NCBI GenBank assembly: GCA_012103475.1
Contig: WLWS01000003.1
Coordinates: 399,565-463,564 of the forward strand
Reading direction: 5' to 3'
From: Gammaproteobacteria bacterium
GTDB lineage: Bacteria > Pseudomonadota > Gammaproteobacteria > Eutrophobiales > Eutrophobiaceae
Length of the DNA stretch: 64,000 nt
In this document: positions 1 to 64,000 of the stretch, in pieces
Layout: each line of letters begins with the position of its first letter
How positions within the stretch are numbered: the first letter of the stretch is position 1
Notes under the pieces: generated by a model
Told to the model about the DNA's origin: nothing
The model's input: only the letters and a program-made list of their open reading frames with translations
Databases searched by the model: none
Program-made: the position numbers and the translations under genes

Positions 1-310
1 CTGAAACTCCACCAAGAGGATTATGACCTGCATAAATCTGACTGTTTTTCACTCGCAATGTCAGTGCGTAGGATATTATCGTCGCAGGTTTAAACAAAAA
101 GTTTTTAAAGCGTGCATGACGGGTACCAATCATGCCCCACAAGCAGCGAAACAACAGCAGAGACAGCACACAATATCCACTGATGAAATGCCAATCGAGG
201 TTTTCTTCTATTTCGATACTATACCAGGAAAAAACCACCAGACAGACCAACAGCCAGTGAAAAAGCCGGGTCGGTATATCCCAGATGAGGTAAGACTTTT
301 TTTCAGACAT
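1..310 (-). CDS. cytochrome b561 / Ni-hydrogenase-type b-cytochrome family membrane protein, N-terminal part only (runs off the left edge)
   Basis: Absent from the ORF track because it has no stop in the window. Reverse-strand ATG at 310-308 opens MSEKKSYLIWDIPTRLFHWLLVCLVVFSWYSIEIEENLDWHFISGYCVLSLLLFRCLWGMIGTRHARFKNFLFKPATIISYALTLRVKNSQIYAGHNPLGGVS. It carries the WD-x-PTRLFHW helix, the LFRxLWG helix and the GHNPLG motif typical of PF01292-type cytochrome b proteins. Confidence 0.75.
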   Translation of the reverse strand, partial: MSEKKSYLIWDIPTRLFHWLLVCLVVFSWYSIEIEENLDWHFISGYCVLSLLLFRCLWGMIGTRHARFKNFLFKPATIISYALTLRVKNSQIYAGHNPLGGVS

Positions 311-456
311 TGGCAGGTTACGCTCTCAAAAAAAGAAAATATGATGCTGATTCGAGCCGATATCCGCAAGCCCGGTCTTATTGATAAGCTACTTCAAATA
401 ATTGCAGAAAACAATTATTTGAATGCTGGATGATTACTAATTTAGCGGGTTTTGTA

Positions 457-1335
457 TTAGCTGCACTGACTGACTTTTTCTATATGTTTCATACTAATTT
501 TATGTTCATGCTTCTGAGACTGAAGATATTGAGCTTCGAGTATGTAAGCGAGTGCTTCAAGCTCATTTTTACATTGCACATGATCATCCTGATCGTATTG
601 ATATTGTAGAAAATGAACTAATTCATGAAGAAGTACACCTCTGCCTTTTTCAGAATCCAAATCCAGCGAATCCAGTATATAGACAGCCTCTTCATTAAAA
701 TTGTAGAGACCATAAATCTGTAGTTTTTCCGGGTCGATCGCAGCAGGTAATTCATCACCGAAAGCGACGTGCGCCATGTCTACCGGACTGACTTTGACAA
801 TATCAGGGAATTTATCAAGGTTATGCTGAAAAGATGAGTGAGCATTAATCCAGCCTAGCAGGCCGCTAACCAGTTCTTTCTCACTCAATTCTGCGTCAAA
901 ATCAAAATCCAGTGCGGCATCTGTAAAATTGTGATCGACCTCATGTGATTCTTTATGTGGCTCATTGTCAAGCGGGGAGTCAGCGGCAACAGCGCTAGAA
1001 AGTAAGGTAGAGGTTAAGGCCATTATCGTGATGACATTGGCATGCCGTTTGTTTTTGACACGCTTTACCCCATCAAGAAAATCAGAACGCTGATCTTCCT
1101 TGATGGTAAAACCATTTTGCTCTGAAAATTCAACAATTTGCTCAAAGGCCAGTGGATCCTTTTCTTGCAGGCCTCGCTCGTATACCAGAGTCTGTTTACC
1201 ACCGATGATGCAAGGGTGCACCATTGCCTGCTCATGAGCATTTTTTGAGGTAATACGAGATATCCAGCTACCAAGAATGGATTGTTTTCTTAGTGGTTCA
1301 ACTAATCTGAGTCCGCCTTCATTTTGCATAGTCAT
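457..1335 (-). CDS. hypothetical protein with one internal hydrophobic segment and a C-terminal HExxH (HELVH) motif; possible membrane-anchored metallopeptidase-like protein
   Basis: 292-aa ORF. Hydrophobic stretch ANVITIMALTSTLLSSAVAA around residues 98-118, preceded by basic KRVKNKRH. An acidic linker follows, then GVLLHELVHFLQYQ near the C-terminus. I recognise no family. Confidence 0.45.
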   Translation of the reverse strand: MTMQNEGGLRLVEPLRKQSILGSWISRITSKNAHEQAMVHPCIIGGKQTLVYERGLQEKDPLAFEQIVEFSEQNGFTIKEDQRSDFLDGVKRVKNKRHANVITIMALTSTLLSSAVAADSPLDNEPHKESHEVDHNFTDAALDFDFDAELSEKELVSGLLGWINAHSSFQHNLDKFPDIVKVSPVDMAHVAFGDELPAAIDPEKLQIYGLYNFNEEAVYILDSLDLDSEKGRGVLLHELVHFLQYQYDQDDHVQCKNELEALAYILEAQYLQSQKHEHKISMKHIEKVSQCS

Positions 1336-1588
1336 TTTTCTCGCTGAGGTCGAATAATCGGTCTATTTACAAATATTCACCTGTCCTCTAGCGGCCTGAA
1401 TGGCGGAATCTTTACATTGACTTGAATCGATAGCAGTTTTATGTGACTGAGTGCACGAAAAACCAGTAATGGCAGAATGCGGTGGTCAGGTTTGCACAGT
1501 GAAACGTATTTTCGAATATGCATATCAGGCGCACAGGTAGTATATTAAGGGCCTGAAACATACCGAAAAACTCAGGGGAAAGACCTTT

Positions 1589-2467
1589 ATGCACGAATTC
1601 GATTATGTTGTGGCCGAAAACCTCACTGAGGCGACGAAATTGCTCAGTGATCATAAGGGAAGCGCCAGAATCCTTGCCGGTGGTACCGATTTACTGGTGA
1701 TAATGCGTAACGGGCGGCGTCAGGCGAAATTAGTTATAGACGCCAAGAAAATTCCTGAATTAACAGATTTGTCTTTAAACGACGAAGGTCTGAGTATCGG
1801 TGCCGCAGTCACTTGCCGGCAGATTTGGGAAAACACCGAGCTTGCCGGAGATTACCCGGCCATTATTGATTCAGCCTCCCTGATTGGCGGTATTCAGGTA
1901 CAGGGAAGAGCGACCATCGGCGGCAACCTTTGCAATGCGGCACCCAGCGCCGATGCGATACCAACTTTGATTGCCTATGGCGCAATCGCGCATATACAAA
2001 ACAGTGATGGTCAACGACAAGTTCCGGTCGAGGAAATATGTCAGGCTCCGGGACAGACATCTCTGAGCGAGGATGAAATACTGGTGAAATTAACAATTGC
2101 TAAACCAGTTGCTCATTCAGGCGCAAAATTTTTACGTTTCATCCCCAGAAACGAAATGGATATTGCCGTTGTCAATGTCGCCTCAATGGTGGAACTTGAT
2201 AGTGAAGGAAAAAGTTTTCTCAAAGCAAGAATCGCCATGGGCTCCGTCGCACCGACACCCCTTTTCGTAAAAGCGGCGGGCGATTCGCTGGCTGGTAAAG
2301 AAGTAAATGACGAGTCGATAAAAGCGGCAGCATTGATTGCCCGAGAGGCAGCCACACCGATTACCGATATGCGCGGCACAATTGAACATCGCAAACAACT
2401 TGTTGAGGTCTTGACTGTTCGTACCCTGAATGCGGCGGTGGCCAGAGCCAAAGGAGAACAATCATGA
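1589..2467 (+). CDS. molybdenum hydroxylase (xanthine dehydrogenase/CoxM family) FAD-binding medium subunit
   Basis: 292 aa. Contains ILAGGTDLLVIM and ATIGGNLCNAAPSADAIP motifs of the FAD-binding domain of molybdopterin dehydrogenases. Its stop overlaps the next gene start (ATGA at 2464-2467). Confidence 0.9.
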   Translation: MHEFDYVVAENLTEATKLLSDHKGSARILAGGTDLLVIMRNGRRQAKLVIDAKKIPELTDLSLNDEGLSIGAAVTCRQIWENTELAGDYPAIIDSASLIGGIQVQGRATIGGNLCNAAPSADAIPTLIAYGAIAHIQNSDGQRQVPVEEICQAPGQTSLSEDEILVKLTIAKPVAHSGAKFLRFIPRNEMDIAVVNVASMVELDSEGKSFLKARIAMGSVAPTPLFVKAAGDSLAGKEVNDESIKAAALIAREAATPITDMRGTIEHRKQLVEVLTVRTLNAAVARAKGEQS

Positions 2468-2949
2468 GTAAGCGACATCACGTTACGACAACTATCAACG
2501 GCGAAGAGAGTGACTTTCTTTGCGAGCCTCGGCAGAGTCTTCTGGAAGTGCTTCGCGATGTACTCAAGCTCACTGGTGCGAAAGAAGGCTGCAATGATGG
2601 CAATTGTGGAGCCTGCAGCGTCCTCGTTGATGGTGTCCTGGTCGATTCCTGCTGTGTGCTTGGTGTCGAAGCAGAAGGTAAGCAAATAGATACGATTGAG
2701 GGAATGGCGGTTAATGGTGAATTGCATCCGCTACAGAAGGCTTTTCTCGAAGAAACCGGAATGCAGTGCGGAATTTGCACACCGGGGTTTTTAATGTCCT
2801 CGAAAGCACTGCTGGAGAAAAACCCTCAGCCTGACGAAGCGGAAATTCGACACTGGCTGGCAGGTAATCTGTGTCGTTGTACCGGATATGACAAAATAAT
2901 TCGCGCAGTACAAAGAGCGGCGAATGAAATGGCGGGAGAGAAAGTATGA
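2464..2949 (+). CDS. molybdenum hydroxylase (2Fe-2S)-binding small subunit (CoxS/XdhC-iron-sulfur type)
   Basis: 161 aa with both cluster motifs: GCNDGNCGACSV (plant-type) and QCGICTPGF ... NLCRCTGYDKI. Overlaps both neighbouring genes by 4 nt. Confidence 0.92.
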   Translation: MSKRHHVTTTINGEESDFLCEPRQSLLEVLRDVLKLTGAKEGCNDGNCGACSVLVDGVLVDSCCVLGVEAEGKQIDTIEGMAVNGELHPLQKAFLEETGMQCGICTPGFLMSSKALLEKNPQPDEAEIRHWLAGNLCRCTGYDKIIRAVQRAANEMAGEKV

Positions 2950-5210
2950 CAACTATGGATAAGAAAGCGGAAGATCTTCGTGTTGTCGGTACCCGACCAG
3001 TGCGCCCGGATGGTGCGGATAAAGTTACCGGTCGAGCCCGTTTCGGTGATGACATACATCTCAATAACATGTTGCATGGCAAAATGTTACGCAGTCCTCA
3101 CGCTCATGCTGTCATCAAATCCATTGATACCAGCAAAGCCGAAGCCATGCCCGGGGTTCGCGCCGTAATCTGCGGAAAAGATTTTCCTGTCATTGAACAC
3201 AAAATGGTAGCGCAAGGTGAGGCAGGTCTTGCTGATATGCGCGATATTTCTGACAACTGTATGGCAAAAGATAAAGTGCTGTATGACGGACACGCCGTGG
3301 CGGCAGTTGCTGCAGATAATCCGCATGTTGCTGAGGAAGCGGTAAAACTTATCGAAGTGGAGTACGAATTGTTGCCACCGCTGATGAACGTGCGCGCATC
3401 CATGGCCGATGATGCGCCGCAAGTACACGAGCATTCATTTCCCGGTGCCTTTATTGCTCCTACAGAAGCGCATATAGCCAATGCCAGTCGAATTCATATG
3501 GCCAACGGCGACATAGAGAAAGGCTTTGCCGAAGCCGATCATATTGTCGAAAGAGAATTTAATACCGAGACCTATCACCAGGGTTATATCGAAAGTCATA
3601 TCACCACTGTTGACTGGGACAGCAACGATAATCTGACCCTCTGGACATCGACTCAGGGGCAGTTTGAAATTCGTGACAACCTTGCCGACGTGCTGGAAAT
3701 ACCCATAGGTAATGTCAAAGTTATTCCGATGGAAGTCGGCGGTGCTTTTGGCGGTAAAGATCGTATTTATCTTGATCCTGTTGCCGCCCTGTTATCAAAG
3801 AAGGCAGCGCAACCGGTAAAAATGGCGATGCGCCGTGATGAAGTGATTCGAGCAACCGGCCCGAGTCCGGGTGCACATATCAAAGTGAAAATGGGCGTGA
3901 AAGCAGACGGCACTATCATTGCCGCCGATTATCATCTTGCCTATGAAGCCGGTGCTTACGCTGGTGGCCCGATATTTCTCGGTGTGGTCTCTTCGACTTC
4001 GCGTTATAACATTCCCAACCTGCAGGTGAATGGTTTCGATGTCATTGTAAACAAACCGAAGACGCGACCGTATCGCGCGCCCGGTGCACCACAGGCACTG
4101 TTTGCCGTTGAGCAGGTTATCGACGAGTTAGCCTCTCTGATCGATATGGATCCAGTCGATTTTCGTATTAAAAACCTGACTCGTAGCGGCGATATTTTAC
4201 TACCCGGATTTCCGCTGGCGCCGCTGGATACAGAAGCTTTGTTACAGTCGGTTAAGGCACATCCGCATTACACTGCCCCGCTTGAAGGTGAGAATCGTGG
4301 CAGAGGTGTGTCCTACACCATGTGGTTTAATCTGGGGGCGATAACCAGTGCCCGTTTATCGGTGAATCCTGATGGCACAGTACATATGAGCAGCTCCAAC
4401 CCGGATATGAGTGGAACGAGAATGACGCTTGCGATGCAAGCCGCCGAAGCGCTTGGTATTGATGTTGCCGAATTCAGCGCCAACGTTCCCGATTCCGATT
4501 CTATCGGCTTCGCTATGCCAACGGTTGGCAGTCGTACGACCTACTCGACGGGTATTGTTGTCATTGAGGCGGCGGCTGAAGTATTGGCAGAAATGTCGAA
4601 ACGTGCGGCGATGATCTGGGAAGTGGAGCCCGATTCCGTGAGTGTCGCGGATGGCGTTTTCAGCAGTGGTGATAAGAGTATAACTTTTAAAGAACTTGCT
4701 CACAGGATGCTGGACACGGGCGGACCCATCACGGTGCACAAAACCGGCTCACCTCAGAGTTTTATTCCTGCCGTTGCGGCCCACATCGTCGATGTAGAAG
4801 TTGACGTCGAAACCGGCAAGGTCGAGATTCTACGCTACACCGCTTTTCAGGATGTTGGAAAAGCCGTGCATCCGGACTATGTGGAAGGTCAGATTCAGGG
4901 CTCGGTAGTACAGGGCATCGGCATGGCCTTGAATGAAGAATATTTTTATGACGATGAAGGCCGTTTGAAAAACGCCAGTTTGCTCGACTATCGCATGCCA
5001 ACCAGTCTTGATGTACCCATGATTGAAGCGGTGATACTCGAGTCGCCTAATCCGGCACACCCTTACGGTGTGCGTGGTTGTGGGGAAATATCAATTATTC
5101 CTCCGGCGTCTGCTCTGGCGAACGCGATTCATGATGCGGTCGGCGTACGTATGGATTCCATGCCCATGTCACCGCATAAGGTCTGTGCAGCGATCAATAA
5201 CAAGTCCTAG
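2946..5210 (+). CDS. molybdenum hydroxylase molybdopterin-binding large subunit (aldehyde oxidase/xanthine dehydrogenase family)
   Basis: 754 aa. N-terminal VGTRPVRPDGADKVTGRARFGDD a/b-hammerhead signature, GGAFGGK, RPYRAPGAPQ and GCGEISIIP motifs. It is the third gene of the M-S-L order. Confidence 0.92.
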   Translation: MTTMDKKAEDLRVVGTRPVRPDGADKVTGRARFGDDIHLNNMLHGKMLRSPHAHAVIKSIDTSKAEAMPGVRAVICGKDFPVIEHKMVAQGEAGLADMRDISDNCMAKDKVLYDGHAVAAVAADNPHVAEEAVKLIEVEYELLPPLMNVRASMADDAPQVHEHSFPGAFIAPTEAHIANASRIHMANGDIEKGFAEADHIVEREFNTETYHQGYIESHITTVDWDSNDNLTLWTSTQGQFEIRDNLADVLEIPIGNVKVIPMEVGGAFGGKDRIYLDPVAALLSKKAAQPVKMAMRRDEVIRATGPSPGAHIKVKMGVKADGTIIAADYHLAYEAGAYAGGPIFLGVVSSTSRYNIPNLQVNGFDVIVNKPKTRPYRAPGAPQALFAVEQVIDELASLIDMDPVDFRIKNLTRSGDILLPGFPLAPLDTEALLQSVKAHPHYTAPLEGENRGRGVSYTMWFNLGAITSARLSVNPDGTVHMSSSNPDMSGTRMTLAMQAAEALGIDVAEFSANVPDSDSIGFAMPTVGSRTTYSTGIVVIEAAAEVLAEMSKRAAMIWEVEPDSVSVADGVFSSGDKSITFKELAHRMLDTGGPITVHKTGSPQSFIPAVAAHIVDVEVDVETGKVEILRYTAFQDVGKAVHPDYVEGQIQGSVVQGIGMALNEEYFYDDEGRLKNASLLDYRMPTSLDVPMIEAVILESPNPAHPYGVRGCGEISIIPPASALANAIHDAVGVRMDSMPMSPHKVCAAINNKS

Positions 5211-5234
5211 CGATAATCAGCAGGTCTGCAAAGA

Positions 5235-5498
5235 GTGATTCGAGTTCATATTCCGGCCCCAATGCGAGGCTATTGCGAGGGCAAGGATGTAGTCGAGGCG
5301 AATGGCGACAATATTCGCCAGCTTATTTTGGCCTTGGATTGTAGTTATCCAGGGATGAAAGATGCTTTAATGGATCAGGATCTTTTGAAACCGGATGTGG
5401 CCATCGCAGTCGATGGCCACATTACACCGCTGGGTCTACTTCAAGGTCTTAGCGAAGTTAGCGAGGTAAGTTTTTTTCCCGCTATTGGTGGTGGCTAA
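5235..5498 (+). CDS. MoaD/ThiS-family ubiquitin-like (beta-grasp) protein with C-terminal Gly-Gly
   Basis: 87 aa with a GTG start, 24 nt after the large subunit. MIRVHIPAPMRGY...GDNIRQLILAL...AVDGH...FFPAIGGG ends in GG immediately before the stop, as sulfur-carrier proteins do. Confidence 0.65.
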   Translation: MIRVHIPAPMRGYCEGKDVVEANGDNIRQLILALDCSYPGMKDALMDQDLLKPDVAIAVDGHITPLGLLQGLSEVSEVSFFPAIGGG

Positions 5499-5513
5499 GT
5501 CAATATTTTGGAA

Positions 5514-6068
5514 TCAAATTCCTACCAGGCGACCAAACTCCGGATGGCTGACGATGTTGTCAATCAATTGTTGAACTGCCGGGCCAAATGCATCGGCTAC
5601 ATTCTGGCAGGCGCTGTATGCACTATAGCTAGTTTTAAATGGGTATTTCGTTGTTATTGAAAAGCCCTCTGATTTATCAGACGAAATAGTGAAGCCGAGC
5701 TCCCAAAAGGCAGGAGACACTGAGCTAAAGGTTGCAGAATCTAAAAGACCGGTTATTTCTACCTCACTATCTACGGCGTACACTTGCGCCAGAAACAATT
5801 CTTTTTGCATTGCTTCTTTGATGTATTCAGCTTTCGATTTACCCGAGGCAACATCTACGGGACCCATCAATCGACATGTTAACTCGCCAATTTCGGGGTT
5901 TTCAGAAAACCCGCCTAAATGTACCTTAATGTCGGCTTTTCCTAAAATACTCTGAAATTTTAAGACGTTATCCGTTGATTCGGAATACGGACGCGAGGTG
6001 GTTGTTTCACAACCGGATAATAGTAGAACTGAGCAAATAATAGACAAGCATATTAGTCTGCCATGCAT
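5514..6068 (-). CDS. lipoprotein of unknown function
   Basis: 184 aa. Signal peptide with lipobox MHGRLICLSIICSVLLLSGC|ETT. I recognise no family. Confidence 0.55.
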   Translation of the reverse strand: MHGRLICLSIICSVLLLSGCETTTSRPYSESTDNVLKFQSILGKADIKVHLGGFSENPEIGELTCRLMGPVDVASGKSKAEYIKEAMQKELFLAQVYAVDSEVEITGLLDSATFSSVSPAFWELGFTISSDKSEGFSITTKYPFKTSYSAYSACQNVADAFGPAVQQLIDNIVSHPEFGRLVGI

Positions 6069-6151
6069 GATAAATTCCCTCTTTGGTTAGTTTAGGATTT
6101 AGTTTATCGAAGTGTTTGTGACTTAAACGTAAAAAATTAGGGTTTAAAGGC

Positions 6152-8011
6152 CTAATTTTCAGATCCTTTAACTTCATGAACCCAGACTTTAACAGAATCC
6201 TCAAGCATATCGAGGGGCAGTGGTCCGTTTCTCAACACGACGTCGTGAAACTCACGAAGGTTAAATTTCTCACCGAGAATTTCTTCCGTCATAGTTCTTA
6301 ATTCCAGAATTTTATTCATCCCAATCTTGTAAGCGGTTGCCTGAGAAGGAATGACGATATAGCGCTCGATTGCCTTGACGATGTCTCCACGAGGGTTCGG
6401 CGTATTCTCTTCAAGATATTCAATAGCTTGCTCTCGCGTCCAGCGTTTTGCGTGTATGCCTGTATCCACAACCAGTCGGCAGGCGCGCCAGATTTCCATG
6501 GCGAGGCGGCCGAAGTCTGAATAGGGATCAGAATAAAAGCCCATCTCTTTTGGTAAGTATTCTGAATAGAGTCCCCAACCTTCACCATAAGCAGTGTAAT
6601 GCCCGAATTTTCTAAAGCGGGGGATACCTTCCAGCTCACTGGCAATGGAACCCTGCATATGATGACCGGGAATGCCTTCATGATAGGCAAGCGCTTCCAT
6701 TTGATAATTGGGCATGTCTGACATTCGATACAGATTGGCGTAATACACACCTGGACGAGAACCATCTGGTGTGCCGCGTTGATAAAAAGCTTTGCCTGCG
6801 GATTTTTCCCTGAAAGGTTCTACTGCTTTGACGCTGATGTCCGCTTTTGGCTTGGTGATAAACATCTCATCCAGGCGGGTTTTCATCGTGTTGATAATAC
6901 TTTTCGCTTTTTCCAGGTATGCCTGTCTGCCTTGTTCAGATTGCGGATAATAAAATTGCTCATCCTTGCGAGTAAAAGCAAAAAAGTCCTGAAGCGATCC
7001 TTTGAAGCCGACTTCTTGCATGATTGAACGCATTTCTTCATGGATGCGGGCAACTTCGCGTAATCCAATGTTGTGAATCTCTTCAGCTGTCAGCTTGGTC
7101 GTTGTGGTGTTTCTCAAGGCGGCATTATAAAAATCATCGCCATTCGGGAGCTTCCAGGCGCCATCGTCAGTGGTGGCAATTTTCTGCTGCTGTTTAAGTC
7201 GATCGATTAGGCTGCGGTAAGCGGGACCCACAGAATCAAGCAAAACATTTTTTGCCTGATCAATAAGCACGTGTTTTTCCAACTGTGTTATCTCAAGGGC
7301 ATTTACCTTGTCCTTGAAATCGCTGAGAAGAGTACTGTCTTCTTCACTGTCTTCAAAGGGAGAACCTTTTAATACGTTCTCACTGTCAGAAATCACTCTG
7401 GGAAATACGAAAAGCGGTGGTACGATGCCCATGGCCTCGCGCTTATCCATTTTCTTAATTAATTCAGTGACAACAGCAGCAATACCGTCCAGTCGGCTGA
7501 TATAATCTAGTGCATCCTGTTTTTCTGACACGCGGTGAATATTGATCAGGAAAGAAGGAATCCAGCTTTGCCAGCCATGCATCTGGTTAATCGGATAGTT
7601 ATGATGGCGCCATCTGAAATTGGCGATCTCATTTTCAGCATTCTTTACGAAAAGGTCGTAACTTATTCTAGTCTGCTCATTTAGCTTACCCCGATCAATT
7701 TCAGACTTCAGACGAGCCAGCTGCCGCATAGTGACATCAATATCCTGCCAGGCTTTTTCTTCTGAAAGATCATCCCAGAGATCTTGCTGATCTTTAATAC
7801 CGAGATAACTCTGGTACATCGGAGCACGATTGAGTGACTCAGTAAAAGCCTGTTCAAAAAAAGCACTGGCTTTGGCATTCTCATCGCTCTCTTTTGTAAC
7901 AGTTTGAACAAGTTCATCAGACTCAAGACCTTTCTCAACTTGCGAAGGCGTGGTTTGACAAGCGGGTAGCAGCAATAAGCCGGAAAGGTATAAAAAGGCG
8001 AGTCGATTCAT
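6152..8011 (-). CDS. DUF885-family protein (metallopeptidase-like HExxGHH motif), probably an exported lipoprotein
   Basis: 619 aa. N-terminal MNRLAFLYLSGLLLLPAC signal. AYHEGIPGHHMQ is the DUF885 signature. Its start overlaps the stop of the upstream AraC/LLM ORF by 1 nt at 8011. Confidence 0.8.
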   Translation of the reverse strand: MNRLAFLYLSGLLLLPACQTTPSQVEKGLESDELVQTVTKESDENAKASAFFEQAFTESLNRAPMYQSYLGIKDQQDLWDDLSEEKAWQDIDVTMRQLARLKSEIDRGKLNEQTRISYDLFVKNAENEIANFRWRHHNYPINQMHGWQSWIPSFLINIHRVSEKQDALDYISRLDGIAAVVTELIKKMDKREAMGIVPPLFVFPRVISDSENVLKGSPFEDSEEDSTLLSDFKDKVNALEITQLEKHVLIDQAKNVLLDSVGPAYRSLIDRLKQQQKIATTDDGAWKLPNGDDFYNAALRNTTTTKLTAEEIHNIGLREVARIHEEMRSIMQEVGFKGSLQDFFAFTRKDEQFYYPQSEQGRQAYLEKAKSIINTMKTRLDEMFITKPKADISVKAVEPFREKSAGKAFYQRGTPDGSRPGVYYANLYRMSDMPNYQMEALAYHEGIPGHHMQGSIASELEGIPRFRKFGHYTAYGEGWGLYSEYLPKEMGFYSDPYSDFGRLAMEIWRACRLVVDTGIHAKRWTREQAIEYLEENTPNPRGDIVKAIERYIVIPSQATAYKIGMNKILELRTMTEEILGEKFNLREFHDVVLRNGPLPLDMLEDSVKVWVHEVKGSEN

Positions 8012-10092
8012 TAATGAGATCTCAATGCGGGCATGATGTGATCAGCAAACAGTTGCTGTGTTCGAAGGCACTGTTCGCGACTCAAATCGCTGAAATGACT
8101 GATAATTATCAGCTCGTCAAACTGGAATTCGTCATAAAGCCCGAGCAGTTGTTGACCCACCTTGTCAGGTGTACCGACAAACACGATATCGTTCTTAATT
8201 AGTTCATCGTAGGTCATACGTTCAATACTATGAATGAAATCCATGGTGTAAAACGCGTAGCCGGCGTTGACCATGCGTTCGCGTTCGGCATCATTTTTCG
8301 GGAAACTATCGTGGTTTGGCTGAGCATTGAATTTAATGAATTTTTCAACACTTGCCTGCGCTTCCCTGTGTGCCTTGTCTTCATCTTCATCCAGATAAAT
8401 CGCCTTGATATAGCCGACGGAAGGTGTGGTTCTGGCTTCGGTGCAGGCATCGCGATAAATTTTTACTGGTTCTATAAATGCACCACTCGGTACGGGGCCG
8501 CCGACGACGATGCCCCATTCTTTCTGGGCCGCCTGAGTAAACCATTTTGCGCTGGTACCGACCTGGTAAATTTTCGGATGTGGATCTTGAAAGGGTTTTG
8601 GTACTACAGCAATGTCATCCACATTGTAGTGTTCGCCGAAATAGGAGAAGCGCTCCCCGATCCAGGCTTTTTGCAGAATCTCCAGACTTTCAACAAACAG
8701 ACCCATACTATCTTCCATTTCGAGGTTGCCCGGTTTACATAACCAGGGATGACCACGACCCACCCCGCATTCGATACGGCCTTTAGTCAGTTGATCAACC
8801 ATGGCAATTTCGCCCGCAAGCACCATCGGGTTGTGCAGTGGCAGGGTATGACACAGCGCTCTGAATTTCAGATTCTCGGTGCGCTCAGCGAGTGCAGTAA
8901 ACACGGCAAGTGGATTCGGATTTACCGCAAATTGCTCATAAAAAGGGTGCTCAAGCGTGGCGAAAACTTCAAAGCCTTTCTTATCGGTGTCTGCGGCGAT
9001 AGCCATGACATCGTCGATTACGTCAGCGTGGTTTTTTCCCGGAGGACATTGAAATTCGGCATAGCTGCCGAAGCGTAAATTATCAGGCATAGTTTTTTTT
9101 CTATTTTTGTAAGTGTCTGAAGGCAGTTGGTGAAAACGAAATTTGTAATACTGTGAGAATTTCCCCGGGTGTGTAAAACCCGAAGCGAATGCCGCGTCAG
9201 TGACTGAGATGTTCTCTCCTGTCTGGCTAAGTAAGCGATACGCGTGGTCAAGTCGCATGTTTCGAATGTAGACAGAAGGTGTAAGCCCCAGCTCTTTCTT
9301 AAAGGCCATTTGTAGTGAGCGAATACTGGATTGCGCAATCACAGCAAGATCTCTCAAGGAGATTGGTTCATGAAAATTCGAACTAATATAATCTTTCACA
9401 TGAACGATTTTGTCAGGGATTCCGGCTTCTGAATAGTCCTGATATATCTGACTATAGGTATGCGGCATTTCAGTGAGAATGCTGCTCAACAGAATTTCTT
9501 CAAGATGCTGATTCAGGCGCTCAGTGTCAAACCAGTGCGGGTGTTCATTCAGATCATGGCATAGACCGATCAATAATCGTCCAAGCGAATGTTCGTCACT
9601 CGATAGAGTTTTAGCGAATGGCAGAAACTCAATAGGAGCTTGCAAAGTAGTGCCGAGCTCCTGCTCAAGAAAGTTATGTAATCTTACTCCGGATAACCTG
9701 AGTGTTAATTGATTATGATTTTCAGAGAGTCGTATTTTTATCGGATCCGTGGGGCTCATCACACAGGCCATGCCAGCCCTAGTATTCATAATATTACCGG
9801 ATTGCAAAAGTTCAGCATTACCCGCCAGAGTAAACTTGATCAGATAGGAGTCATTGGAAGGCAGGGCATTAATATTCACTTCGCTACCATATTGCAGGGC
9901 ATGGATGGATAGCGAGGATAAATTTGCACCGTTATGGCGAAAAGCAACCTGCCGCTTACGATGAGCGAGTTGCAGATCATGAGGCCAGAACAGATCGGAA
10001 AGGTGGGCGCGCGCTTTTTCCAGCCTGGCGGTCTGGAATAGAGGTCGTTGGCACAGCAGTAAATTTTCCGTCTCAATCCGCATAGAATTCAC
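8011..10092 (-). CDS. in-frame fusion ORF: AraC-family transcriptional regulator (N-terminal ~345 aa) plus LLM-class (luciferase-like) flavin-dependent oxidoreductase (C-terminal ~360 aa)
   Basis: 693 aa. The N-terminal half has an AraC_binding_2-like sensor region and a double HTH (ISLRDLAVIAQSSIRSLQMAFKK; VTDAAFASGFTHPGKFSQYYKFRF). From the internal ATG at 9090 the sequence is LLM-like (MPDNLRFGSYAEF..., GRIECGVGRGHPW, ...IISHFSD). No stop separates the halves. An A8 run (T8 at 9093-9100 on the + strand) sits directly 5' of the internal ATG. Confidence 0.75.
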   Translation of the reverse strand: MNSMRIETENLLLCQRPLFQTARLEKARAHLSDLFWPHDLQLAHRKRQVAFRHNGANLSSLSIHALQYGSEVNINALPSNDSYLIKFTLAGNAELLQSGNIMNTRAGMACVMSPTDPIKIRLSENHNQLTLRLSGVRLHNFLEQELGTTLQAPIEFLPFAKTLSSDEHSLGRLLIGLCHDLNEHPHWFDTERLNQHLEEILLSSILTEMPHTYSQIYQDYSEAGIPDKIVHVKDYISSNFHEPISLRDLAVIAQSSIRSLQMAFKKELGLTPSVYIRNMRLDHAYRLLSQTGENISVTDAAFASGFTHPGKFSQYYKFRFHQLPSDTYKNRKKTMPDNLRFGSYAEFQCPPGKNHADVIDDVMAIAADTDKKGFEVFATLEHPFYEQFAVNPNPLAVFTALAERTENLKFRALCHTLPLHNPMVLAGEIAMVDQLTKGRIECGVGRGHPWLCKPGNLEMEDSMGLFVESLEILQKAWIGERFSYFGEHYNVDDIAVVPKPFQDPHPKIYQVGTSAKWFTQAAQKEWGIVVGGPVPSGAFIEPVKIYRDACTEARTTPSVGYIKAIYLDEDEDKAHREAQASVEKFIKFNAQPNHDSFPKNDAERERMVNAGYAFYTMDFIHSIERMTYDELIKNDIVFVGTPDKVGQQLLGLYDEFQFDELIIISHFSDLSREQCLRTQQLFADHIMPALRSH

Positions 10093-10249
10093 TTCAGAAT
10101 CACCCGAGTGCCAGTGTTGACTATCATCAGCCGAAATTCAACCAGCCAGTGCCCGAAAAAGAGCCTGATTTTCGCAAAAGGGATAGTGGCGAGAGCCCAC
10201 GCTTGACTATACTATGATGACTTGACGGGCAGGTATGAGGAGAGAGCCG

Positions 10250-11467
10250 ATGTGTGCAGCAGTTGCTGAAGATAGACGTTGGGCAAAACAATATCCCTGG
10301 CTTGGAGAAGAGCCGATACCCACAGATTCCTGTATTTCTGAAGAAATCTACCAGCAGGAAATCGAAAAGGTTTTTAAGAAAGTCTGGCTGAGTGTAGGGC
10401 GTGTCGAAGAATTGCCCGAACCGGGCTGTTATAAATTAAAACGTCTGGATTTCGCCAGCACCTCAGTCCTGCTGATTCGCGGCAAAGATAACGAGATTCG
10501 TGCTTTTCACAACACCTGTTCTCATCGAGGTAATACCGTCGTCGTGCCAGAGGGAGAGTGGGATAATTTCGGCCAGAAATCCGCTTTCAGTTGTCGCTTT
10601 CATGCCTGGACTTATAACGATCAGGGCGAGCTGATCGGTGCGCAGGACGAGAAGGGTATGCCACCGTGTTTCAACAAGTCAGAAAATGGGCTGACGCCGA
10701 TTAGTCTGGATATCTGGGAAGGCTTTATTTTCATCAATCTGGATGAAAATCCAAAAGTTGGTCTGAAAGACTATCTGGGTAAGATGGGGGATCACTTTTC
10801 CGGCTTCCCCTATGACGAAATCACCCACTGTTTCAGCTACTACACATATATGGATACCAACTGGAAAGTGGGGCTGGATGCCTTCGCTGAGGCCTACCAT
10901 GTGAATACTATTCACGCAGGTTCTTTTCCGGGGACCTTTTCCACCGGTTTGCAGATGATTAAGCTTTACGACGATCATCGGAGCACGGCAGTCTGTTTTA
11001 ACCCACCTAAAAGTGCGCCTCCCGTTGCCGGATTAGCACAATCAAAAGCCCGGGGTTCATTAGTGAACAACGTGGCGGAAACTATTCTGCCACCAACTCT
11101 TAATGACGAAAAACGGGATGATTATGCCTTTGAACTGAGTGTGTTCTTTCCCAACTGGCTTCTGCATGTGTCTGAGGGGATCTGGTTTACTCATCAGTTC
11201 TGGCCAATCGCACAGGGCAAAACGCTTTGGGAAGGCAAGTATTACGTTAAAGAACCTCGCACCAATAGTGAAAAATGGGCGCTTGAACATGCCATGGTGG
11301 TGCAACGAAATGCCTGGCTGGAAGACACTGCGACGATGGAAGGTACTTACTATGCTCTGAAATCAGGTAGTAAGAAATTTATGCAGTTACACGATGAAGA
11401 AATTCTCGTGCGTCATGGCTATCATGTGCTGGAGAAGTATCTCAAGGGCGAAGAGGGTGGTCACTAA
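10250..11467 (+). CDS. Rieske (2Fe-2S) non-haem-iron oxygenase alpha subunit, copy 1
   Basis: Rieske motif CSHRGN...CRFHAWTY. Mononuclear iron region AEAYHVNTIH. The ORF opens at 10235, but the ATG at 10250 follows GAGGAGAG (10237-10244) at good spacing. Paralogue of 13452-14687. Confidence 0.88.
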   Translation: MCAAVAEDRRWAKQYPWLGEEPIPTDSCISEEIYQQEIEKVFKKVWLSVGRVEELPEPGCYKLKRLDFASTSVLLIRGKDNEIRAFHNTCSHRGNTVVVPEGEWDNFGQKSAFSCRFHAWTYNDQGELIGAQDEKGMPPCFNKSENGLTPISLDIWEGFIFINLDENPKVGLKDYLGKMGDHFSGFPYDEITHCFSYYTYMDTNWKVGLDAFAEAYHVNTIHAGSFPGTFSTGLQMIKLYDDHRSTAVCFNPPKSAPPVAGLAQSKARGSLVNNVAETILPPTLNDEKRDDYAFELSVFFPNWLLHVSEGIWFTHQFWPIAQGKTLWEGKYYVKEPRTNSEKWALEHAMVVQRNAWLEDTATMEGTYYALKSGSKKFMQLHDEEILVRHGYHVLEKYLKGEEGGH

Positions 11468-11808
11468 TGGCTGCTCAACTTCCCGATGGTTTTGAAGATA
11501 TGGAAAGCTGGGTTCAGGAATGGGCAATGTCTACGCAAAATCTGCGCTGGGAAAAACGCCTTAGATCGACCGCGGAAGAATTGATTGCTTTCTATCAGGC
11601 AGTTCAGCCCAGGCTGGAAAAAATTCTGGAACACGCGGATCAATATGAAATCGGCAAGTTACCTGAGCCCTCTGCGCGACTCTATTCTCTCGCGCTGATG
11701 GTAGCGGAAATCGCGCCTAACGTTGAACTCTATAATGGTGCACCGGATGTCCCCCACAGTTATGAAGAAATGCGCTTTATTGCTGTTCACGGTAACGATC
11801 CACACTAA
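11467..11808 (+). CDS. conserved small (113 aa) protein of unknown function, partner of the Rieske oxygenase, copy 1
   Basis: Its start overlaps the upstream stop (TAATG at 11465-11469). Clear paralogue of 14689-15033 (DQYEIGKLPE vs DQYEIGNIPE; APNVELY vs APHVELY; RFIAVHG vs RFEAAHG). Confidence 0.6.
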   Translation: MAAQLPDGFEDMESWVQEWAMSTQNLRWEKRLRSTAEELIAFYQAVQPRLEKILEHADQYEIGKLPEPSARLYSLALMVAEIAPNVELYNGAPDVPHSYEEMRFIAVHGNDPH

Positions 11809-11810
11809 GC

Positions 11811-12281
11811 ATGAGTGAGCTCGAAAAGCAGGTTGCCTGGTTAACAGCACTGGAAAAAATCAGACGAGTCATCGCGGTTTATGCGAAAGCAGGCGATGAT
11901 AAAAACAACCCGCAAGTGCTGGCTTCGATTATGTGCGAAAACGCCCATTGGGAATGCGAAGGCTTTGGCAGCTTTGATGGCAGGGCGAAAATCACCGAGG
12001 AACTGTCGAAGGTCGCCGAGGAACGTATTCTCTGGTCACTACATTACCCGGTCTCGCCGATAATCGATGTGAGTGACGATGGCAACAGCGCACATGGCTT
12101 CTGGTGGTTATGGGAATTAACGACCATGTCGATTGACGATAAAAAAGAAGAAAGTAACTGGCTCGGTGCGACCTACGATTGTGATTTTGTACGTGAAGCC
12201 GATGGCTGGAAAATTAGTCATATGGTCTTGACCATTAAAAAGGTGGTCCCTTATTCCGACATACCCAGCGCAGCAGTGTAA
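11811..12281 (+). CDS. SnoaL-like / NTF2-fold protein (possible divergent oxygenase beta subunit), copy 1
   Basis: 156 aa, starting 2 nt after the previous stop. IRRVIAVYAKAGDD..., WSLHYPVSPIIDV, GFWWLWE and DGWKISHMVLTIKK match the SnoaL_4/NTF2-like pattern. Paralogue of 15040-15537. Confidence 0.7.
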   Translation: MSELEKQVAWLTALEKIRRVIAVYAKAGDDKNNPQVLASIMCENAHWECEGFGSFDGRAKITEELSKVAEERILWSLHYPVSPIIDVSDDGNSAHGFWWLWELTTMSIDDKKEESNWLGATYDCDFVREADGWKISHMVLTIKKVVPYSDIPSAAV

Positions 12282-12320
12282 ATTCAACAAGCAATCCTCT
12301 GACTTAAGCAGGAGAAGTAC

Positions 12321-13448
12321 ATGTCAACGAAAGCAGATGAATACATAAAAATTGATCGTAGCAAACAACTCGGTGATGAACAGGATGTCGGTCATAACCG
12401 CTGGCATCCTGACATTAAACCGGTTGCCGAAGTAGAGCCCGGTCAGACGATTGGTATTGAGACCAGAGACGCTTTTGATGGACAGTTTGACGACGACACA
12501 CCGGCTGCGGATGTAGGTTGTTGTAATCTGAACTTGATTCATCCTTTAACCGGTCCGGTATTCATCAAAGGGGCGGAGCCAGGTGATATTCTTGAAGTCA
12601 AAGTTCAGGAAGTTGCGCCCCAAGCTTTTGGTTTTACCGTACAGGTTCCGGGTTTTGGTTTCCTGCGTGATGTCTTCACCGAACCACATATCATTCATTG
12701 GCATATTGCTGACAATAAGGCGATTTCACCTGATTTACCGGGCGTGTGTATTCCCGGAGCCCCTTTTATGGGCGTGATAGGCACCTCGCCATCTCATGAG
12801 TTGCTGGAGCAAATCAATAAACGGGAAACAGATTTGCAGGAAAGAGGCGGCGCCGTGTTGTTGCCAGATACGACTGATGCCGTACCGACTGATGCCGGCA
12901 TCGCCAGCAAAGCGGTTCGTACGATTGCGCCACACGAGAGTGGCGGTAATGTCGACATCAAGCAATTAACGGCAGGCACAACAGTACGCATACCGGTTTA
13001 CACAGAAGGGGCGCTTTTCTCCGTTGGTGATGCTCATTTCGCTCAGGGCGATAATGAAAGTTGCGGAACCGCGGTGGAAATGGGTGCCACCTTTTATGGT
13101 TCATTCAGTTTAAAGAAGGGTGAAGCGAAGAAACGTAATATTAATGATATACAGTTTTACCGTGATGATTACTTCACCTCTCCGGAAATGGCTGTACCCC
13201 AACGTTTCTTCGCGACCACAGGGCAGTCCTATACGAAAGATGGTGTCGCGCACTCGGAAGAAACCACGCTGGCTGCGCGCAATGCTTTGCTGAATATGAT
13301 CGAATATCTGGTGACGGAACGCGGTTACACAGATCAGCAGGCATACGCAATCTGCAGTGTGGCCGTGGATTTGAAAATCTCTGAAATGGTAGATGTCCCG
13401 AATTTCATCGTTTCAGCATTTCTTCCGCTCGATATTTTTACGGAGTAA
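12321..13448 (+). CDS. acetamidase/formamidase (FmdA/AmdA) family amidohydrolase
   Basis: 375 aa. N-terminal ...IKIDRSKQLGDEQDVGHNRWHPDI...GQTIGIETRDAFDGQ, HPLTGPVFIKGAEPGD, ESGGNVDIKQL and GDAHFAQGDNESCGTAVE are typical of this family. Confidence 0.85.
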   Translation: MSTKADEYIKIDRSKQLGDEQDVGHNRWHPDIKPVAEVEPGQTIGIETRDAFDGQFDDDTPAADVGCCNLNLIHPLTGPVFIKGAEPGDILEVKVQEVAPQAFGFTVQVPGFGFLRDVFTEPHIIHWHIADNKAISPDLPGVCIPGAPFMGVIGTSPSHELLEQINKRETDLQERGGAVLLPDTTDAVPTDAGIASKAVRTIAPHESGGNVDIKQLTAGTTVRIPVYTEGALFSVGDAHFAQGDNESCGTAVEMGATFYGSFSLKKGEAKKRNINDIQFYRDDYFTSPEMAVPQRFFATTGQSYTKDGVAHSEETTLAARNALLNMIEYLVTERGYTDQQAYAICSVAVDLKISEMVDVPNFIVSAFLPLDIFTE

Positions 13449-13451
13449 GTT

Positions 13452-14687
13452 ATGGCAGCAGCTAGTGATGAACTGAAAAGGGCAATGCCTTATACCACAA
13501 GGTATCCGGAGCTAGGCACCGGACCGATTGATGTGGCGCCTTTGATCGACCCTGATTTATTTGAATTAGAAAAGGAAAAGATATTCAGGAAAACCTGGCT
13601 ACTGGTCGGGCGCGAAGAGGAGATTCCAGAACCGGGAGACTATAAAGTCAGACAGATCGATGTTGCCTCAACATCGGTCATTGTAGTGCGTGACAAGACT
13701 GGCAAGATAAATGCCTTTCATAATCTTTGTACACATCGTGGTAACAAGATTATTCAGGAAGAGGGAGCGCAGACTACTGGTCGCACGCGCTCTCATTTGA
13801 TGACCTGTCGTTTTCATGCATGGAGTTTTTCCACCGATGGCAAGTTACATGGAGTACCGAAAGAAGAGAATTTTAATAAGCTTGATAAAAACTGCCTTGG
13901 CCTGAAAACCATTCATTGTGAACAGTGGCAGGGTTTTATCTTTATTAACCTGGATAAGACACCTGAGAAGAACCTTGTTGAGTATCTTGAGGGTATGGCC
14001 GATCAATTTGCCGGTTATCCTTATCACGAGTCGACTGTGAGTTATCGCTATTCAACCGTGCTCAATTGTAACTGGAAAGTCGCCATGTACGCTTTCTCCG
14101 AGGGCTATCATGTGCCGACAATACATGCAGCGACTTTACCGAGTCTGGCGAAAATAGAACAAATCGATTATCAGTGTTTTGGACCGCACAGTACCTCAGC
14201 GCTCTATGTGCCACCGGTCGCCGGTATGCAACCCACTCCGGCAACTGGCAATCTGGGTGGACGACTTGTCACTTCCAAACAGCACGGGCCTCATCTGGAT
14301 TTATTACCTGAGAAAATAAACCCTGAGCGTCGCACAGATTTTCAATTTGAATTCCCGGTATTTTTTCCCAATCTGGTCTTGCACCTGGGCGCCGGCAACG
14401 GTTATCCGGGAATGACTTATTTTCACCATCAGTTCTGGCCGCTATCTGTGGGGCAGACGCTCTGGGAAGGCACCAATTATTTCAGGCCACCAAAAACGCC
14501 TAGTGAAAGAGTGGCTATTGCTCATACCAACGCTTTGCATCGAAATGCCTGGCTTGAAGATACCTCGACAATGGAAGACACATACGCGGCACTTTGTTCT
14601 GGTGCCTTGGATGAAATGGTGCTGATGGATGAAGAGATTATGATTCGAAATACCCATCGTGCCTGGCACGAATATATGGGAGTGTAA
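13452..14687 (+). CDS. Rieske (2Fe-2S) non-haem-iron oxygenase alpha subunit, copy 2
   Basis: 411 aa. CTHRGN...CRFHAWSF, SEGYHVPTIH and RNAWLEDTSTMED. Collinear paralogue of 10250-11467. Confidence 0.88.
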   Translation: MAAASDELKRAMPYTTRYPELGTGPIDVAPLIDPDLFELEKEKIFRKTWLLVGREEEIPEPGDYKVRQIDVASTSVIVVRDKTGKINAFHNLCTHRGNKIIQEEGAQTTGRTRSHLMTCRFHAWSFSTDGKLHGVPKEENFNKLDKNCLGLKTIHCEQWQGFIFINLDKTPEKNLVEYLEGMADQFAGYPYHESTVSYRYSTVLNCNWKVAMYAFSEGYHVPTIHAATLPSLAKIEQIDYQCFGPHSTSALYVPPVAGMQPTPATGNLGGRLVTSKQHGPHLDLLPEKINPERRTDFQFEFPVFFPNLVLHLGAGNGYPGMTYFHHQFWPLSVGQTLWEGTNYFRPPKTPSERVAIAHTNALHRNAWLEDTSTMEDTYAALCSGALDEMVLMDEEIMIRNTHRAWHEYMGV

Positions 14688-14688
14688 A

Positions 14689-15033
14689 ATGATGGCCTTA
14701 CTCCCTGAAAAATTTGTGTCACTGAATCCTTTTGTTGAAAGCTGGGCTCTGCCGAACGAGCTTCAACGTTCACAGCAGCGCTGGTCAGCAAGTGAAGAAG
14801 ATTATCGTCGCTTCTATGATGCCATGATGCCCATGCTGGATGAGACTCTTGATTATCTTGATCAATATGAGATAGGTAACATTCCCGAAGAAGCCATAGT
14901 CTTATATCACCTGTCGCTCGCCTTTGCTGAAGCAGCACCTCATGTTGAATTGTACGAATGTGCGAATCAGGTCCCCAACAGCTTTGAGGCGGTGCGTTTT
15001 GAGGCTGCTCATGGCGAACAGATAGACAGTTAA
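14689..15033 (+). CDS. conserved small (~114 aa) protein of unknown function, partner of the Rieske oxygenase, copy 2
   Basis: The ORF is open from 14659, but the ATG at 14689 lies 1 nt after the upstream TAA (14685-14687). Paralogue of 11467-11808. Confidence 0.6.
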   Translation: MMALLPEKFVSLNPFVESWALPNELQRSQQRWSASEEDYRRFYDAMMPMLDETLDYLDQYEIGNIPEEAIVLYHLSLAFAEAAPHVELYECANQVPNSFEAVRFEAAHGEQIDS

Positions 15034-15039
15034 GCTCAA

Positions 15040-15537
15040 ATGCAATTAAGTTTCGAGCAAAGAATCACCCGCCTTGAAGACTATGAGGCGATAAAAGTGA
15101 TTATCGCTACGTTCTCGCGTGGAGCAGATGCCGGATGTGATCCGACGATTTTACGTCCCATTTTTTGTGACGATGCTATTTTCGATATTGGCCAGTTTGG
15201 TGTGCTGGAAGGTGGCGATCACATCGTCAATGAAATGCACAATAACACCGATATTGGATTCAACTGGACTCTGCACTATCTGATTTCTCCGGTCATCGAA
15301 ATTCAGGACGATTTGAATACTGCTCAATGCTTTTACTATCTGTGGGAGACAGCTACGCATCCGACCAAACAGGGAAAGGAAGACAGTTACTGGATTGGCG
15401 GCTGGTACGATGCCACCGCGGTAAAAGAAAAAGACGGAAAATGGCGTTTTAAACACCTGAAGCTCACAGTTAAGTTAATGTCCACCTATGCCGAAGGCTG
15501 GAAGCCAGTGCCCGGTTCATTCGATGAACTCGGCTAA
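15040..15537 (+). CDS. SnoaL-like / NTF2-fold protein, copy 2
   Basis: 165 aa. IKVIIATFSRGADAG..., WTLHYLISPVIEI, CFYYLWE and DGKWRFKHLKLTVK. Paralogue of 11811-12281. Confidence 0.7.
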   Translation: MQLSFEQRITRLEDYEAIKVIIATFSRGADAGCDPTILRPIFCDDAIFDIGQFGVLEGGDHIVNEMHNNTDIGFNWTLHYLISPVIEIQDDLNTAQCFYYLWETATHPTKQGKEDSYWIGGWYDATAVKEKDGKWRFKHLKLTVKLMSTYAEGWKPVPGSFDELG

Positions 15538-15609
15538 ACATTTTTAAGCCGCCTTTCTTTCGCTCTAGCCATCCTCTACACTCTCGTCTTTTTGTAATAG
15601 GAAAGAGGC

Positions 15610-16890
15610 GTGAAAAAAGCACTCAATACTTTCTCAGCAGTAGCCGCCACCGAAGCCATTCAGTCTGGCGCTTGTACTTCAGAGCAACTAGTCCAGAATT
15701 GTCTGGATCGCCTTCAGAGTCGTGAAAATGAAGTGCATGCCTGGCAGTATTTCAACCCTGAGTATGCACTTGAGCAGGCGAGAGATTGTGACAGAACGGA
15801 GCGCAGGAGTGCATTGCACGGTGTACCAGTCGGCATCAAGGACATTATTGATACGGCTGATATGCCCACTGATTATGGCTCGGCGATTTTCAATGCACAT
15901 CAGCCAGAAGCAGATGCTCGATGCATTGAATTATTAAAGAATGCAGGCGCGGTGATTCTGGGTAAAACAGTGACAACCGAATTTGCCTACCTGAACCCCG
16001 GACCAACAAGAAATCCACATAATCTTCAGCATACGCCGGGTGGTTCTTCAAGCGGTTCAGCTGCGGCAGTTGCCGATCAACACGTACCACTTGCTCTGGG
16101 TACCCAGACTGCAGGTTCGATAATTCGACCCGCCAGTTATTGTGGTGTAGTTGCTTACAAACCCAGTTTTGACAGTTATTCCAGCGCTGGTATTCACCCC
16201 TTTGCTCCAAGTCTGGATACCTTAGGCGGCTTTGCACGAAGTGTTGCCGATTTGGGCTTGTTAGCAAATGTATTAGCTAATAAAGAGATAATTGTCGAAA
16301 CTCGCAGACCCAAAAGTATCGCTATGGTAAAAGGCCCGGCCTGGTCAGCGGCTGAAGAGGAGACTCATGAGTTATTTCAATTGATTCATGAATTAATGTC
16401 CAAGAATGACATTAGCGTTCAAGAGGTTCAGCTCCCGCTAGAGTTCGATGAGATTAATGAAGCACAGAGATTTATTCAGCTCAAAGAATGCACTCAGAAT
16501 TTGAACAAATATTATGAAAACACGCCAGACAAGCTTTCTGAAAAATTACGCCTGGATTATGAATATGGAATGACTATTAGCGACAATGATATGAGGCATG
16601 CTTACGAGCTTGTTGAAAATTGTAAAAAAGCTATTAAGACATTGTTTGCTAATCATGAATTGATAGTAACACCGGCTTCAGCCGGAAGTGCGCCATTGGC
16701 GGAATCAGGCACTGGTGATCCTGTATTTAACAGAATGTGGACGGCGATGCATCTGCCCTGTGTCAACTTGCCTGTCTGGCTGAAAAAAAGGAGTCTTCCC
16801 CTTGGTATTCAACTGGTTGGCGAATTCGGACAGGATGCACGAGTGCTGTCAAATGCGCTTTGTATCGAACAGTATCTGAGTAAAAAATAA
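15610..16890 (+). CDS. amidase-signature (AS) family amidase
   Basis: 426 aa with a GTG start after AAAGAGG. Contains the GGSSSGSAAAVA signature plus GVPVGIKD and GTQTAGSIIRPASYCG. Confidence 0.88.
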   Translation: MKKALNTFSAVAATEAIQSGACTSEQLVQNCLDRLQSRENEVHAWQYFNPEYALEQARDCDRTERRSALHGVPVGIKDIIDTADMPTDYGSAIFNAHQPEADARCIELLKNAGAVILGKTVTTEFAYLNPGPTRNPHNLQHTPGGSSSGSAAAVADQHVPLALGTQTAGSIIRPASYCGVVAYKPSFDSYSSAGIHPFAPSLDTLGGFARSVADLGLLANVLANKEIIVETRRPKSIAMVKGPAWSAAEEETHELFQLIHELMSKNDISVQEVQLPLEFDEINEAQRFIQLKECTQNLNKYYENTPDKLSEKLRLDYEYGMTISDNDMRHAYELVENCKKAIKTLFANHELIVTPASAGSAPLAESGTGDPVFNRMWTAMHLPCVNLPVWLKKRSLPLGIQLVGEFGQDARVLSNALCIEQYLSKK

Positions 16891-16904
16891 ATACTTTTGA
16901 ATAT

Positions 16905-19900
16905 ATGAAACTGATTTTGAATGAAAAAATTGTGCGTAAAATAGTTTTTTCAGCAACATTACTAATTGGGTTTTACAGCCTGGCCGGCTTCTTGATTGCA
17001 CCATCTATTGTTAAAGGAATGTTAGTTGATTTTGTCGCTGATAACTCTGATGCGATTCTTCAAATAAAGAAAATTCGAATTAATCCCTTTACCCTGACGC
17101 TCGAAGCTAATGAAATTCAGTTATCTGACCGGAATCATATAGCACTCGCCAGAGTCACTGAAGTAGTTGCTAATCTTCAAGTGACAAGTGTTTTTACTGG
17201 TGTCTTAACTTTAAGCGATGTGATTATAAATGAGCCGCTTATCACTGTTAATTTTACTGAAGGTGAATATCAAAATTCTATTACACGGCGAGAAACCAAG
17301 GGTGACAAAGCAACTGAAACACCCGAGTTTGATATAGGCAAATTCCAATTATTGAATGGGAAGCTTCTTGTTGGGAACAAGCAGTCTGAAAACATGTTCA
17401 GTCAGTCTGTTAATAATATTTCTCTGAGTGTCAACGATATTGGTAATCGAATAGGAAATACGGGTGAGTATAGCCTCTCACTTGATGCTGAAAATGCGGG
17501 AAGGCTAAGTGTAAAGGGAGCTATAAGTCTTTTTCACCAAACAAGCATTGGTGAAGCGACTCTTAGCGGCGCACGAGTGGAAGCCTATGCTGCCTGGATA
17601 CCAGATCTCCGCGACCTGTCACCCGCAGGTACTGTCGATCTAAACTTGAACTATGCAGTTGAAAGGCAAAATCGACATTTGAAGATGAGTCTGGATCGCT
17701 TATCTGTCTTAATGGAACAAATTCAGTTATGGCCGCATGAGAACCTGCTTTTTGATCTGGAAAAACTGGATGTAGAGTCGGTGGTGAATATCGATATCAG
17801 TGACTCGATAGCAAGAGTAAGAATAGGCGGGGGAAGCGCGAATATGCTCAATGCGAGACTCATTGACACGGAGATAGACAAGAATATTGTCACTTTCCAG
17901 ACAACGCAATTGACTGGAGTAGCACTTGATACAGAACAAAAACAGCTGGAGATGTCTCTGGCGAAAATAGAGAATGGCGAATTGAGTCTGTCCCGTGATA
18001 ATGATGGGCAGATAGATTTGTATACCTATCTGAGTTTGCTAGAAAATGAAGGAGAAGGTAATTCAATTGTCGACAAACAAGCTGAAAGCAGCTGGTTATT
18101 TACCATCGAGAAAGCAATGTTGGATGACATCGCTATAAGTATTAATGATAAAGCGACAGAGCTGGAAAGTACGCATTATCTGACGGGTTTAACTCTTAAT
18201 GTTTCAACATTATCAAACCTTGCTGACTCGTCGAGTCAATTTGAACTTCAGGCCTTACTCAATCAGAAGGGAAAACTTTCGCTTCATGGTTGGTTTGATC
18301 TGGTAGAACTGAAATCGAAATTTGACGTAAGTCTTGAGGATCTCGAGCTACTGCCTTTCAATCCCTATCTGCGCGAGTACTCGAGGCTCAATATCACCAG
18401 GGGCAAGCTGTCCTTGCAAGCTCAGGTGAAAGCTGAAGAAGGTGAAGTTTCTGCACAAACAAGTATGGATGTGAGTCAGCTTGAATTCGACGGTTTGCAG
18501 AATGACAGGCGACTGGCTGCTGTTGAGAAGATCACCGTTGCGAATATGTTTCTGAAAGCCTTCCCACTATCCGCCAGTGTCGAGCTGGTAGAGCTTAATA
18601 AACCCTTTGCTTTCATTGAAATTGACGAGGCAAGTCATTTGAATGTAAGTGACTGGTTTACTATTGAAAAAGGAGAAGAGTCTGGTGCTGAGCGTCTTAA
18701 GGAAAGTGAAACCAGTAAAGCAGGAGAAATCAGTGTCGCTCGTATGAATATCAGTGATGGTAGTATTGATTTTCAGGATCTAACTCTGTCGCCCGGCTTA
18801 AGAACAAGGTTAACAGCACTTAATGGAGATTTTGCCGGAATTAACCTGGCAGAAAATGCAAAGCCTGTTGTGGCTGAGCTGGATGGTCGGGTAGGTGAAT
18901 TCGGAGTGGTCAACATTAAGTCTCAACTTCTACCTGCAGATCCTACTCAGGCAAGTGAAATTAATATGTCTATGAAAAATATAGACACAAGTCTGTTGTC
19001 ACCCTACGCAGGGCGTTTTGCTGGCAGGGCGATAAGCTCTGGCAAGCTTGATCTGGATCTTGATTACAAAATCAAATCCGGAACTGTTGCAGGTGAAAAT
19101 TCTATAATCCTGAAAGATTTGATACTTGGTGAACAGGTTGAAAGTAAAGAGGCCCTGGACTTGCCATTGGATATGGCAATCGCCTTATTGCAGGACAAGA
19201 ACGGAAAAATAGATGTCAGTATTCCGGTTTCGGGTGATTTGAATAATCCGAAGTTCGATCTCGCCGCGCTTATCCGAAAAGCCATTGGAAATATGATCGG
19301 CGGGATTGTTAAGGCTCCTTTTAAGGCTCTGGGGAATATTTTCGGTGGTAGCGATAAGGATCTCGATGGTATTCCGTTTGAACCCGGGATCGCGAAAATT
19401 ACTCCGCCGGCCGCCGAGGTCTTACAGACACTAAAGAAAATACTGGATGAGCGCCCGGCATTGGGACTGAAGATAAAGCAGGGCTTTGATCCCGTTCGTG
19501 ACCGTCAGGCCATTGCTGCTCTTACATTGCGAGAACGATTACAGGCGGAAACGGAAATCACTTCTACTGAATTTAATTCGGGCCCACTGTTATTTTCTGA
19601 TCCGCGAGTGCAAAAGGTAATATTACGTTTTGCCAAACGGGATTTCTCATCAGAAGATATTGAATTAATTCGGCAAAAAAGGGCTATTCCTGAGTTAGGA
19701 GAAGATAGTGAAGGTGAATTGCAAAGTGAATTTTATAAAAACTTATACGCAAAGTTGGTTAACTCTTTGACAGTTGCAGAAGAGCAATTAAAGGAGCTTT
19801 CTGAAATTCGCAGTCAGGCTATAACTGACTATTTGCTTGCAGAAGGAATTACAGTGGAACGAATCAGTTTAACTGATGGGGGAGCTGTAAAAAGTACTGC

Positions 19901-19946
19901 CGGCAAATGGGTAGCTGTCGAATTAGAACTTGTTCCGCTCAGATAG
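16905..19946 (+). CDS. DUF748-like large envelope protein (N-terminal membrane anchor)
   Basis: 1013 aa. The N-terminal TM segment (FSATLLIGFYSLAGFLIAP) is followed by ...ILQIKKIRINPFTLTLEANEIQLSD, which I recognise as the DUF748 start pattern. The long beta-rich body has no enzymatic motif. It starts 14 nt after the amidase stop. Confidence 0.55.
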   Translation: MKLILNEKIVRKIVFSATLLIGFYSLAGFLIAPSIVKGMLVDFVADNSDAILQIKKIRINPFTLTLEANEIQLSDRNHIALARVTEVVANLQVTSVFTGVLTLSDVIINEPLITVNFTEGEYQNSITRRETKGDKATETPEFDIGKFQLLNGKLLVGNKQSENMFSQSVNNISLSVNDIGNRIGNTGEYSLSLDAENAGRLSVKGAISLFHQTSIGEATLSGARVEAYAAWIPDLRDLSPAGTVDLNLNYAVERQNRHLKMSLDRLSVLMEQIQLWPHENLLFDLEKLDVESVVNIDISDSIARVRIGGGSANMLNARLIDTEIDKNIVTFQTTQLTGVALDTEQKQLEMSLAKIENGELSLSRDNDGQIDLYTYLSLLENEGEGNSIVDKQAESSWLFTIEKAMLDDIAISINDKATELESTHYLTGLTLNVSTLSNLADSSSQFELQALLNQKGKLSLHGWFDLVELKSKFDVSLEDLELLPFNPYLREYSRLNITRGKLSLQAQVKAEEGEVSAQTSMDVSQLEFDGLQNDRRLAAVEKITVANMFLKAFPLSASVELVELNKPFAFIEIDEASHLNVSDWFTIEKGEESGAERLKESETSKAGEISVARMNISDGSIDFQDLTLSPGLRTRLTALNGDFAGINLAENAKPVVAELDGRVGEFGVVNIKSQLLPADPTQASEINMSMKNIDTSLLSPYAGRFAGRAISSGKLDLDLDYKIKSGTVAGENSIILKDLILGEQVESKEALDLPLDMAIALLQDKNGKIDVSIPVSGDLNNPKFDLAALIRKAIGNMIGGIVKAPFKALGNIFGGSDKDLDGIPFEPGIAKITPPAAEVLQTLKKILDERPALGLKIKQGFDPVRDRQAIAALTLRERLQAETEITSTEFNSGPLLFSDPRVQKVILRFAKRDFSSEDIELIRQKRAIPELGEDSEGELQSEFYKNLYAKLVNSLTVAEEQLKELSEIRSQAITDYLLAEGITVERISLTDGGAVKSTAGKWVAVELELVPLR

Positions 19947-20559
19947 ACTGTAGATAGCTTAATACGTCTTTAAGGGGTAAGACATCAGCATAGCGCCTCT
20001 GTATGTCTCTCAGATTCGCATCGTGCGCCTCTTGTTCAACATCTCCAACACATTCCTGCGGCACGATGGTGCGCCAGCCATAGGAAAAACTGTCTACAAC
20101 CGACGCTCTTACACAACCGGAGGTGATACAGCCGCAGACGATTACGGTATCGACGCCATGCTTATTGAAGTAGGTTGGTACTGCTGAAGAAAAGAACATT
20201 GACGGCGCGTATTTATAAACCAGAAAATCATAATCTTTGTCGTAAATTCTGGGGTCCAGCTCGATGGCTTTACTTCCGTAAAAAAAATCACCGTTATACA
20301 TTGCCGGAATTTTCCAGTGCGGCATGTCTGCTTCGCTTTGAAAGGCCATCGCGCAAGTGGCAACCGGAATGTTTTTACTTCGTGCGAGTTCTAATAGAGG
20401 GGCAGTGTTTTCAATCGCAGCATCCACCAGCGGGGAGCCGCCCATGGGGAATTCATCTTTTATATAGCCTAGTTGGAAATCAACTACAGCTATCGCTGGC
20501 TTGCTGCCGAAACCGACCTCTTTACCGCCATAGCTACGTTTTTCATAGGCATCAGACAT
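19939..20559 (-). CDS. isochorismatase-family cysteine amidohydrolase (N-carbamoylsarcosine amidase / maleamate amidohydrolase-like)
   Basis: 206 aa. The Asp-Lys-Cys triad context is IAVVDFQ, VYKYAPSMF and VIVCGCITSGCVRAS. Confidence 0.8.
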   Translation of the reverse strand: MSDAYEKRSYGGKEVGFGSKPAIAVVDFQLGYIKDEFPMGGSPLVDAAIENTAPLLELARSKNIPVATCAMAFQSEADMPHWKIPAMYNGDFFYGSKAIELDPRIYDKDYDFLVYKYAPSMFFSSAVPTYFNKHGVDTVIVCGCITSGCVRASVVDSFSYGWRTIVPQECVGDVEQEAHDANLRDIQRRYADVLPLKDVLSYLQSI

Positions 20560-20561
20560 GT

Positions 20562-21830
20562 CTATTTGTCACGTTTAAAATAGCCGCGGGTATGGTCTTC
20601 CGTTTGTATGCCGCGGGCGTGCCGGCTGGCGAATTGTCGCCACATGGTCAGCTCAACATCAGGCTGAAATAGGCGTTCTCGTTGCCAGCCATCTTCTTTT
20701 TCATAATATTTTTGCATTTCCTCGCAAGCGAAGGCGTCATCCACGGTGAAGCCTTGTACGGCCGGCACTTCCCACATGATCCGGCCATCTTCTCCCATCC
20801 AACGCTCAGCTTCTTCTGCATCGTCCGTATGAATGACTCCGAATTGAAAATAGGTATGCACATCTTTACTCTTAGGCACGTAAAATTCGTAGTGCGTGCA
20901 CTGTGGTACCGGAAAGGTGGTGACTTTTAAGGAGCAGGGCATCCATAAGCCGACAGTACCCAGTCGAATAATCGCCGTCAGTTGATCAAGCTCCTCTTTA
21001 CTTTTACCTCTTGCCAGAGGCAGCATCAGTTCTTTCACGCTGCCGTCTTTCAGGGGTATTGAGGCTTCGTGATCAAAAGTGGTTTTTTCGACCTTACGGG
21101 TAAAACCTTTGGGGCCATCATCAGTTTCAACATAGCGTGTCGTATCAAGCACGTCTTCCTTGGTAGATGTGTAGCCATAGGAGGTGTGCATGCTTGCGTT
21201 GATACACATTTCTGACCAGTTGTGAATAAACTGATGGCCCGGATCATAACCATTCTCACAGCCAAGTCGCCAGTTGGCGTTAATATCATAAGGTTCACCG
21301 CAATACACCACGGCATTGTCATCAAGAAAACCGGGCGCCAGATCGTGAGACAGGGGAGGTGGTTCAATATCACCGACAAAGATAAAAACGACCCCTTTTG
21401 CTTCTTCAACCGGATAGATTTTTACCCCGCATTTACCAATCATTTTCGATTCGGGCGAGCTTAAAATAGTCCGCAGGCTGCCATCTTCGATATCAAAGGT
21501 CCAGGTGTGATACCAGCAGGTCAGGGTTTCTTTTGTATAAAATAAGGGTCGGGAGGAGAATCGGGTGCCGCGATGAGGACAACGGTCTTCCAGAGCATGA
21601 ATTTTTCCGTTCTGACGGGTGACCAGTACTTCTTCGCCGAGTAATTGAATTGCTTTTGAGTCACCTTCGGCAAGATCACGCGATAATGCGGCAGGGTACC
21701 AGTGGTTTCGAAAACCCCATTCCGCATCCAGCCAGTTCTGCCAGGGTTTTTTTGACTTCGCAGCTTTCGCCTTGGCCTGTTCTACATAGCCCTGAGTTTC
21801 CTCCAGCAAGCTTCTGGTAACGTCACTCAT
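20562..21830 (-). CDS. Rieske oxygenase of the CarAa / OxoO (carbazole 1,9a-dioxygenase / 2-oxoquinoline 8-monooxygenase) type, alpha-only class
   Basis: 422 aa. Rieske motif CPHRGT...CWYHTWTF. From memory, the blocks YPVEEAKGVVFIFVGDIEPPPL, ANWRLGCENGYDPGH, LWMPCSLKV..FP, YEFYVP and WRQFASRHARGIQT run parallel to CarAa. No beta subunit gene is adjacent. Confidence 0.78.
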   Translation of the reverse strand: MSDVTRSLLEETQGYVEQAKAKAAKSKKPWQNWLDAEWGFRNHWYPAALSRDLAEGDSKAIQLLGEEVLVTRQNGKIHALEDRCPHRGTRFSSRPLFYTKETLTCWYHTWTFDIEDGSLRTILSSPESKMIGKCGVKIYPVEEAKGVVFIFVGDIEPPPLSHDLAPGFLDDNAVVYCGEPYDINANWRLGCENGYDPGHQFIHNWSEMCINASMHTSYGYTSTKEDVLDTTRYVETDDGPKGFTRKVEKTTFDHEASIPLKDGSVKELMLPLARGKSKEELDQLTAIIRLGTVGLWMPCSLKVTTFPVPQCTHYEFYVPKSKDVHTYFQFGVIHTDDAEEAERWMGEDGRIMWEVPAVQGFTVDDAFACEEMQKYYEKEDGWQRERLFQPDVELTMWRQFASRHARGIQTEDHTRGYFKRDK

Positions 21831-21871
21831 GACGAAATCCCCTATTGCTGAAATTGTTGTTGGATAAAAAA

Positions 21872-22738
21872 CTACTTCAGAAGGTAGTCGATGTGCGCCT
21901 TGTTAAACTCTTCCATTTCTTCCCATTGTGGCCAGTGAGCGCTGTTCTCGAGTATGACGAGATCACTGTCGGGAATGAGTGCAGCGCCTTCTTCGGCAAG
22001 ATGAACGAGCTGACCCGGGTTGAAACGAGTCCACAAGACCAATGTCGGGCAGGAAAGCTTCTTCAGGAGCTCGGGGTTATACCATTTATCCTGCTCGACC
22101 GGATCAAGCAGTGCACCGATACTCTGTTCGGCTATGGTGCGGATGACATCTGCGCGGCCGGGTTGTTGATATATCTGGTAGCGTACTTCAACAATTTCAT
22201 CAGTAACGTCCTTGTCATCGTGCATGAGCCAGCTGATGCGTTGTCGAATCATCTCGCGGTTTGGAGTACCGGAAGCCTTGCGCGAACGATCAAGCAGTTC
22301 CTGTAGCTCAGCAGAGCCTTTTTCATCCGGCGGCAACATCATTCCGGTGTTCATAACGATCTTGTTCACACGGTCGGGATAGGCCAGTGCAAACCAGGAA
22401 GCGACAGTAGCTCCCAGAGATTCACCAGATATATGAGCTTTATCAGCGCCAATCGCATCCAGAAAGTCGCGCATAAAATCGACATAACATTGCATGTCAT
22501 AACTGATATCAGGCGCATCACTGTAACCATGACCAACCATATCAATCGCATAAACGTGAAAGTGTTTGGCGTGAGCTTCAATGTTCTTTAAATAAGCTTC
22601 AGCGTGGCCACCTGTGCCATGCAGTAGTATCAGAACCGGACCTTCGCCCGCTTCTATGGCACGGGTCATGACGCCACCCGCGTTGTAATAGCTTTGTTTG
22701 AATTCAAGCCCTTGCAAATGATTCCATATTGATGTCAT
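21872..22738 (-). CDS. alpha/beta-fold meta-cleavage-product (C-C bond) hydrolase, BphD/CarC-like
   Basis: 288 aa. GPVLILLHGTGGHAEAY, nucleophile elbow HISGESLGA and C-terminal ENSAHWPQWE are typical of MCP hydrolases. Confidence 0.8.
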   Translation of the reverse strand: MTSIWNHLQGLEFKQSYYNAGGVMTRAIEAGEGPVLILLHGTGGHAEAYLKNIEAHAKHFHVYAIDMVGHGYSDAPDISYDMQCYVDFMRDFLDAIGADKAHISGESLGATVASWFALAYPDRVNKIVMNTGMMLPPDEKGSAELQELLDRSRKASGTPNREMIRQRISWLMHDDKDVTDEIVEVRYQIYQQPGRADVIRTIAEQSIGALLDPVEQDKWYNPELLKKLSCPTLVLWTRFNPGQLVHLAEEGAALIPDSDLVILENSAHWPQWEEMEEFNKAHIDYLLK

Positions 22739-22759
22739 GTCTTTTTCTCTTTTTAGTTA

Positions 22760-23668
22760 TTATTTTCTTGCGGCGGCATCCTCATTCGCTTCGGGTGGAA
22801 GCTGATGATTGTGTCCCCATATTTTCGGTGAATTGTAGAGTTTCGGTTCCCATATCTCATCATCAATCAAAGTGCCACCATAACCATACTCGATAAGCCA
22901 GTTTGATGGAGTATAAAGATAAAATGACGTGGTTAAATCATTTGTATGCTTGCCATAGGTGAATGCGACAGGATATTTCTTTTCTTCGACTACATCATAA
23001 GCCCGGCCGACATCATCTGCACTGTTTGCTTCCAGCATGAAGTGCCCAAGATCGCCATTTTTCATCGGTCCTACGGTATTCATGATAGCGAGACTGTGAT
23101 GGCGGGGGTTGCAATGCATAAATGTTGCTTCTATGCCATCCCAGTAGATGTGATCGCTCAGTGTTAACCCAAGTATGTTCTGGTACCAGTCCAGTGTGCT
23201 TTCACGGTTCGCAGAGGCAAGGACCACATGGCCCATACCCAGATCCTCAGTATTAAAACCACTGCGTCCGTCTGCCTGATTAAAGGGGACATAGTCCTGC
23301 ACCGGGCCGAAAAATATTTCGTTTTGTACACCGTCAGGACCTTCAATGATATACAAATCCATCACGGCCCGTTCTGCCTTGAGCTTGCTGTCGGCGTGAG
23401 TAATCTTCACACCTTTGTCTTTTAAGTCAGCGGCGAAGTCATCAAGTTCGTCCTGAGTCTCAACTTCCCAGCCGATGTAATCCAGTTTGTCCTGACTGGA
23501 CTTATACAGACTGAGACGATGATGGTTGTCGTCTATACGATATTGCAGAGTTTTTTTCGGACTATCGTTACGCTTTTGCAGAGCAAAGACCTCAAACATC
23601 AATTTCTCCCAGGCTTTGCTATCACTTATTGAGCAGCCGATATATCCCAGAGCTTTCACAGGTGTCAT
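22760..23668 (-). CDS. type I extradiol ring-cleavage dioxygenase (2,3-dihydroxybiphenyl 1,2-dioxygenase / BphC-like, two-domain VOC fold)
   Basis: 302 aa. LGYIGCSISD start, GMGHVVL, FMHCNPRHHSLA, GHFMLEA, YGKHTNDLTTSFY and IEYGYG match BphC family metal-ligand blocks. Confidence 0.86.
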   Translation of the reverse strand: MTPVKALGYIGCSISDSKAWEKLMFEVFALQKRNDSPKKTLQYRIDDNHHRLSLYKSSQDKLDYIGWEVETQDELDDFAADLKDKGVKITHADSKLKAERAVMDLYIIEGPDGVQNEIFFGPVQDYVPFNQADGRSGFNTEDLGMGHVVLASANRESTLDWYQNILGLTLSDHIYWDGIEATFMHCNPRHHSLAIMNTVGPMKNGDLGHFMLEANSADDVGRAYDVVEEKKYPVAFTYGKHTNDLTTSFYLYTPSNWLIEYGYGGTLIDDEIWEPKLYNSPKIWGHNHQLPPEANEDAAARK

Positions 23669-23693
23669 TGCGATTTCCTATAATAAATTATGC

Positions 23694-25013
23694 TTATAAA
23701 TTTAACTCGTCACGTGAACGGGTACATGAATCTATAATAATATAAATAATTTGTTTGATTGGGTCGATGAGATCCGGAATAAAAGCTACGCCCATGCCAC
23801 CCAGACCTTCAGCAAACTCTTCCGGCATCTCTTTTTCACCGATATACGGGTAGCCGACTCTGACCAGAGGAATACCCAGCTGACAGATTGTAGCGGCATC
23901 TGTCTGGCCGGACATCAGGGCTGCGCCGGGGTAGGCTTTCTGATTCACTTCTTCCCAGGAGCGCCGGGCACTTTGTACAACCCAGTGCTGAGGATCGGTT
24001 CTGGAACCCTGACAGCTGACAGTCATTTCCCAGTCTGCTTTAATTTCAGGGTATTTACTCAAAATATCGCGCATGGCCGAAGAGAATTCTGCTTCGATTT
24101 CGGCCATTTTTTGATCCGGATTAGTGCGCAGGTCGATATAAATTTCACATGCCGCACCCGGGAACGCGGGTTTGTCCGGCCAGCCGGAGCGCAGCGCGGC
24201 AATCCAGCCTTCAGGCTTGATTTGTTCAGAAGTATGCCGATCCGGATAGGCGGCAAGCCATTCTTCCAGTTCGAGTATGAGTCTGGCCGCAGGTACGATT
24301 GAACTGTCGAAGCCAGGAGTGCCTCGCGGTATTCCGGCATAACCCATGCTTCCCCAGACGGTGATCTTGAACCAGGTCATACCGGGGTGTTCGTGATAAA
24401 CCTCACACCAGGGTTTGAATATAACGCCCATATCGGCAGTCACGCCATGTGACAGCATATGCATCACGCCACTGCTGATACCGGTGTGATTTCTATCCTC
24501 AGAGACCCACGGCATGCCGCCACCGGCAGAACCGACGATAACGTCGCCCAGCAAGGGTATATCTGCCTGCTTAACACAGTGGGCAGCTTCGGTAAGAGAG
24601 GCGATCATGGATTTCGGGTTGGAAGCACCAAGACCAATTACAGTCTCGCCTCTTACCTGAGCCTGCGGAATCATATCGTCACGTAATTGAGGGCCGACCC
24701 AGGGTACGTCAATGTCTACCTCTCCATCCAGATGAGTATCAATCGGTGCATACAGTAGCAGATTGGCACCGTCGCCACTTCCCTTGAGGCGACCGATACA
24801 GTTGCCACTATTTTCGTTCACAGGCTGATAGCGTGCATTGAAGTTCGCCTGAGACAGATAATCCGCCAGAAACTGGCTTGCCTGTTTTTCCTGCCCGGTA
24901 GGACTGTGAATGTCAGTCAGATCAAACACCAGTTGTTTAAGGCGCGCTGCGTCGATGCAGGCACAGGCCTTTTCGTACCATCGGCGTTGTTCTTCACTGA
25001 AATTTGAGCTCAT
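23694..25013 (-). CDS. M20/M25/M40-family metallohydrolase (ArgE/DapE/aminoacylase-like)
   Basis: The ORF is open to 25049, but the ATG at 25013 (MSSNFSEEQ...) lies 1 nt after the SDR stop. LTDIHSPTGQEKQ, LLLYAPIDTHLDGE and a central dimerisation-type insert fit the family. The assignment is moderately certain. Confidence 0.6.
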   Translation of the reverse strand: MSSNFSEEQRRWYEKACACIDAARLKQLVFDLTDIHSPTGQEKQASQFLADYLSQANFNARYQPVNENSGNCIGRLKGSGDGANLLLYAPIDTHLDGEVDIDVPWVGPQLRDDMIPQAQVRGETVIGLGASNPKSMIASLTEAAHCVKQADIPLLGDVIVGSAGGGMPWVSEDRNHTGISSGVMHMLSHGVTADMGVIFKPWCEVYHEHPGMTWFKITVWGSMGYAGIPRGTPGFDSSIVPAARLILELEEWLAAYPDRHTSEQIKPEGWIAALRSGWPDKPAFPGAACEIYIDLRTNPDQKMAEIEAEFSSAMRDILSKYPEIKADWEMTVSCQGSRTDPQHWVVQSARRSWEEVNQKAYPGAALMSGQTDAATICQLGIPLVRVGYPYIGEKEMPEEFAEGLGGMGVAFIPDLIDPIKQIIYIIIDSCTRSRDELNL

Positions 25014-25014
25014 C

Positions 25015-25755
25015 TCATGCACCACCGGTAAGTTCCAAAGCGTGGCCATTTACGTATGAGGCCTTTGCCGAACTTAACCAGAGCACAGCTTCCGCCACTT
25101 CTTCCGCTCCGGTCAGTCGACCCATAGGCAGAGATTGGGCAAAACCATTTTTTACGTCAGCGTCGCCACCGAAAATTCTGTCCAGTAGAGGCGTATCCAC
25201 GGCACCGGGGCAAACCGCATTAACACGAATATTGTCACCGGCGTATTCAAGAGCTGCAGTTCGTGTCAGTCCCATTACGCCATGCGCTGCTGCGCAATAG
25301 GCACCGTACTGTGCAAATCCTACCAGGCCCCAATTCCCTGCCATATTGACAATGGCACCACCACCCTGAGCCTGCATGTGTTTCAGCTCGAATTTCATAC
25401 AACGCCAGACGCCGCTAAGTTTAATATCGAGCATAAGCTGCCAGTCGGCCTCATCAATTTCGTCAACCTTCGCAGCAACACCTTCCCAGCCAGCATTATT
25501 AAATGCCACATCCAGCCGGCCATAAGCTGAAACAGCCTGCCTGCCCAGCTCTTCAATCGACTCAGGTTGAGTCAGATCGCAGGGGATAAAAAGCCCATCA
25601 CTGCCTGCATCGCTGATTTTGTTCAATATCGACTCTGCGGCATCGGCGTTACGACCACTGATGATGATTTTATCACCGCGTTTGGCGAAGGCGATTGCGC
25701 TTGCCTCTCCAATACTTCCAGTACCACCTACGATCAGGATTATTTTACCGCTCAT
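25015..25755 (-). CDS. short-chain dehydrogenase/reductase (SDR) family protein with a non-canonical active site
   Basis: 246 aa. Rossmann GGTGSIGEA, NNAG and IRVNAVCPG are present. The Ser position reads NMAGNWG and the YxxxK reads YCAAAH, so the Ser and Lys of the catalytic tetrad are not conserved. Confidence 0.85.
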   Translation of the reverse strand: MSGKIILIVGGTGSIGEASAIAFAKRGDKIIISGRNADAAESILNKISDAGSDGLFIPCDLTQPESIEELGRQAVSAYGRLDVAFNNAGWEGVAAKVDEIDEADWQLMLDIKLSGVWRCMKFELKHMQAQGGGAIVNMAGNWGLVGFAQYGAYCAAAHGVMGLTRTAALEYAGDNIRVNAVCPGAVDTPLLDRIFGGDADVKNGFAQSLPMGRLTGAEEVAEAVLWLSSAKASYVNGHALELTGGA

Positions 25756-25900
25756 ATCTATTATTTATGTAAGTCGAATACTCAGGACGGGGCTTGCCTT
25801 CAAGCATATAAAACTTTCGAACGAATTAGAATGGTAAATTCACCACGTTATATTGAGGAAAGATTGTTGCGGCACAGCATTTACTGAAATACCTGCCTGA

Positions 25901-27305
25901 TCAGGCAATCATTTTTTTAAGTGGAATCACATTGTGATTATTCAAAAGCTCTTCCAGTGGTCTGGGTTTACCAACGCCGTAACCCTGAACATAGTCAACA
26001 CCTATCTCCTTTAAGGCCTCAACGGTCTCACTGTTCTCGACAAACTCAGCTATCGTATGCATACCCATAACATGACCAATATCATTGATAGATTTGACCA
26101 TTGCGTGGTCTATTGGGTCATTGAGAATATCTTTAACAAAGATACCGTCTATTTTTAAATAGTCGACTTTCAGGTTTTTCAGGTAACCAAAAGAAGATAA
26201 TCCGCTGCCAAAGTCATCGAGCGCAAACTGACATCCGAGACCTTTTAAGGTCGAAATAAACTTCATCGCCGTGCTCAGTTTTGAAATTGCAGCAGTTTCA
26301 GTTATTTCAAAACAGATTTTCTCTGCAGGTATTTTCAATTCGTCTATTTTCAAAATTATGAAATTCAGCGCATCCATAGAACTGAGTGACTGACCGGAAA
26401 GATTAATGGAACAAAAATTGACGGTCTCAAGGAAATCAGGGTTTTGTTTTAACATGGTGAAACTGGTCTCAATCATCCATTTATCGATTTCTGAAATGAG
26501 ATCGTAACGTTCTGCTGCAGGTAGAAAGGCGCCTGGTGGAATGATTTCATTGTCTTTACCTATCTTTCTTATCAGAAGCTCGTAATGATTCTTATCACCG
26601 GGATTAAGAGCCTCAATGGCTTGTGCGTAAATACAAAAACGATTTTCTGCGAGTGCATGATTCAATCGTGAGACCCATTGCATTTCACCACTGCGTTTCG
26701 CCAGATCTTCATCTTGCGGATGATAAACATGAGTACGGTTTCTGCCGAGTTCTTTCGCCATATAACAGGCCGAGTCAGCATCTTTCAATAATTCCGTCAG
26801 ATTTCGTGTTTGAACGTTAATTTCTACCAGTCCTATGCTCACGCCAACTTTGAAAATGCTTTTCTCCCAGGAAAAAACAAAATCATTAACGGCCTGTTGT
26901 ATCGCATTTGCAAGACGACGAGCCTGTTCGAGAGAACAATGTTCCATAAGGACGCCGAACTCATCGCCCCCGAGTCTGGCGAGGGTATCTCTCTTTCTGA
27001 CTACTTTCTCCAGAATCGCTGTAAGTTGTTTAAGTAACTCATCCCCGGCAACATGACCACAGCTGTCATTTACGATTTTGAATTGATCAAGATCCAGAAA
27101 GCAAAGTGCATGTGCATGTTCATTTCTGTTTACAGTAGACAATAGGCGTTCAGCACGACTTTCAAATTCTCTACGATTGACCAGGCCTGTTAATGCGTCA
27201 TGACTGGCATGGTGTGTAAGTTGATCCTTTGATTGTTTACGCAATAATGTCACTGCGATAACTTTCGATATTCGCACACAAAGATCCGCCAGATACGGGT
27301 CAAAA
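25901..27305 (-). pseudogene. GGDEF-EAL output portion of the same signalling protein (fragment 2 of 2, downstream of the frameshift)
   Basis: The 508-aa ORF (to 27427) overlaps fragment 1 by 178 nt in the -1 frame. From FDPYLADLCVRISKVIAVTLLRKQSKDQLTHHASHDALTGL it continues a normal GAF-linker-GGDEF (RLGGDEFGVL) and EAL (EITETAAI, DDFGSG, QGYGVGKP). The frames join at the A4/T4 run at 27302-27305. Confidence 0.7.
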
Positions 27306-29349
27306 CTGGACTTGATTCGAAATAAAGAGCGAATACTCCAACCGGAGTCTTCCTGGATATGGTGACAGGGGAAGCTACGCAGCTCAAAAGGCCGTGAACC
27401 ATTGCCTGATCTCTGTGTGTCAGCCATTCCGGACTATCTACAATATTGCTAAGTACATATTGTTTATCAGCTACATTTCCAGTCTCAGACAGTCCGGAAT
27501 TGAATAAATCTGGGAAGCCATCAGTATTGTTGATGTAGCCGTCGGGCAAACCGGAATGAGATGTATGAATAGCCTCACCACTGTCAGGATCAAATAGAAT
27601 AATCGCCGGTTTAGTCTGCGGTACGATCTCCCTGATACCGGTAGTGATCGAATCAAATATAAGCTGAGAAGGCTTGTCTTCTGCAATCATTTCCAGAAAG
27701 TCTTTCTCCAGAGCCAATAAGGCAGAAGATTTCTTGCGATTTTTGATTTCGTGATTCAAATCACTTGTTCGTTGTTTAACTTTTCTTTCAGTCAGCATAG
27801 TTCGCCCTGCCAGTAAAAGCAGGCCTGTCCCGGCAATACCAGCGATAAACATCTCCGTTACAATGATCAACCACAATATCCAGGGAGCATCGCCGGAAAA
27901 GAAGCTACGTTTGGGTGTAATAGTTAGCTTCCATTTTTTTTGAGCTACCCGTAATTCAAAGGTTTTAGTTAAATCCAATACAGAATCGGGCTGATGATTA
28001 TCACTTGCCATCGGCGAGTTGTCGTAAATGAGGCCATCAGCGTCAGTTATTTTTGTGTTCAGGTTGAGATCATCAAGGGCCAGGTGAATACCGTCTATAC
28101 TCTTTTTCAGGCGAAAAACACTGGCAACATAGCCAGTGATTTCCTCACAAGTTTGCACACCATCCCGATTGGCTTTTCTGCTGTATACCGGAGCGTAAAA
28201 GTATATGCCGGTAACCGCTACTCCATTCTCAACAAAGTTGACCGGGCTGGTAACCGTTACATCACCAGTAGTGCAAGCTGCTTTCATCGCCTGATACATT
28301 ATGGGCCAACTGCCAAGATCAAAACCATAAGCCGTTTCGTTCTTGGCTTTAGGCATTGCAAAATGAATTGGATAGTAAAATTGATTCTCCGGGGCTGGCA
28401 TTTTTTGACTATGTTCATTTCGAATTTGTATGGTTTTGCCGCTTGATCTTTCAAATTCCTCGCGCCCGGCATGTTCGATTTTCGGGATCCAGGCGAGTGT
28501 ACGTATTGCCGGGTTTCTAGCTAACTTGGGACTTGTGTAGTTAACAAAATCATCATTTGTGATATTTAAACTATTGTCGAAATACTCTTTCATTTCGTGA
28601 GTTGATTCGGTGTGCGATTGAATTACCTCATGAAATTCAAAATTGAAGGTATTTGAATTTTTTTCGAAAATATCTTCCAACAACAACATTTGCTGTGAAT
28701 TCGAATACATAAAAGCAAGCACGCAAACACTGGCCAGAATTAAAAGAGGCATGCCTACACTCAGAATACGTTTGCGCCATAATTGACGTGGTCGTGCAAA
28801 AAAGCAGAGTAATATCGGACTGAAAGCCAGAACACCGACAGAGTCACCTATCCACCAGCGAAACCACGATATGCTCAGATCATCTGAACTGATCACTCCA
28901 GAGATATGAAGAGTAGTAATTGCGATTGATGCGGAAATCAGGCAACTGACAGGCCCGGCTAACAGGCAAAACAATATGATTGAACGCTCTCGCAATAAAG
29001 CCCGGTCGTGTTTTAATAATTTTCCAGCGGTCCAGGCCCCGATTGTCGCTTGCAGGGTAACGCCAAACGAAACAATCAGACCGATTAGAAAGGAGGAGTT
29101 TATTGCATCAGTTGAGGAAGCATCCAGGTTTGACAGGGTCTGAATTAAAACGCTGCCAATGAGTACCCCCGGCATGACGCGATATCCTCGTACCAGTATG
29201 GCGACGAAGGCAAGCCCGGCCGCAGGCCAGACCGCCACAGCATTGCTGGGTGGGATTGCCAATAGCAATCCCATTTCTCCGGCCAGGTAATAAGCCACGG
29301 CGACAGCAAGGTTTTCTTTTATAGTCCCGATGTATGGTTTGAGGCTCAT
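27250..29349 (-). pseudogene. MASE1-CHASE-TM-GAF sensor portion of a GGDEF/EAL signalling protein (fragment 1 of 2, upstream of a frameshift)
   Basis: 699-aa ORF. MASE1-like membrane N-terminus (AYYLAGEMGLLLAIPPSNAVAVWPAAG), periplasmic CHASE-like region (LAWIPKIEHAGREEFE...YYPIHFAMP...GFDLGS), a second TM, and a GAF ending ...VHGLLSCVASPVTISRKTPVGVFALYFESSPV. It then runs into out-of-frame sequence. Confidence 0.7.
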
Positions 29350-29518
29350 GACCAGCAGGGTCTTCTAGTATTTTTCTGGTAGATATATCGACCGAAAACT
29401 GAATTTCTTGAATCTCGAGAGGAATTATCGCTGGCTCATCGATTTTTCGCAGAATATAGTGTGTTCAGCATACAGTTTGATAAACCAATTATATTGACAG
29501 GACTTTCAGGAGAATGAA

Positions 29519-30106
29519 TTGAAACATCAGGACGATAAAAAACCGCGGTTTGACCCGATAAAACTCGAAACGGTTCAGATCGCGACGGATTACCCAATGG
29601 AAGCGGAAGAATTTGAAGTTCTATATGTCAATAATTGTTATTGCGAAATGGCGCATAACAATAAAAATGGCTACCCCATTGTCACACCCATGTTTTACGT
29701 GATTATGGATGATGGGCTTGTCTATATGAGTAGCGTGCAGAAATATCGTAAAAAGGTCTATGATCTGGAAACCAATCCGAAAATATCAGTGACCATCCAT
29801 AACGATGGAGCCAGAGCCAACAAACAGAAAGCAATTCTGATTATGGGAACCGCTGAAGTGAGTCGGGATCAGGATCTTATGCAAGATGTCCACTGGAAGA
29901 TAATTGATAAATATCATCAGGAACTAAAGGATGATGAATCAAGGCAGGCAGCCTTTAATGCCATACACACGCCCAACCGGGTTGTGATACGTGTCGTGCC
30001 GGATAAAGTAATGTCCTGGGATTTCGGTAAAATGGTGAATTCATACCAGAAAGGCGTCTGGTTTAATGAGTCTTACCAGATGATCAAACAGTTCACCGAA
30101 AACTGA
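29519..30106 (+). CDS. pyridoxamine 5'-phosphate oxidase-family (FMN-binding split-barrel) protein
   Basis: 195 aa with a TTG start 6 nt after AGGAG. ...NGYPIVTPMFYVIMDDGLVYMSS...KISVTIHNDG...AILIMGTAEV fits PNPOx-like split-barrel proteins. Confidence 0.65.
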   Translation: MKHQDDKKPRFDPIKLETVQIATDYPMEAEEFEVLYVNNCYCEMAHNNKNGYPIVTPMFYVIMDDGLVYMSSVQKYRKKVYDLETNPKISVTIHNDGARANKQKAILIMGTAEVSRDQDLMQDVHWKIIDKYHQELKDDESRQAAFNAIHTPNRVVIRVVPDKVMSWDFGKMVNSYQKGVWFNESYQMIKQFTEN

Positions 30107-30122
30107 TTATTTTCAGAAGTTG

Positions 30123-30671
30123 TTATTCAATAAACTTCGCCAACTGAGGTTTACCTTCTTTTATCTCTTCTGCGGTCAGACCATTCAGTTCGTGAGGAAA
30201 CACCAGCCAGGCATCGGTTTCCTGAATGTAATAATCAGGCACGAAGCTCGTTGCATTGCGTTCAGGCTTATACCAGGGACAGGCCACTTTTACCGTCTCA
30301 GGCATATTCTTACGAGTTTTTTCCGAAAGTTCTTTTAATACGGCTTCAATGCTGTGCCCCGAGTCGAAGACATCATCCACGATTAACAGGCTATCGTCCG
30401 CATTGACGTTTTCAATTATGTAATGCAAACCGTGTACACGAATTTCTTTCGATTGCTGGTTAATACCAAAATAAGACGATGTCCGGATCGCAATATGGTC
30501 GGTTTCAACACCTTTGTATTCAAGATACTCCTGAACGGCTATTCCGACCGGTGTACCACCGCGCCAGATCCCCACAATAAAGTGTGGTCGAAATCCACTG
30601 TCGTAAATGTTAGCTGCCAACTGAAACGAATCTTCCAGTAAGTTTTGAGCGTTTATATAAACTTTTTCCAT
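30123..30671 (-). CDS. purine (hypoxanthine / xanthine-guanine type) phosphoribosyltransferase
   Basis: Start taken at the internal ATG at 30671 (MEKVYINAQNL...). The longer ORF to 30800 would overlap queF. PRPP loop LLIVDDVFDSGHS and GIWRGGTPVG are present. Confidence 0.75.
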   Translation of the reverse strand: MEKVYINAQNLLEDSFQLAANIYDSGFRPHFIVGIWRGGTPVGIAVQEYLEYKGVETDHIAIRTSSYFGINQQSKEIRVHGLHYIIENVNADDSLLIVDDVFDSGHSIEAVLKELSEKTRKNMPETVKVACPWYKPERNATSFVPDYYIQETDAWLVFPHELNGLTAEEIKEGKPQLAKFIE

Positions 30672-30705
30672 TTTTATTCTGCTTGTTTGTAATGGCTGAT
30701 TGTTA

Positions 30706-31527
30706 TCACTGTCGCAGCAAGCGGCAATTGTCAGGTATCGATTTTTCGGTACTACGCCAGGGGTTGATATCGAGTCCGCCGCGACGTAAGTAGCGTGCAT
30801 AAACCGTAAGTGACTCTGGCTGACACTCGTGCATTATATCCAGGAAAATGTTCTCTACACATTGTTCATGGAAATCGTTCTCATTTCGATAGGAGACAAT
30901 GTATCGTAACAGGCTTTCGTGTCTGATGGCATTACCGGTATATTCAATACAGATACTACCCCAGTCGGGTTGAGATGTGACAGGACAGTTTGTTTTCAGT
31001 AAGTGACTATACAATTTTTCTCTGGAATACTGATGTTCTTCAGTTTGCAGCAACCGAGGGTTTCGCCGGTACTCGCTAACTTTGATATTCAGCTCATCGA
31101 GGCAGCCACCCTCAAGTGTCAGGATTTCGTGAGAGGCAGCTTCCTGACTAAACAGCTGGACTTCAATATCATCTCCGGCACAGGCAGACAGATCCCTTCG
31201 AATTGTCTGCTCGACAATTTCAAAACTCTCAAATTCTGACTGGTTAAAAGAATTTAAATACAGCTTTAGAGATTTGGATTCAATAATGTTGAGTGAACTT
31301 GCCGGGACACGAAGCTCTGCCGTGGCAATCTGTGGCATTCCGTCATTATTCAGCCAGGATATCTCCCAGGCATTCCATATATCTACCCCGTGCCAGGGTG
31401 CCTGCACAAGTTCGTAGTTTAACCAGGTTTGTGCACGAGCAATCGGGCATAACTGAGCAGGATCATAGACACCGGAAACCCTTGATTTTTTGCCAAGTGG
31501 CGTATGGAGTAAATCTTCATTACTCAT
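30706..31527 (-). CDS. queF: NADPH-dependent 7-cyano-7-deazaguanine (preQ0) reductase, two-domain type
   Basis: 273 aa. QueF motif IIESKSLKLYLNSFNQ, catalytic-Cys region LLKTNCPVTSQPDWGS, and FHEQCVENIF...YARYLRRGGLDINPWRS. Confidence 0.9.
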   Translation of the reverse strand: MSNEDLLHTPLGKKSRVSGVYDPAQLCPIARAQTWLNYELVQAPWHGVDIWNAWEISWLNNDGMPQIATAELRVPASSLNIIESKSLKLYLNSFNQSEFESFEIVEQTIRRDLSACAGDDIEVQLFSQEAASHEILTLEGGCLDELNIKVSEYRRNPRLLQTEEHQYSREKLYSHLLKTNCPVTSQPDWGSICIEYTGNAIRHESLLRYIVSYRNENDFHEQCVENIFLDIMHECQPESLTVYARYLRRGGLDINPWRSTEKSIPDNCRLLRQ

Positions 31528-31554
31528 TAATAAGGTCTGTTCCGAAAGCTGAGT

Positions 31555-33909
31555 TTACACTTTTCCCAGCGCCCTGAGTATTTTTGCCGGCGTGAAAGGT
31601 TGTGATGTTACCGACGCATTGAAAGGTTCCAGTGCATCATTTATCGCGTTCATTATTGCTCCGCAGACACCGATTATGCCAGCCTCTCCACACCCTTTGG
31701 CGCCGAGTTCGCTGGCTTTTGTGGGGGTTTCAATGTGCGCACATTCAATATCGCAAACGTCTCCGGCCATTGGTACCAGATACTCAATTAAATTTCCGTT
31801 CAGTAATTGTCCATCCTCGTCATACAGGCATTCTTCAAACAGGGCAGAACCGATGCCCTGAACAATGCCACCACGAAGTTGTTCGGTTACCAGTTTGGCA
31901 TTAATGATGCGACCACAGTCATCTACTGCCCATATTTTTTTCAGTGTCACCAGACCGGTATTGATATCGAGATCCAGAGACACGCCAAGCGCACAATTGG
32001 CATAAACCATGAGTTGTTCGCGCTGACTGTAGTGTCTGGTAATAATCATTTCCGGTTCAAAATCTTCCGGGAACTGATGTGTTTTGAAATGAATTGCCTG
32101 ACCGACATCCTGCATACTCATTTGAGTTTCGCCGGTTTCCAGATTGACGATTTCACCGTTCACCAGATCCAGAATATCGACTGGTTGCTCGGATATCATC
32201 GAAGTCACTTCAAGGATACTCGCACGCATCGCTTTCGCGGCACGTAAGGTCGCCTCGCCGGCAATGGCTGTACCACGTGAGGCCCAGGTACCGCCACCGA
32301 AGGGTGTTGTCGCGGTATCGCCCATGCTGACTCTGATCGCATCCATAGAAAGATCGAGAGTATCTGCGATTATTTGTGTGACTATGGCCACACCACCTTG
32401 TCCCTGATCGGTCAGTCCGGTGGTGCAGGAAATTTCACCATCCGCTTCAAGGCGTAAAGTGCAGGCGTCTCTGGAACTTATTGGGGCACCACCTGCGGCA
32501 TACAAAGCAGGACTGGGTGCCGTGCCTTCGACAACGGTGACCACGCCGATGCCACGGTGAATTCCTTTGTCCCGCATTGTCTTTTGCTCAGCGCGAAGAC
32601 CTTTATAGTCCATCATCGAGGTCAGTTTTTCGAGCGAGGCCACCTGTGACAGGCCTTCCAGAAATTCACCGGATACTGCTGTTACAGGATAGGCATCGAC
32701 TGCATGTAAATTCCGTTTGCGGATTTCGACTTTGTCGATACCACAGGCCAGAGCAGCTGCGTCTACCAGTCCCTCCGCAACCAGACTGGCGATAGGCATA
32801 CCGACGCCACGATACTGACCAGTTGGTACTTTGTTCTGATATACCAGAGTTGCTTTCGCTCGGTAATGCTGCAAGTTGTAAGCAAGCGGTGTACAGATTG
32901 CAACGAGTAAGGGTTCAATGACACTGGTACGAGGATGTATTAGGTAAGGACCACAACCAGCAAGATTGTCCAGAGTCATAGCTTGAATCTGACCATCCTT
33001 GTTAACACCGACTTTCGCTGAAATACGATGTCCACGTGCATGAATGTCTGACAGAAAGGATTCAAGTCGATCTGCCACAAATTTTACCGGCCTGCCGAGC
33101 ATCATACTCAGTGCACAGGTAGTCAGCTCATCGCCATAGACGTGCAGTTTGAGACCAAAGCCGCCACCCAGCTCGGGACAGATAATTCTTACGCTCGATT
33201 CACTCAAGCCAAGTTGTCTGGCGATGATGTAACGTTGTATGTGAGGTACCTGAGTGGCGTGGTGCAAGGTCAGGTAGGATTTGCCCCGGTCATAGTCAGC
33301 AATCATGCCCCGCGGTTCAAGCGTGACTCCGGTTTGTCTGCCAACCTCAAATACCTTTTCCACAACGATGTCAGAGTTTTCAAGCGCGCTATCGACTTCT
33401 CCGGCGTCAATGTCAATACTCCAGGCAACATTACTTTCCAGTTCAGGATGGATGAGGGCTGAATCATTTTCAGTGGCTTTTTGCAGATCGGTGACCGGAT
33501 TCAGTTCTTCCCAGTCGATCTCCACTAACTCTGCGGCGTCTTCGGCGATGGCCTTTGTTTCCGCGATAACGGCCACAACGGCTTCGCCCTGCCAGCGCGC
33601 AATCTCAGGTGGCATGGCATGTTGGGGTGCCGAGCGCATCTCGCCGAGATTGGTCAGACCTGCAGTCCAGGGTTTGCAGTATTCCAGTAAGTCCTTACCG
33701 TTTACGATTTTTACGACGCCCTCTATAGCAAGCGCGTCATCCGCATTTATTTCGATTATTTTCGCGTGAGCATACGGGCTGCGCACGTAGCATACGTGCA
33801 ACATACCGGGCACGATTATATCGTCCAGATATTTACCATGCCCTTTAATAAAGGACATGACATTGGGTCGTGGCAGAGACTGCCCGATTACTTTTCGATT
33901 AACGGCCAT
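31555..33909 (-). CDS. molybdenum hydroxylase molybdopterin-binding large subunit (CoxL/XDH family, not the CO-dehydrogenase signature)
   Basis: Start taken at the ATG at 33909 (MAVNRKVIGQSLPRPN...), which overlaps the small-subunit stop by 11 nt. The ORF is open to 34008. GGGFGLK, TGQYRGVG and GCGEAGIIG are present. The active-site loop reads YRGVG rather than the CODH AYxCSFR. Confidence 0.88.
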   Translation of the reverse strand: MAVNRKVIGQSLPRPNVMSFIKGHGKYLDDIIVPGMLHVCYVRSPYAHAKIIEINADDALAIEGVVKIVNGKDLLEYCKPWTAGLTNLGEMRSAPQHAMPPEIARWQGEAVVAVIAETKAIAEDAAELVEIDWEELNPVTDLQKATENDSALIHPELESNVAWSIDIDAGEVDSALENSDIVVEKVFEVGRQTGVTLEPRGMIADYDRGKSYLTLHHATQVPHIQRYIIARQLGLSESSVRIICPELGGGFGLKLHVYGDELTTCALSMMLGRPVKFVADRLESFLSDIHARGHRISAKVGVNKDGQIQAMTLDNLAGCGPYLIHPRTSVIEPLLVAICTPLAYNLQHYRAKATLVYQNKVPTGQYRGVGMPIASLVAEGLVDAAALACGIDKVEIRKRNLHAVDAYPVTAVSGEFLEGLSQVASLEKLTSMMDYKGLRAEQKTMRDKGIHRGIGVVTVVEGTAPSPALYAAGGAPISSRDACTLRLEADGEISCTTGLTDQGQGGVAIVTQIIADTLDLSMDAIRVSMGDTATTPFGGGTWASRGTAIAGEATLRAAKAMRASILEVTSMISEQPVDILDLVNGEIVNLETGETQMSMQDVGQAIHFKTHQFPEDFEPEMIITRHYSQREQLMVYANCALGVSLDLDINTGLVTLKKIWAVDDCGRIINAKLVTEQLRGGIVQGIGSALFEECLYDEDGQLLNGNLIEYLVPMAGDVCDIECAHIETPTKASELGAKGCGEAGIIGVCGAIMNAINDALEPFNASVTSQPFTPAKILRALGKV

Positions 33910-34399
33910 TGTTTTGCGCCTCTGCAACTTCCTCAACCGCATCGATGATGGCGTGATAGCCCGTGCAGCGACATAGATTACCGGAAAGATACTCGCGTAT
34001 TTTGTCACGACTGATTTCTGTTTTACTATTTAATAATTCAGTGGCGGTAATCAACATTGCCGGCGTGCAATAGCCACATTGAGCGGCGTTGTTTCGGTGA
34101 AAGGCTTCCTGTAATTGCGATATCTCGCCACTGTCCGTGAGACCTTCAATCGTCTCCACAGTATGTCCATTCGCCTGAGCGGCTAAGGTCAGACAGGAGC
34201 GTACGCTATCGCCATTCAGTCTTATCGTACAGGCACCGCAAATGCCCTGTTCACAACCGACATTGGTGCCCATCAGGCCGATGCGGTGACGGATAAAATC
34301 AGCCAGATTTTCTCTCGCCGGGATCGTCGCTTTGATTGAGTGTCCGTTCAGCGTGATGCAGACGTCGACTGTTTGTGTAAGTTCAGACATTGATTTCAC
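33899..34399 (-). CDS. molybdenum hydroxylase (2Fe-2S)-binding small subunit
   Basis: 166 aa. GCEQGICGACTIRLNG, QCGYCTPAM and NLCRCTGYHAI. Confidence 0.9.
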   Translation of the reverse strand: MKSMSELTQTVDVCITLNGHSIKATIPARENLADFIRHRIGLMGTNVGCEQGICGACTIRLNGDSVRSCLTLAAQANGHTVETIEGLTDSGEISQLQEAFHRNNAAQCGYCTPAMLITATELLNSKTEISRDKIREYLSGNLCRCTGYHAIIDAVEEVAEAQNNGR

Positions 34400-35237
34400 C
34401 CAGTATTTCTCTCAGGTAATGTTTTGCAAGATGTAGTTTCATCTCAGTTGAAGTGTGAATATCACCAATGACTGGTAATTCCCTATCGAGCTCGAGAAGG
34501 GCCTCTTCTATCAAGTCATCATTCAGTGTTTTATTCAGCAACTTTGCCGCACATTTAGATGCCAGCACTGGCGTATTGCTTATAGCAAAAAATACAGGTG
34601 CCAGAGAAGTCAGTTTTCCATCCTGCCGTTCGCCATTCATAACCAGACCGCATGAAGCGAAGTCGCCACGCCGACGTACAAACTCACGAAATCCATGCAC
34701 TGTATTGGTTGTGGCTAGAGGAAAGCTGATAGCGACCAAAATTTCATTGGCTTGCAGATCCGTTTCATAGAGATCTTTGAAATAATCGCCTGCTTTTACG
34801 ATCCGTTTTCCTTTATTACCGACAATGCTTAATTCCGCTCCGAGCGCGAGCGAGCAGGCTGGTAATTCCGATGCCGGATCAGCCAGAGACAGATTGCCAC
34901 CTATGGTGCCACGATTACGTATCGCAACATGGGCAACATGATTGATAGCACTGGCTATCAGCGGCAGGTGCTGAGCTATCAGTTTGTTGGACTGTAGTTC
35001 AACATGGCGGGTCAGCGCGCCGATGCGCAATCTGTCACCATCAAGACTAATGCCTCTCAATTCGTCTAGCGCACTGATATCAATGAGCAGTTGCGGTGCT
35101 GAAAGGCGCATGTTCAGAGTCGGAACCAGTGACTGACCGCCGGCGATAATTTTCGCCTCGTCACCATGTTCCTGCAATAAACCGATCACATGTTCGACTG
35201 AATGAGCAGTGGTAAAGCTAAAGCTTCTGGGTTTCAC
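34383..35237 (-). CDS. molybdenum hydroxylase FAD-binding medium subunit
   Basis: 284 aa. IIAGGQSLVPTL and GTIGGNLSLADPASELP. Overlaps both neighbouring genes. Confidence 0.88.
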   Translation of the reverse strand: MKPRSFSFTTAHSVEHVIGLLQEHGDEAKIIAGGQSLVPTLNMRLSAPQLLIDISALDELRGISLDGDRLRIGALTRHVELQSNKLIAQHLPLIASAINHVAHVAIRNRGTIGGNLSLADPASELPACSLALGAELSIVGNKGKRIVKAGDYFKDLYETDLQANEILVAISFPLATTNTVHGFREFVRRRGDFASCGLVMNGERQDGKLTSLAPVFFAISNTPVLASKCAAKLLNKTLNDDLIEEALLELDRELPVIGDIHTSTEMKLHLAKHYLREILGEINV

Positions 35238-35689
35238 ACTTTTTTACCTGGGTTTTCGAATTGGGCCGCAAAAGATTCAAAAAACTGATTGGATAGTTTG
35301 ACGACGGTATTATTAATCAGGCGTGAGCCAATTTGCGCTAGTTTGCCTTTTACTTTCAATTCCACGGAATAATGAAGTAGAGTATCAGTGTCCTCTTCAT
35401 TCAGTTCAACACTGGCGAGACCTTCTCCCATACCGGCAGCACCACCTTTGCTCCTGACAGAGAGTGTGTAACTTTGCGGTTCATTCATTTCCTGTAGTTC
35501 TATCTGAGATACAAATTTGGCATTGATGGGTCCGATTTTAGCCCGGATAACCGCTTCGAAATGCGTTTCATCTTTCTGATCCAGAGATTCACAGCCCGGA
35601 ATAAAATCTCGCAGAACATCAACATCATTGAGTTTATTCCAGACTTTCTGGCGCAGTGCCGGGAGCTGAAATTGTCCGTCAATATTCAT
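35234..35689 (-). CDS. CoxG-family SRPBCC protein
   Basis: 151 aa. MNIDGQFQLPALRQKVWNKLNDVDVLRDFIPGCESL...GPINAKF...LAQIGSRLIN is the CoxG pattern. It is the first gene of the G-M-S-L set. Confidence 0.8.
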   Translation of the reverse strand: MNIDGQFQLPALRQKVWNKLNDVDVLRDFIPGCESLDQKDETHFEAVIRAKIGPINAKFVSQIELQEMNEPQSYTLSVRSKGGAAGMGEGLASVELNEEDTDTLLHYSVELKVKGKLAQIGSRLINNTVVKLSNQFFESFAAQFENPGKKV

Positions 35690-35725
35690 GGTATAGCAGA
35701 CGACTGGTTAAACAGGGGAGTGTCT

Positions 35726-36451
35726 TTACTCATATTCTTCAGTCAGATTATTTTCCGCACAAATGGCCTCTTCGAGTTCCCAATCCGGGCGGCGTTCATA
35801 GCGAGAAGTCGTGGTCCAGGGTTTGGCAAAGTTTTTCGGATCGGTGATTGTACGTTGATTCACCATAACCTTGCTGTTGTCTTCAAGATGCAGTCTTTCG
35901 ACAACGTGCATCTTCGGGCCAGGGAAGACAGATTCGTTATTGGGGCGATTACCATACAGATTCGATTTATCCAGAAAACCGATTGATTCGACTACCAGAG
36001 TGTCTCCCTCCCAGTGACCAACAGAGTGACCGAAAGCAGCCGGTCGAACCTCGTTCAAATCTACAGGTGATCGTCCGTCCAGCCATATCCAGCGGATGCC
36101 GCCAATCGACTCCATAATCCAGGTGATTTTCTTTTTATCAACGAGTAATTCCTGTGCACCAATCGTGATCATGGTTGGTAGAGAAGGCGGGATGCAGTTG
36201 GCAGAATTGTCTCCGCTGTAATCGCCTTTATCTCTGAGTTCGGTTTGCTTGTCGATAAAGATCTGGGCTTCGGGTGTAAACACAGGATCATTTTTGAATT
36301 TTCTGAAATTACCCATGTGCTCCCAGACCCCGGCAAAATCGGCACCGGGTAAATCATGGGCAAAAACAAGTTCAGTGGCGAAAAGACCTGCAATAATTAC
36401 AGAAGTGGTGATGAGCTTGTAAAGTGATCTAAAGATCATCATGGAATTCAT
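35726..36451 (-). CDS. secreted protein of unknown function (partner of the DUF6152-like gene)
   Basis: Start taken at the ATG at 36451 (MNSMMIFRSLYKLITTSVIIAGLFATELVFA|HD, a good signal peptide). The longer ORF to 36523 overlaps the upstream gene. I recognise no catalytic motif. Confidence 0.5.
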   Translation of the reverse strand: MNSMMIFRSLYKLITTSVIIAGLFATELVFAHDLPGADFAGVWEHMGNFRKFKNDPVFTPEAQIFIDKQTELRDKGDYSGDNSANCIPPSLPTMITIGAQELLVDKKKITWIMESIGGIRWIWLDGRSPVDLNEVRPAAFGHSVGHWEGDTLVVESIGFLDKSNLYGNRPNNESVFPGPKMHVVERLHLEDNSKVMVNQRTITDPKNFAKPWTTTSRYERRPDWELEEAICAENNLTEEYE

Positions 36452-36860
36452 CCTTGTTACTCGCATCAGGTAGAGGTCTGCCGAGTCTGGTTCCGTCGGC
36501 CGTGATCGCGCGGATAAAGCCACCTTTTGGCAGCCCCGACTTGGCCGGGTAGAAGGTGATAGTTACTTCATCACCTGGCTTGAAACTGCTACGTTTCCAG
36601 CCCTTGCGTTTGAGAGCGTTGGGATTGAGCGCCTCGATTTTCCAGATTTTCGCTTCGCCTTTATCATCGACAACCTCGAAATGTACCCATACATGAGGGT
36701 TTGAAAACTGGTATTTGGTCACTTTACCTGCAAGCGTCATTTCACTATTTAGATCAAACATAGCGGCAGAATGATGTGCAGACAGAGAACTGAAAATGAA
36801 ACAGGACGCCAGGATAAAATGAAACTGGAAAAATTTTGTTTTGATTAATTTAGACAGCAT
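36429..36860 (-). CDS. DUF6152-like small secreted protein
   Basis: 143 aa. The signal peptide ends ...SSLSA|HHSAAMFD. It is followed by TLAGKVTKYQFSNPHVWVHFEV...WKIEALNPNALKRKGW...GDEVTITFYPAKSG, the pattern I associate with DUF6152. Confidence 0.55.
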   Translation of the reverse strand: MLSKLIKTKFFQFHFILASCFIFSSLSAHHSAAMFDLNSEMTLAGKVTKYQFSNPHVWVHFEVVDDKGEAKIWKIEALNPNALKRKGWKRSSFKPGDEVTITFYPAKSGLPKGGFIRAITADGTRLGRPLPDASNKDEFHDDL

Positions 36861-36883
36861 GGATTTACCTCAAAAATTTATGT

Positions 36884-37927
36884 TCATATGTTTGGGAATA
36901 CTTCTTTTGCAAAACGGTTTAAGACATTGTGTGAGCCTTCTTCATCCTGAGAGGTGATAAACAGGGAAATCTCATTAATTCCAGCGGCCTTGAGTTCCTT
37001 TCCCTTCGCCACGCAATCTTCCGGTGTACCGGCAATACAGCATTTCATGGCCACCTCATCACTGACGATTTCCTGATGTTTGGCATTTAGATCGAGATGT
37101 TGATAAAACTGATAGGATTCAGTGACAGCCTTCACCACGTCTGCGTGTTCGACACCTAAAGTAGCGGGTAACCAGGGTTTATTGGCAATATTTCGGGCGG
37201 CTGTCGGTTTTACCTTGGCCAGTGCTTTTGCCCTGTTATCATCAATAGCCGCATCGATGGCGGCTATATATCGAAAATCTTCGCTCGGTATTGCCACGGA
37301 TTTTGCTCCTTCCTCTGCTGATTCGACAGTCTTCTCAACACCCTCGGCGTTGCCCCCCATGTGACCATCAACAATAACCCCATCGCATAACTCACCGGCG
37401 GTTCTGACTGAGCGAGGCCCCATACAGGCAAGTTGAATAGGTATTTCTCCCCATTGTTCAGCTCCGACGATACGGATTTTTGATTCACTGCCCCAGGTGT
37501 CCGGATCCTGGTCATGACCCCAGGCCAGAGCCTCGACTTCTTCGCCGGCAAGCAGAGTGCGCATGAATTCGATTCGCTCTCTTATCTGTGGCAGTTTGGC
37601 CGGGGACAGGCAAGCCGTTCGAACGGCCGAATCACCGGCACCAACGCCGAGCACCATACGACCTTTGCCAAGCATGTTGACGCTAACAGCTGCGTTGGCC
37701 GTGACGGCGGGGTGGCGGGTTACCATGTTGGTGACACCTGTTCCAAGTCTTATTCTGCTGGTTGCTGTGGCGCAGGCACCGAGCGCGACCCAGACATCGT
37801 TCCAGATCATTTGTGAATCACCAATATAAAAAGTTTCGAAATCACAGGCTTCAGCACTTTGCGCCAACCGGATAACCGGATCCAGATCGGTACCTGAGTG
37901 TGGCCACAACATACAGCTGAATTTCAT
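36884..37927 (-). CDS. LLM-class (luciferase-like / F420- or FMN-dependent) oxidoreductase
   Basis: 347 aa. MKFSCMLWP..., FETFYIGDSQMIWNDVW, RIRLGTGVTNMVTRHP and GRMVLGVGAGDS. Confidence 0.8.
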   Translation of the reverse strand: MKFSCMLWPHSGTDLDPVIRLAQSAEACDFETFYIGDSQMIWNDVWVALGACATATSRIRLGTGVTNMVTRHPAVTANAAVSVNMLGKGRMVLGVGAGDSAVRTACLSPAKLPQIRERIEFMRTLLAGEEVEALAWGHDQDPDTWGSESKIRIVGAEQWGEIPIQLACMGPRSVRTAGELCDGVIVDGHMGGNAEGVEKTVESAEEGAKSVAIPSEDFRYIAAIDAAIDDNRAKALAKVKPTAARNIANKPWLPATLGVEHADVVKAVTESYQFYQHLDLNAKHQEIVSDEVAMKCCIAGTPEDCVAKGKELKAAGINEISLFITSQDEEGSHNVLNRFAKEVFPNI

Positions 37928-37995
37928 AATGCTAATTTTCCCTTCAGGTTTATGGCCAATTTACCTAGCTATGCTCCGAAACTCAATTATTAAGG

Positions 37996-38361
37996 CTAGG
38001 GCCAGATCTGTGCTCCTTTCGGCCAGCTGTCTGTGTAAACAGGGACGACACAAAAGGCATGGCCTCCGGGTGCTTCCAGCACGGTCCAGTCTTCAATATC
38101 GTATTTTTTTCTGGCCCCCAGTTTTTCAAGCCGGGAAATTTCGGCTGCAACATCGTCCGTTTCAATATCAAGGTGCATGCCCTGATGGCCGCTTTTTACA
38201 TGCTGCAGATTGAACTCGGGATCGCCTTTCAGGGTGACGTACTTTCCGTCTGCATGAAAATCCGGGGTTCTACCCAGTGCTGCACCCCAAAATCGGGCTG
38301 AGGTTTCGAATTCGGATTCTGAATCAAAAAATATGGCGCATACCCGGCTTCGATGTGGCAT
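37996..38361 (-). CDS. VOC / glyoxalase-like domain protein
   Basis: 121 aa. ...FWGAALGRTP...GMHLDIETDDVAAEISRLEKLGA...LEAPGGHAFCVV fits the single-domain glyoxalase-like family. Confidence 0.6.
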   Translation of the reverse strand: MPHRSRVCAIFFDSESEFETSARFWGAALGRTPDFHADGKYVTLKGDPEFNLQHVKSGHQGMHLDIETDDVAAEISRLEKLGARKKYDIEDWTVLEAPGGHAFCVVPVYTDSWPKGAQIWP

Positions 38362-38364
38362 GAC

Positions 38365-39141
38365 CTATTCTCCGGTAAAAACAGCAGGTCTTTTTTCGAG
38401 AAAAGCGGTAATACCCTCCCGGCTATCGCGACTGTCGATGCAAAGATTTTGCAACGCGGCTTCGCTGTTAATTGCCGCGGCGTAATCAAGCTTATGTGCT
38501 TCCCGCATCAGCTTTTTTGTACGTGCCATTGCCAAAGGGGCTTTTTGTGCCAGCGCTGTGGCCCATTCCTGTGCTGTGGAAAGCAATACGTCATCAGCAG
38601 CAATTCTGTTAATAATTCCTAATTCTTTACACCTTTGAGCTGGCAATCTTTCGTTCTCAATAGCCAGTTCGTAAGCTTGTTTGTAGCCCATGCCGTTTGT
38701 CAGTAACCAGGTTGCTCCGCCATCCGGTACCAGACCAATACTACTGAAGGGAGATAACAAAAATGCACTTTCGGCCATGATACTTAAATCAGATATCATT
38801 GCGAAAGACAGGCCAATTCCGGCGGCGAAACCATTGATGGCGCTGATTACAGGTTTCTCCATCTCCGCAATATTCATCAGACTTGGTTTGTATTCATTAA
38901 CAAGCATGTGCTCAACTTCACTGCCTGTTTTAAACCCCGCCTTTAAATCAGCCCCCGCGCTGAAACAACGCCCGGCACCGGTCAGTACGACGGCGCGTAT
39001 TGCGCTATCATCTTTAGCCTCACTGGTGGCGCTTATAAGGTCGGCACGTAAGTCCGCATCAAAAGAATTAAGCGAGTCCGGACGGTTTAGTGTAATTGTA
39101 GCTACCGCATCTTTGCTGTCGTATAAAACTGTATTAGTCAT
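38365..39141 (-). CDS. enoyl-CoA hydratase/isomerase (crotonase) family protein
   Basis: 258 aa. ITLNRPDSLNSF, VVLTGAGRCFSAGADLK and PVISAINGFAAGIGLS. Confidence 0.88.
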   Translation of the reverse strand: MTNTVLYDSKDAVATITLNRPDSLNSFDADLRADLISATSEAKDDSAIRAVVLTGAGRCFSAGADLKAGFKTGSEVEHMLVNEYKPSLMNIAEMEKPVISAINGFAAGIGLSFAMISDLSIMAESAFLLSPFSSIGLVPDGGATWLLTNGMGYKQAYELAIENERLPAQRCKELGIINRIAADDVLLSTAQEWATALAQKAPLAMARTKKLMREAHKLDYAAAINSEAALQNLCIDSRDSREGITAFLEKRPAVFTGE

Positions 39142-39407
39142 TAGAAACGCCTCGATTTTTTCAGAGCGGGATTCTCACTGTCGAGTTCTGTCTGAATCTC
39201 CGCACAGCTTTTCTCATAAACAATTTCTCTGCCCATAACACTGCCAACATAGGCGCTCTGGGAACGGGTTGGCGTCATATCGCAGGACACACTGTGTACC
39301 CCTTCGCCGATAACGACCTGTATTCTATCGCTGCGTTTACTGAGTACGCTGACTTCCATCTCCTGTCCGCTTTCTGTGCTGGTGACCATGATTTTTTCAG
39401 TTTGCAT
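39141..39407 (-). CDS. hypothetical small protein
   Basis: 88-aa ORF whose stop overlaps the crotonase start (1 nt at 39141). No family recognised. Coding status rests on position and coupling only. Confidence 0.35.
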   Translation of the reverse strand: MQTEKIMVTSTESGQEMEVSVLSKRSDRIQVVIGEGVHSVSCDMTPTRSQSAYVGSVMGREIVYEKSCAEIQTELDSENPALKKSRRF

Positions 39408-39445
39408 CTGTCTAGAGTCCTCTGGTCGGTCTTATGTAAGTTACT

Positions 39446-40093
39446 TTAGTTTAACCTGAGATTGAAATGTTCGGGTGGATTTGTGCGCAAAATACGACTT
39501 ACTGCCAACATGGCAGCCACACTGAGAAATGCGGAAACTGCGAAAACAATAAATGCGAGATCATAGCTTCCGGTTCTCTCCAATAGATAGCCTCCAAGAT
39601 ACGTAGGAATGACGGAGCCAGCATAGCCAAAGGTGAAAATCAGACCCAGAGCTTTGCCTGTGCTATGAGAGGGTACTATCAGTGAAGCCAGGCTCATAAT
39701 ACTGACCACAATTTGAGTGTGCCCCCAGGTAATTAATGTGATGATACATACTGTCTGCCAGACTGGCATTTTTCCTGAGGAAATCAGCAGCAATATACCG
39801 CTTCCTGCTATTAGTCCGCCTGAAAGCGACAACCACAGTACACGCTTGAGGCTGGAGCACAAATAACCACAGACAATTGATGCCGGGATTGCGGCAATTC
39901 CGAACATGGTAGCGCTGGTCCCGATTTCGGCCGGAGAATACTGAAAGGATTCAGCCAGAAATGCCGGTACCCAGGTCAAGACACCATATAATTCGACGAA
40001 TATAATAAAAGTGGCAAGCGCGAGCAGCAGCAGCGATGAATTTTTAAGTAGACCGATAAGTGATATCGCATCGCTTGAATGCTCTGTTACCGC
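39446..40093 (-). pseudogene. MFS transporter, C-terminal half (fragment 2 of 2)
   Basis: The 114 nt between the TAA and the TTG at 39979 are in the same frame with no stop. They read AVTEHSSDAISLIGLLKNSSLLLLALATFIIFVELYGV, continuing into LTWVPAFLAESF.... That is the normal central loop and TM7 of one roughly 400-aa MFS protein. Confidence 0.7.
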
Positions 40094-40651
40094 TTATTGA
40101 AATCGGGAAGGCGGGTTTTTAAGCAAAGGAAGAGAGAAAAACAAGAGTGCCAGAAACAACAATGAGTAAGCGCGAGCAGTCCATCGCCAGCCGAGAGCAT
40201 CAGCAAGAATGGGGGTGACAAACATCGCCAGCGCAATTCCAAGGTTTAGCGAACCATTGATATAGCCGATCCCCCGACCAACTTTCTCGGGAGGTAAATA
40301 TTTTGGAATTGCATCGATGGCCGCTATAAAAATCACCGCTATCGCCGTGGAAACGAGAATACGCATAAGCAGTAGATAATAATAATTATTGCTGAATGTG
40401 CCGAGCATGCCAAGGGCAAACACAGAAAACAGACAGATAGCTATTACCTTTACAGCGCCCCAACGGTCAGTAATCGAACCCGCGGGAAGACTGGCAAAGC
40501 ATCGGATAAGTGTATAGGCAGTCATGAATATTCCCGCCTGAGCGTAAGTGATATTGAGTTCAGTCACATAGAGAGGGATCATGGAAGGCGTTTCGAAAAC
40601 CTTCACAAAGGCCAGAAAAATTGCCGCATTGACGAACAAAATAAGCTTCAT
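40094..40651 (-). pseudogene. MFS transporter, N-terminal six-helix half (fragment 1 of 2, ends at an in-frame TAA)
   Basis: 185 aa. MFS motif SITDRWGAVKV and hydrophobic helices. Ends ...LKNPPSRFQ followed by TAA at 40096-40094. Confidence 0.7.
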
Positions 40652-40671
40652 ATCAAAGCTCTTTCAAGGTG

Positions 40672-41157
40672 TCACTTATTTTGTAGAAAACGGTACGCAC
40701 CACCATGATAGATGAGAGGATCAGCGTCATTAAAACTTTCAATTATTTCGACCCGACCTAATAAAATACTATGGTCGCCCCCAGAATATATTTGCTCGGT
40801 TTTGCATTGCAGGCAGACCGCACAATCCTGCAAAACAGGTGAACCTGAGTCTCCTGTTTTCCAGTCGATATCGGCAAATTTGTCACCGTTATTTTCCGCG
40901 AAATTTCGTGAGGTAGCTTCCTGAGATTTATGTAGCACATGGATAGCAAAGCTATCGCAATTGGCAAACTCATCGTAGCAATTTGCATTCAGATCAAGGC
41001 ACCACAAAACCAGAGGAGGCTCGAGTGAGACAGAGGTGAAACTATTCACTGTGACGCCAAGAGGCGTATTATTTTTACCAGTGGTGGTCACGACGGTGAT
41101 ACCCGTGGCAAATTTTCCAAGGGCCTGGCGGAATTCGGCTTGATCGAAGCGTTTCAT
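40672..41157 (-). CDS. flavin reductase family protein (HpaC/NADH:FMN oxidoreductase type)
   Basis: 161 aa. FRQALGKFATGITVVTT, NSFTSVSLEPPLVLWCL and GDHSILLGRV. Confidence 0.85.
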   Translation of the reverse strand: MKRFDQAEFRQALGKFATGITVVTTTGKNNTPLGVTVNSFTSVSLEPPLVLWCLDLNANCYDEFANCDSFAIHVLHKSQEATSRNFAENNGDKFADIDWKTGDSGSPVLQDCAVCLQCKTEQIYSGGDHSILLGRVEIIESFNDADPLIYHGGAYRFLQNK

Positions 41158-41288
41158 AGCTACCTTATAGTTCGGTCGTAATTTACTCTGTGGCTCCGAC
41201 CAATATTGTTCTGTTACTTACTTTACCGGCAATGATAACAAGATTTGACGCTGACTGTATACGTGTCAGATACAGTGTCTTTCAAAAA

Positions 41289-42074
41289 CTATAAATCGAT
41301 TTCATCATCGTAAACTTCATCGGGCAAGGGTAAGCCAGCGAGTTCCCGGTCGCCAAGTGGTTCATCGACCTCGATTTTGTGTTTATCAAGTAATTCCATA
41401 AGCTGACGCACGTGTTGAGCCGTATGCCAGGCTGTACGTTCCAGAACACTGTGAGTGCTGTGTTGGCCATAATAAGTCAGTACCGAATCCGGCATAGTCG
41501 TTTGAGTCGTTGATACCTGCCAGCTTTCCAGCTTTTTTCGTATTTCATCGCCATACGAAATCAGGCCCGATATTGTTGAAATAGATTTCGGTGGACGACG
41601 TTCAAAATAAGCATAGCTCAATTCCTGACCGGAAACGGCGTCAAGAAAGGCAAGCGGGATGACGAATATATGATAAGCAAGATCGGAATAATTGCGATCT
41701 CGACCCGGAAGCGAATTACTCATTAACTCGTCCGGCATCTGCCTGAGATAACGTTGGGCCGCAAGCAATAATAAATCCAGTTTCTCCAGCAATACTTCAA
41801 AGGTCAGGACCTGTCTTGTCTGCGGAATTCCAAGGAAATCGGCTAGGACATCTATATCCTGAGCGTAGACAAATTCTTCACCGCGTGTGACGACGGGAAT
41901 TGACCTTGCACCAAGCCTGCTCAGATTATCAAACGCGTCGTTATCTTCCTGAACATTAATCGAGTTGTATTGAATACCGTGCTTTGTTAGGAACTCCTTG
42001 GTGCGCAGACAGCTACTGCAGCCGGGTTGCCAGTAGACAGAATAGTCATAGCTTGATTGGGATTGCGTCGTCAT
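41289..42074 (-). CDS. glutaredoxin-like domain fused to a DinB-like helical-bundle domain
   Basis: 261 aa. N-terminal VYWQPGCSSCLRTKEFLTKHGIQYNSINV...IPVVTRGEEF is a thioredoxin-fold CxxC. The C-terminal ~170 aa has spaced His residues (AYHIFVIP..., TAWHTAQHVRQL) like DinB/YfiT-type domains. Confidence 0.6.
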   Translation of the reverse strand: MTTQSQSSYDYSVYWQPGCSSCLRTKEFLTKHGIQYNSINVQEDNDAFDNLSRLGARSIPVVTRGEEFVYAQDIDVLADFLGIPQTRQVLTFEVLLEKLDLLLLAAQRYLRQMPDELMSNSLPGRDRNYSDLAYHIFVIPLAFLDAVSGQELSYAYFERRPPKSISTISGLISYGDEIRKKLESWQVSTTQTTMPDSVLTYYGQHSTHSVLERTAWHTAQHVRQLMELLDKHKIEVDEPLGDRELAGLPLPDEVYDDEIDL

Positions 42075-42188
42075 TCGACGATTATAGTATCAGTACAGAA
42101 TGAATCATATGACTGCATAATCCTGTGCCGATAGTTTTTGATACACACAATCTGTAAGATAAAAGCTGAGCAGAAAACAAGAGCCCTA

Positions 42189-43109
42189 ATGCATACACCA
42201 GATAATAATGACTACCCGCGTGACATGACTGGTTACGCGGATAATCCGCCAGATCCGAATTGGCCTGATAAAGCACGTCTCGCATTGCAGTTTGTCCTGA
42301 ATTACGAAGAGGGCGGTGAAAATTGTGTTTTACATGGTGACGCCGGCTCGGAAACCTTTCTCTCTGAAATAATCGGTGCACAGTCATTCCCGATGCGACA
42401 TATGAGTATGGAGAGCATGTACGAATACGGCAGTCGCGCTGGTATCTGGCGCATATTGAAATTGTTTCGCGAACGCGACTTACCGCTGACAATATTCGCG
42501 GTAGCTATGGCATTGCAAAGAAACCCGTACGTAAGGCAGGCCTTCATAAAAGATGGACATGAAATTGCCAGTCACGGTTTGCGCTGGATTAGTTACCAGG
42601 AAATCGATGAAGTAACTGAACGCGAGCATATGCAGCAGGCGGTTGAGATACATAAAAAATTAACGGGTGTGGCACCTTTAGGATGGTACACCGGTCGTGA
42701 TAGTCCCAATACACGGAAACTGGTGGTTGAACATGGTGGCTTTCTTTACGATGCCGACTCATACGCTGATGATTTACCCTACTGGACTTTTGTTGAAGGC
42801 AGGGAGCATCTGGTGGTTCCTTATACATTAGACTGCAATGATATGCGTTTCGCGACCAATCAGGGTTTCAACTGCGGCGAGCAATTTTTTACTTATCTGA
42901 AAGATGCCTTTGACCTTCTCTATAAAGAAGGAGACAGCGCAGCGAAAATGATGTCTGTGGGCCTACACTGCCGGATAATTGGTCATCCCGGCCGGTTTAT
43001 GGCTTTGCAACGTTTTCTTGATTATGTCCAGCAGCATGACGATGTGTGGATATGTCGGCGCGTAGACATTGCCAGACATTGGCACGAACAACATCCCTAT
43101 GCAGGATAA
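42189..43109 (+). CDS. puuE: allantoinase PuuE (polysaccharide-deacetylase fold, metal-independent)
   Basis: Start at the ATG at 42189 (MHTPDNNDYPRDMTGYADNPPDPNWP...). LALQFVLNYEEGGENCVLHGD, HMSMESMYEYGSRAGIWR, HEIASHGLRW, GWYTGRDSPNTRKLV and YDADSYADDLPYW match PuuE closely. Confidence 0.88.
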   Translation: MHTPDNNDYPRDMTGYADNPPDPNWPDKARLALQFVLNYEEGGENCVLHGDAGSETFLSEIIGAQSFPMRHMSMESMYEYGSRAGIWRILKLFRERDLPLTIFAVAMALQRNPYVRQAFIKDGHEIASHGLRWISYQEIDEVTEREHMQQAVEIHKKLTGVAPLGWYTGRDSPNTRKLVVEHGGFLYDADSYADDLPYWTFVEGREHLVVPYTLDCNDMRFATNQGFNCGEQFFTYLKDAFDLLYKEGDSAAKMMSVGLHCRIIGHPGRFMALQRFLDYVQQHDDVWICRRVDIARHWHEQHPYAG

Positions 43110-43138
43110 TTCGCCAGCTACTTTTTGCCGCTAATTTA

Positions 43139-44299
43139 ATGAATAAGTCTGAAAGAAAACGCGCGCTGGCGGCGATTTTCGCCTGTGTGACTATTTATGG
43201 CTTAACACTTGGACTCATTCGCCCGCTTGTAGCGCTGATTCTTGAATCACGCGGAACAGAAAAGTCACTGATTGGTTTGAATGCAACCATGCCTGCCTTT
43301 GGCATGTTAATTATTGCACCTCTTATACCCCTGCTAATCAGAAAAATGGGAATCAGAAACTTCCTGTTGTCCTGTCTGACTCTGGATGTTTGTATGATCC
43401 TGTTCTATCCGTTATTCGATCATCTCTATGCCTGGATGATTATCGGCCTAATCGCGGGGGCCGCGACCAATGCGCTTCTGGTAGCGAGTGAAACCTGGAT
43501 AAATGAGATTGCTGTAGATGCTACCAGAGGACGGGTGATGGCTACTTACAATGCATTGTTTATATTCTCCATGGCACTCGGTCCGCTTGTTATCCCATTA
43601 GCCGGTATTGAAGGTTGGGCACCGTTTTTAATCGGCTCATTTTTTGTCGCTATGGCTTCGATACCGCTTTTCTGGGTAGGATCGACAAATATGACACTGC
43701 AGGGTAAATCATCATTTAATCTCGTTTCCTTTGTACTTGTTGCGCCGGTGATTTGTATGGCGATAATTCTATTTGCCTGGAAGGAGTTTGCCGGTAGTTC
43801 TCTTTTGCCGGTATACGGCGTTGGCAATGGATTGAGCCAGTCTGAGGCTGCTATCATGTTAACAGCGCTCGGTGTTGGGGGTCTAATTCTGACATTTCCC
43901 TTCGGCTGGCTGGCCGATCATATGGATCGTTATAAATTATTGTTGCTCTGCGGTGTCGGTATTTTAATTGGTGCTATTGCCTTGCCGGTTGTTATCGACA
44001 AAGGAGCCGCGCTCTGGATAATGTTGTTTTTCTGGGGTGGATTGTTCGCTGGCTTATATACTGTGATTATGACTATTGTCGGACAGCGTTTTCGCGGGAT
44101 GGAACTGGTAGTTGCGAATATTTCTATAGGTATTCTCTGGGGTCTGGGTAGCCTTACAGGCCCTTCACTCACCGGGCTTGCCATGGATATCTGGGACCCG
44201 CATGGATTCGTTGTGGTTTTCGTCCTCGCCAGTCTGGTGTTTGTATTGTTTTCGTGGATACGTTGGCTGCGTGCTGAAGACAAGGCGGCCGTTCTTTAA
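43139..44299 (+). CDS. MFS transporter
   Basis: Start taken at the ATG at 43139 (MNKSERKRALAAIF...). About 12 hydrophobic helices. Sits between puuE and uraD. Confidence 0.8.
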   Translation: MNKSERKRALAAIFACVTIYGLTLGLIRPLVALILESRGTEKSLIGLNATMPAFGMLIIAPLIPLLIRKMGIRNFLLSCLTLDVCMILFYPLFDHLYAWMIIGLIAGAATNALLVASETWINEIAVDATRGRVMATYNALFIFSMALGPLVIPLAGIEGWAPFLIGSFFVAMASIPLFWVGSTNMTLQGKSSFNLVSFVLVAPVICMAIILFAWKEFAGSSLLPVYGVGNGLSQSEAAIMLTALGVGGLILTFPFGWLADHMDRYKLLLLCGVGILIGAIALPVVIDKGAALWIMLFFWGGLFAGLYTVIMTIVGQRFRGMELVVANISIGILWGLGSLTGPSLTGLAMDIWDPHGFVVVFVLASLVFVLFSWIRWLRAEDKAAVL

Positions 44300-44318
44300 A
44301 AATTCTGGTTTTTATATT

Positions 44319-44828
44319 ATGACAAATCCTTACAACATTACTGAGATCAACAAAATGAACCGGGAAGCTTTTGTCTCTGAATTCGGCGCTGTTTTTGAAA
44401 ATTCGCCCTGGGCAGCCGATCTTGCCTTCGAAAGTGCGCCGTTTGATTCACCAGATTCCTTGTGTGCAACACTTTGTCAGGTTGTCGAAGACGCCAATGA
44501 GAATTTAAAACTGGAACTCTTGCGTGCTCATCCTGAGCTTGGCACAAATAAACTTATGACAGAGGCCTCTGCGCGAGAACAAAGGGGTGCCGGAATTCAG
44601 TATAGCGGGGATGAGGGGGCGGATTTACTGCGAGAATTGAACGCTGAATATCGAAACAAAAACGGTTTTCCTTTTATTATTGCTGTTAAAGGTCTGACAA
44701 AGGACAAGATTATTGAAGCCCTGAATGAGCGTTTGCAACATAACAGGGATACAGAGTTTGACTGCGCTATAGCTGAAGTAATGAAAATAGGTCGTTTTCG
44801 TCTTCAGGATATTTTTCAGCCCGAGTAG
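44319..44828 (+). CDS. uraD: 2-oxo-4-hydroxy-4-carboxy-5-ureidoimidazoline (OHCU) decarboxylase
   Basis: Start at the ATG at 44319 (MTNPYNITEINKMNREAFVSEFGAVFENSPW...). LLRAHPELG, EQRGAG, YRNKNGFPFIIAVKG and RFRLQDIF are UraD blocks. Confidence 0.85.
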   Translation: MTNPYNITEINKMNREAFVSEFGAVFENSPWAADLAFESAPFDSPDSLCATLCQVVEDANENLKLELLRAHPELGTNKLMTEASAREQRGAGIQYSGDEGADLLRELNAEYRNKNGFPFIIAVKGLTKDKIIEALNERLQHNRDTEFDCAIAEVMKIGRFRLQDIFQPE

Positions 44829-45169
44829 TCAAGGTAAGAACCAGCCTGGATTTTGTCCAGCAAATCCATGTCTTTTATCCATAAACAAAGTACAAGTTTC
44901 TCACCAACTGCCATGGAGTTGACAAATCCCTGTTGCTCTTTCGGTCTGCCTTTCAGTTCTTTCAGTTTTTTAACACCGGCGGATATACAGTCGATAATGT
45001 CTTTGTTCAAATTAATATCAGCGATATCAATTTGCTCTGCCTGCGAAACTATTTCCCTGTCAAAAAGAAAAGAGAGCTCATTAATAAGATTTTTATGGGC
45101 AAGAATCGACGCTTCCAGATCCGCATCGAAATCCTGCGCAGTATCGTCATCGTTTTTTTCGAGACTCAT
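44816..45169 (-). CDS. hypothetical acidic protein
   Basis: 117-aa ORF whose ATG overlaps the stop of the upstream TPR gene (ATGA at 45166-45169). No family recognised. Confidence 0.35.
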   Translation of the reverse strand: MSLEKNDDDTAQDFDADLEASILAHKNLINELSFLFDREIVSQAEQIDIADINLNKDIIDCISAGVKKLKELKGRPKEQQGFVNSMAVGEKLVLCLWIKDMDLLDKIQAGSYLDYSG

Positions 45170-46014
45170 TCTGGTCCGAGCAAATCTCTTTCTTCCAGAT
45201 ACACCGGGTATAGCGATAAATCTACTTCGCTGAGGAGACCTGAGTTATTGTCAGCAAACGAATGAGTCGAAGCCAAAGGTGAGGAAGACCTTGTTTCGGT
45301 TTTTTTCGGAGCAGGGCTGGTTTTTTTCTCGTCTACGGCAAGTTTCGCAGAGCGGCTGTACTCATCACTTATTCTGAATAACTCTGCTTCAAGCGAATCC
45401 GGATACTTGTTTTTCAGCAACATACTGTAGCTGGCAAGCTTATCCAGATCGTCGAACTTTCTTTCGATCCGTATTCCAAGCCAGAGTGTTTTCGGCGTAT
45501 GGCTGGCAACTTCCAGATAGCGGTTCAAATAGTCTCTTGCTACTGCTAATTCACCTCGCTCAAAAGTGATTTGAGCCATCTGACTTAAAGCGAGTGGCAT
45601 TTCTGGATTAACAGACAGACCTCGCTGAAAATACTTTTCGGCCACCTCCACATCTTCGTGTAAATACGCGCAAGAACCTGCATTGGTATAAGCCAGTTCT
45701 GGTGTTGCATAGAATGGATTGCCGGCAGCGGCCAGAAATGATTCTTCAGCTTCAATCCTGCGATCCTGCTTGCACAAAAACTGTCCGTAATTATTCAGGG
45801 CCGATGGGTCATCAGCTTCGAGTTTCAAAGATTGTTTAAAGTTTTTTTCTGCCAGCTCAGGATCTTCCAAAAGCTGATACAAGATACCGAGCATGTTGTA
45901 AGTGAGGGCGTACTTGGGATCCGCTTTAACAGCGCGGTTGAATTTGGCGAGAGCTTTTTCGTAGGCACCCTGACGCATGTATTCAACACCCAGATTTACA
46001 TTGGTAAATGCCAC
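45166..46014 (-). CDS. TPR-repeat protein resembling PilW/PilF, lacking the N-terminal lipoprotein signal; low-complexity C-terminal extension
   Basis: 282 aa with a GTG start. It aligns by eye to PilF from about its residue 40 (NLGVEYMRQGAYEKALAKFNRAVKADP..., NNYGQFLC, WLGIRIERKFDD, LLKNKYPDS). The upstream in-frame sequence is open only to the TAA at 46069-46071 and contains no signal peptide or start codon. Confidence 0.6.
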   Translation of the reverse strand: MAFTNVNLGVEYMRQGAYEKALAKFNRAVKADPKYALTYNMLGILYQLLEDPELAEKNFKQSLKLEADDPSALNNYGQFLCKQDRRIEAEESFLAAAGNPFYATPELAYTNAGSCAYLHEDVEVAEKYFQRGLSVNPEMPLALSQMAQITFERGELAVARDYLNRYLEVASHTPKTLWLGIRIERKFDDLDKLASYSMLLKNKYPDSLEAELFRISDEYSRSAKLAVDEKKTSPAPKKTETRSSSPLASTHSFADNNSGLLSEVDLSLYPVYLEERDLLGPE

Positions 46015-47227
46015 GCGACGGTTAACTGGTTCATCACACCTGGTGCAATCAACCCGGGCCGGGGCGCTTTACGGCCTCGGGATGGTGATCTTCATCATTT
46101 TCGCAATGGCAACAAAATACCCTTTCTATCGTTTCGCACCACAATATACGGCGGCCACAGGTCTTTCCCTGCTGGATCCATTCAAACGGGAAGGGAAAAT
46201 TATTTTTCTCTTATTCAGTTTGCTGACATTATTTTCTTCATTCGTAGCGGTTGCTGCACTCTCCAGCGGGACCGCAGGTATCTCTATTCATGTTCTGGGA
46301 CTAAACCGGAGTCCTATGCAGATTGCTATTGCTGTATTGACTATTAACGTATTTCTGTTGAGTCTCGGGCGATATTACTGGCTCGATATTGTAATGAAGT
46401 TACTGATTCTGGTGCTGTCGATATCAACCATTGCCGCAACACTTCTCGCGATTCCCCTTATGGACTGGAATCAATCACTAAGCCTGTTACCTGTAAAAAT
46501 CGATAAAACCAGCATTGTCTTCGCTGTGACATTGGTTGGCTGGATGCCGGCGCCACTGGAAGCCGCTGTTGGTTTATCTTTATGGACAAAGGCCAAGGCG
46601 GACGTCACCGGTTACAAACCGAAAGTCAACGAATCTGTTCTGGATTTTCATGTTGGTTATCTGGGAACTTTGTTTCTCGCTATTTGCTTTTTGTTTCTGG
46701 GAACAGCGCTGATGCGCGGCTCGGATATCGAAATGGCGAAAGGTGTCGCTGGATTCACCAGTCAATTGATTTCTGTTTATGAAACCACTCTTGGCGATTG
46801 GAGTGGGCCGTTTATACGAATTGCGGCAGTCGCAGTGATGTATTCGACACTACTCGCTGCCACTGATAGTTTTGGACGAACTTTGAGCCGAATTTTTATG
46901 AGTCTGTGGAAAAAGGAACAGCCATGGATTGTTGAATCCGATAAACAACACAGAATTTTATACATAACATGTGTAATCGGCCTTAGTGTCGGAGGCCTGT
47001 TTGTGTTTCAACTGTTCGCCTCATCGTTCAGAGTGTTATTGGGTATAGCCACCAGTGCGGCTTTTATCTCGGCGCCGCTGATCGCACTATTAGTGCATCG
47101 AGCTATGACGGTTGATGAGTTAAGCATAAGCGTGCGACCGAAAAGAGGCCTGAGGTTATACAGTCTTGCCTGTATTGCGCTTCTCTCAATTTTCGCGATT
47201 GGCTACATCGGCTTATTATTGTGGTAA
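45977..47227 (+). CDS. NRAMP-related (COG1914-like) membrane transporter, apparently 5'-truncated
   Basis: 416-aa ORF. The recognisable transporter sequence starts at about 46028 (GSSHLVQSTRAGALYGLGMVIFIIFAMATKYPFYRFAPQYTAATGLSLLD). The first 17 codons overlap the TPR gene on the other strand. Possible real starts are the GTG at 46043 or the ATG at 46082. Confidence 0.55.
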   Translation: MYSTPRFTLVNATRRLTGSSHLVQSTRAGALYGLGMVIFIIFAMATKYPFYRFAPQYTAATGLSLLDPFKREGKIIFLLFSLLTLFSSFVAVAALSSGTAGISIHVLGLNRSPMQIAIAVLTINVFLLSLGRYYWLDIVMKLLILVLSISTIAATLLAIPLMDWNQSLSLLPVKIDKTSIVFAVTLVGWMPAPLEAAVGLSLWTKAKADVTGYKPKVNESVLDFHVGYLGTLFLAICFLFLGTALMRGSDIEMAKGVAGFTSQLISVYETTLGDWSGPFIRIAAVAVMYSTLLAATDSFGRTLSRIFMSLWKKEQPWIVESDKQHRILYITCVIGLSVGGLFVFQLFASSFRVLLGIATSAAFISAPLIALLVHRAMTVDELSISVRPKRGLRLYSLACIALLSIFAIGYIGLLLW

Positions 47228-47232
47228 ATAAA

Positions 47233-47255
47233 TTCCCTTGATATTGGAAAGGGAA
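47233..47255 (+). terminator. weak stem-loop after the transporter stop (possible terminator)
   Basis: TTCCCTT (47233-47239), a 9-nt loop, then AAGGGAA (47249-47255), lying 6 nt after the stop at 47227. No following T-tract, so support is weak. Confidence 0.2.
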
Positions 47256-47481
47256 ACATAAATAAATTCATATACCTGGCGTGGAAAGGTAATTTTTCTG
47301 TTCGATTCCTACCTGAACTTGCTGATATTAAAAACAATTAACTTAAATAGCTCCATTTGTTAACTGCGTCTATGCAAATCTTTTCGAATTGAGTTATAAA
47401 GCTGCGTCTTTTCAATTGTTTAGCACCCAATTGGCACAATGAAAAACGATCTGTAAATAGTCGGTAAGAGGGCAAATTTAA

Positions 47482-50400
47482 GTGAAACGTGTTGTCTCCA
47501 GACGAAAGTCTCGCATTCTAAAAACTAAAAAGGCAGTCTTCGAACTCAGGCCGCTTGCCGCCTGTGTTCGTAATATTGCTTTTCCTCTTGGTCTCATGCT
47601 GGGTGCCAGTGCGGCTCTCGCTGCACCGGAAAACGGTCATGTTGTTGCCGGACAGGGGCATATTAGTAAACCTAACGCGACAACGACCGTCATTAATCAG
47701 CAGTCCCATCGCCTTGCTGTGGACTGGGGTAGTTTCAACATCAACAGCAATGAACTGGTGCAGTTTAATCAGCCCTCCACTCAGGCATCGGCTCTAAACC
47801 GAATTCTTGATCAAAATCCAACACAGATTTTCGGCTCACTACGCGCTAATGGTCAGGTCCTGCTGGTCAATCCTAATGGGGTCTATTTTTCACCTACAGC
47901 AAGTGTCTCAGTTGGCTCTTTGGTCGCCTCCGGCCTCAACATTAATAATGACGACTTCATGGCCGGTAATTACAAGTTCGATGTGCCGTTCGATGATGAA
48001 GGTGGAGTAATCGTTAATCAGGGTCTGTTACAAGCTTCTACCGGAGGCTCGGTCACTCTGATAGGCGGGGCCGTGAAAAATGAAGGTCTGATTCTGGCTA
48101 CAGCGGGCTCAGTAAATTTACTCGCTGGCAAATCGGTAACCGTCGATTTCGATGGCGATGGTTTACTTCAGTTTGCTGTTAGCGAAGAGGTGCTCGCCAA
48201 CGTACATAATCTGGATAGCGCTGTCAGCAATAGCGGAGAAATCTCAGCGCCTGGCGGTTCGGTCCTGATGCAAGCCAGCGCTGCCAAAGATGTTTTTAGC
48301 AATGTCGTAAATAATTCCGGCATTGTGAGAGCAGGACGAATAGAGAACAAGGGTGGTCAGATACGGCTTGTTGCAACAGGTTCTTCAAACTCATTGATTA
48401 ACACCGGCACTCTGGATGCCTCTGGCAGTGACGGTGATGGTGGCAGCATAAAGATTTACGCCGACGATACAACACTCGTTTCCGGTGACAGCGCCATCAC
48501 GGTTTCCAGTGATTCAGGTAAAGCCGGAGAGATTCAGATACTGGGCGATAAAGTCGGCCTGACGGATAACACCTATATTAATGTATCCGGTCGGGATGGT
48601 GGCGGTGTCGCACTGATAGGTGGTGATTATCAGGGTGCTAACCCGGATATTCTAAACGCGACACAAACTATCCTCACGACTAATGTTGAAATTAATGCCG
48701 ATGCGCTTGAAAGTGGTGATAGCGGTAAAGTCGTCGTCTGGTCTGACCGGCTAAGTACTTTTTCAGGCACGATTAGTTCACGTGGTGGCGCCGAAAGTGG
48801 CGATGGTGGTTTAGTCGAGGTATCCGGTAAAGAGCACTTAAGTTTTAGTGGTGATGTTAATACCTCAGCCGTAAACGGTGAGACGGGCACCCTCTTGCTC
48901 GACCCGAAAAATATTGTTATTCAAAATGGTGGCGCAGGCACCGCTGTGGCAACTGTCAATTTTGCCGATCCTGCTGATCCTGGTGGACTCGATTCAATAT
49001 TTGATGCCGACGATCTCGCTGCACTGGATACCAATATAATTTTACAGGCCAATAACGACATCACCTTTGATGAAGCACTTGTTTTGAGTGCGGATGATTT
49101 AACAGCCCAGGCAGGGCGGAGTATTTTGGTAAACCAGAATATTACGACAGGTGGTGGGAATGTCACACTGACTGCTAACGATGCCAGTGCCACAGCATCG
49201 GAGCGAGGACCAGGTGACGGGTCTATCATTATGGCCGACGGTACGACGATTGATGCCGGTGCCGGTAACGTTTTGCTTGAATCTACAAACAACAACAGTC
49301 TGGGTGGCGATATTAGTGTTGAAAATATTACCAGTAGTGGCAACGTTACTCTCACCTCGGGCAATTCGTCCATCATTGAAAGCTCCTCCGATCATTTAGT
49401 CAGTGGCAACCTTGTAACTTTGAACGGTGCCAGCACAGCCGGCGAATCAGTGGGTAGTGCAAGCAGTGCCATTAATACCAGTGCAACTTCTCTGGCGGGC
49501 ACCGCCGGAAGCGGTGGTTTCTACGTCGAGGAAACCAACGCTGTCACCGTTACTGGCGTGTCCGGAACCGGTGATGTTGAAATTACAGCGACGACTGGTG
49601 ATCTAAGTCTTGATGATCTGACTGCGGTAAGCAGCACCAGTGGTAATATTACGCTGATAGCCACTACAGGGAGTATTCTTGACTCGACACCGGGTGCAGA
49701 TAGTGGCAGGCAAATAAGCACCTCCGGTAAAGTAACACTTACTGCAAGCCTGGGTTCTATCGGTAGCACAGGTACTGGTGATATCGACATTGATAATTCG
49801 CCGGATCTGGTACTGAATGCCGGAGCCGATCTGGTTGTCAGAGCGACCGCTGACTTGAGTGATCTATCCGTAACGGCAACTGCCGGAAATAATGAACACT
49901 TTGTTGATGCGACTAATCTGCTGGCCACAATTACGGATGACGCGAACGATTTTACTTCACTGAGCCTCACCGATAATTCAGGTTTGAATTTTACTTTTAT
50001 CGCCGCAAACGCTGTCTCGGGTGATGGCGACATCAACGTTGATTTAATCGACGTCAGTGGTGGTACCGGGGATGTGTTACTGGCGACCGGCGGTGGACAG
50101 ATTGTTGATGCTACCGCAGCCAATCAGGTTCGCGATATCATCGTTGCCGATGGCTCGGTGATTGCCCTGATTGCAGAAAATGCAACGAATGGTTCAGTCG
50201 GTGCTGTCGCTGATGCGCTGGATCTTGAAACGCAACAACTGTCTGTCAGTTCCGCCAATGATATCGATATAGAAAATTTCAGTGACGATGCTGGGACCGG
50301 AAAAGATCTGACGGATCTCGAAATTAAGGCCACTGCCGGTAACCATACTCATAGCATTGTAACGACAGCCAATCGACTTATTACTATAGACGATGATGCC

Positions 50401-53400
50401 ACCGATTTTAATCAGTTGAGTGTTGAATCGACTGGTGGACCACCACCGGCGCTGAATTTTAATTTTACTGCAGCCAACAGTAGTGCTGGTGATGGTGATA
50501 TCGCCGTTGACCTGATTGAAAGCGAAGGTGGTAACGTAATTATTACCTCAACTGCAGGCGTCATTTCCGATTTGGACAGTGGTGATACGGATAGAGACAT
50601 TATCGCAGGCGCGGGTAGTGTTGCCCTGTTTGCTGCCAGTGCTAATGGTGATGTCGGAGTTGCCGGTCAGACTCTGGAAGTGGATACCGCGATTTTGACT
50701 ATCAATGCTGGTAATGATTTTGACGTTGCTGTAGTTGCTGATGATGCTGGCAGCGGTCGAGATTTAAGTGATCTGGCCATCACTGCTGTGTCTGCAACTA
50801 ACACACATAGTTTGAGTGCGCTGAATCTCACCAATACCATCACTGACAACGCCACTGATTTTACCGACCTGAATCTTAATGATAGCACTGGATTAAATTT
50901 CTCTTTCACAGCGGCCAACCCAACGGCGGCTGAAGGTGATATTGCGATAGGTCAGATTGATGTGACCAACGGTGCGGTCTTCGTTACCTCTACCGCAGGC
51001 GCAATAACAGATGTGTCAGCTGGCGATACCGTGCGCGATATTATCGCAGGTACGGGGTTGATTAATTTATCCGCAAGCAGTGTCAATGGTGATGTTGGCG
51101 CGGCCGGTCAGGCACTGGAACTGGATACAGCAAATCTGACCATTGACTCGGGTAAGGATATCACCGTCGACGTCGTTTCCGACGATAGCAGCACTGGCCG
51201 GGATTTATTAAGTCTGGATATTACTGCCGTAGCCGGTTTAAATGCTCATGCTTTGACAGCCGGTGGTGGTTTGACCGTCACAATTGCGGATGATGCAACG
51301 GACTTTACCGATATCAGCGCAACAGGTGATGCGCTCCTGAATTTCTCTTTCGAAGCAGCGAATACGGCCGCAGGAGAAGGTGACATTACACTTGGCAGTA
51401 TCAGTGTCGGGTCCGGAGAGGTTGTACTTGTCTCTGCCAGTAATGGCGACAGCGGTATTGCCAGCGCTGCGGGTGCCGGGACAGATATTGCCACTACCGG
51501 AAATATTTTTGTCACGGCCGGTGCAGGCAGTATCGGCGCTGCCGGAAACCTTCTGGAAGTGACGGCGAATAATACTTTTGACGGCACCGCAAATTCAGGC
51601 GCGATTCATATACAGAATAATACCAACATCGCACTCGACTTTATTGCAGAAACGGATCTGTCAGATACAGTTGCTACCGATGTTTTTGAATACACCGTAG
51701 CCGGACTGGGGACACTCCAATATCTTTCTACGGATGACCTTAGTATTACGGCAAGTGGGGCGGCTGGGAGTATCAGCACAACTGGCGCCACCATCGTTGC
51801 TAATAATCTGGCGCTTAATACGGCGACTGGCACTATCACTGCAAATACAGATGCGACGACCATTTCCGTTGCCGGTACCGGTGGTAATTCAGTCACCATT
51901 ACCAACACCGGTACCAATGGCGATACGACTTATGACGTAAGCACGGGTGGTGCTGGCAATATCGATCTGACTCAAGCAGATAACAACATGCTTATCGGCG
52001 CCTTATCCACAACAGCGGATGTGACTCTGGATTCCGATCAGGGCGGCATCGATGATGCCCAGGCGGATGACATTACCGACATCACCTCGCTCAATCTGAA
52101 TATGACCGCATTGCAGGGTATTGGTAGTAATGCTCAGCTGGACGTTGATGCGAACCTTTCTGCAATTAACAGCAATGGCGGCGATATTGATATCCTCGGT
52201 AGCGGTGCCGGAGCAACAATGGTTACGGGTCTGGTGGAGTCCGGCGGTGGCGATATTTCGATCAGCGATAATGACGGGATTACTGTGGATGCTGGTATTG
52301 AAAACACCACAGAAGTTGCCATTAACTCAGGCGGCGGCGATATCACGCTCGACGCCGATCTCGATGATAACGGCGGTGGGACGTTTACCATTGATGATCA
52401 AATTGATGCAGGTGCTGGAGACATTCTCATTACGGGAAGTGCTTACGATGTTCAGGATGACGCCGATCTGGAAACCTCAGGCGCTGGCGATGCCACATTG
52501 GAAGCCTCTGTTGCCGCATTGACTTATACACTGGGTGATGCCGCCACCGGTGGCAGCATTGATTTCAGCGATGCGCAAATGGACGCCTTGGTCGTGGCCG
52601 GAGTATTAACCATTGGTGATGCGAGTGCTGGTGCCATTGTGCTTGATCGGGCCACTTCTTTCGGTGCTAATAATCTGGAAATTATCACCGGCTCAACTAT
52701 TGACGATGCCCAGACCGGGAATGCTCTGACGACAACGGGTTCATTAACTCTGACGGCTAATGGTGAAGTTGGATCCAATGCGGGCTCGGGGGCAGACGGT
52801 TTAACTTTGGATGTGGGTTCACTGATAATCACCAGTACCGGCAATAATAATGTAACGATTACCGATTCAGGCGCAGGTGGTGACACTAACTATCAAATTG
52901 GCAGCGATGGAGGTGATGTAGTTGGTGATGTGACTATTACTCAGGCGACCAATGATATAACACTGGGTGCCGGCGCGAATGCCGGCATTAATGCAGTTGG
53001 TGATACGGTGACCTTAACCGTGTCAGCTGGATCGATTGTCGACAACAATGGCAGTAATCAGGACATCATCGCCGATTCCCTGAATATTACCGATGTGCTT
53101 AATATTGGCGATCTGGACGATACGAATAATGTCCTGGTAGCTGCAATTGATAGTATCGAAACCACTATTGCAACATTGACGAATGTGGTGCTGCGTTCAG
53201 GTGGTGAAGGTGCGATCGCGAATACCGGCGTTTTGGTGGTTACCGCTTTCGATCTGGCTGGCGCTGGTGCAAACGCGAGTTTATTGATTGAAGCGGATGA
53301 CACAATTAACGCGGGGACAGCAACCTTTGGCGGAATCAATTCCGGAGACGCGCTTGGTTTAGTAGCGTCTTCCAATAACCTTGAGATACCCGATGCGGCA

Positions 53401-56400
53401 CTGGATCTGGGTACGGGTAATTTGAGACTCAGCGCTGCTGCAGGTGATGTACGTGATAATACTGATAGTGATTTAAGTAATAACTTAATCAGTGTGAGCA
53501 ATTTGTCTATCTCTTCTGGCACAGCGGAAACTATCGACATCAGCGTGGATGATCTGGAAGCGCACATCAATGGTGCGAGTAACAGCCTGACCGTGACCGA
53601 GGCCGATGCTCTCGTTCTCAGCAATGTCGATACTTTTGATGGTGCCATCATGATCACTGCGATGGGGACGATAACGGCGACAGACGTTGAGTCGACAAAT
53701 AATTTCAATACCGCGACCAATGACATTACGCTCATTGCCAATACTAACGCAACGGATGATATTCTGGTCACCACGATTACCGCCAATGGTAACGCCGGTG
53801 TCATTCTGACAGCGATGGACGACATACTGGATAGCAATACCACCGATGCCAATATATTGAGCGCGGCGGATTTAACGGCAACAGCGACATCAGCGACGGC
53901 AGATACCGACGGCATCATTCTTGATACAGCTGTCACGACACTCGATGCCTCTGTTTTGACCAATGCCGGTGATATAACCATTGTTGATAGTGACGGCATC
54001 ACCCTGGGTGATGTCGATACCGCCAATGGCGCAATTAATGTAAGCGCCGCGGGTGCGCTTGTTGCCAGTGATGTCGTTTCGGTCGGTGGCAGTATCTCAC
54101 TCACCAGTACTGCTGCAGGTGATATCAGCATTGGTGCAATAAACTCGGCAACGACGGTTTCGATTGATGCTGCCAATGGCACCGGAAGCGGATCAATATT
54201 TGATGCCGACAATGATGCTGCCACTGACATCACCGCTGGAGGTTTAATCACTCTGGATGCGAGTGCGGATATAGGTAGTGCTCAGGCTGACGATGTTCTT
54301 GAACTGGCCGGTGGTTCGACAGTTGACGCCAGCTCGGATACATCGGGCGAAATCAAACTGGCCGGTATCGGTGGTGGTCTGAATTTACAGAACCTTGATA
54401 CAGCCGATGGAGAAATTGACGTCAGTGCGGCTGGCGCTATCGTTGCAACGAACATAGTTTCCGTCGGCGGAGAAATTTCTCTCACTAGCACCGCCGTCGG
54501 TGATGTAACTGTTGGTCTTATCAATTCTGCAGATACGGTCACAATTGATGCAGGCACAGGATCAATTAAGGATAGCGCTGATGATGCAATTGTAGATATC
54601 ACCGCGGTTAATTTAATTACTCTCGATGCAACTGGTGATATAGACGGTGGATTCACTGATGATAATCTCGATCTGGCAGCCGGTTCTACGGTCGATGTCA
54701 GTTCTACTACTGCCGGGGAAATTAAATTGGCAGGCATTGGTGGCGGCCTCAATTTACAGGATGTCGATACCGTCAATGGCCTGATAGAGGTTACCGCAGC
54801 CGGGGCAATTGCCGCCAGTGACGTAGTTTCAATCGGTGGAAGTGTAGTTATAAACAGCACAGCGTCTGGTGACATCAGCGTAGGCACAATAAATTCCGCG
54901 ACCACTGTGAATATTGACGCTAATAGTGGTTCGATTATTGATGCTGCCAATGATGCAGTCACAGATATTACCGCAGCTGGTCTGATTACTCTGGACGCCA
55001 GTGGTGACATTAATGGTGGCGCTGCTGACGATAACCTGGAACTGGCTGCTGGCTCGACCATTGATGCAAGTTCGACCGGCACCGGTGAAATTAAACTGGC
55101 CGGAATAGGTGGTGGTTTAACACTGCAGAATATTGATACCAATAATGGTGAGATAGAAGTGACCGCCGCGGGTGCCATTGTGGTTACCAATGTCAATGCC
55201 TCGGGTGGTGAAGTGTTGATTCATAGCACTGCAACAGGTGATATTACACTCGACGAAACAGGTGCCGGTGGTGGCGTTGTGACTGACGATAGCAGTACCA
55301 CTGCGGTTGTTATTATAAATGATGACGGCGACATTCTTGATGCGGATACCGCAACTCCCGATGATCTGGAAGCAGGTCAGAATCGTTATAACATCACAAC
55401 CGGTGCGGGCGGTACAGTAAACCTGCAAGCGAACGGGGCTGGCAGTAGTATTGGCGGCACAGTTCCGGATCATGATGATATTGATGTATCTAACGCGAGA
55501 AACATCGACTTCTCTGCCAGTGCGAATGTCTTGACTCAACTTGATCCTTCTGGCGCAACCGGACTCGACAGCGCTACTTTTACCCTGACGCCTGATGGTG
55601 TTGCCTCCGATTACAGTGTTCGCGTAGTTGGCGGAACCAATATTTCTTTTTCAGAATCAACAGACGGTCTGTTTAAGATTGATGACATCAGCAACAGTAA
55701 TAACTTACTGGATTTTTCCTTTACCACACTTGGCCCGATTGGCGGCGCGACAATCAGCGACATCGTTCTGGATAGCAGTGGCGGTACCGCAATACAGGCC
55801 ATTAATGGCGGCACAGTTACTCTGAATGCAAACGGGTCTATTGGTGATGCCAATGATGACACGATTGTCGACATAGACACTTCGGGTCTAATTACTTTTA
55901 TCGCTAACGATGAGATTCTCGGAGACACTCAGGGGGGTGGTTTTACTGATAATTTTATTGAGCTTTCTGCTGGAGCCATAATTAATGCCTCTTCCACTAC
56001 CAGTGGCGACATTATGCTCGATGGTGCAGGTGCGCTGACTTTACAGAATGTCGTAACAGCCGATGGTGCGATTGTGATCAATGCGGCAGGCGCGGTAGTG
56101 GTGACTAATGTAGATACCTCCAACACCGATATTGATGCGAATGATGTCTCTATCACGACCACGACTGGTGATATTGATATCACCGCTATCAATGCAGGAA
56201 CTTTGGGTGATGTTGTGCTCGATACAGATGCCGGTACAGTGGATGGCGTTGGCGGCGGTACACATATCAGTGCCGACGATCTGACTATCGATGCGACTAG
56301 CGGAATCGGTGCGGGTGTGACTCTGAATCTTGCGGGCGTCAATCAGCTCGACACCGATACCACTGCGGGTAATATCGATATCACCAATACAGCAACTGCT

Positions 56401-59400
56401 GCCACGGTGGTCATGAGCGTGACTACGGCTGGTGCGGCAACGATCGACTATACGCAAAGTGGTGACCAGTCTCTTGAAATGACCACACTAACAACAAGTA
56501 ATGGTGACATTACTATCGCTAACAGTGGTGGAAGCAATGCTGATATCACGATTGGCGATATCGATACGGACACTGTCGACGATCAGGTCATGATCACCTC
56601 TTCAGGTGCTGTCGATGATGCGGCAGCTGACGGAGTCAATGATATTTCAACGGTAACCCTGAGTATCAATGCTGAAGAGGGCATCGGCGCCGGTGCTGCT
56701 CTGGAAATTACTGCGAATGCGATAAGTGCGGATACGACGGGTGGCAATATTGATATTGATAACGCTGCCCTCGGGGCAGTCACAGTGAGTAGTTTAACAA
56801 CGGCAGGAACAGCAACGATTGCTTACGATCAAACAGGCAATCAGAGTCTGGATCTGGATTCAGTGACTACTGCAGACGGCAATATTGATGTTACTAACAT
56901 GGGTGGTACCGACGCGGACATCACGATTGGTAACGGCGCTATAGTGGCAGATGCAACGAATGACGTAGTGACGATAAATTCCAGTGGTGCGATTGACGAT
57001 GATACGGCGAATCCCGATACCACGACTGATATTACTGCGTTCAGTATCGATCTTGATGCCGTAGAGGGCATTGGTGCGACAGCGGATGTGGACATAGCAG
57101 CAACAACTGTGGATGCCGATGTCAGCGCAGCAGGTAATATCGCCCTGAACGAAGCCGATGCAGTAACTTTATCCAGCCTGAGTACCAACGATGGCTCTAT
57201 AACGGTAGCAGCCGGTGGTGCAGTGACAGTGACTGGTGTGGACAGTTCCAATACCAACTCTGATGCGAACGACGTGAGCATAACGACGAGCACGGGTGAT
57301 ATTGATATTAATAACATCGACGCCGGAACCCTGGGCGATGTTGTGGTTGATACAGATGCGGGGACAGTTGATGGCATAGGCGGCGGCCCGCACATCACTG
57401 CGGATGATTTGCAGATTGATGCGACGACAGGAATTGGTGCCGGTGTTCAGTTGAGTCTGAGCGGAGTTGATCTGCTGGATCTTGATACGACTGCCGAAGC
57501 AATTGATATCACTAATGCCGCGACAGGAGAAACTGTACTAATCAGTTCAGCAACAACAGGCAATGGCAATGTTGATATAGTCACGACCGGAGCGAATGCG
57601 GACATCACAATTGCGGACGGCGCCATTGTGGCTGATCAAACGGACGATATAGTCAGCATTAATTCGTCCGGGGCCATAGATGACGCCCAGGCAAATCCAG
57701 ATACAACGACAGATATTACCGCATTTAGTATTGATTTAGACTCAGTTGATGGCATCGGTGGAACAGCCGATGTCGATATAGCGGCGAATACAGTGGATGC
57801 GGATGTCAGTTCAGCAGGTAATATCGCACTGAACGAAGCCGATGCAGTGATCCTATCCAGCCTGAGTACCAATGATGGTTCTATTACGGTGACAGCAGGC
57901 GGTACGGTGACGGTGACTGGTGTGGATAGCTCTAATACCAATTCGGATGCCAACGATGTCATCATTACAACAAGCACGGGTGATATTGATATCAATGGCA
58001 TCAATGCCGGGGCGCTGGGTGATGTCGTGGTCGATACCGATGCCGGGGCTGTAGATGGTTTGGGCGGTGGCACGCACATCAGTGCAGATGATTTACAAAT
58101 TGATGCGACGACAGGAATCGGTGCGGGTGTTCGCTTAAGTCTAAGTGGTGTGGATTTGCTGGACCTTGACACGACTTCAGGTTCTATAGATGTACTCAGC
58201 GCGGCCGGCGGCAAAACCGTGTTAGTCAGTTCAGCAAAAACGACTGATGGCGATATCGATATCGCTACGAGCGGAGCAAATGCTGATATTACGATCGCTG
58301 ACGGCGCAATAGTTGCCGATCTAACTGACGACATTGTTAGCATTATTTCTTCCGGAGCGATCGATGACGCACAGGCAAATCCGAATACTGCGACTGACAT
58401 TACGGCTTTTAGTATCGTTCTGAGTGCACTTGACGGTATTGGGGCAACGGCTGACGTAGATACGAATACCACTACACTGGATCTCAACGTAACGAATGCT
58501 GGCCTGATCGCCATTAATGAATTGGATGGCCTTACGGTAACAAGCGCCGTGACTACTGACGGTAACATCACAATTGCCGCCGGTGACAACATGGAAGTCG
58601 GAACTATTACGGCTGGAAATGCGATGACTATCGATTTATCCACGACCGCTGGCGATATCACCGATACAAACGGTGATAGTGATTTGACGGCAAGCAACAT
58701 CAGTCTGGATGCAGCCGGCGGAATAGGAAGTAACACGAACAATATTAATACCACCACAACGAATGCTCTGACCTTAATGAGTGCAGGTGCAGGTACAACC
58801 GGTGATATATTCATAGATGAAACCACATCAATGGATACCGGCGATGTGATGGTGACTACCGCGGTTGCCACATCACAAAGCGTATCAATTGAGGCAAATG
58901 ACTGGACAGTGGACGCTGGTCTTGGTAATGCTCAGGACAATCTTAGTCTGAGCTCATCGGCTGGTAGCATAGTCGATGGCGGAGGCACGTTAACGGCCAA
59001 TACCCTGACTCTGGATGTCAGCGCAACCGGTGGCGCAACGATTGGTGCAACCGGCGCAGGTAATGAAATCGAAACCAATGTTGCCACACTCTCTGTGGAT
59101 GCCAGTAACGGTGCGGGTGGAATATTCATTAATGAAGTGGACGGCGTTGATCTGGCTTTCGTTGATAGTGGTACCGGCGCGTTCGAGATTTCTACTAATG
59201 GCGATCTTACTGACAGCGGCACGATCACTGTCGGCACGACGACCAACATCGACACCGGCGGAAATAACGTCAGTCTGGATAATGGCGACGGGCTTAATGA
59301 TTTTGGCGGTGATGTCACCTTAAATAATGTTGACAACGTTCTGATTGAAGACAGTAACGCGATTCAGTTTGCTACATCCACAATCGGCGGTACCTTTGAT

Positions 59401-62400
59401 GTAACAGCCGGTGGTGATATCACAGACTCCGGCACCTTGACGGTGACGGGAGTCACGACTCTGGATGCGGGCGGTAACGACGTGATTCTGGATGATGTGA
59501 ACAACGACTTCATGGACACGGTGAATGTGAGTAACACAAACAACCTGACGATAGACGATACCAATGCGCTGACACTGGGCACGGTAAGCACGGCTAATAA
59601 TGCTGATATTGATGCGGGTGGTGCAGTCGACTTCACTGGTGTCACTACGGTTGGTGGCACTTTGAATGTGGACACCACGGTGAACGGTGCGGGTGGTGCA
59701 ATAACGGATATCGGTGGCCAGTTATTAATCACCGGCACAACGACTCTCGACGCAGCAGCTAACGATATCGTTCTGGATAACCCTGCGAATGACTTCGGTG
59801 GCGCGGTGACTATTACTAACGCTAGCAATGTTGATATTCAGGACAGCGACAATATTGATTTCGGCGCATCAACAATCGGAGGCACATTCGATGTGACAGC
59901 CGGTGGCGACATTACCGATTCCGGCACCTTGATGGTCACCGGTGTTACAACGCTGGATGCGGGTGGTAACGACGTGATTCTGGATGATATGAACAACGAC
60001 TTCATGGACACAGTAAATGTCAGTAACACAGACAACCTGACGATTGATGACACTAACGCGCTGACACTGGGCACGGTAAGCACGGCTAATAATGCCGATA
60101 TTGATGCTGGCGGTGCAGTTGACTTTACCGGCGTCACCACAGTCGGTGGCACGCTGAATGTGGACACCACAGCGAATGGTACGGGTGGGACGATAACCGA
60201 TACGGGTGGTCAGTTGCTGATCACCGGCACGACGACACTGGATGCGGCCGCTAACGATATAATACTGGATAACCCGGCGAATGATTTTGGTGGTGCCGTT
60301 GCCATTACCAACGCAAACAATGTTGATATTCAGGACAGCGACAATATTGATTTCGGCGCTTCAACGATCGGCGGCACCTTTGATGTAACAGCAGATGGTG
60401 ATATCACAGACAGCGGCACCTTGATGGTCACTGGTGTTACAACGCTGGATGCGGGTGGTAACGACGTGATTCTGGATGATGTGAACAACGACTTTATGGA
60501 TACGGTGAATGTCAGTAACACAGACAGTCTGACGATAGACGATACCAATGCGCTGACATTGGGCACGGTAACAACGACCAACAACGCGGATGTTGATGCA
60601 GGTGGTGCGGTCGACTTCACCGGCGTCACCACAGTCGGTGGCACGCTGAATGTGGATACCACAGCGAATGGTGCAGGCGGTGCAATAACGGATACCGGTG
60701 GCCAGCTGTTAATCACCGGTACAACTACACTGGATGCCGGTGCGAATGTAATTACGCTCGATGAAGACACGAATGATTTTGACGGGGCGCTAACTTTAAC
60801 CAATACGGGCGCCAATGTAGTGACGATTCATGATTCCAACGATCTGGCTATCGACACTGTCAATGTCGGCGATAATCTTGTGCTTAATTATGATCGCGGT
60901 GCGAATGACAGTTCCACTCTCGATTTATCAGCCGCAACGGTAAACACGGGTACCAACGCAATCAGCATAGATGCTCAGGGAAGTGATGACGCCATTCTGA
61001 TGAGCAACACCGCCAATGTCTGGACAACCACGGCTACAAATAGCGGTACCGTGAATGATGGCACCAATACCTTCACCTACACCGACGTGGCCAGTCTGAC
61101 AGGTAATGACATGACGGATACTTTTAACATTGGCCACAATGTTGATGGGACTATCAGCGGTGGTGATGGAGCCAATATTTACAATCTTAATGCAGGCACA
61201 GTCGGTGGTAATATCACAGGCGGCGCGAATGCGGATACTTTTAATTTTACCAACGCCTCGGTAACAGGAACTGTGAATGGCGCAGATGGAGTCAATACTC
61301 TTGATTACTCAGCATTCGCCGCGGCGCCTGTTGCGGTCACACTGACAACGACAGACACAAACGGTTTTCAGGGTACAGCCGACAATACCGGCGGTTTTCA
61401 GAACATGACTAATCTGACCGGTAGCGGTAACGCAGCCGACACGCTGACCGGAGTCAATGCGGATGCGACCTGGAGCATTCAGGCAGGTGATGAGACCTAT
61501 GTCAGTGGTGGAGAAACGCTGACTATCGCTGATGGCACTATCCGGAATTTCATCGGTGGCAGCGCTGTTGATACCTTCAATGTCACTGCGAATAATACAA
61601 ATAACCTTGCCGGTGGTTCAGGCAACGATAATTTCAACCTGAATGCCGGCGCGCTTGGCGGCGTGATGGCAGGTGGTCTGGGGATTGATACTTTCAATCT
61701 GAATGGTGGTACGGTCACTGGCACAGTCAATGGCGGCGGCGGAACAGCAGACAGTTTAGTCGGGGGTAGCAGCTATACACTCACAGGAAATAATTCCGGC
61801 ACTAATGCCGCGATAGGCGGTGGCTGGAGCAATATTGAAAATCTCACCGGCACAGCTGGCAACGATACATTCAATTTCAACAACGGCACGCTCTCCGGAA
61901 CGGCAGATGGTCTGGCTGGTAATGATCTCTTTGATTTTAACGGCGGTACTGCCGGCAGTATCGATGGGCAGGGTGGGGTGGATATTCTTAACTTTGCTAA
62001 CGCCGGCGGCCAGACCATAGCGATTACCGGTCTGGGTGGCACCGACGGATTTTCCGGCACATCGACTAATGTCACGAATTCCTTCGACGACATCAATACG
62101 ATTATCGGCAGTGCGGCTACGGATACTCTGGGGAACGCCAGCAATGCAGACTCAACCTTTAACATCAATAACGGAAGCGGCACGTTTGTGTCCACCAACA
62201 CACTGGTGTTTTCATCTCTTGATAATTTTGCCGGTGGCAGTGGCTCAGACACATTCAATATCACTGGTGACCATACAGGTAATCTGAGCGGCGGCGCCGG
62301 CAATGATGAATTTAACTCTACGAGCGCAAACGTAAATGGCAACGTCACCGGTGGCAGTGGGGTGAATACCTACGAGCTGGGCAGCGGACGGGTCAATGGA

Positions 62401-63756
62401 ACAATCGTTGTCAGCGGCAATGATATCTGGATTCATACAGCCGGTGTTCAGCTGGCGGATTCGGTCACTGGCAACGGTAGTTTAACAATCCCCAATACTA
62501 CCGGTGGCGGACTGATCGTCAGTGATGCGAGTGGCAATGATCTTGTTGTCGACTCGAGTGATTTAAATTTGCCAACTCTGAGCGGATTCAACGGACACTT
62601 GATTATCGGTGGTCTGTTATTGCCGCCTACCTTACCGATTAGTGGCGATTCGCAGGTTAACGTCAATACCGATTTATTAACAATAAACGAAAATATTGTT
62701 ACTAATGGTGATTTGACTTTACTGGGCAGTAACGTCGATCTGAACGCGGATTTAAATGCCGGTGGCATTGGTGGTGACGATATTCTTATCGTAGCAGTGG
62801 GCAGCCAGAATGGTGGCAGCGATCCGGGTAATATTACTGCTGTGGCAACACCCACCACTATCGAAGCTGGCAGCCTCACATTGATCGCGGCCAATGATAT
62901 TGTCAATTCGGAAAGTATTGATGTGGAATTAAATGGTGGTGAAATACAGGTGGCTGTCGGAGAGGGTGTGGAAACTCCTCAGTTTGGTTTGCTTGATGCA
63001 ACAGCAGCGGATTTATCTGTTGCAACCAGTGCATTTATAACAAGTTTTTTCAATACCAACTTGCAGTCGGTAGGACAAAACGTCAGTGCGGCTAATCAGG
63101 CAGGTGGCTTAATCGGACTTGAACAGCTGGGAAATATCGATGTCGGCTTGTTTGAGGAAGAGCTGACTCTGTTTGGCGCAATCGGCGGTGGTATCGCCTT
63201 GAGTTTATATATGTGTGAGGAAGTAGAAGGTTGTGCTCCGAATGTCAATGAGACAGAGCTGGCTGAGTTGATTCTGAATTTACAGGCAAGGCTTGAAGAA
63301 TTGAAAACGCGTGTTGCCGAGGAAGGCGATGGCGAGTCAAAAACAGAGTTGGAAAACCTGATTTCCGCTTATGAAGAAGAATTGCGTAATTTCGAGTCCT
63401 ATCGGGAAGAACTCCGGAAATTCTTTTCTGAAGACGAGGGAAGTACTCAAAATGAAGAACAAAGCAGTGTTGATGTTTCTACTCAGGTCGATAATTTGCG
63501 TGATGTTCTACAGGTTGCCCAGTCTCGAATTGACTGGCTGGAAAGTCTGAAATCTGATCCTGAAACACGTGCGAGTTTAAGTCAGCGTAGTGGTATCGAT
63601 TTAACCATAGAACAATTAGAAATAATCATTAATGCGACTCAACAGGAAATGCTAATGCTTGAGAGACAAATACAGTCATTACTTGATGGTGTGGAGGCAC
63701 ACAACGAAGCACCGGTGTTTAGTCAAAAACTGGCGGAAGCAAATTTGTGGTATTGA
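47482..63756 (+). CDS. giant (5,424 aa) two-partner-secretion (TpsA) exoprotein / filamentous-haemagglutinin-family adhesin-like protein
   Basis: GTG start 9 nt after AAGAGGG. Basic N-region plus signal peptide ending SAALA|AP (to about 47622). Canonical TPS domain: GHVVAGQGHI..., TTVINQQSHRLAVDWGSFNI, ELVQFNQPS..ALNRI, IFGSLRANGQVLLVNPNGVYF. Then GGLVEVSGKEHLSFSG...GTLLLDPKNIVI. About 5,000 aa follow of T/D/G/A/I/N/V/S-rich beta-helix-like repeats with very few K/R/H/aromatics. Confidence 0.92.
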   Translation: MKRVVSRRKSRILKTKKAVFELRPLAACVRNIAFPLGLMLGASAALAAPENGHVVAGQGHISKPNATTTVINQQSHRLAVDWGSFNINSNELVQFNQPSTQASALNRILDQNPTQIFGSLRANGQVLLVNPNGVYFSPTASVSVGSLVASGLNINNDDFMAGNYKFDVPFDDEGGVIVNQGLLQASTGGSVTLIGGAVKNEGLILATAGSVNLLAGKSVTVDFDGDGLLQFAVSEEVLANVHNLDSAVSNSGEISAPGGSVLMQASAAKDVFSNVVNNSGIVRAGRIENKGGQIRLVATGSSNSLINTGTLDASGSDGDGGSIKIYADDTTLVSGDSAITVSSDSGKAGEIQILGDKVGLTDNTYINVSGRDGGGVALIGGDYQGANPDILNATQTILTTNVEINADALESGDSGKVVVWSDRLSTFSGTISSRGGAESGDGGLVEVSGKEHLSFSGDVNTSAVNGETGTLLLDPKNIVIQNGGAGTAVATVNFADPADPGGLDSIFDADDLAALDTNIILQANNDITFDEALVLSADDLTAQAGRSILVNQNITTGGGNVTLTANDASATASERGPGDGSIIMADGTTIDAGAGNVLLESTNNNSLGGDISVENITSSGNVTLTSGNSSIIESSSDHLVSGNLVTLNGASTAGESVGSASSAINTSATSLAGTAGSGGFYVEETNAVTVTGVSGTGDVEITATTGDLSLDDLTAVSSTSGNITLIATTGSILDSTPGADSGRQISTSGKVTLTASLGSIGSTGTGDIDIDNSPDLVLNAGADLVVRATADLSDLSVTATAGNNEHFVDATNLLATITDDANDFTSLSLTDNSGLNFTFIAANAVSGDGDINVDLIDVSGGTGDVLLATGGGQIVDATAANQVRDIIVADGSVIALIAENATNGSVGAVADALDLETQQLSVSSANDIDIENFSDDAGTGKDLTDLEIKATAGNHTHSIVTTANRLITIDDDATDFNQLSVESTGGPPPALNFNFTAANSSAGDGDIAVDLIESEGGNVIITSTAGVISDLDSGDTDRDIIAGAGSVALFAASANGDVGVAGQTLEVDTAILTINAGNDFDVAVVADDAGSGRDLSDLAITAVSATNTHSLSALNLTNTITDNATDFTDLNLNDSTGLNFSFTAANPTAAEGDIAIGQIDVTNGAVFVTSTAGAITDVSAGDTVRDIIAGTGLINLSASSVNGDVGAAGQALELDTANLTIDSGKDITVDVVSDDSSTGRDLLSLDITAVAGLNAHALTAGGGLTVTIADDATDFTDISATGDALLNFSFEAANTAAGEGDITLGSISVGSGEVVLVSASNGDSGIASAAGAGTDIATTGNIFVTAGAGSIGAAGNLLEVTANNTFDGTANSGAIHIQNNTNIALDFIAETDLSDTVATDVFEYTVAGLGTLQYLSTDDLSITASGAAGSISTTGATIVANNLALNTATGTITANTDATTISVAGTGGNSVTITNTGTNGDTTYDVSTGGAGNIDLTQADNNMLIGALSTTADVTLDSDQGGIDDAQADDITDITSLNLNMTALQGIGSNAQLDVDANLSAINSNGGDIDILGSGAGATMVTGLVESGGGDISISDNDGITVDAGIENTTEVAINSGGGDITLDADLDDNGGGTFTIDDQIDAGAGDILITGSAYDVQDDADLETSGAGDATLEASVAALTYTLGDAATGGSIDFSDAQMDALVVAGVLTIGDASAGAIVLDRATSFGANNLEIITGSTIDDAQTGNALTTTGSLTLTANGEVGSNAGSGADGLTLDVGSLIITSTGNNNVTITDSGAGGDTNYQIGSDGGDVVGDVTITQATNDITLGAGANAGINAVGDTVTLTVSAGSIVDNNGSNQDIIADSLNITDVLNIGDLDDTNNVLVAAIDSIETTIATLTNVVLRSGGEGAIANTGVLVVTAFDLAGAGANASLLIEADDTINAGTATFGGINSGDALGLVASSNNLEIPDAALDLGTGNLRLSAAAGDVRDNTDSDLSNNLISVSNLSISSGTAETIDISVDDLEAHINGASNSLTVTEADALVLSNVDTFDGAIMITAMGTITATDVESTNNFNTATNDITLIANTNATDDILVTTITANGNAGVILTAMDDILDSNTTDANILSAADLTATATSATADTDGIILDTAVTTLDASVLTNAGDITIVDSDGITLGDVDTANGAINVSAAGALVASDVVSVGGSISLTSTAAGDISIGAINSATTVSIDAANGTGSGSIFDADNDAATDITAGGLITLDASADIGSAQADDVLELAGGSTVDASSDTSGEIKLAGIGGGLNLQNLDTADGEIDVSAAGAIVATNIVSVGGEISLTSTAVGDVTVGLINSADTVTIDAGTGSIKDSADDAIVDITAVNLITLDATGDIDGGFTDDNLDLAAGSTVDVSSTTAGEIKLAGIGGGLNLQDVDTVNGLIEVTAAGAIAASDVVSIGGSVVINSTASGDISVGTINSATTVNIDANSGSIIDAANDAVTDITAAGLITLDASGDINGGAADDNLELAAGSTIDASSTGTGEIKLAGIGGGLTLQNIDTNNGEIEVTAAGAIVVTNVNASGGEVLIHSTATGDITLDETGAGGGVVTDDSSTTAVVIINDDGDILDADTATPDDLEAGQNRYNITTGAGGTVNLQANGAGSSIGGTVPDHDDIDVSNARNIDFSASANVLTQLDPSGATGLDSATFTLTPDGVASDYSVRVVGGTNISFSESTDGLFKIDDISNSNNLLDFSFTTLGPIGGATISDIVLDSSGGTAIQAINGGTVTLNANGSIGDANDDTIVDIDTSGLITFIANDEILGDTQGGGFTDNFIELSAGAIINASSTTSGDIMLDGAGALTLQNVVTADGAIVINAAGAVVVTNVDTSNTDIDANDVSITTTTGDIDITAINAGTLGDVVLDTDAGTVDGVGGGTHISADDLTIDATSGIGAGVTLNLAGVNQLDTDTTAGNIDITNTATAATVVMSVTTAGAATIDYTQSGDQSLEMTTLTTSNGDITIANSGGSNADITIGDIDTDTVDDQVMITSSGAVDDAAADGVNDISTVTLSINAEEGIGAGAALEITANAISADTTGGNIDIDNAALGAVTVSSLTTAGTATIAYDQTGNQSLDLDSVTTADGNIDVTNMGGTDADITIGNGAIVADATNDVVTINSSGAIDDDTANPDTTTDITAFSIDLDAVEGIGATADVDIAATTVDADVSAAGNIALNEADAVTLSSLSTNDGSITVAAGGAVTVTGVDSSNTNSDANDVSITTSTGDIDINNIDAGTLGDVVVDTDAGTVDGIGGGPHITADDLQIDATTGIGAGVQLSLSGVDLLDLDTTAEAIDITNAATGETVLISSATTGNGNVDIVTTGANADITIADGAIVADQTDDIVSINSSGAIDDAQANPDTTTDITAFSIDLDSVDGIGGTADVDIAANTVDADVSSAGNIALNEADAVILSSLSTNDGSITVTAGGTVTVTGVDSSNTNSDANDVIITTSTGDIDINGINAGALGDVVVDTDAGAVDGLGGGTHISADDLQIDATTGIGAGVRLSLSGVDLLDLDTTSGSIDVLSAAGGKTVLVSSAKTTDGDIDIATSGANADITIADGAIVADLTDDIVSIISSGAIDDAQANPNTATDITAFSIVLSALDGIGATADVDTNTTTLDLNVTNAGLIAINELDGLTVTSAVTTDGNITIAAGDNMEVGTITAGNAMTIDLSTTAGDITDTNGDSDLTASNISLDAAGGIGSNTNNINTTTTNALTLMSAGAGTTGDIFIDETTSMDTGDVMVTTAVATSQSVSIEANDWTVDAGLGNAQDNLSLSSSAGSIVDGGGTLTANTLTLDVSATGGATIGATGAGNEIETNVATLSVDASNGAGGIFINEVDGVDLAFVDSGTGAFEISTNGDLTDSGTITVGTTTNIDTGGNNVSLDNGDGLNDFGGDVTLNNVDNVLIEDSNAIQFATSTIGGTFDVTAGGDITDSGTLTVTGVTTLDAGGNDVILDDVNNDFMDTVNVSNTNNLTIDDTNALTLGTVSTANNADIDAGGAVDFTGVTTVGGTLNVDTTVNGAGGAITDIGGQLLITGTTTLDAAANDIVLDNPANDFGGAVTITNASNVDIQDSDNIDFGASTIGGTFDVTAGGDITDSGTLMVTGVTTLDAGGNDVILDDMNNDFMDTVNVSNTDNLTIDDTNALTLGTVSTANNADIDAGGAVDFTGVTTVGGTLNVDTTANGTGGTITDTGGQLLITGTTTLDAAANDIILDNPANDFGGAVAITNANNVDIQDSDNIDFGASTIGGTFDVTADGDITDSGTLMVTGVTTLDAGGNDVILDDVNNDFMDTVNVSNTDSLTIDDTNALTLGTVTTTNNADVDAGGAVDFTGVTTVGGTLNVDTTANGAGGAITDTGGQLLITGTTTLDAGANVITLDEDTNDFDGALTLTNTGANVVTIHDSNDLAIDTVNVGDNLVLNYDRGANDSSTLDLSAATVNTGTNAISIDAQGSDDAILMSNTANVWTTTATNSGTVNDGTNTFTYTDVASLTGNDMTDTFNIGHNVDGTISGGDGANIYNLNAGTVGGNITGGANADTFNFTNASVTGTVNGADGVNTLDYSAFAAAPVAVTLTTTDTNGFQGTADNTGGFQNMTNLTGSGNAADTLTGVNADATWSIQAGDETYVSGGETLTIADGTIRNFIGGSAVDTFNVTANNTNNLAGGSGNDNFNLNAGALGGVMAGGLGIDTFNLNGGTVTGTVNGGGGTADSLVGGSSYTLTGNNSGTNAAIGGGWSNIENLTGTAGNDTFNFNNGTLSGTADGLAGNDLFDFNGGTAGSIDGQGGVDILNFANAGGQTIAITGLGGTDGFSGTSTNVTNSFDDINTIIGSAATDTLGNASNADSTFNINNGSGTFVSTNTLVFSSLDNFAGGSGSDTFNITGDHTGNLSGGAGNDEFNSTSANVNGNVTGGSGVNTYELGSGRVNGTIVVSGNDIWIHTAGVQLADSVTGNGSLTIPNTTGGGLIVSDASGNDLVVDSSDLNLPTLSGFNGHLIIGGLLLPPTLPISGDSQVNVNTDLLTINENIVTNGDLTLLGSNVDLNADLNAGGIGGDDILIVAVGSQNGGSDPGNITAVATPTTIEAGSLTLIAANDIVNSESIDVELNGGEIQVAVGEGVETPQFGLLDATAADLSVATSAFITSFFNTNLQSVGQNVSAANQAGGLIGLEQLGNIDVGLFEEELTLFGAIGGGIALSLYMCEEVEGCAPNVNETELAELILNLQARLEELKTRVAEEGDGESKTELENLISAYEEELRNFESYREELRKFFSEDEGSTQNEEQSSVDVSTQVDNLRDVLQVAQSRIDWLESLKSDPETRASLSQRSGIDLTIEQLEIIINATQQEMLMLERQIQSLLDGVEAHNEAPVFSQKLAEANLWY
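49852..51640 (+). repeat. about four diverged tandem units of ~150 aa inside the giant ORF
   Basis: Unit anchors D-L-x-D-L-x-[IV]-x-A-x-A-G-x-x-x-H start at 49852, 50305, 50761 and 51202 (spacings 453, 456 and 441 nt). Each unit continues ...DDATDFT.L....LNF.F.AAN...G.GDI....I.V..G. Confidence 0.8.
54010..55250 (+). repeat. about 3.3 tandem units of 123 aa (369 nt) inside the giant ORF
   Basis: The IKLAGIGGGLNLQ anchor occurs at 54352, 54721 and 55090 (exact 369-nt spacing). The units share VSAAGA.VA..VVS.GG.I.LTSTA.GD..VG.INSA.TV.IDA..GSI.D...DA..DITA..LITLDA.GDI. Confidence 0.85.
56914..58620 (+). repeat. about 2.5 tandem units of 228 aa (684 nt) inside the giant ORF (a more diverged copy lies just upstream, from about 56040)
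   Basis: The ADITI(G/A)(N/D)GAIVAD anchor occurs at 56914, 57598 and 58282 (exact 684-nt spacing). Long blocks are shared, e.g. ANPDTTTDITAFSIDLD..(E/D)GIG.TADVDIAA.TVDADVS.AGNIALNEADAV.LSSLSTNDGSITV.AGG.VTVTGVDSSNTNSDANDV.ITTSTGDIDIN. Confidence 0.88.
59371..60846 (+). repeat. three tandem units of 164 aa (492 nt) inside the giant ORF, each made of two ~82-aa sub-units
   Basis: The STIGGTFDVTA(G/D)GDITDSGTL anchor has its T-I codons at 59380, 59872 and 60364 (exact 492-nt spacing). By eye, protein identity is about 90% and nucleotide identity lower. Identical runs include AATGTTGATATTCAGGACAGCGACAATATTGATTTCGGCGC. Confidence 0.9.
61150..62380 (+). repeat. block of about 13 dispersed RTX-like G-G-x-G-x-D-x-F-N motifs inside the giant ORF
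   Basis: GGDGANIYNL, GGANADTFNF, GADGVNTLDY, GGSAVDTFNV, GGSGNDNFNL, GGLGIDTFNL, GTAGNDTFNF, GLAGNDLFDF, GQGGVDILNF, GGSGSDTFNI, GGAGNDEFNS and GGSGVNTYEL are spaced roughly 20-45 aa apart. Confidence 0.7.
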
Positions 63757-63764
63757 GAGTTAAT

Positions 63765-64000
63765 CTAAAGACTCGATTTTTCCCATTCTAGCAGAGAGTT
63801 TTGAACCTGTTTTAAGAGCTTGTCTGCACTTGAAGGCAATTGTCGACCTACCCGGGTGGCGACAACGGCTATGCTGCTACTCAGGGCTGAATTGTCAACG
63901 CGGACTGAAACGAGTTTTCCCTCAGCCAATTCCTGAGATACCGCCAAATCAGACAAAAAACTTATACAGTCTCCCCGCATTACACAGTTTTTTAGCAATA
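63765..64000 (-). CDS. LysR-family regulator, C-terminal (effector-binding domain) end only; runs off the right edge
   Basis: The reverse ORF ends at 63765, 8 nt from the giant ORF stop (convergent). ...GDCISFLSDLAVSQELAEGKLVSVRV...IAVVATRVGRQLPSSADKLL resembles the C-terminal end of LysR substrate-binding domains. The apparent Met is only a TTG at the window edge. Confidence 0.5.
   Translation of the reverse strand, partial: LLKNCVMRGDCISFLSDLAVSQELAEGKLVSVRVDNSALSSSIAVVATRVGRQLPSSADKLLKQVQNSLLEWEKSSL

Follow-up and report, generated by a model that had tools for sequence, protein, structure and literature searches.

Classical Rieske dioxygenases, such as HcaEFCD and the naphthalene and biphenyl enzymes, are alpha3beta3 assemblies supplied by a ferredoxin and a reductase, and their beta subunits have the NTF2 fold. 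The monooxygenases CntA, GbcA and Stc2 consist of alpha subunits only and form trimers without a small partner. That a Rieske oxygenase can depend on an additional accessory protein of a non-classical kind is known from the caffeine N7-demethylase NdmCDE, in which the structural subunit NdmE is not of the NTF2 type but is glutathione-S-transferase-like. We analyzed a locus within a 64,000-nucleotide stretch of DNA (hereafter the window) that encodes two Rieske alpha subunits (A1 and A2), each followed by an all-helical protein of about 113 residues (S1 and S2) and an NTF2-like protein (N1 and N2). We conclude that alpha and S make up the two-protein core of a novel type of Rieske oxygenase.

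As in the classical dioxygenases, both alpha proteins contain the Pfam domains Rieske and Ring_hydroxyl_A with all ligands, and in relatives the gene cluster also encodes both a Rieske ferredoxin and a reductase of the FNR type. However, the protein encoded beside alpha is the helical S and not an NTF2 beta subunit, whereas N is optional and does not resemble Ring_hydroxyl_B. The alpha subunits in the PDB match only over the N-terminal half, at about E 1e-27. The resemblance to the alpha-only monooxygenases consists of a best, partial NCBIfam match to GbcA, the presence of CntA among the top PDB matches, and a bridging Glu ahead of the first iron His (E-x2-H), which is invariant here and which CntA likewise has. 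In contrast to that group, the scores are 113–123 bits as compared to an equivalog cut-off of 670, and the gene neighbourhoods suggest catabolism of aromatic compounds and N-heterocycles rather than of quaternary amines. Unlike NdmE, S has no detectable relation to a known fold, and the alpha proteins of this locus keep their own Rieske domain.

Two copies of the module in one operon

Eight open reading frames were confirmed on the plus strand at positions 10250–16890 of the window, in the order alpha-S-N, formamidase-family enzyme, alpha-S-N, amidase. The first copy comprises A1 (10250..11467, 405 aa), S1 (11467..11808, 113 aa), whose start overlaps the stop of A1, and N1 (11811..12281, SnoaL_4 at E 1e-15). 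It is followed by Fmd, an FmdA/AmdA-family amidohydrolase of the formamidase/acetamidase type (12321..13448, PF03069 FmdA_AmdA at E 1e-109). The second copy comprises A2 (13452..14687, 411 aa), S2 (14689..15033, 114 aa) and N2 (15040..15537, SnoaL_4 at E 1e-20), and the last gene encodes an amidase-signature enzyme similar to malonamidase E2 (15610..16890, PF01425 at E 6e-71). The longest reading frame of A1 begins at 10235, but the alternative start at 10250, used in the first-pass annotation, is preceded by a better Shine-Dalgarno sequence (GAGGAGA).

The paralogy of the three protein pairs is far above chance, with identities of 42% between A1 and A2 (E 2e-115), 43% between S1 and S2 (E 1e-30) and 34% between N1 and N2 (E 1e-34). 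This confirms the duplicated triplet described in the first-pass annotation, and all of the peptides quoted there were found in the translations. It had also stated that the DNA of the triplets is not alike, which agrees with a top blastn patch of only 159 nt at 68.6%. The best explanation is that the two alpha-S-N copies are old paralogues in one catabolic operon. The A1/S1 junction (TAATG, 11465–11469) and the A2/S2 junction (TAAAATG, 14685–14691) are located exactly where they had been placed earlier. The remaining intergenic gaps are 2, 39, 3, 6 and 72 nt, and no terminator-like sites were observed on the plus strand within 10235–16890. The earlier proposal of one operon of eight genes may need to be extended, since a DUF748 gene lies 3' of the amidase gene after a gap of only 14 nt and transcription may continue into it.

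The alpha subunits

Throughout the alpha family, the ligands of the Rieske cluster and of the iron are conserved, and the NWK motif and the Rieske ligands are invariant. In A2, the family-invariant residues are C93, H95, C119, H122, E217, H220, H225 and D370. The iron motif had previously been given an H-x3-H spacing, which is here corrected to E-x2-H-x4-H (EAYHVNTIH and EGYHVPTIH). Based on the invariant Rieske ligands, the NWK motif and residues E217, H220, H225 and D370, alpha is predicted to be catalytically competent, with an intact Rieske cluster, His-His-Asp iron site and bridging Glu.

S is a conserved partner of the alpha clade

No match to S was found in Pfam, NCBIfam, PDB sequences or PDB folds, in line with the first-pass annotation, in which its family was not recognized. 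The AlphaFold2 model of S2 is confident (pLDDT 86.9) and displays five helices; it matched none of the PDB folds (best E 2.7). At 50% identity, the S family comprises about 1,087 clusters; almost all of those listed are 105–125 aa long, and S1 has an orthologue group of its own with 33 clusters. Two long matches were frameshift-like junk, and natural alpha-S or S-N fusions were not found. S is thus a large family without annotation, corresponding to no described family. An electron carrier is ruled out by the absence of any invariant Cys or His in the family.

The linkage of S to alpha was analyzed in both directions. Among 78 S genes from 53 sources, 77 directly adjoin a Rieske alpha gene that is read in the same direction. 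This alpha gene precedes S in 74 cases, and the start and stop codons often overlap. The sources span Gamma-, Alpha- and Betaproteobacteria, Actinomycetota, Myxococcota and Binataceae. The reciprocal test used 80 metagenomic loci (32–62% identity) found by alpha motifs only, 67 of which were evaluable. S was present in 62 of the evaluable loci, downstream of alpha in 60 of these, and absent in 5. The distance matrices of alpha and S are correlated with r = 0.93 for 44 non-redundant pairs, paralogues included, a value reached in none of 2000 permutations in a Mantel test. Both directions of the analysis thus show S to be a conserved partner of this alpha clade.

Roles of N and S

According to the first-pass annotation, the SnoaL-like proteins may be divergent beta subunits, so that alpha, S and N would make up one oxygenase with S as a third subunit. 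This reading is favoured by the alpha-S-N order with tight junctions, seen twice in the window, by the joint duplication of the three genes, by the fact that about 40 of the 78 S genes (window and related loci) are immediately followed by N, and by the NTF2-superfamily fold that N shares with the beta subunits, which are themselves diverse. However, N was identified in only 8 of the 80 alpha-anchored loci, far below the rate for S, and it is absent from the alpha-S loci of Rhodococcus, Cupriavidus, Mycolicibacterium, Nocardia and Sphingomonas. Close relatives lack N in one triplet but keep everything else (the N1 gene is missing in L012, L015, L020 and L021). None of 22 N members matched Ring_hydroxyl_B, and the hhalign probability was 1.5% against HcaF as compared to 89.5% against LinA. 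N1 and N2 share SnoaL_4 with LinA (HCH dehydrochlorinase), BaiE (bile-acid 7-alpha-dehydratase) and enzymes of the scytalone-dehydratase type, and the N-family profile matches LinA and BaiE in the PDB. D30 and H79 of N2 align on the catalytic Asp25/His73 dyad of LinA at an identity of only about 19%, and N1 retains the Asp and His that are invariant in the N family. The AlphaFold2 model of N2 (pLDDT 60.5) was too poor for comparison. Unlike LinA and BaiE, N is encoded within an oxygenase operon. Judged by its distribution and these alignments, N looks like an optional add-on enzyme and not like a classical beta subunit, although its fold and the diversity of beta subunits would allow a beta-like structural role. 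Most alpha-S loci lack N, which is an accessory restricted to this sub-clade. A three-subunit enzyme is therefore unlikely, and the conserved core of the module is better described as the alpha-S pair, with N as a facultative NTF2-type accessory.

The suggestion that S is a third subunit or chaperone is thus supported in part, as regards its partnership with alpha but not a module of three subunits. The strict alpha-S synteny would be explained as well as by a subunit if S were devoted to the maturation, assembly or stabilisation of this alpha clade, for example to iron or cluster loading or to trimer assembly, or if it were an effector that adjusts electron transfer. S is a small protein that lacks cofactor motifs and folds independently, and small assembly proteins are known elsewhere, for example DmpK of phenol hydroxylase. 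We nevertheless consider such a role an unlikely alternative, since the start/stop overlap with alpha in many loci suggests that the two proteins are made at a constant ratio, as is more typical of subunits, and since the divergence of S follows that of its own alpha, even between paralogues in one genome. It could also be argued that S has an unrelated function, as a small enzyme, carrier or regulator, and only happens to lie in operons with alpha: its lack of a recognizable family leaves room for another activity, and one S gene on lin plasmids has no alpha and adjoins an EthD gene. This orphan copy is located in an IS6100-bounded fragment, however, and alpha remains the immediate neighbour of S from phylum to phylum although all of the other neighbours change, which, together with the reciprocal rate, makes an unrelated function very improbable.

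The best explanation as a whole, to which we assign a probability of roughly 0.6, is a catabolic operon with two paralogous Rieske oxygenases, each an alpha-S pair, with N as an accessory and hydrolases acting on C-N bonds. Each oxygenase would consist of a catalytic alpha and a translationally coupled, cofactor-less S. We infer that S is most likely a structural or accessory subunit bound to alpha at a fixed ratio, taking the place of the NTF2 beta subunit of the classical enzymes; a role in maturation is the less likely option. N is probably an Asp-His eliminase or dehydratase similar to LinA and BaiE that would use the product of the oxygenase as its substrate. Fmd and the malonamidase-like amidase may cut amide, formyl or lactam C-N bonds, and electrons would have to be supplied by a ferredoxin and a reductase encoded outside the window.

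Neighbouring genes and pathway context

No ferredoxin or reductase for the oxygenase was found in the window; some alpha-S loci elsewhere contain a single PDR/VanB-type reductase. Fmd scored 254 bits against the NCBIfam formamidase model, below its cut-off of 500; among PDB entries, Fmd matches 2wkn best (E 6.6e-53). The amidase matches malonamidase E2 over the full length (E 1e-74) and displays the motif GGSSSGS. On the minus strand, a 693-aa reading frame (8011..10092) joins an AraC-type, AndR-like regulator in frame with a luciferase-like monooxygenase (Pfam AraC_binding_2, HTH_18 and Bac_luciferase). The monooxygenase part is conserved beside A1, in divergent orientation, in about 20 related genomes, and in the Myxococcota loci L029 and L036 it belongs to one operon with the oxygenase genes.

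Genes for formamidase-family enzymes, amidases and amidohydrolases recur beside alpha-S in relatives, which makes the earlier proposal of an N-containing or amide substrate plausible; the substrate class would be an aromatic amide or an N-heterocycle. The gene order in Marinobacter zhejiangensis is Fmd-alpha-S-N-Rieske ferredoxin-reductase-catechol 2,3-dioxygenase, and in Variovorax alpha-S-SnoaL occurs with a 2,5-dihydroxypyridine dioxygenase and an isochorismatase-family gene. An Acinetobacter plasmid (L040), with an S protein 46% identical to S1, has the order Fmd-alpha-S-N-StyA-flavin reductase-SDR-ferredoxin-reductase. In A. piscicola p38, genes 1684–1690 are induced by indole and skatole (PMC11434297); that study covered flavin monooxygenases only and listed alpha as induced, with S and N unmentioned. 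The stretch from alpha to the ferredoxin in L040 agrees with genes 1684–1690 in order and numbering, and on this basis, rather than on the p38 sequence, the L040 module appears to be part of the skatole/indole-induced Acinetobacter cluster. In contrast, the operon in the window has no StyA-type gene and contains two oxygenase modules.

Organization of the gene block

The eight open reading frames between positions 10235 and 16890 on the forward strand follow the order described in the first-pass annotation, and together form a module that is both real and unusual. The block opens with the Rieske alpha subunit A1 (10235 or 10250 to 11467), followed by the 113-aa protein S1 (11467-11808) and the NTF2-like protein N1 (11811-12281). 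Of the two possible starts of A1, position 10250 has the better Shine-Dalgarno sequence. Downstream of a formamidase/acetamidase-family gene (Fmd, 12321-13448), the same order recurs with A2 (13452-14687), the 114-aa protein S2 (14689-15033) and N2 (15040-15537), the latter two sharing a reading frame, and an amidase-signature enzyme (15610-16890) closes the block. The gene junctions are overlapping or 1-6 nt long, except for two gaps of 39 and 72 nt, both of which contain ribosome-binding sites. No terminator-like site was found on the forward strand inside 10235-16890; this is the sole informative point of the promoter and terminator scan, the counts of which did not reach the mean of the shuffled-sequence controls. 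An Rfam scan of the whole window revealed no riboswitch or other RNA hinting at a ligand.

The paralogous proteins are 42% identical for A1 and A2 (E = 2e-115), 43% for S1 and S2 (E = 1e-30) and 34% for N1 and N2 (E = 1e-34). At the DNA level, the two triplets resemble each other in short patches only, of approximately 69% identity. Thus the duplication is old, as had been proposed from the dissimilarity of the DNA.

A 1013-aa DUF748 protein is encoded at 16905-19946 on the same strand. Since this gene begins 14 nt past the amidase stop codon, the oxygenase transcript may extend into it. No homologue was detected by tblastn in 39 related genome loci.

Conserved residues of the alpha subunits

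Both alpha subunits contain a Rieske domain with the CxH...CxxH motif (PF00355) and a Ring_hydroxyl_A domain (PF00848), the match to the latter covering positions 5-207 of 208. In A2 numbering, residues C93, H95, C119 and H122 are 97-99% conserved among 77 family members. The iron-site motif noted previously is present, with its spacing corrected to E-x2-H-x4-H; residues E217, H220, H225 and D370 show little or no variation in either the 77 members or a diverse alignment of 24 sequences. The two alignments agree in conserving the Rieske ligands, the NWK motif, the bridging Glu, both iron His residues and the Asp of the WLED motif, and we infer that D370 serves as the third iron ligand. The alpha subunits are predicted to be competent, yet they are distant from anything characterised. 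Alpha subunits in the PDB match the N-terminal half only (E of about 1e-27), with alpha-beta and alpha-only enzymes scoring alike, and the best NCBIfam match, GbcA, is partial and far below the cut-off. The window itself encodes neither a ferredoxin nor a reductase for this system; both adjoin homologous modules elsewhere.

A family of small helical proteins linked to the alpha subunit

The small protein had been described as belonging to no recognised family, and this description was borne out by every search. S1 and S2 had no match in Pfam or NCBIfam, and a Pfam search with 41 diverse family members gave a best E-value of 0.0066, with no Pfam family matched by more than one member. Comparison with PDB sequences, using both single sequences in phmmer and a profile, gave nothing better than E = 0.07, and the best Foldseek match of the S2 model to PDB folds had an E-value of 2.7. 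Literature searches, which covered small helical and third Rieske subunits as well as the present combination of genes, returned nothing relevant, and none of the papers searched describes the family.

Searches for close relatives yielded 44 clusters of the S2 type and 33 of the S1 type, all of about 113 aa and without a Pfam domain, and all S members are named "hypothetical protein" in their sources. In an exhaustive profile search, the family grew to 1,087 clusters at 50% identity (E <= 1e-3), 545 of them at E <= 1e-10, and the length was 105-125 aa in nearly all of the 150 clusters listed. The AlphaFold2 model of S2 consists of five helices (pLDDT 86.9, pTM 0.80). Residues P6, W19, R27, L72 and E87 are invariant across the family. 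There is no conserved Cys or His, and the protein is therefore neither the missing ferredoxin nor any other metal-cluster protein.

The association with the alpha subunit was assessed from both sides. Starting from S, we collected 39 species-representative genome loci, 8 plasmid loci, 6 genome or metagenome loci and the window. In this set, 77 of the 78 S genes have a same-strand alpha gene as their direct neighbour; S is located immediately downstream of alpha in 74 cases, and the stop codon of alpha often overlaps the start codon of S. The hosts include Gamma-, Alpha- and Betaproteobacteria, Actinomycetota (Rhodococcus, Nocardia and Mycolicibacterium), Myxococcota and Binataceae. In the opposite direction, metagenomes were scanned with motifs of alpha alone, and 80 loci with alpha subunits 32-62% identical to A2 were retrieved. 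Thirteen of these end at a contig edge, and S was present in 62 of the 67 evaluable loci (60 downstream and 2 upstream). The suggested link between the small protein and the oxygenase thus holds in both directions.

The pairwise distances of alpha and S are strongly correlated (r = 0.93 for 44 non-redundant pairs, within-genome paralogue pairs included), which is weaker evidence because any two operon neighbours would correlate somewhat. In agreement with this correlation, duplications always copy alpha and S together, as seen in the window, in Nocardia (locus L048) and in three pairs in Novosphingobium (locus L041). The Nocardia duplication is independent, which means that the alpha-S unit has been duplicated more than once, in lineages far apart. 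Translational coupling and paralogue-specific co-divergence also bear on what S does with its partner; because of these two features, we favour a stable subunit over a maturation factor.

In the Nocardia locus (Nocardia sp. CA-084685, 1159-6577), the alpha subunits of the two pairs are 69% identical and the S proteins 52%. A TauD-family dioxygenase gene separates the pairs, an Amidohydro_1 gene comes after the second pair, and there is no NTF2 protein. The one S gene of the collection that lacks an adjoining Rieske alpha gene is located at 7968-8330 of locus L042, from plasmid pTK4 of Sphingobium sp. TKS, where it adjoins an EthD-domain gene just downstream of linC. This element is a fragment cut off and bounded by IS6100, and the same arrangement is present on six other lin plasmids (HCH degradation). 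Long S matches were sought among the best 150 representatives as natural fusions that could indicate interaction; the two recovered (252 and 182 aa) have low-complexity, frameshift-like tails and were rejected as such evidence. Apart from the known ligands, four residues of A2 (H246, D393, E395 and R399), conserved in A1 as well, vary little or not at all within the S-linked alpha clade. They may contribute to an interface with S, for which the invariant R27, R31 and E87 of S are the counterpart candidates.

The NTF2-like protein resembles LinA rather than a beta subunit

N1 and N2 had been proposed to be divergent beta subunits. All 22 members of the N family examined match SnoaL_4 (PF13577, E = 1e-15 to 1e-25), and none of the 22 matches Ring_hydroxyl_B (PF00866) at E <= 1. 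When compared by hhalign, the canonical beta subunit HcaF of E. coli gave a probability of 1.5% over 24 columns and LinA a probability of 89.5% over 126 columns. The PDB matches of the N-family profile were uncharacterised NTF2 proteins, LinA, BaiE and a scytalone-dehydratase-like protein, with no oxygenase beta subunit among them. Residues D30 and H79 of N2, both family-invariant, align with D25 and H73 of LinA, which form its catalytic dyad; BaiE uses an equivalent Tyr-x4-Asp plus His. An NTF2-like fold is supported by the SnoaL_4 matches, and the topology of the AlphaFold2 model of N2, built with N1 as the sole other sequence, is consistent with it, albeit at a pLDDT of 60.5 and a pTM of 0.53.

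Nor is N always encoded with alpha. Four close relatives (L012, L015, L020 and L021) have no N gene behind S1, and most other close relatives with both modules have none behind S2, where an unrelated reverse-strand gene is located instead, as checked by an ORF listing in locus L002. The loci of Rhodococcus, Cupriavidus, Mycolicibacterium, Nocardia and Sphingomonas also lack it. An N-like gene was encountered in only 8 of the 80 alpha-anchored loci (distance limit 2.5 kb), among them the four with a downstream flank whose alpha subunit is closest to those of the window. Taken together with the Ring_hydroxyl_B and HcaF results, this argues against a classical beta subunit. Because N is absent from most alpha-S loci and from one triplet of the relatives, it is a sub-clade accessory, most simply an enzyme, although a structural role is possible.

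A third SnoaL-like gene, encoding a protein 30-33% identical to N2, is present in many relatives (loci L001-L021, at about 230-1800 on the reverse strand, for example L002 900-1379). It is located on the opposite strand next to a gene for a luciferase-like monooxygenase (LLM); the window has a DUF885 gene at this position.

Proposed composition of the oxygenase

The three-subunit oxygenase suggested in the first-pass annotation is only partly supported, and the evidence shifts the emphasis to a pair of alpha and S, with the LinA-like protein as a facultative accessory. To our knowledge, Rieske oxygenases have so far been described only as alpha-only or alpha-beta enzymes. We tentatively propose, with a probability of roughly 40%, that the all-helical S protein of about 113 residues replaces the NTF2 beta subunit in a large, phylum-spanning clade, forming an alpha-S holoenzyme, and that the LinA-like N protein is a dedicated eliminase that resolves the dihydrodiol or aminohydrin product. 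If true, Rieske alpha subunits would have a second kind of partner protein, and roughly a thousand sequence clusters now annotated as "hypothetical protein" could be given a function. It would also be a warning for biocatalysis and pathway expression of such alpha subunits, in that the small downstream gene may be needed.

Hydrolases and pathway context

The Fmd protein matches PF03069 over its full length (positions 1-372 of 373, E = 1.4e-109), and its closest PDB match is 2wkn (E = 6.6e-53). Its score against the NCBIfam equivalog for formamidase FmdA is 254.6 bits and misses the cut-off of 500. By sequence, it is a member of the FmdA/AmdA family that is not assignable as a formamidase proper. 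The amidase matches PF01425 (E = 5.6e-71), carries the GGSSSGS signature and aligns over its full length with malonamidase E2 (E = 1e-74); it misses the cut-off of every NCBIfam equivalog.

Two related loci encode a complete electron chain. In Marinobacter zhejiangensis, genes for a two-component regulator, an Fmd-family enzyme, alpha, S, N, a Rieske ferredoxin, an FNR-type reductase and a catechol 2,3-dioxygenase follow one another in this order, with a FAA-hydrolase-family gene further downstream. On an Acinetobacter plasmid, a transporter gene is followed by Fmd, alpha, S and N and then by genes for a StyA-type monooxygenase, a flavin reductase, an SDR, a ferredoxin and a reductase. The order and spacing of genes 1684 (alpha), 1687, 1688 and 1690 of A. 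piscicola p38 match this plasmid locus (PMC11434297). In p38, gene 1684 is induced by indole and by skatole, and genes 1687 and 1688 jointly degrade both compounds upon heterologous expression (PMC11434297). From gene order, the Acinetobacter plasmid locus appears to correspond to the skatole- and indole-induced p38 cluster. Other neighbours of alpha-S pairs include PDR/VanB-type reductases, amidohydrolases, LLM flavoenzymes, 2,5-dihydroxypyridine dioxygenase (NicX) and molybdenum hydroxylases.

The operon and its context point to the breakdown of an aromatic amide or N-heterocycle, in which ring hydroxylation would fall to the alpha-S oxygenases and removal of the amide, formyl or lactam nitrogen to the hydrolases. 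The modules occur in clusters for the degradation of N-heterocycles and aromatic amines or amides, one of them the apparently skatole- and indole-induced cluster of Acinetobacter, and testing S could therefore unlock missing pathway steps. Two candidates for a known system of this kind were rejected. PicB of picolinate catabolism is described with an ordinary set of alpha, beta, ferredoxin and reductase, and the Rhodococcus ska cluster is aniline-dioxygenase-like, with alpha, beta, a glutamine amidotransferase and a glutamine synthetase.

Other genes in the window

Two sets of molybdenum hydroxylases of the xanthine-dehydrogenase family are located at 1589-5210 on the forward strand and at 31555-35689 on the reverse strand, the latter including a CoxG-like protein. 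Conversion of an N-heteroaromatic ring into a lactam, upstream of the oxygenase steps, fits these enzymes. The reverse-strand block at 19939-25755 encodes an isochorismatase-family hydrolase, an OxoO/CarAa-type Rieske oxygenase (PF11723, homotrimeric), an alpha/beta hydrolase, a BphC-like extradiol dioxygenase and an SDR, as well as a 451-aa protein without a Pfam match (23694-25049). It looks like a meta-cleavage route of the quinolone or carbazole type. The OxoO/CarAa-type Rieske set includes a meta-cleavage-hydrolase gene, and the wider window has a second LLM.

An LLM gene lies divergently beside A1 in relatives, and this placement is conserved. At 8011-10092 on the reverse strand of the window, a 693-aa ORF joins an AndR-like AraC-type regulator (residues 1 to about 336) in frame with an LLM (about 337-693). 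In about 20 related genomes the LLM stands alone at this position, and locus L020 has a separate AraC gene; the joined ORF may be a true fusion or reflect a lost stop codon or an error in the MAG assembly. Two adjoining reverse-strand ORFs of 177 and 185 aa (39446-39979 and 40094-40651) each match half an MFS transporter and are probably a frameshifted or split transporter gene, beside which a flavin reductase is located at 40672-41157. The last quarter of the window is occupied by a 5424-aa forward-strand ORF (47482-63756) with an N-terminal TPS secretion domain and DUF5649 repeats, which is a two-partner-secretion exoprotein of the filamentous-haemagglutinin-like type.

Follow-up and report, generated by a model that had tools for sequence, protein, structure and literature searches.

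TpsA proteins need a cognate TpsB, mostly encoded adjacently, and the element of the TpsA that the TpsB recognises is the TPS domain. Co-location of the two genes is usual but not obligatory: FhaC exports FhaB, FhaL and FhaS, and TpsB2 of Neisseria meningitidis serves five TpsA proteins (PMC10449530; PMC5422565). One giant among the TpsA proteins is FhaB/FHA of Bordetella, in which an extended signal peptide precedes a beta-helical shaft and a distinct C-terminal region; this region stays in the periplasm and governs maturation (PMC4542190). Among solved TPS domains the closest are those of EtpA of ETEC and HMW1 of H. influenzae, beta-helical secreted adhesins of ~1,500-1,800 aa that have an adjacent TpsB and are glycosylated by an operon-encoded glycosyltransferase. 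Among stalk elements, DUF5649 has been described as a domain of fibrillar-adhesin-like proteins (PMC8286594).

The locus considered here was analysed within a stretch of 64,000 nucleotides, hereafter the window, and carries a giant tpsA gene that has no adjacent transporter gene, an arrangement that is uncommon but documented. We take this gene, with a probability of roughly 0.7 for the reading as a whole, to encode a functional type Vb passenger that would be exported by a TpsB acting in trans, would form a beta-helical fibre and would have an adhesive role.

The giant tpsA gene and its neighbours

The giant tpsA gene occupies positions 47482..63756 of the plus strand, begins with a GTG codon and encodes 5,424 aa in a single open ORF of 16.3 kb. 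Its frame contains the terminal stop only, whereas the two remaining plus-strand frames are broken by 323 and 533 stops, and the public gene call (P0262) is identical to the protein read from the window. T, D, G, A, I, N, V and S together account for 81% of the residues (89% with L) and F, Y and W for 2.8%; 745 D+E stand against 79 K+R, and the 536 kDa chain has a pI of ~4.05 and a net charge of ~-666. Cysteine occurs three times, at residues 28, 5245 and 5251, the latter pair forming a C-x5-C motif. A first-pass annotation of this DNA had described an orphan 5,424-aa ORF with a TPS domain, three cysteines and extreme acidity, and the ORF scan, the composition, the Pfam matches and the TpsB searches of the window bear this description out.

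The same annotation had named a concatenation of repeats during assembly as a finding that would undo its proposal. This origin is ruled out: no exact DNA repeat inside the ORF exceeds 48 nt, even the most similar tandem units are no more than 84% identical in DNA, and an ortholog in an independent long-contig MAG (L003, CBDEUC01) is colinear with the giant tpsA at 68% aa and 67-70% nt identity and is open over all 3,903 codons visible. The tpsA ORF is an intact, real gene. Moreover, long-term purifying selection on the unlinked tpsA is implied by the 16.3 kb maintained without stop or frameshift and by the ortholog, which is intact although no more than 68% identical in aa.

Upstream of tpsA, at 45977..47227 of the plus strand, lies a gene for a 416-aa polytopic membrane protein that is weakly NRAMP-like (NCBIfam Nramp_1 at 44.3 bits, below the cut-off of 50, and no match in Pfam) and that is no part of the secretion system. 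It had been called truncated, a description that is not supported since the ORF is of full family length. The two genes are separated by an AT-rich leader of 254 nt (47228..47481, plus strand, 33% GC) with a Shine-Dalgarno-like AAGAGGG at 47466-47472, 9 nt upstream of the GTG. A scan of the leader found neither a sigma-70 nor a terminator consensus, and the leader is not alignable to that of the L003 ortholog; the earlier proposal that it holds a promoter of its own is thereby neither supported nor refuted. Downstream, a convergent gene for a LysR-type regulator (63765..64000, minus strand; LysR_substrate E 3.9e-8), whose C-terminal 77 codons fall within the window, ends 8 nt from the tpsA stop, as had been noted before.

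Secretion domain and transporter

Sequence inspection and a Kyte-Doolittle profile place an extended Sec signal peptide at about aa 1-47 (47482..47622, plus strand), with a basic n-region, a core of hydrophobic residues (aa 26-45) and an ALA|AP site, and this layout is kept in the relatives. The TPS secretion domain follows at aa 48-311 (47623..48414, plus strand), where it is matched by the Pfam TPS model PF05860 (E 6.6e-31, 108.6 bits vs a cut-off of 33.5) and contains both TPS motifs, NPTQI at aa 112 and NPNG at aa 130; the NCBIfam model TIGR01901 matches the protein as well (E 8.4e-19, 67.3 bits vs a cut-off of 29.1). The nearest solved domains in the PDB are those of EtpA (8cpk/8vba, E 9e-45) and HMW1 (2odl, E 3.6e-35), and also HxuA. 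The textbook TpsA secretion domain that had been seen behind the signal peptide is therefore confirmed by two profile models and by its motifs. Identity in the domain is 66-70% to relatives with an adjacent TpsB and 73% to the unlinked L003 ortholog, and this equal similarity to linked and unlinked relatives indicates that the secretion signal is not degenerating. By these comparisons the TPS domain of the giant TpsA is predicted to be of the adhesin type and a working secretion signal.

No partner for this domain was found in the window. Two TpsB proteins used as tblastn queries gave no match at E<=10, a profile HMM of 22 TpsB ORFs found none at E<=1 among six-frame ORFs of >=80 aa, and Pfam found no Omp85 or POTRA domain among all ORFs of >=345 aa. 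The window extends 47 kb upstream of tpsA and 244 nt downstream, so that "nearby" is judged on the upstream side, and for these two flanks the earlier statement that no TpsB lies near the giant tpsA holds. Remnants of the gene cassette that accompanies tpsB in related loci were likewise absent from the window (tblastn of all five cassette proteins, no match at E<=1e-3).

Among the relatives, tpsA and tpsB are linked in some and unlinked in others. A TpsB profile HMM places TpsB next to TpsA in 25 of 34 related loci, and in the usual layout of the clade an STK(FGE-sulfatase) / PP2C / FHA-cyclase / rotamase cassette is followed by TpsB and then by the giant TpsA, i.e. tpsB is directly upstream. 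The L003 ortholog, by contrast, has no TpsB in its 10 kb upstream and also lacks the cassette proteins. On a 615-kb contig (ERZ21736675:ctg14146l) an intact cassette with TpsB is located at 287-309 kb with no TpsA-like sequence within 10 kb on either side, and a giant DUF5649 gene, whose C-terminal module is that of the window tpsA (49-51% identity), has its end at 10,722; at least 286 kb thus separate it from the cassette-type TpsB. Given the absence of TpsB at the window and at L003, and the separation of at least 286 kb in one relative, the best reading of these sequence comparisons is that the transporter of the giant tpsA would be unlinked. The first-pass annotation had asserted as much; its claim is supported indirectly by these two loci, and by the downstream flanks considered next, and has the standing of a preferred reading.

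A cognate tpsB might instead lie just outside the window in the same locus, on the far side of the LysR gene or beyond the 47 kb upstream, in which case tpsA would not be an orphan. The end of the window 244 nt past the tpsA stop leaves room for this, and in a few relatives TpsB is found downstream of a shorter TpsA gene (L011, L015-L018 and L028). However, the gene that follows tpsA here is convergent, and none of the 34 family loci with a downstream flank of at least 3 kb has a TpsB after the C-terminal module. On the other side, the clade TpsB is directly upstream, yet the 47 kb upstream of tpsA are without one, as are the 10 kb upstream of the L003 ortholog. A tpsB in the same locus is, on balance, unlikely.

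The loci of the family are dynamic, and this bears on whether the giant tpsA could be a stranded relic, parted from its cassette by rearrangement, lacking a compatible transporter, unsecreted or silent and heading to decay. At L036 the ORF that follows an otherwise orphan TpsB is a 182-aa remnant or stand-alone copy of the C-terminal module, so that of its TpsA the locus keeps this short C-terminal piece only; it may be decaying rather than serving the distant giant gene, a point against export in trans. At L090 the kinase alone is retained, beside a fragmented C-terminal module. The lack of a promoter-like site in the tpsA leader would also fit a silent gene. Against this stand the purifying selection argued above from the uninterrupted frame and the intact ortholog, the full conservation of the TPS motifs, and the plausible Shine-Dalgarno sequence ahead of the GTG start, and we regard decay as decidedly improbable. 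A functional passenger gene with an unlinked transporter is the reading that we retain.

The repeat shaft and the conserved C-terminal module

The passenger that follows the TPS domain is predicted to be a long beta-helical repeat shaft on the basis of DUF5649 matches, of repeat families, and of an AF2 model that covers aa 5010-5175 only, where a beta-helix is obtained with a pLDDT of 80-90. The Pfam model DUF5649 matches the giant TpsA with an E of 8.5e-72 in 10 stretches, and self-BLASTP reveals five internal repeat families. Block A (aa ~720-1360; 49639..51561, plus strand) contains ~4 units of ~150 aa that are 40-58% identical (self-BLASTP, 120-aa segments), and block B (aa ~2100-2650; 53779..55431, plus strand) ~4 units of ~123 aa that are 60-70% identical (self-BLASTP). 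Block C (aa ~2820-3710; 55939..58611, plus strand) is built of ~228-aa units that are up to 88% identical (self-BLASTP) and differs in copy number between the window tpsA and the L003 ortholog. Block D (aa ~3900-4460; 59179..60861, plus strand), in which DUF5649 is strongest, has ~3.3 units of 164 aa at 87-94% aa identity and includes a TRF array at 59375-60737 (period 492, 2.8 copies, 84% DNA matches). Pfam searches at E<=10 of six overlapping segments of the protein yielded nothing but noise beyond DUF5649.

Toward the C-terminal end, motif scan and phmmer delimit an RTX-like Gly/Asn-rich block at aa ~4540-4960 (61099..62361, plus strand), a candidate for calcium binding. About five GGxGxDxF motifs are counted between aa 4711 and 4946; by the GG.G.D pattern there are five, four of them at aa 4711-4942 and spaced ~20 residues apart, the other at aa 5094. 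The phmmer comparison with the CyaA RTX block gave a marginal match (E 0.0025), and HemolysinCabind (PF00353) had no match in the giant TpsA even at E<=10; AF2 of the block is uninformative, with a mean pLDDT of 52. The protein had been called probably Ca-binding, for which the motifs and the CyaA match speak and against which the HemolysinCabind result counts, so that calcium binding by this block is at most hinted at, and any calcium dependence of the fibre would be conjectural.

The same motifs, together with the extremely acidic and Cys-poor composition, raise the question of whether the protein could be exported by a type I system in the manner of the giant RTX adhesins LapA and MpIBP, its TPS-like N-terminus being incidental. 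This we consider barely credible: a strong full-length TPS domain follows a Sec signal peptide, Pfam finds no HemolysinCabind repeat, no ABC, MFP or TolC genes are present among the window ORFs scanned, and most relatives have an adjacent TpsB.

The last ~240 aa of the giant TpsA form a C-terminal module that defines the family and that had been overlooked in the earlier annotation. Its core (aa ~5205-5260; 63094..63261, plus strand), taken from an alignment of 17 sequences (A2), has the motif ...IDVGLFEEELTLFG.IG.GIAL.L..CEE.EGCAPNV..., with Cys5245 and Cys5251 invariant, and all columns of the clade-wide invariant motif ...D..LF...L.L..IG.G..L.L..CEE..GCAP.V... are present in the giant TpsA. 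A profile search with the module found at least 292 representatives, 35-51% identical and with the module C-terminal in every one; the giant TpsA scores 599.8 bits against this profile. The core passes into an acidic helical or coiled-coil tail at aa ~5257-5408 (63250..63705, plus strand), for which AF2 predicts helices over residues 257-408 of a 424-aa query with a pLDDT of ~75; over the whole C-terminal 424 aa the mean pLDDT is 70, and in the conserved motif it is below 50. Pfam has no model for the module, and a structural homolog is lacking too, Foldseek against the PDB giving no fold match at E<=1e-3.

A TpsA of this great size, whose C-terminus is distinct and not built of repeats, could in principle be a CdiA-like protein for contact-dependent toxin delivery with an overlooked toxin tip, and a missed toxin domain was another ground on which the first-pass proposal might have fallen. 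Pfam and motif scans for such a domain found none: the protein lacks VENN, (E)LYN, LYVN and PT motifs and has no FHA-1, FHA-2, DUF637 or toxin Pfam match. In addition, its C-terminus is conserved across the representatives and not polymorphic, and no immunity-like ORF follows, the next gene being the convergent LysR gene at 8 nt here and a convergent PmbA/TldD gene after the giant gene of L035. The earlier verdict that the protein is not CdiA-like is thereby upheld, and toxin delivery is very improbable.

By its predicted architecture of TPS domain, DUF5649 beta-helix and C-x5-C/coiled-coil C-terminal module, the giant TpsA belongs to a large uncharacterised clade. Members such as P0263 (7,815 aa), P0273 and P0281 share the three parts, the C-terminal module being 45-51% and the TPS domain 66-70% identical, and are annotated as "filamentous hemagglutinin N-terminal domain-containing"; in these the gene directly follows tpsB in the cassette that is absent from the window. 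What emerges is a large family of environmental TPS fibres, 3,000-7,800 aa long, for which the C-terminal module is diagnostic. The linkage of most members to a kinase/phosphatase/cyclase cassette is previously unreported, no mention of a link between TPS and such a kinase cassette having been found in the literature searched.

Proposed export and comparison with known systems

In the mechanism that we favour, the extended signal peptide would direct the 536-kDa acidic and almost Cys-free chain through Sec, after which the N-terminal TPS domain would bind to the POTRA domains of a TpsB of the ShlB/FhaC family, the gene for which would lie at another place in the genome. The chain would then be threaded out and fold progressively into a very long beta-helical fibre composed of the five diverged repeat families, including the DUF5649 units, and the short RTX-like stretch. 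The C-terminal module might be exported last or, by analogy with the FhaB prodomain, might serve as a periplasmic anchor or regulatory end. The role of the fibre would be adhesion, aggregation or matrix formation and not toxin delivery. Of the earlier designation as a giant adhesin or matrix protein, the intact TpsA-type exoprotein with its adhesin-type TPS domain stands, and the adhesive function we infer. By extrapolation from the FHA shaft the fibre might be ~100 nm long, and at a net charge of -666 it would be the main determinant of surface behaviour, e.g. of aggregation, attachment to particles and binding of cations.

A different part for the C-terminal module is hinted at by the 182-aa module copy after the L036 TpsB and by the module fragment beside the L090 kinase. 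In a signalling-coupled form of two-partner secretion, the analogue of which would be the pathway of threonine phosphorylation in type VI secretion, a periplasmic C-terminal module would report the state of the fibre to the kinase/PP2C/FHA-cyclase cassette, and the window fibre would be an uncoupled one that is served and sensed in trans. We give this only an outside chance, and export in trans of an adhesive fibre remains the preferred reading. Since a giant tpsA can sit far from its transporter, such genes will escape secretion-system predictors that demand a neighbouring TpsB.

The giant TpsA resembles several known systems in part. Similarity to EtpA and HMW1 is confined to the N-terminal ~300 aa, and unlike those two adhesins the giant TpsA has neither an adjacent TpsB nor a glycosyltransferase gene in the window. 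FhaB shares the general plan of the giant TpsA; however, no sequence similarity to its repeats or prodomain was found (no PF05594 or PF13332 match), there is no proline-rich region, and fhaC sits in the fha locus, unlike the arrangement in the window. The giant RTX adhesins of the LapA and MpIBP/SiiE type are comparable in their extreme size, acidity, near absence of cysteine and RTX-like motifs near the C-terminal end, and both they and the giant TpsA are probably surface fibres, but the former are type I substrates with a C-terminal signal, without Sec signal or TPS domain, and with Ig-like repeats where the giant TpsA is predicted to be beta-helical.

In gene arrangement the closest parallels are FhaS and FhaL of Bordetella, exported via FhaC, and the orphans of Neisseria meningitidis, exported via TpsB2, which likewise combine an intact TPS domain with the lack of a neighbouring tpsB. 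Each of these orphans has a linked TpsA paralog in its own genome; in comparison the window protein is larger, has DUF5649 in place of Fil_haemagg repeats and has a different C-terminus. As the orphan arrangement is already documented in both Bordetella and Neisseria, its occurrence in the giant tpsA is a useful finding and not a surprising one.

The giant gene and its protein

The giant gene (47482..63756, + strand) is a single reading frame of 5,424 codons that starts at a GTG with a Shine-Dalgarno-like AAGAGGG 9 nt 5' of it; the coding frame holds one stop, the terminal one, versus 323 and 533 in the other two forward frames. A public gene call on a 632,675-bp contig (P0262; NCBI, ENA, nr) is identical to the window protein. 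The N-terminus consists of an extended Sec signal peptide (about residues 1-47) and a TPS domain (residues 48-311; PF05860, E 6.6e-31) that has both the NPTQI and NPNG motifs, with a match of the protein to TIGR01901 at E 8.4e-19. The nearest solved structures are those of the adhesins EtpA (E 9e-45), HMW1 and HxuA, and the domain is 66-70% identical to the TPS domains of relatives that have a linked TpsB. This is thus an intact tpsA gene whose TPS domain is conserved and non-degenerate, and the first-pass identification of a TpsA is solid.

The 536-kDa chain is composed to 89% of T, G, A, D, N, S, I, L and V, has 79 Lys and Arg versus 745 Asp and Glu (pI ~4.05, net charge ~-666), and contains three cysteines, at residues 28, 5245 and 5251. 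Five diverged repeat families follow the TPS domain: block A (residues ~720-1360, units of ~150 aa, 40-58% identity between units), block B (~2100-2650, ~123 aa, 60-70%), block C (~2820-3710, ~228 aa, up to 88%), block D (~3900-4460, 164 aa, 87-94%) and an irregular, Gly/Asn-rich block E (~4470-5040). The sole Pfam domain recognised in this part is DUF5649 (10 stretches, E 8.5e-72), which is listed among the stalk domains of fibrillar-adhesin-like proteins (PMC8286594). Block E contains four GGxGxDxF motifs spaced ~20 residues apart, with a fifth at residue 5094, and marginally matches a CyaA RTX block (E 0.0025). Since the motifs are few, Pfam HemolysinCabind has no match in the window protein and the AF2 model of the RTX-like block is unusable (pLDDT 52), the "probably Ca-binding" of the earlier description is here weakened to plausible binding by ~450 residues, with weak support.

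The possibility, raised at first pass, that the frame is an assembly concatenation of repeats is rejected because the longest exact direct repeat within the gene is 48 nt, with no 50-mer present twice, because the closest tandem units, which span 59375-60737 with a period of 492 nt, have 84% DNA identity, and because a colinear ortholog exists in an independent MAG. This closest ortholog, locus L003 (CBDEUC010000003.1, a 2.76-Mb contig), is 68% identical to the window protein over residues 1-599 and 67-70% identical in nucleotides across >10 kb, and is open throughout the 3,903 codons in view. The two genes differ mainly in the copy number of block C, its ~228-aa repeat being more numerous in L003:18500-21722 than at window 56800-58500; lineages thus differ in the number of repeats but preserve the open frame.

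The C-terminal module

The last 424 residues have 16 homologs at 35-51% identity, whose alignment has a near-invariant core, ...IDVGLFEEELTLFG.IG.GIAL.L..CEE.EGCAPNV.E.EL..., that includes both C-terminal cysteines and precedes an acidic helical stretch. A profile of this alignment matched 292 representative proteins out of 1.84 billion (135 at E<=1e-30), always at the extreme C-terminus, in proteins of up to 7,815 aa, many of which also have the window-type TPS N-terminus. AF2 predicts a beta-helix to about residue 5175 and helices at ~5257-5408, with low confidence in the conserved core, and Foldseek against the PDB gave zero matches for the module at E<=1e-3. The protein therefore ends in a module conserved across the family and not in a toxin. 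A CdiA reading, doubted already at first pass, is rejected because of this conservation, because VENN and (E)LYN motifs and any Pfam toxin domain are absent from the window protein, and because the stop codon lies 8 nt from that of a convergent LysR gene, with no room for an immunity gene.

Search for a transporter gene

Within the window, tblastn with two TpsB queries gave no match at E<=10, and a profile HMM of 22 TpsB ORFs taken from related loci found none at E<=1 among six-frame ORFs of at least 80 aa. A Pfam scan of every ORF of 345 aa or longer returned catabolic enzymes, regulators and MFS transporters, along with a PilW-like TPR protein, a DUF748 protein and the like. The orphan TPS-domain ORF described earlier is thereby confirmed for the window, and "no TpsB nearby" is solid upstream; downstream the search reached 244 nt past the stop, where the window ends. 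The upstream neighbour (45977-47227), formerly called truncated, shows no evident truncation; it encodes a membrane protein of full length (416 aa) whose similarity to NRAMP stays below threshold.

Catabolic genes predominate in window 1-39000; they encode two xanthine-dehydrogenase-family molybdoenzymes, several Rieske ring-hydroxylating oxygenases, an extradiol dioxygenase, a meta-cleavage hydrolase, an amidase, a formamidase and an OHCU decarboxylase. The DUF748 protein (1,013 aa) is also encoded here, and there are no secretion-related genes. A 401-codon MFS transporter gene at 39446-40651 (-) is broken by one in-frame stop, at codon 186, each half matching MFS_1, and is a probable pseudogene or sequencing error. 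At 25901-29349 (-), a MASE1+CHASE ORF (27250-29349) and a GGDEF+EAL ORF (25901-27427) share 178 nt, read in different frames, and are probably a single frameshift-split sensor diguanylate cyclase/phosphodiesterase gene. An uninterrupted 693-aa ORF at 8011-10092 (-) joins an AraC-type regulator (ligand-binding domain and HTH, residues 26-327) to a luciferase-like monooxygenase domain (residues 339-653), and is an unusual fusion or the result of a lost stop codon.

TpsB lies beside TpsA, mostly directly upstream, in 25 of the 34 loci recovered through the TPS domain. In the nearest clade a stereotyped layout (L001, L002, L004, L037 and L038; e.g. L037:1899-11650) places a Ser/Thr kinase carrying an FGE-sulfatase domain at its C-terminus, a PP2C phosphatase and an FHA-domain guanylate/adenylate cyclase on one strand, and a PpiC-type rotamase, TpsB and the giant TpsA divergently on the other. 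The window has none of these cassette genes, and 10 kb upstream of the L003 ortholog contain neither TpsB nor cassette; the unlinked state is therefore common to the two closest known members, although their neighbouring genes are unrelated. The most informative case is ERZ21736675:ctg14146l (615,010 bp). A giant DUF5649 gene on it, whose C-terminal module is the same one (49-51% identity), ends at 10,722 (L035). The complete cassette, including an intact TpsB of 611 aa, occupies 287-309 kb (L036), and the 10 kb flanking it to each side contain nothing TpsA-like. The earlier statement that the transporter is unlinked is supported by analogy only, in L003 and in this separation. The interpretation given at first pass thus holds in part.

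At L036 the cassette flanks TpsB, and a 182-aa ORF right after it (L036:11979-12527) matches the module core, including C-x5-C (E 6.5e-17); it represents a relic of a deleted tpsA or else a free-standing copy of the module. Another locus, L090:6910-11400, looks decayed: the module is in fragments (ORFs 9908-10807 and 10816-11400) that adjoin an STK-FGE kinase gene, with no PP2C, cyclase, rotamase or TpsB between.

The C-terminal module retrieved 57 metagenomic loci, of which 34 extend for 3 kb or more downstream, and none of the 34 has TpsB there. One alternative, a TpsB just past the right end of the window, would go against this habit of the family and is improbable. Another, judged slightly less probable still, is that the gene is stranded and its product not exported.

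Probable export of the protein and comparison with known systems

A TpsB recognises TPS domains through its POTRA domains. The favoured reading, given a probability of roughly 0.7, is that an intact TpsA is exported by a TpsB encoded elsewhere and forms a beta-helical fibre with an adhesive or matrix role. Sec would export the protein and a ShlB/FhaC-type TpsB, probably of the cassette type, would translocate it. Extreme acidity and the near absence of Cys would keep the chain unfolded until its emergence, upon which the fibre would form, with a length of the order of 100 nm if the dimensions of FHA apply. The C-terminal module may cap the fibre or, like the FhaB prodomain (PMC4542190), stay periplasmic as an anchor or regulatory end, and its two invariant cysteines may form a DsbA-made loop. 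The fibre would probably function in adhesion, aggregation or matrix formation.

The window protein is an addition to an abundant, uncharacterised environmental clade whose sole database annotation is [quoted passage not shown]. The C-terminal module specific to the family and the cassette linkage of the clade, the cassette being absent from the window, might merit separate study; no paper in the literature searched links a TPS clade to a kinase/phosphatase/cyclase cassette, and the cassette is reminiscent of the threonine-phosphorylation module in type VI secretion. A single TpsB is able to serve several TpsA proteins, orphans included (PMC10449530; PMC5422565). The orphan arrangement is not new, since comparable orphan TpsA proteins are documented in Bordetella, where FhaS and FhaL are served by FhaC, and in meningococci, where TpsB2 serves them.
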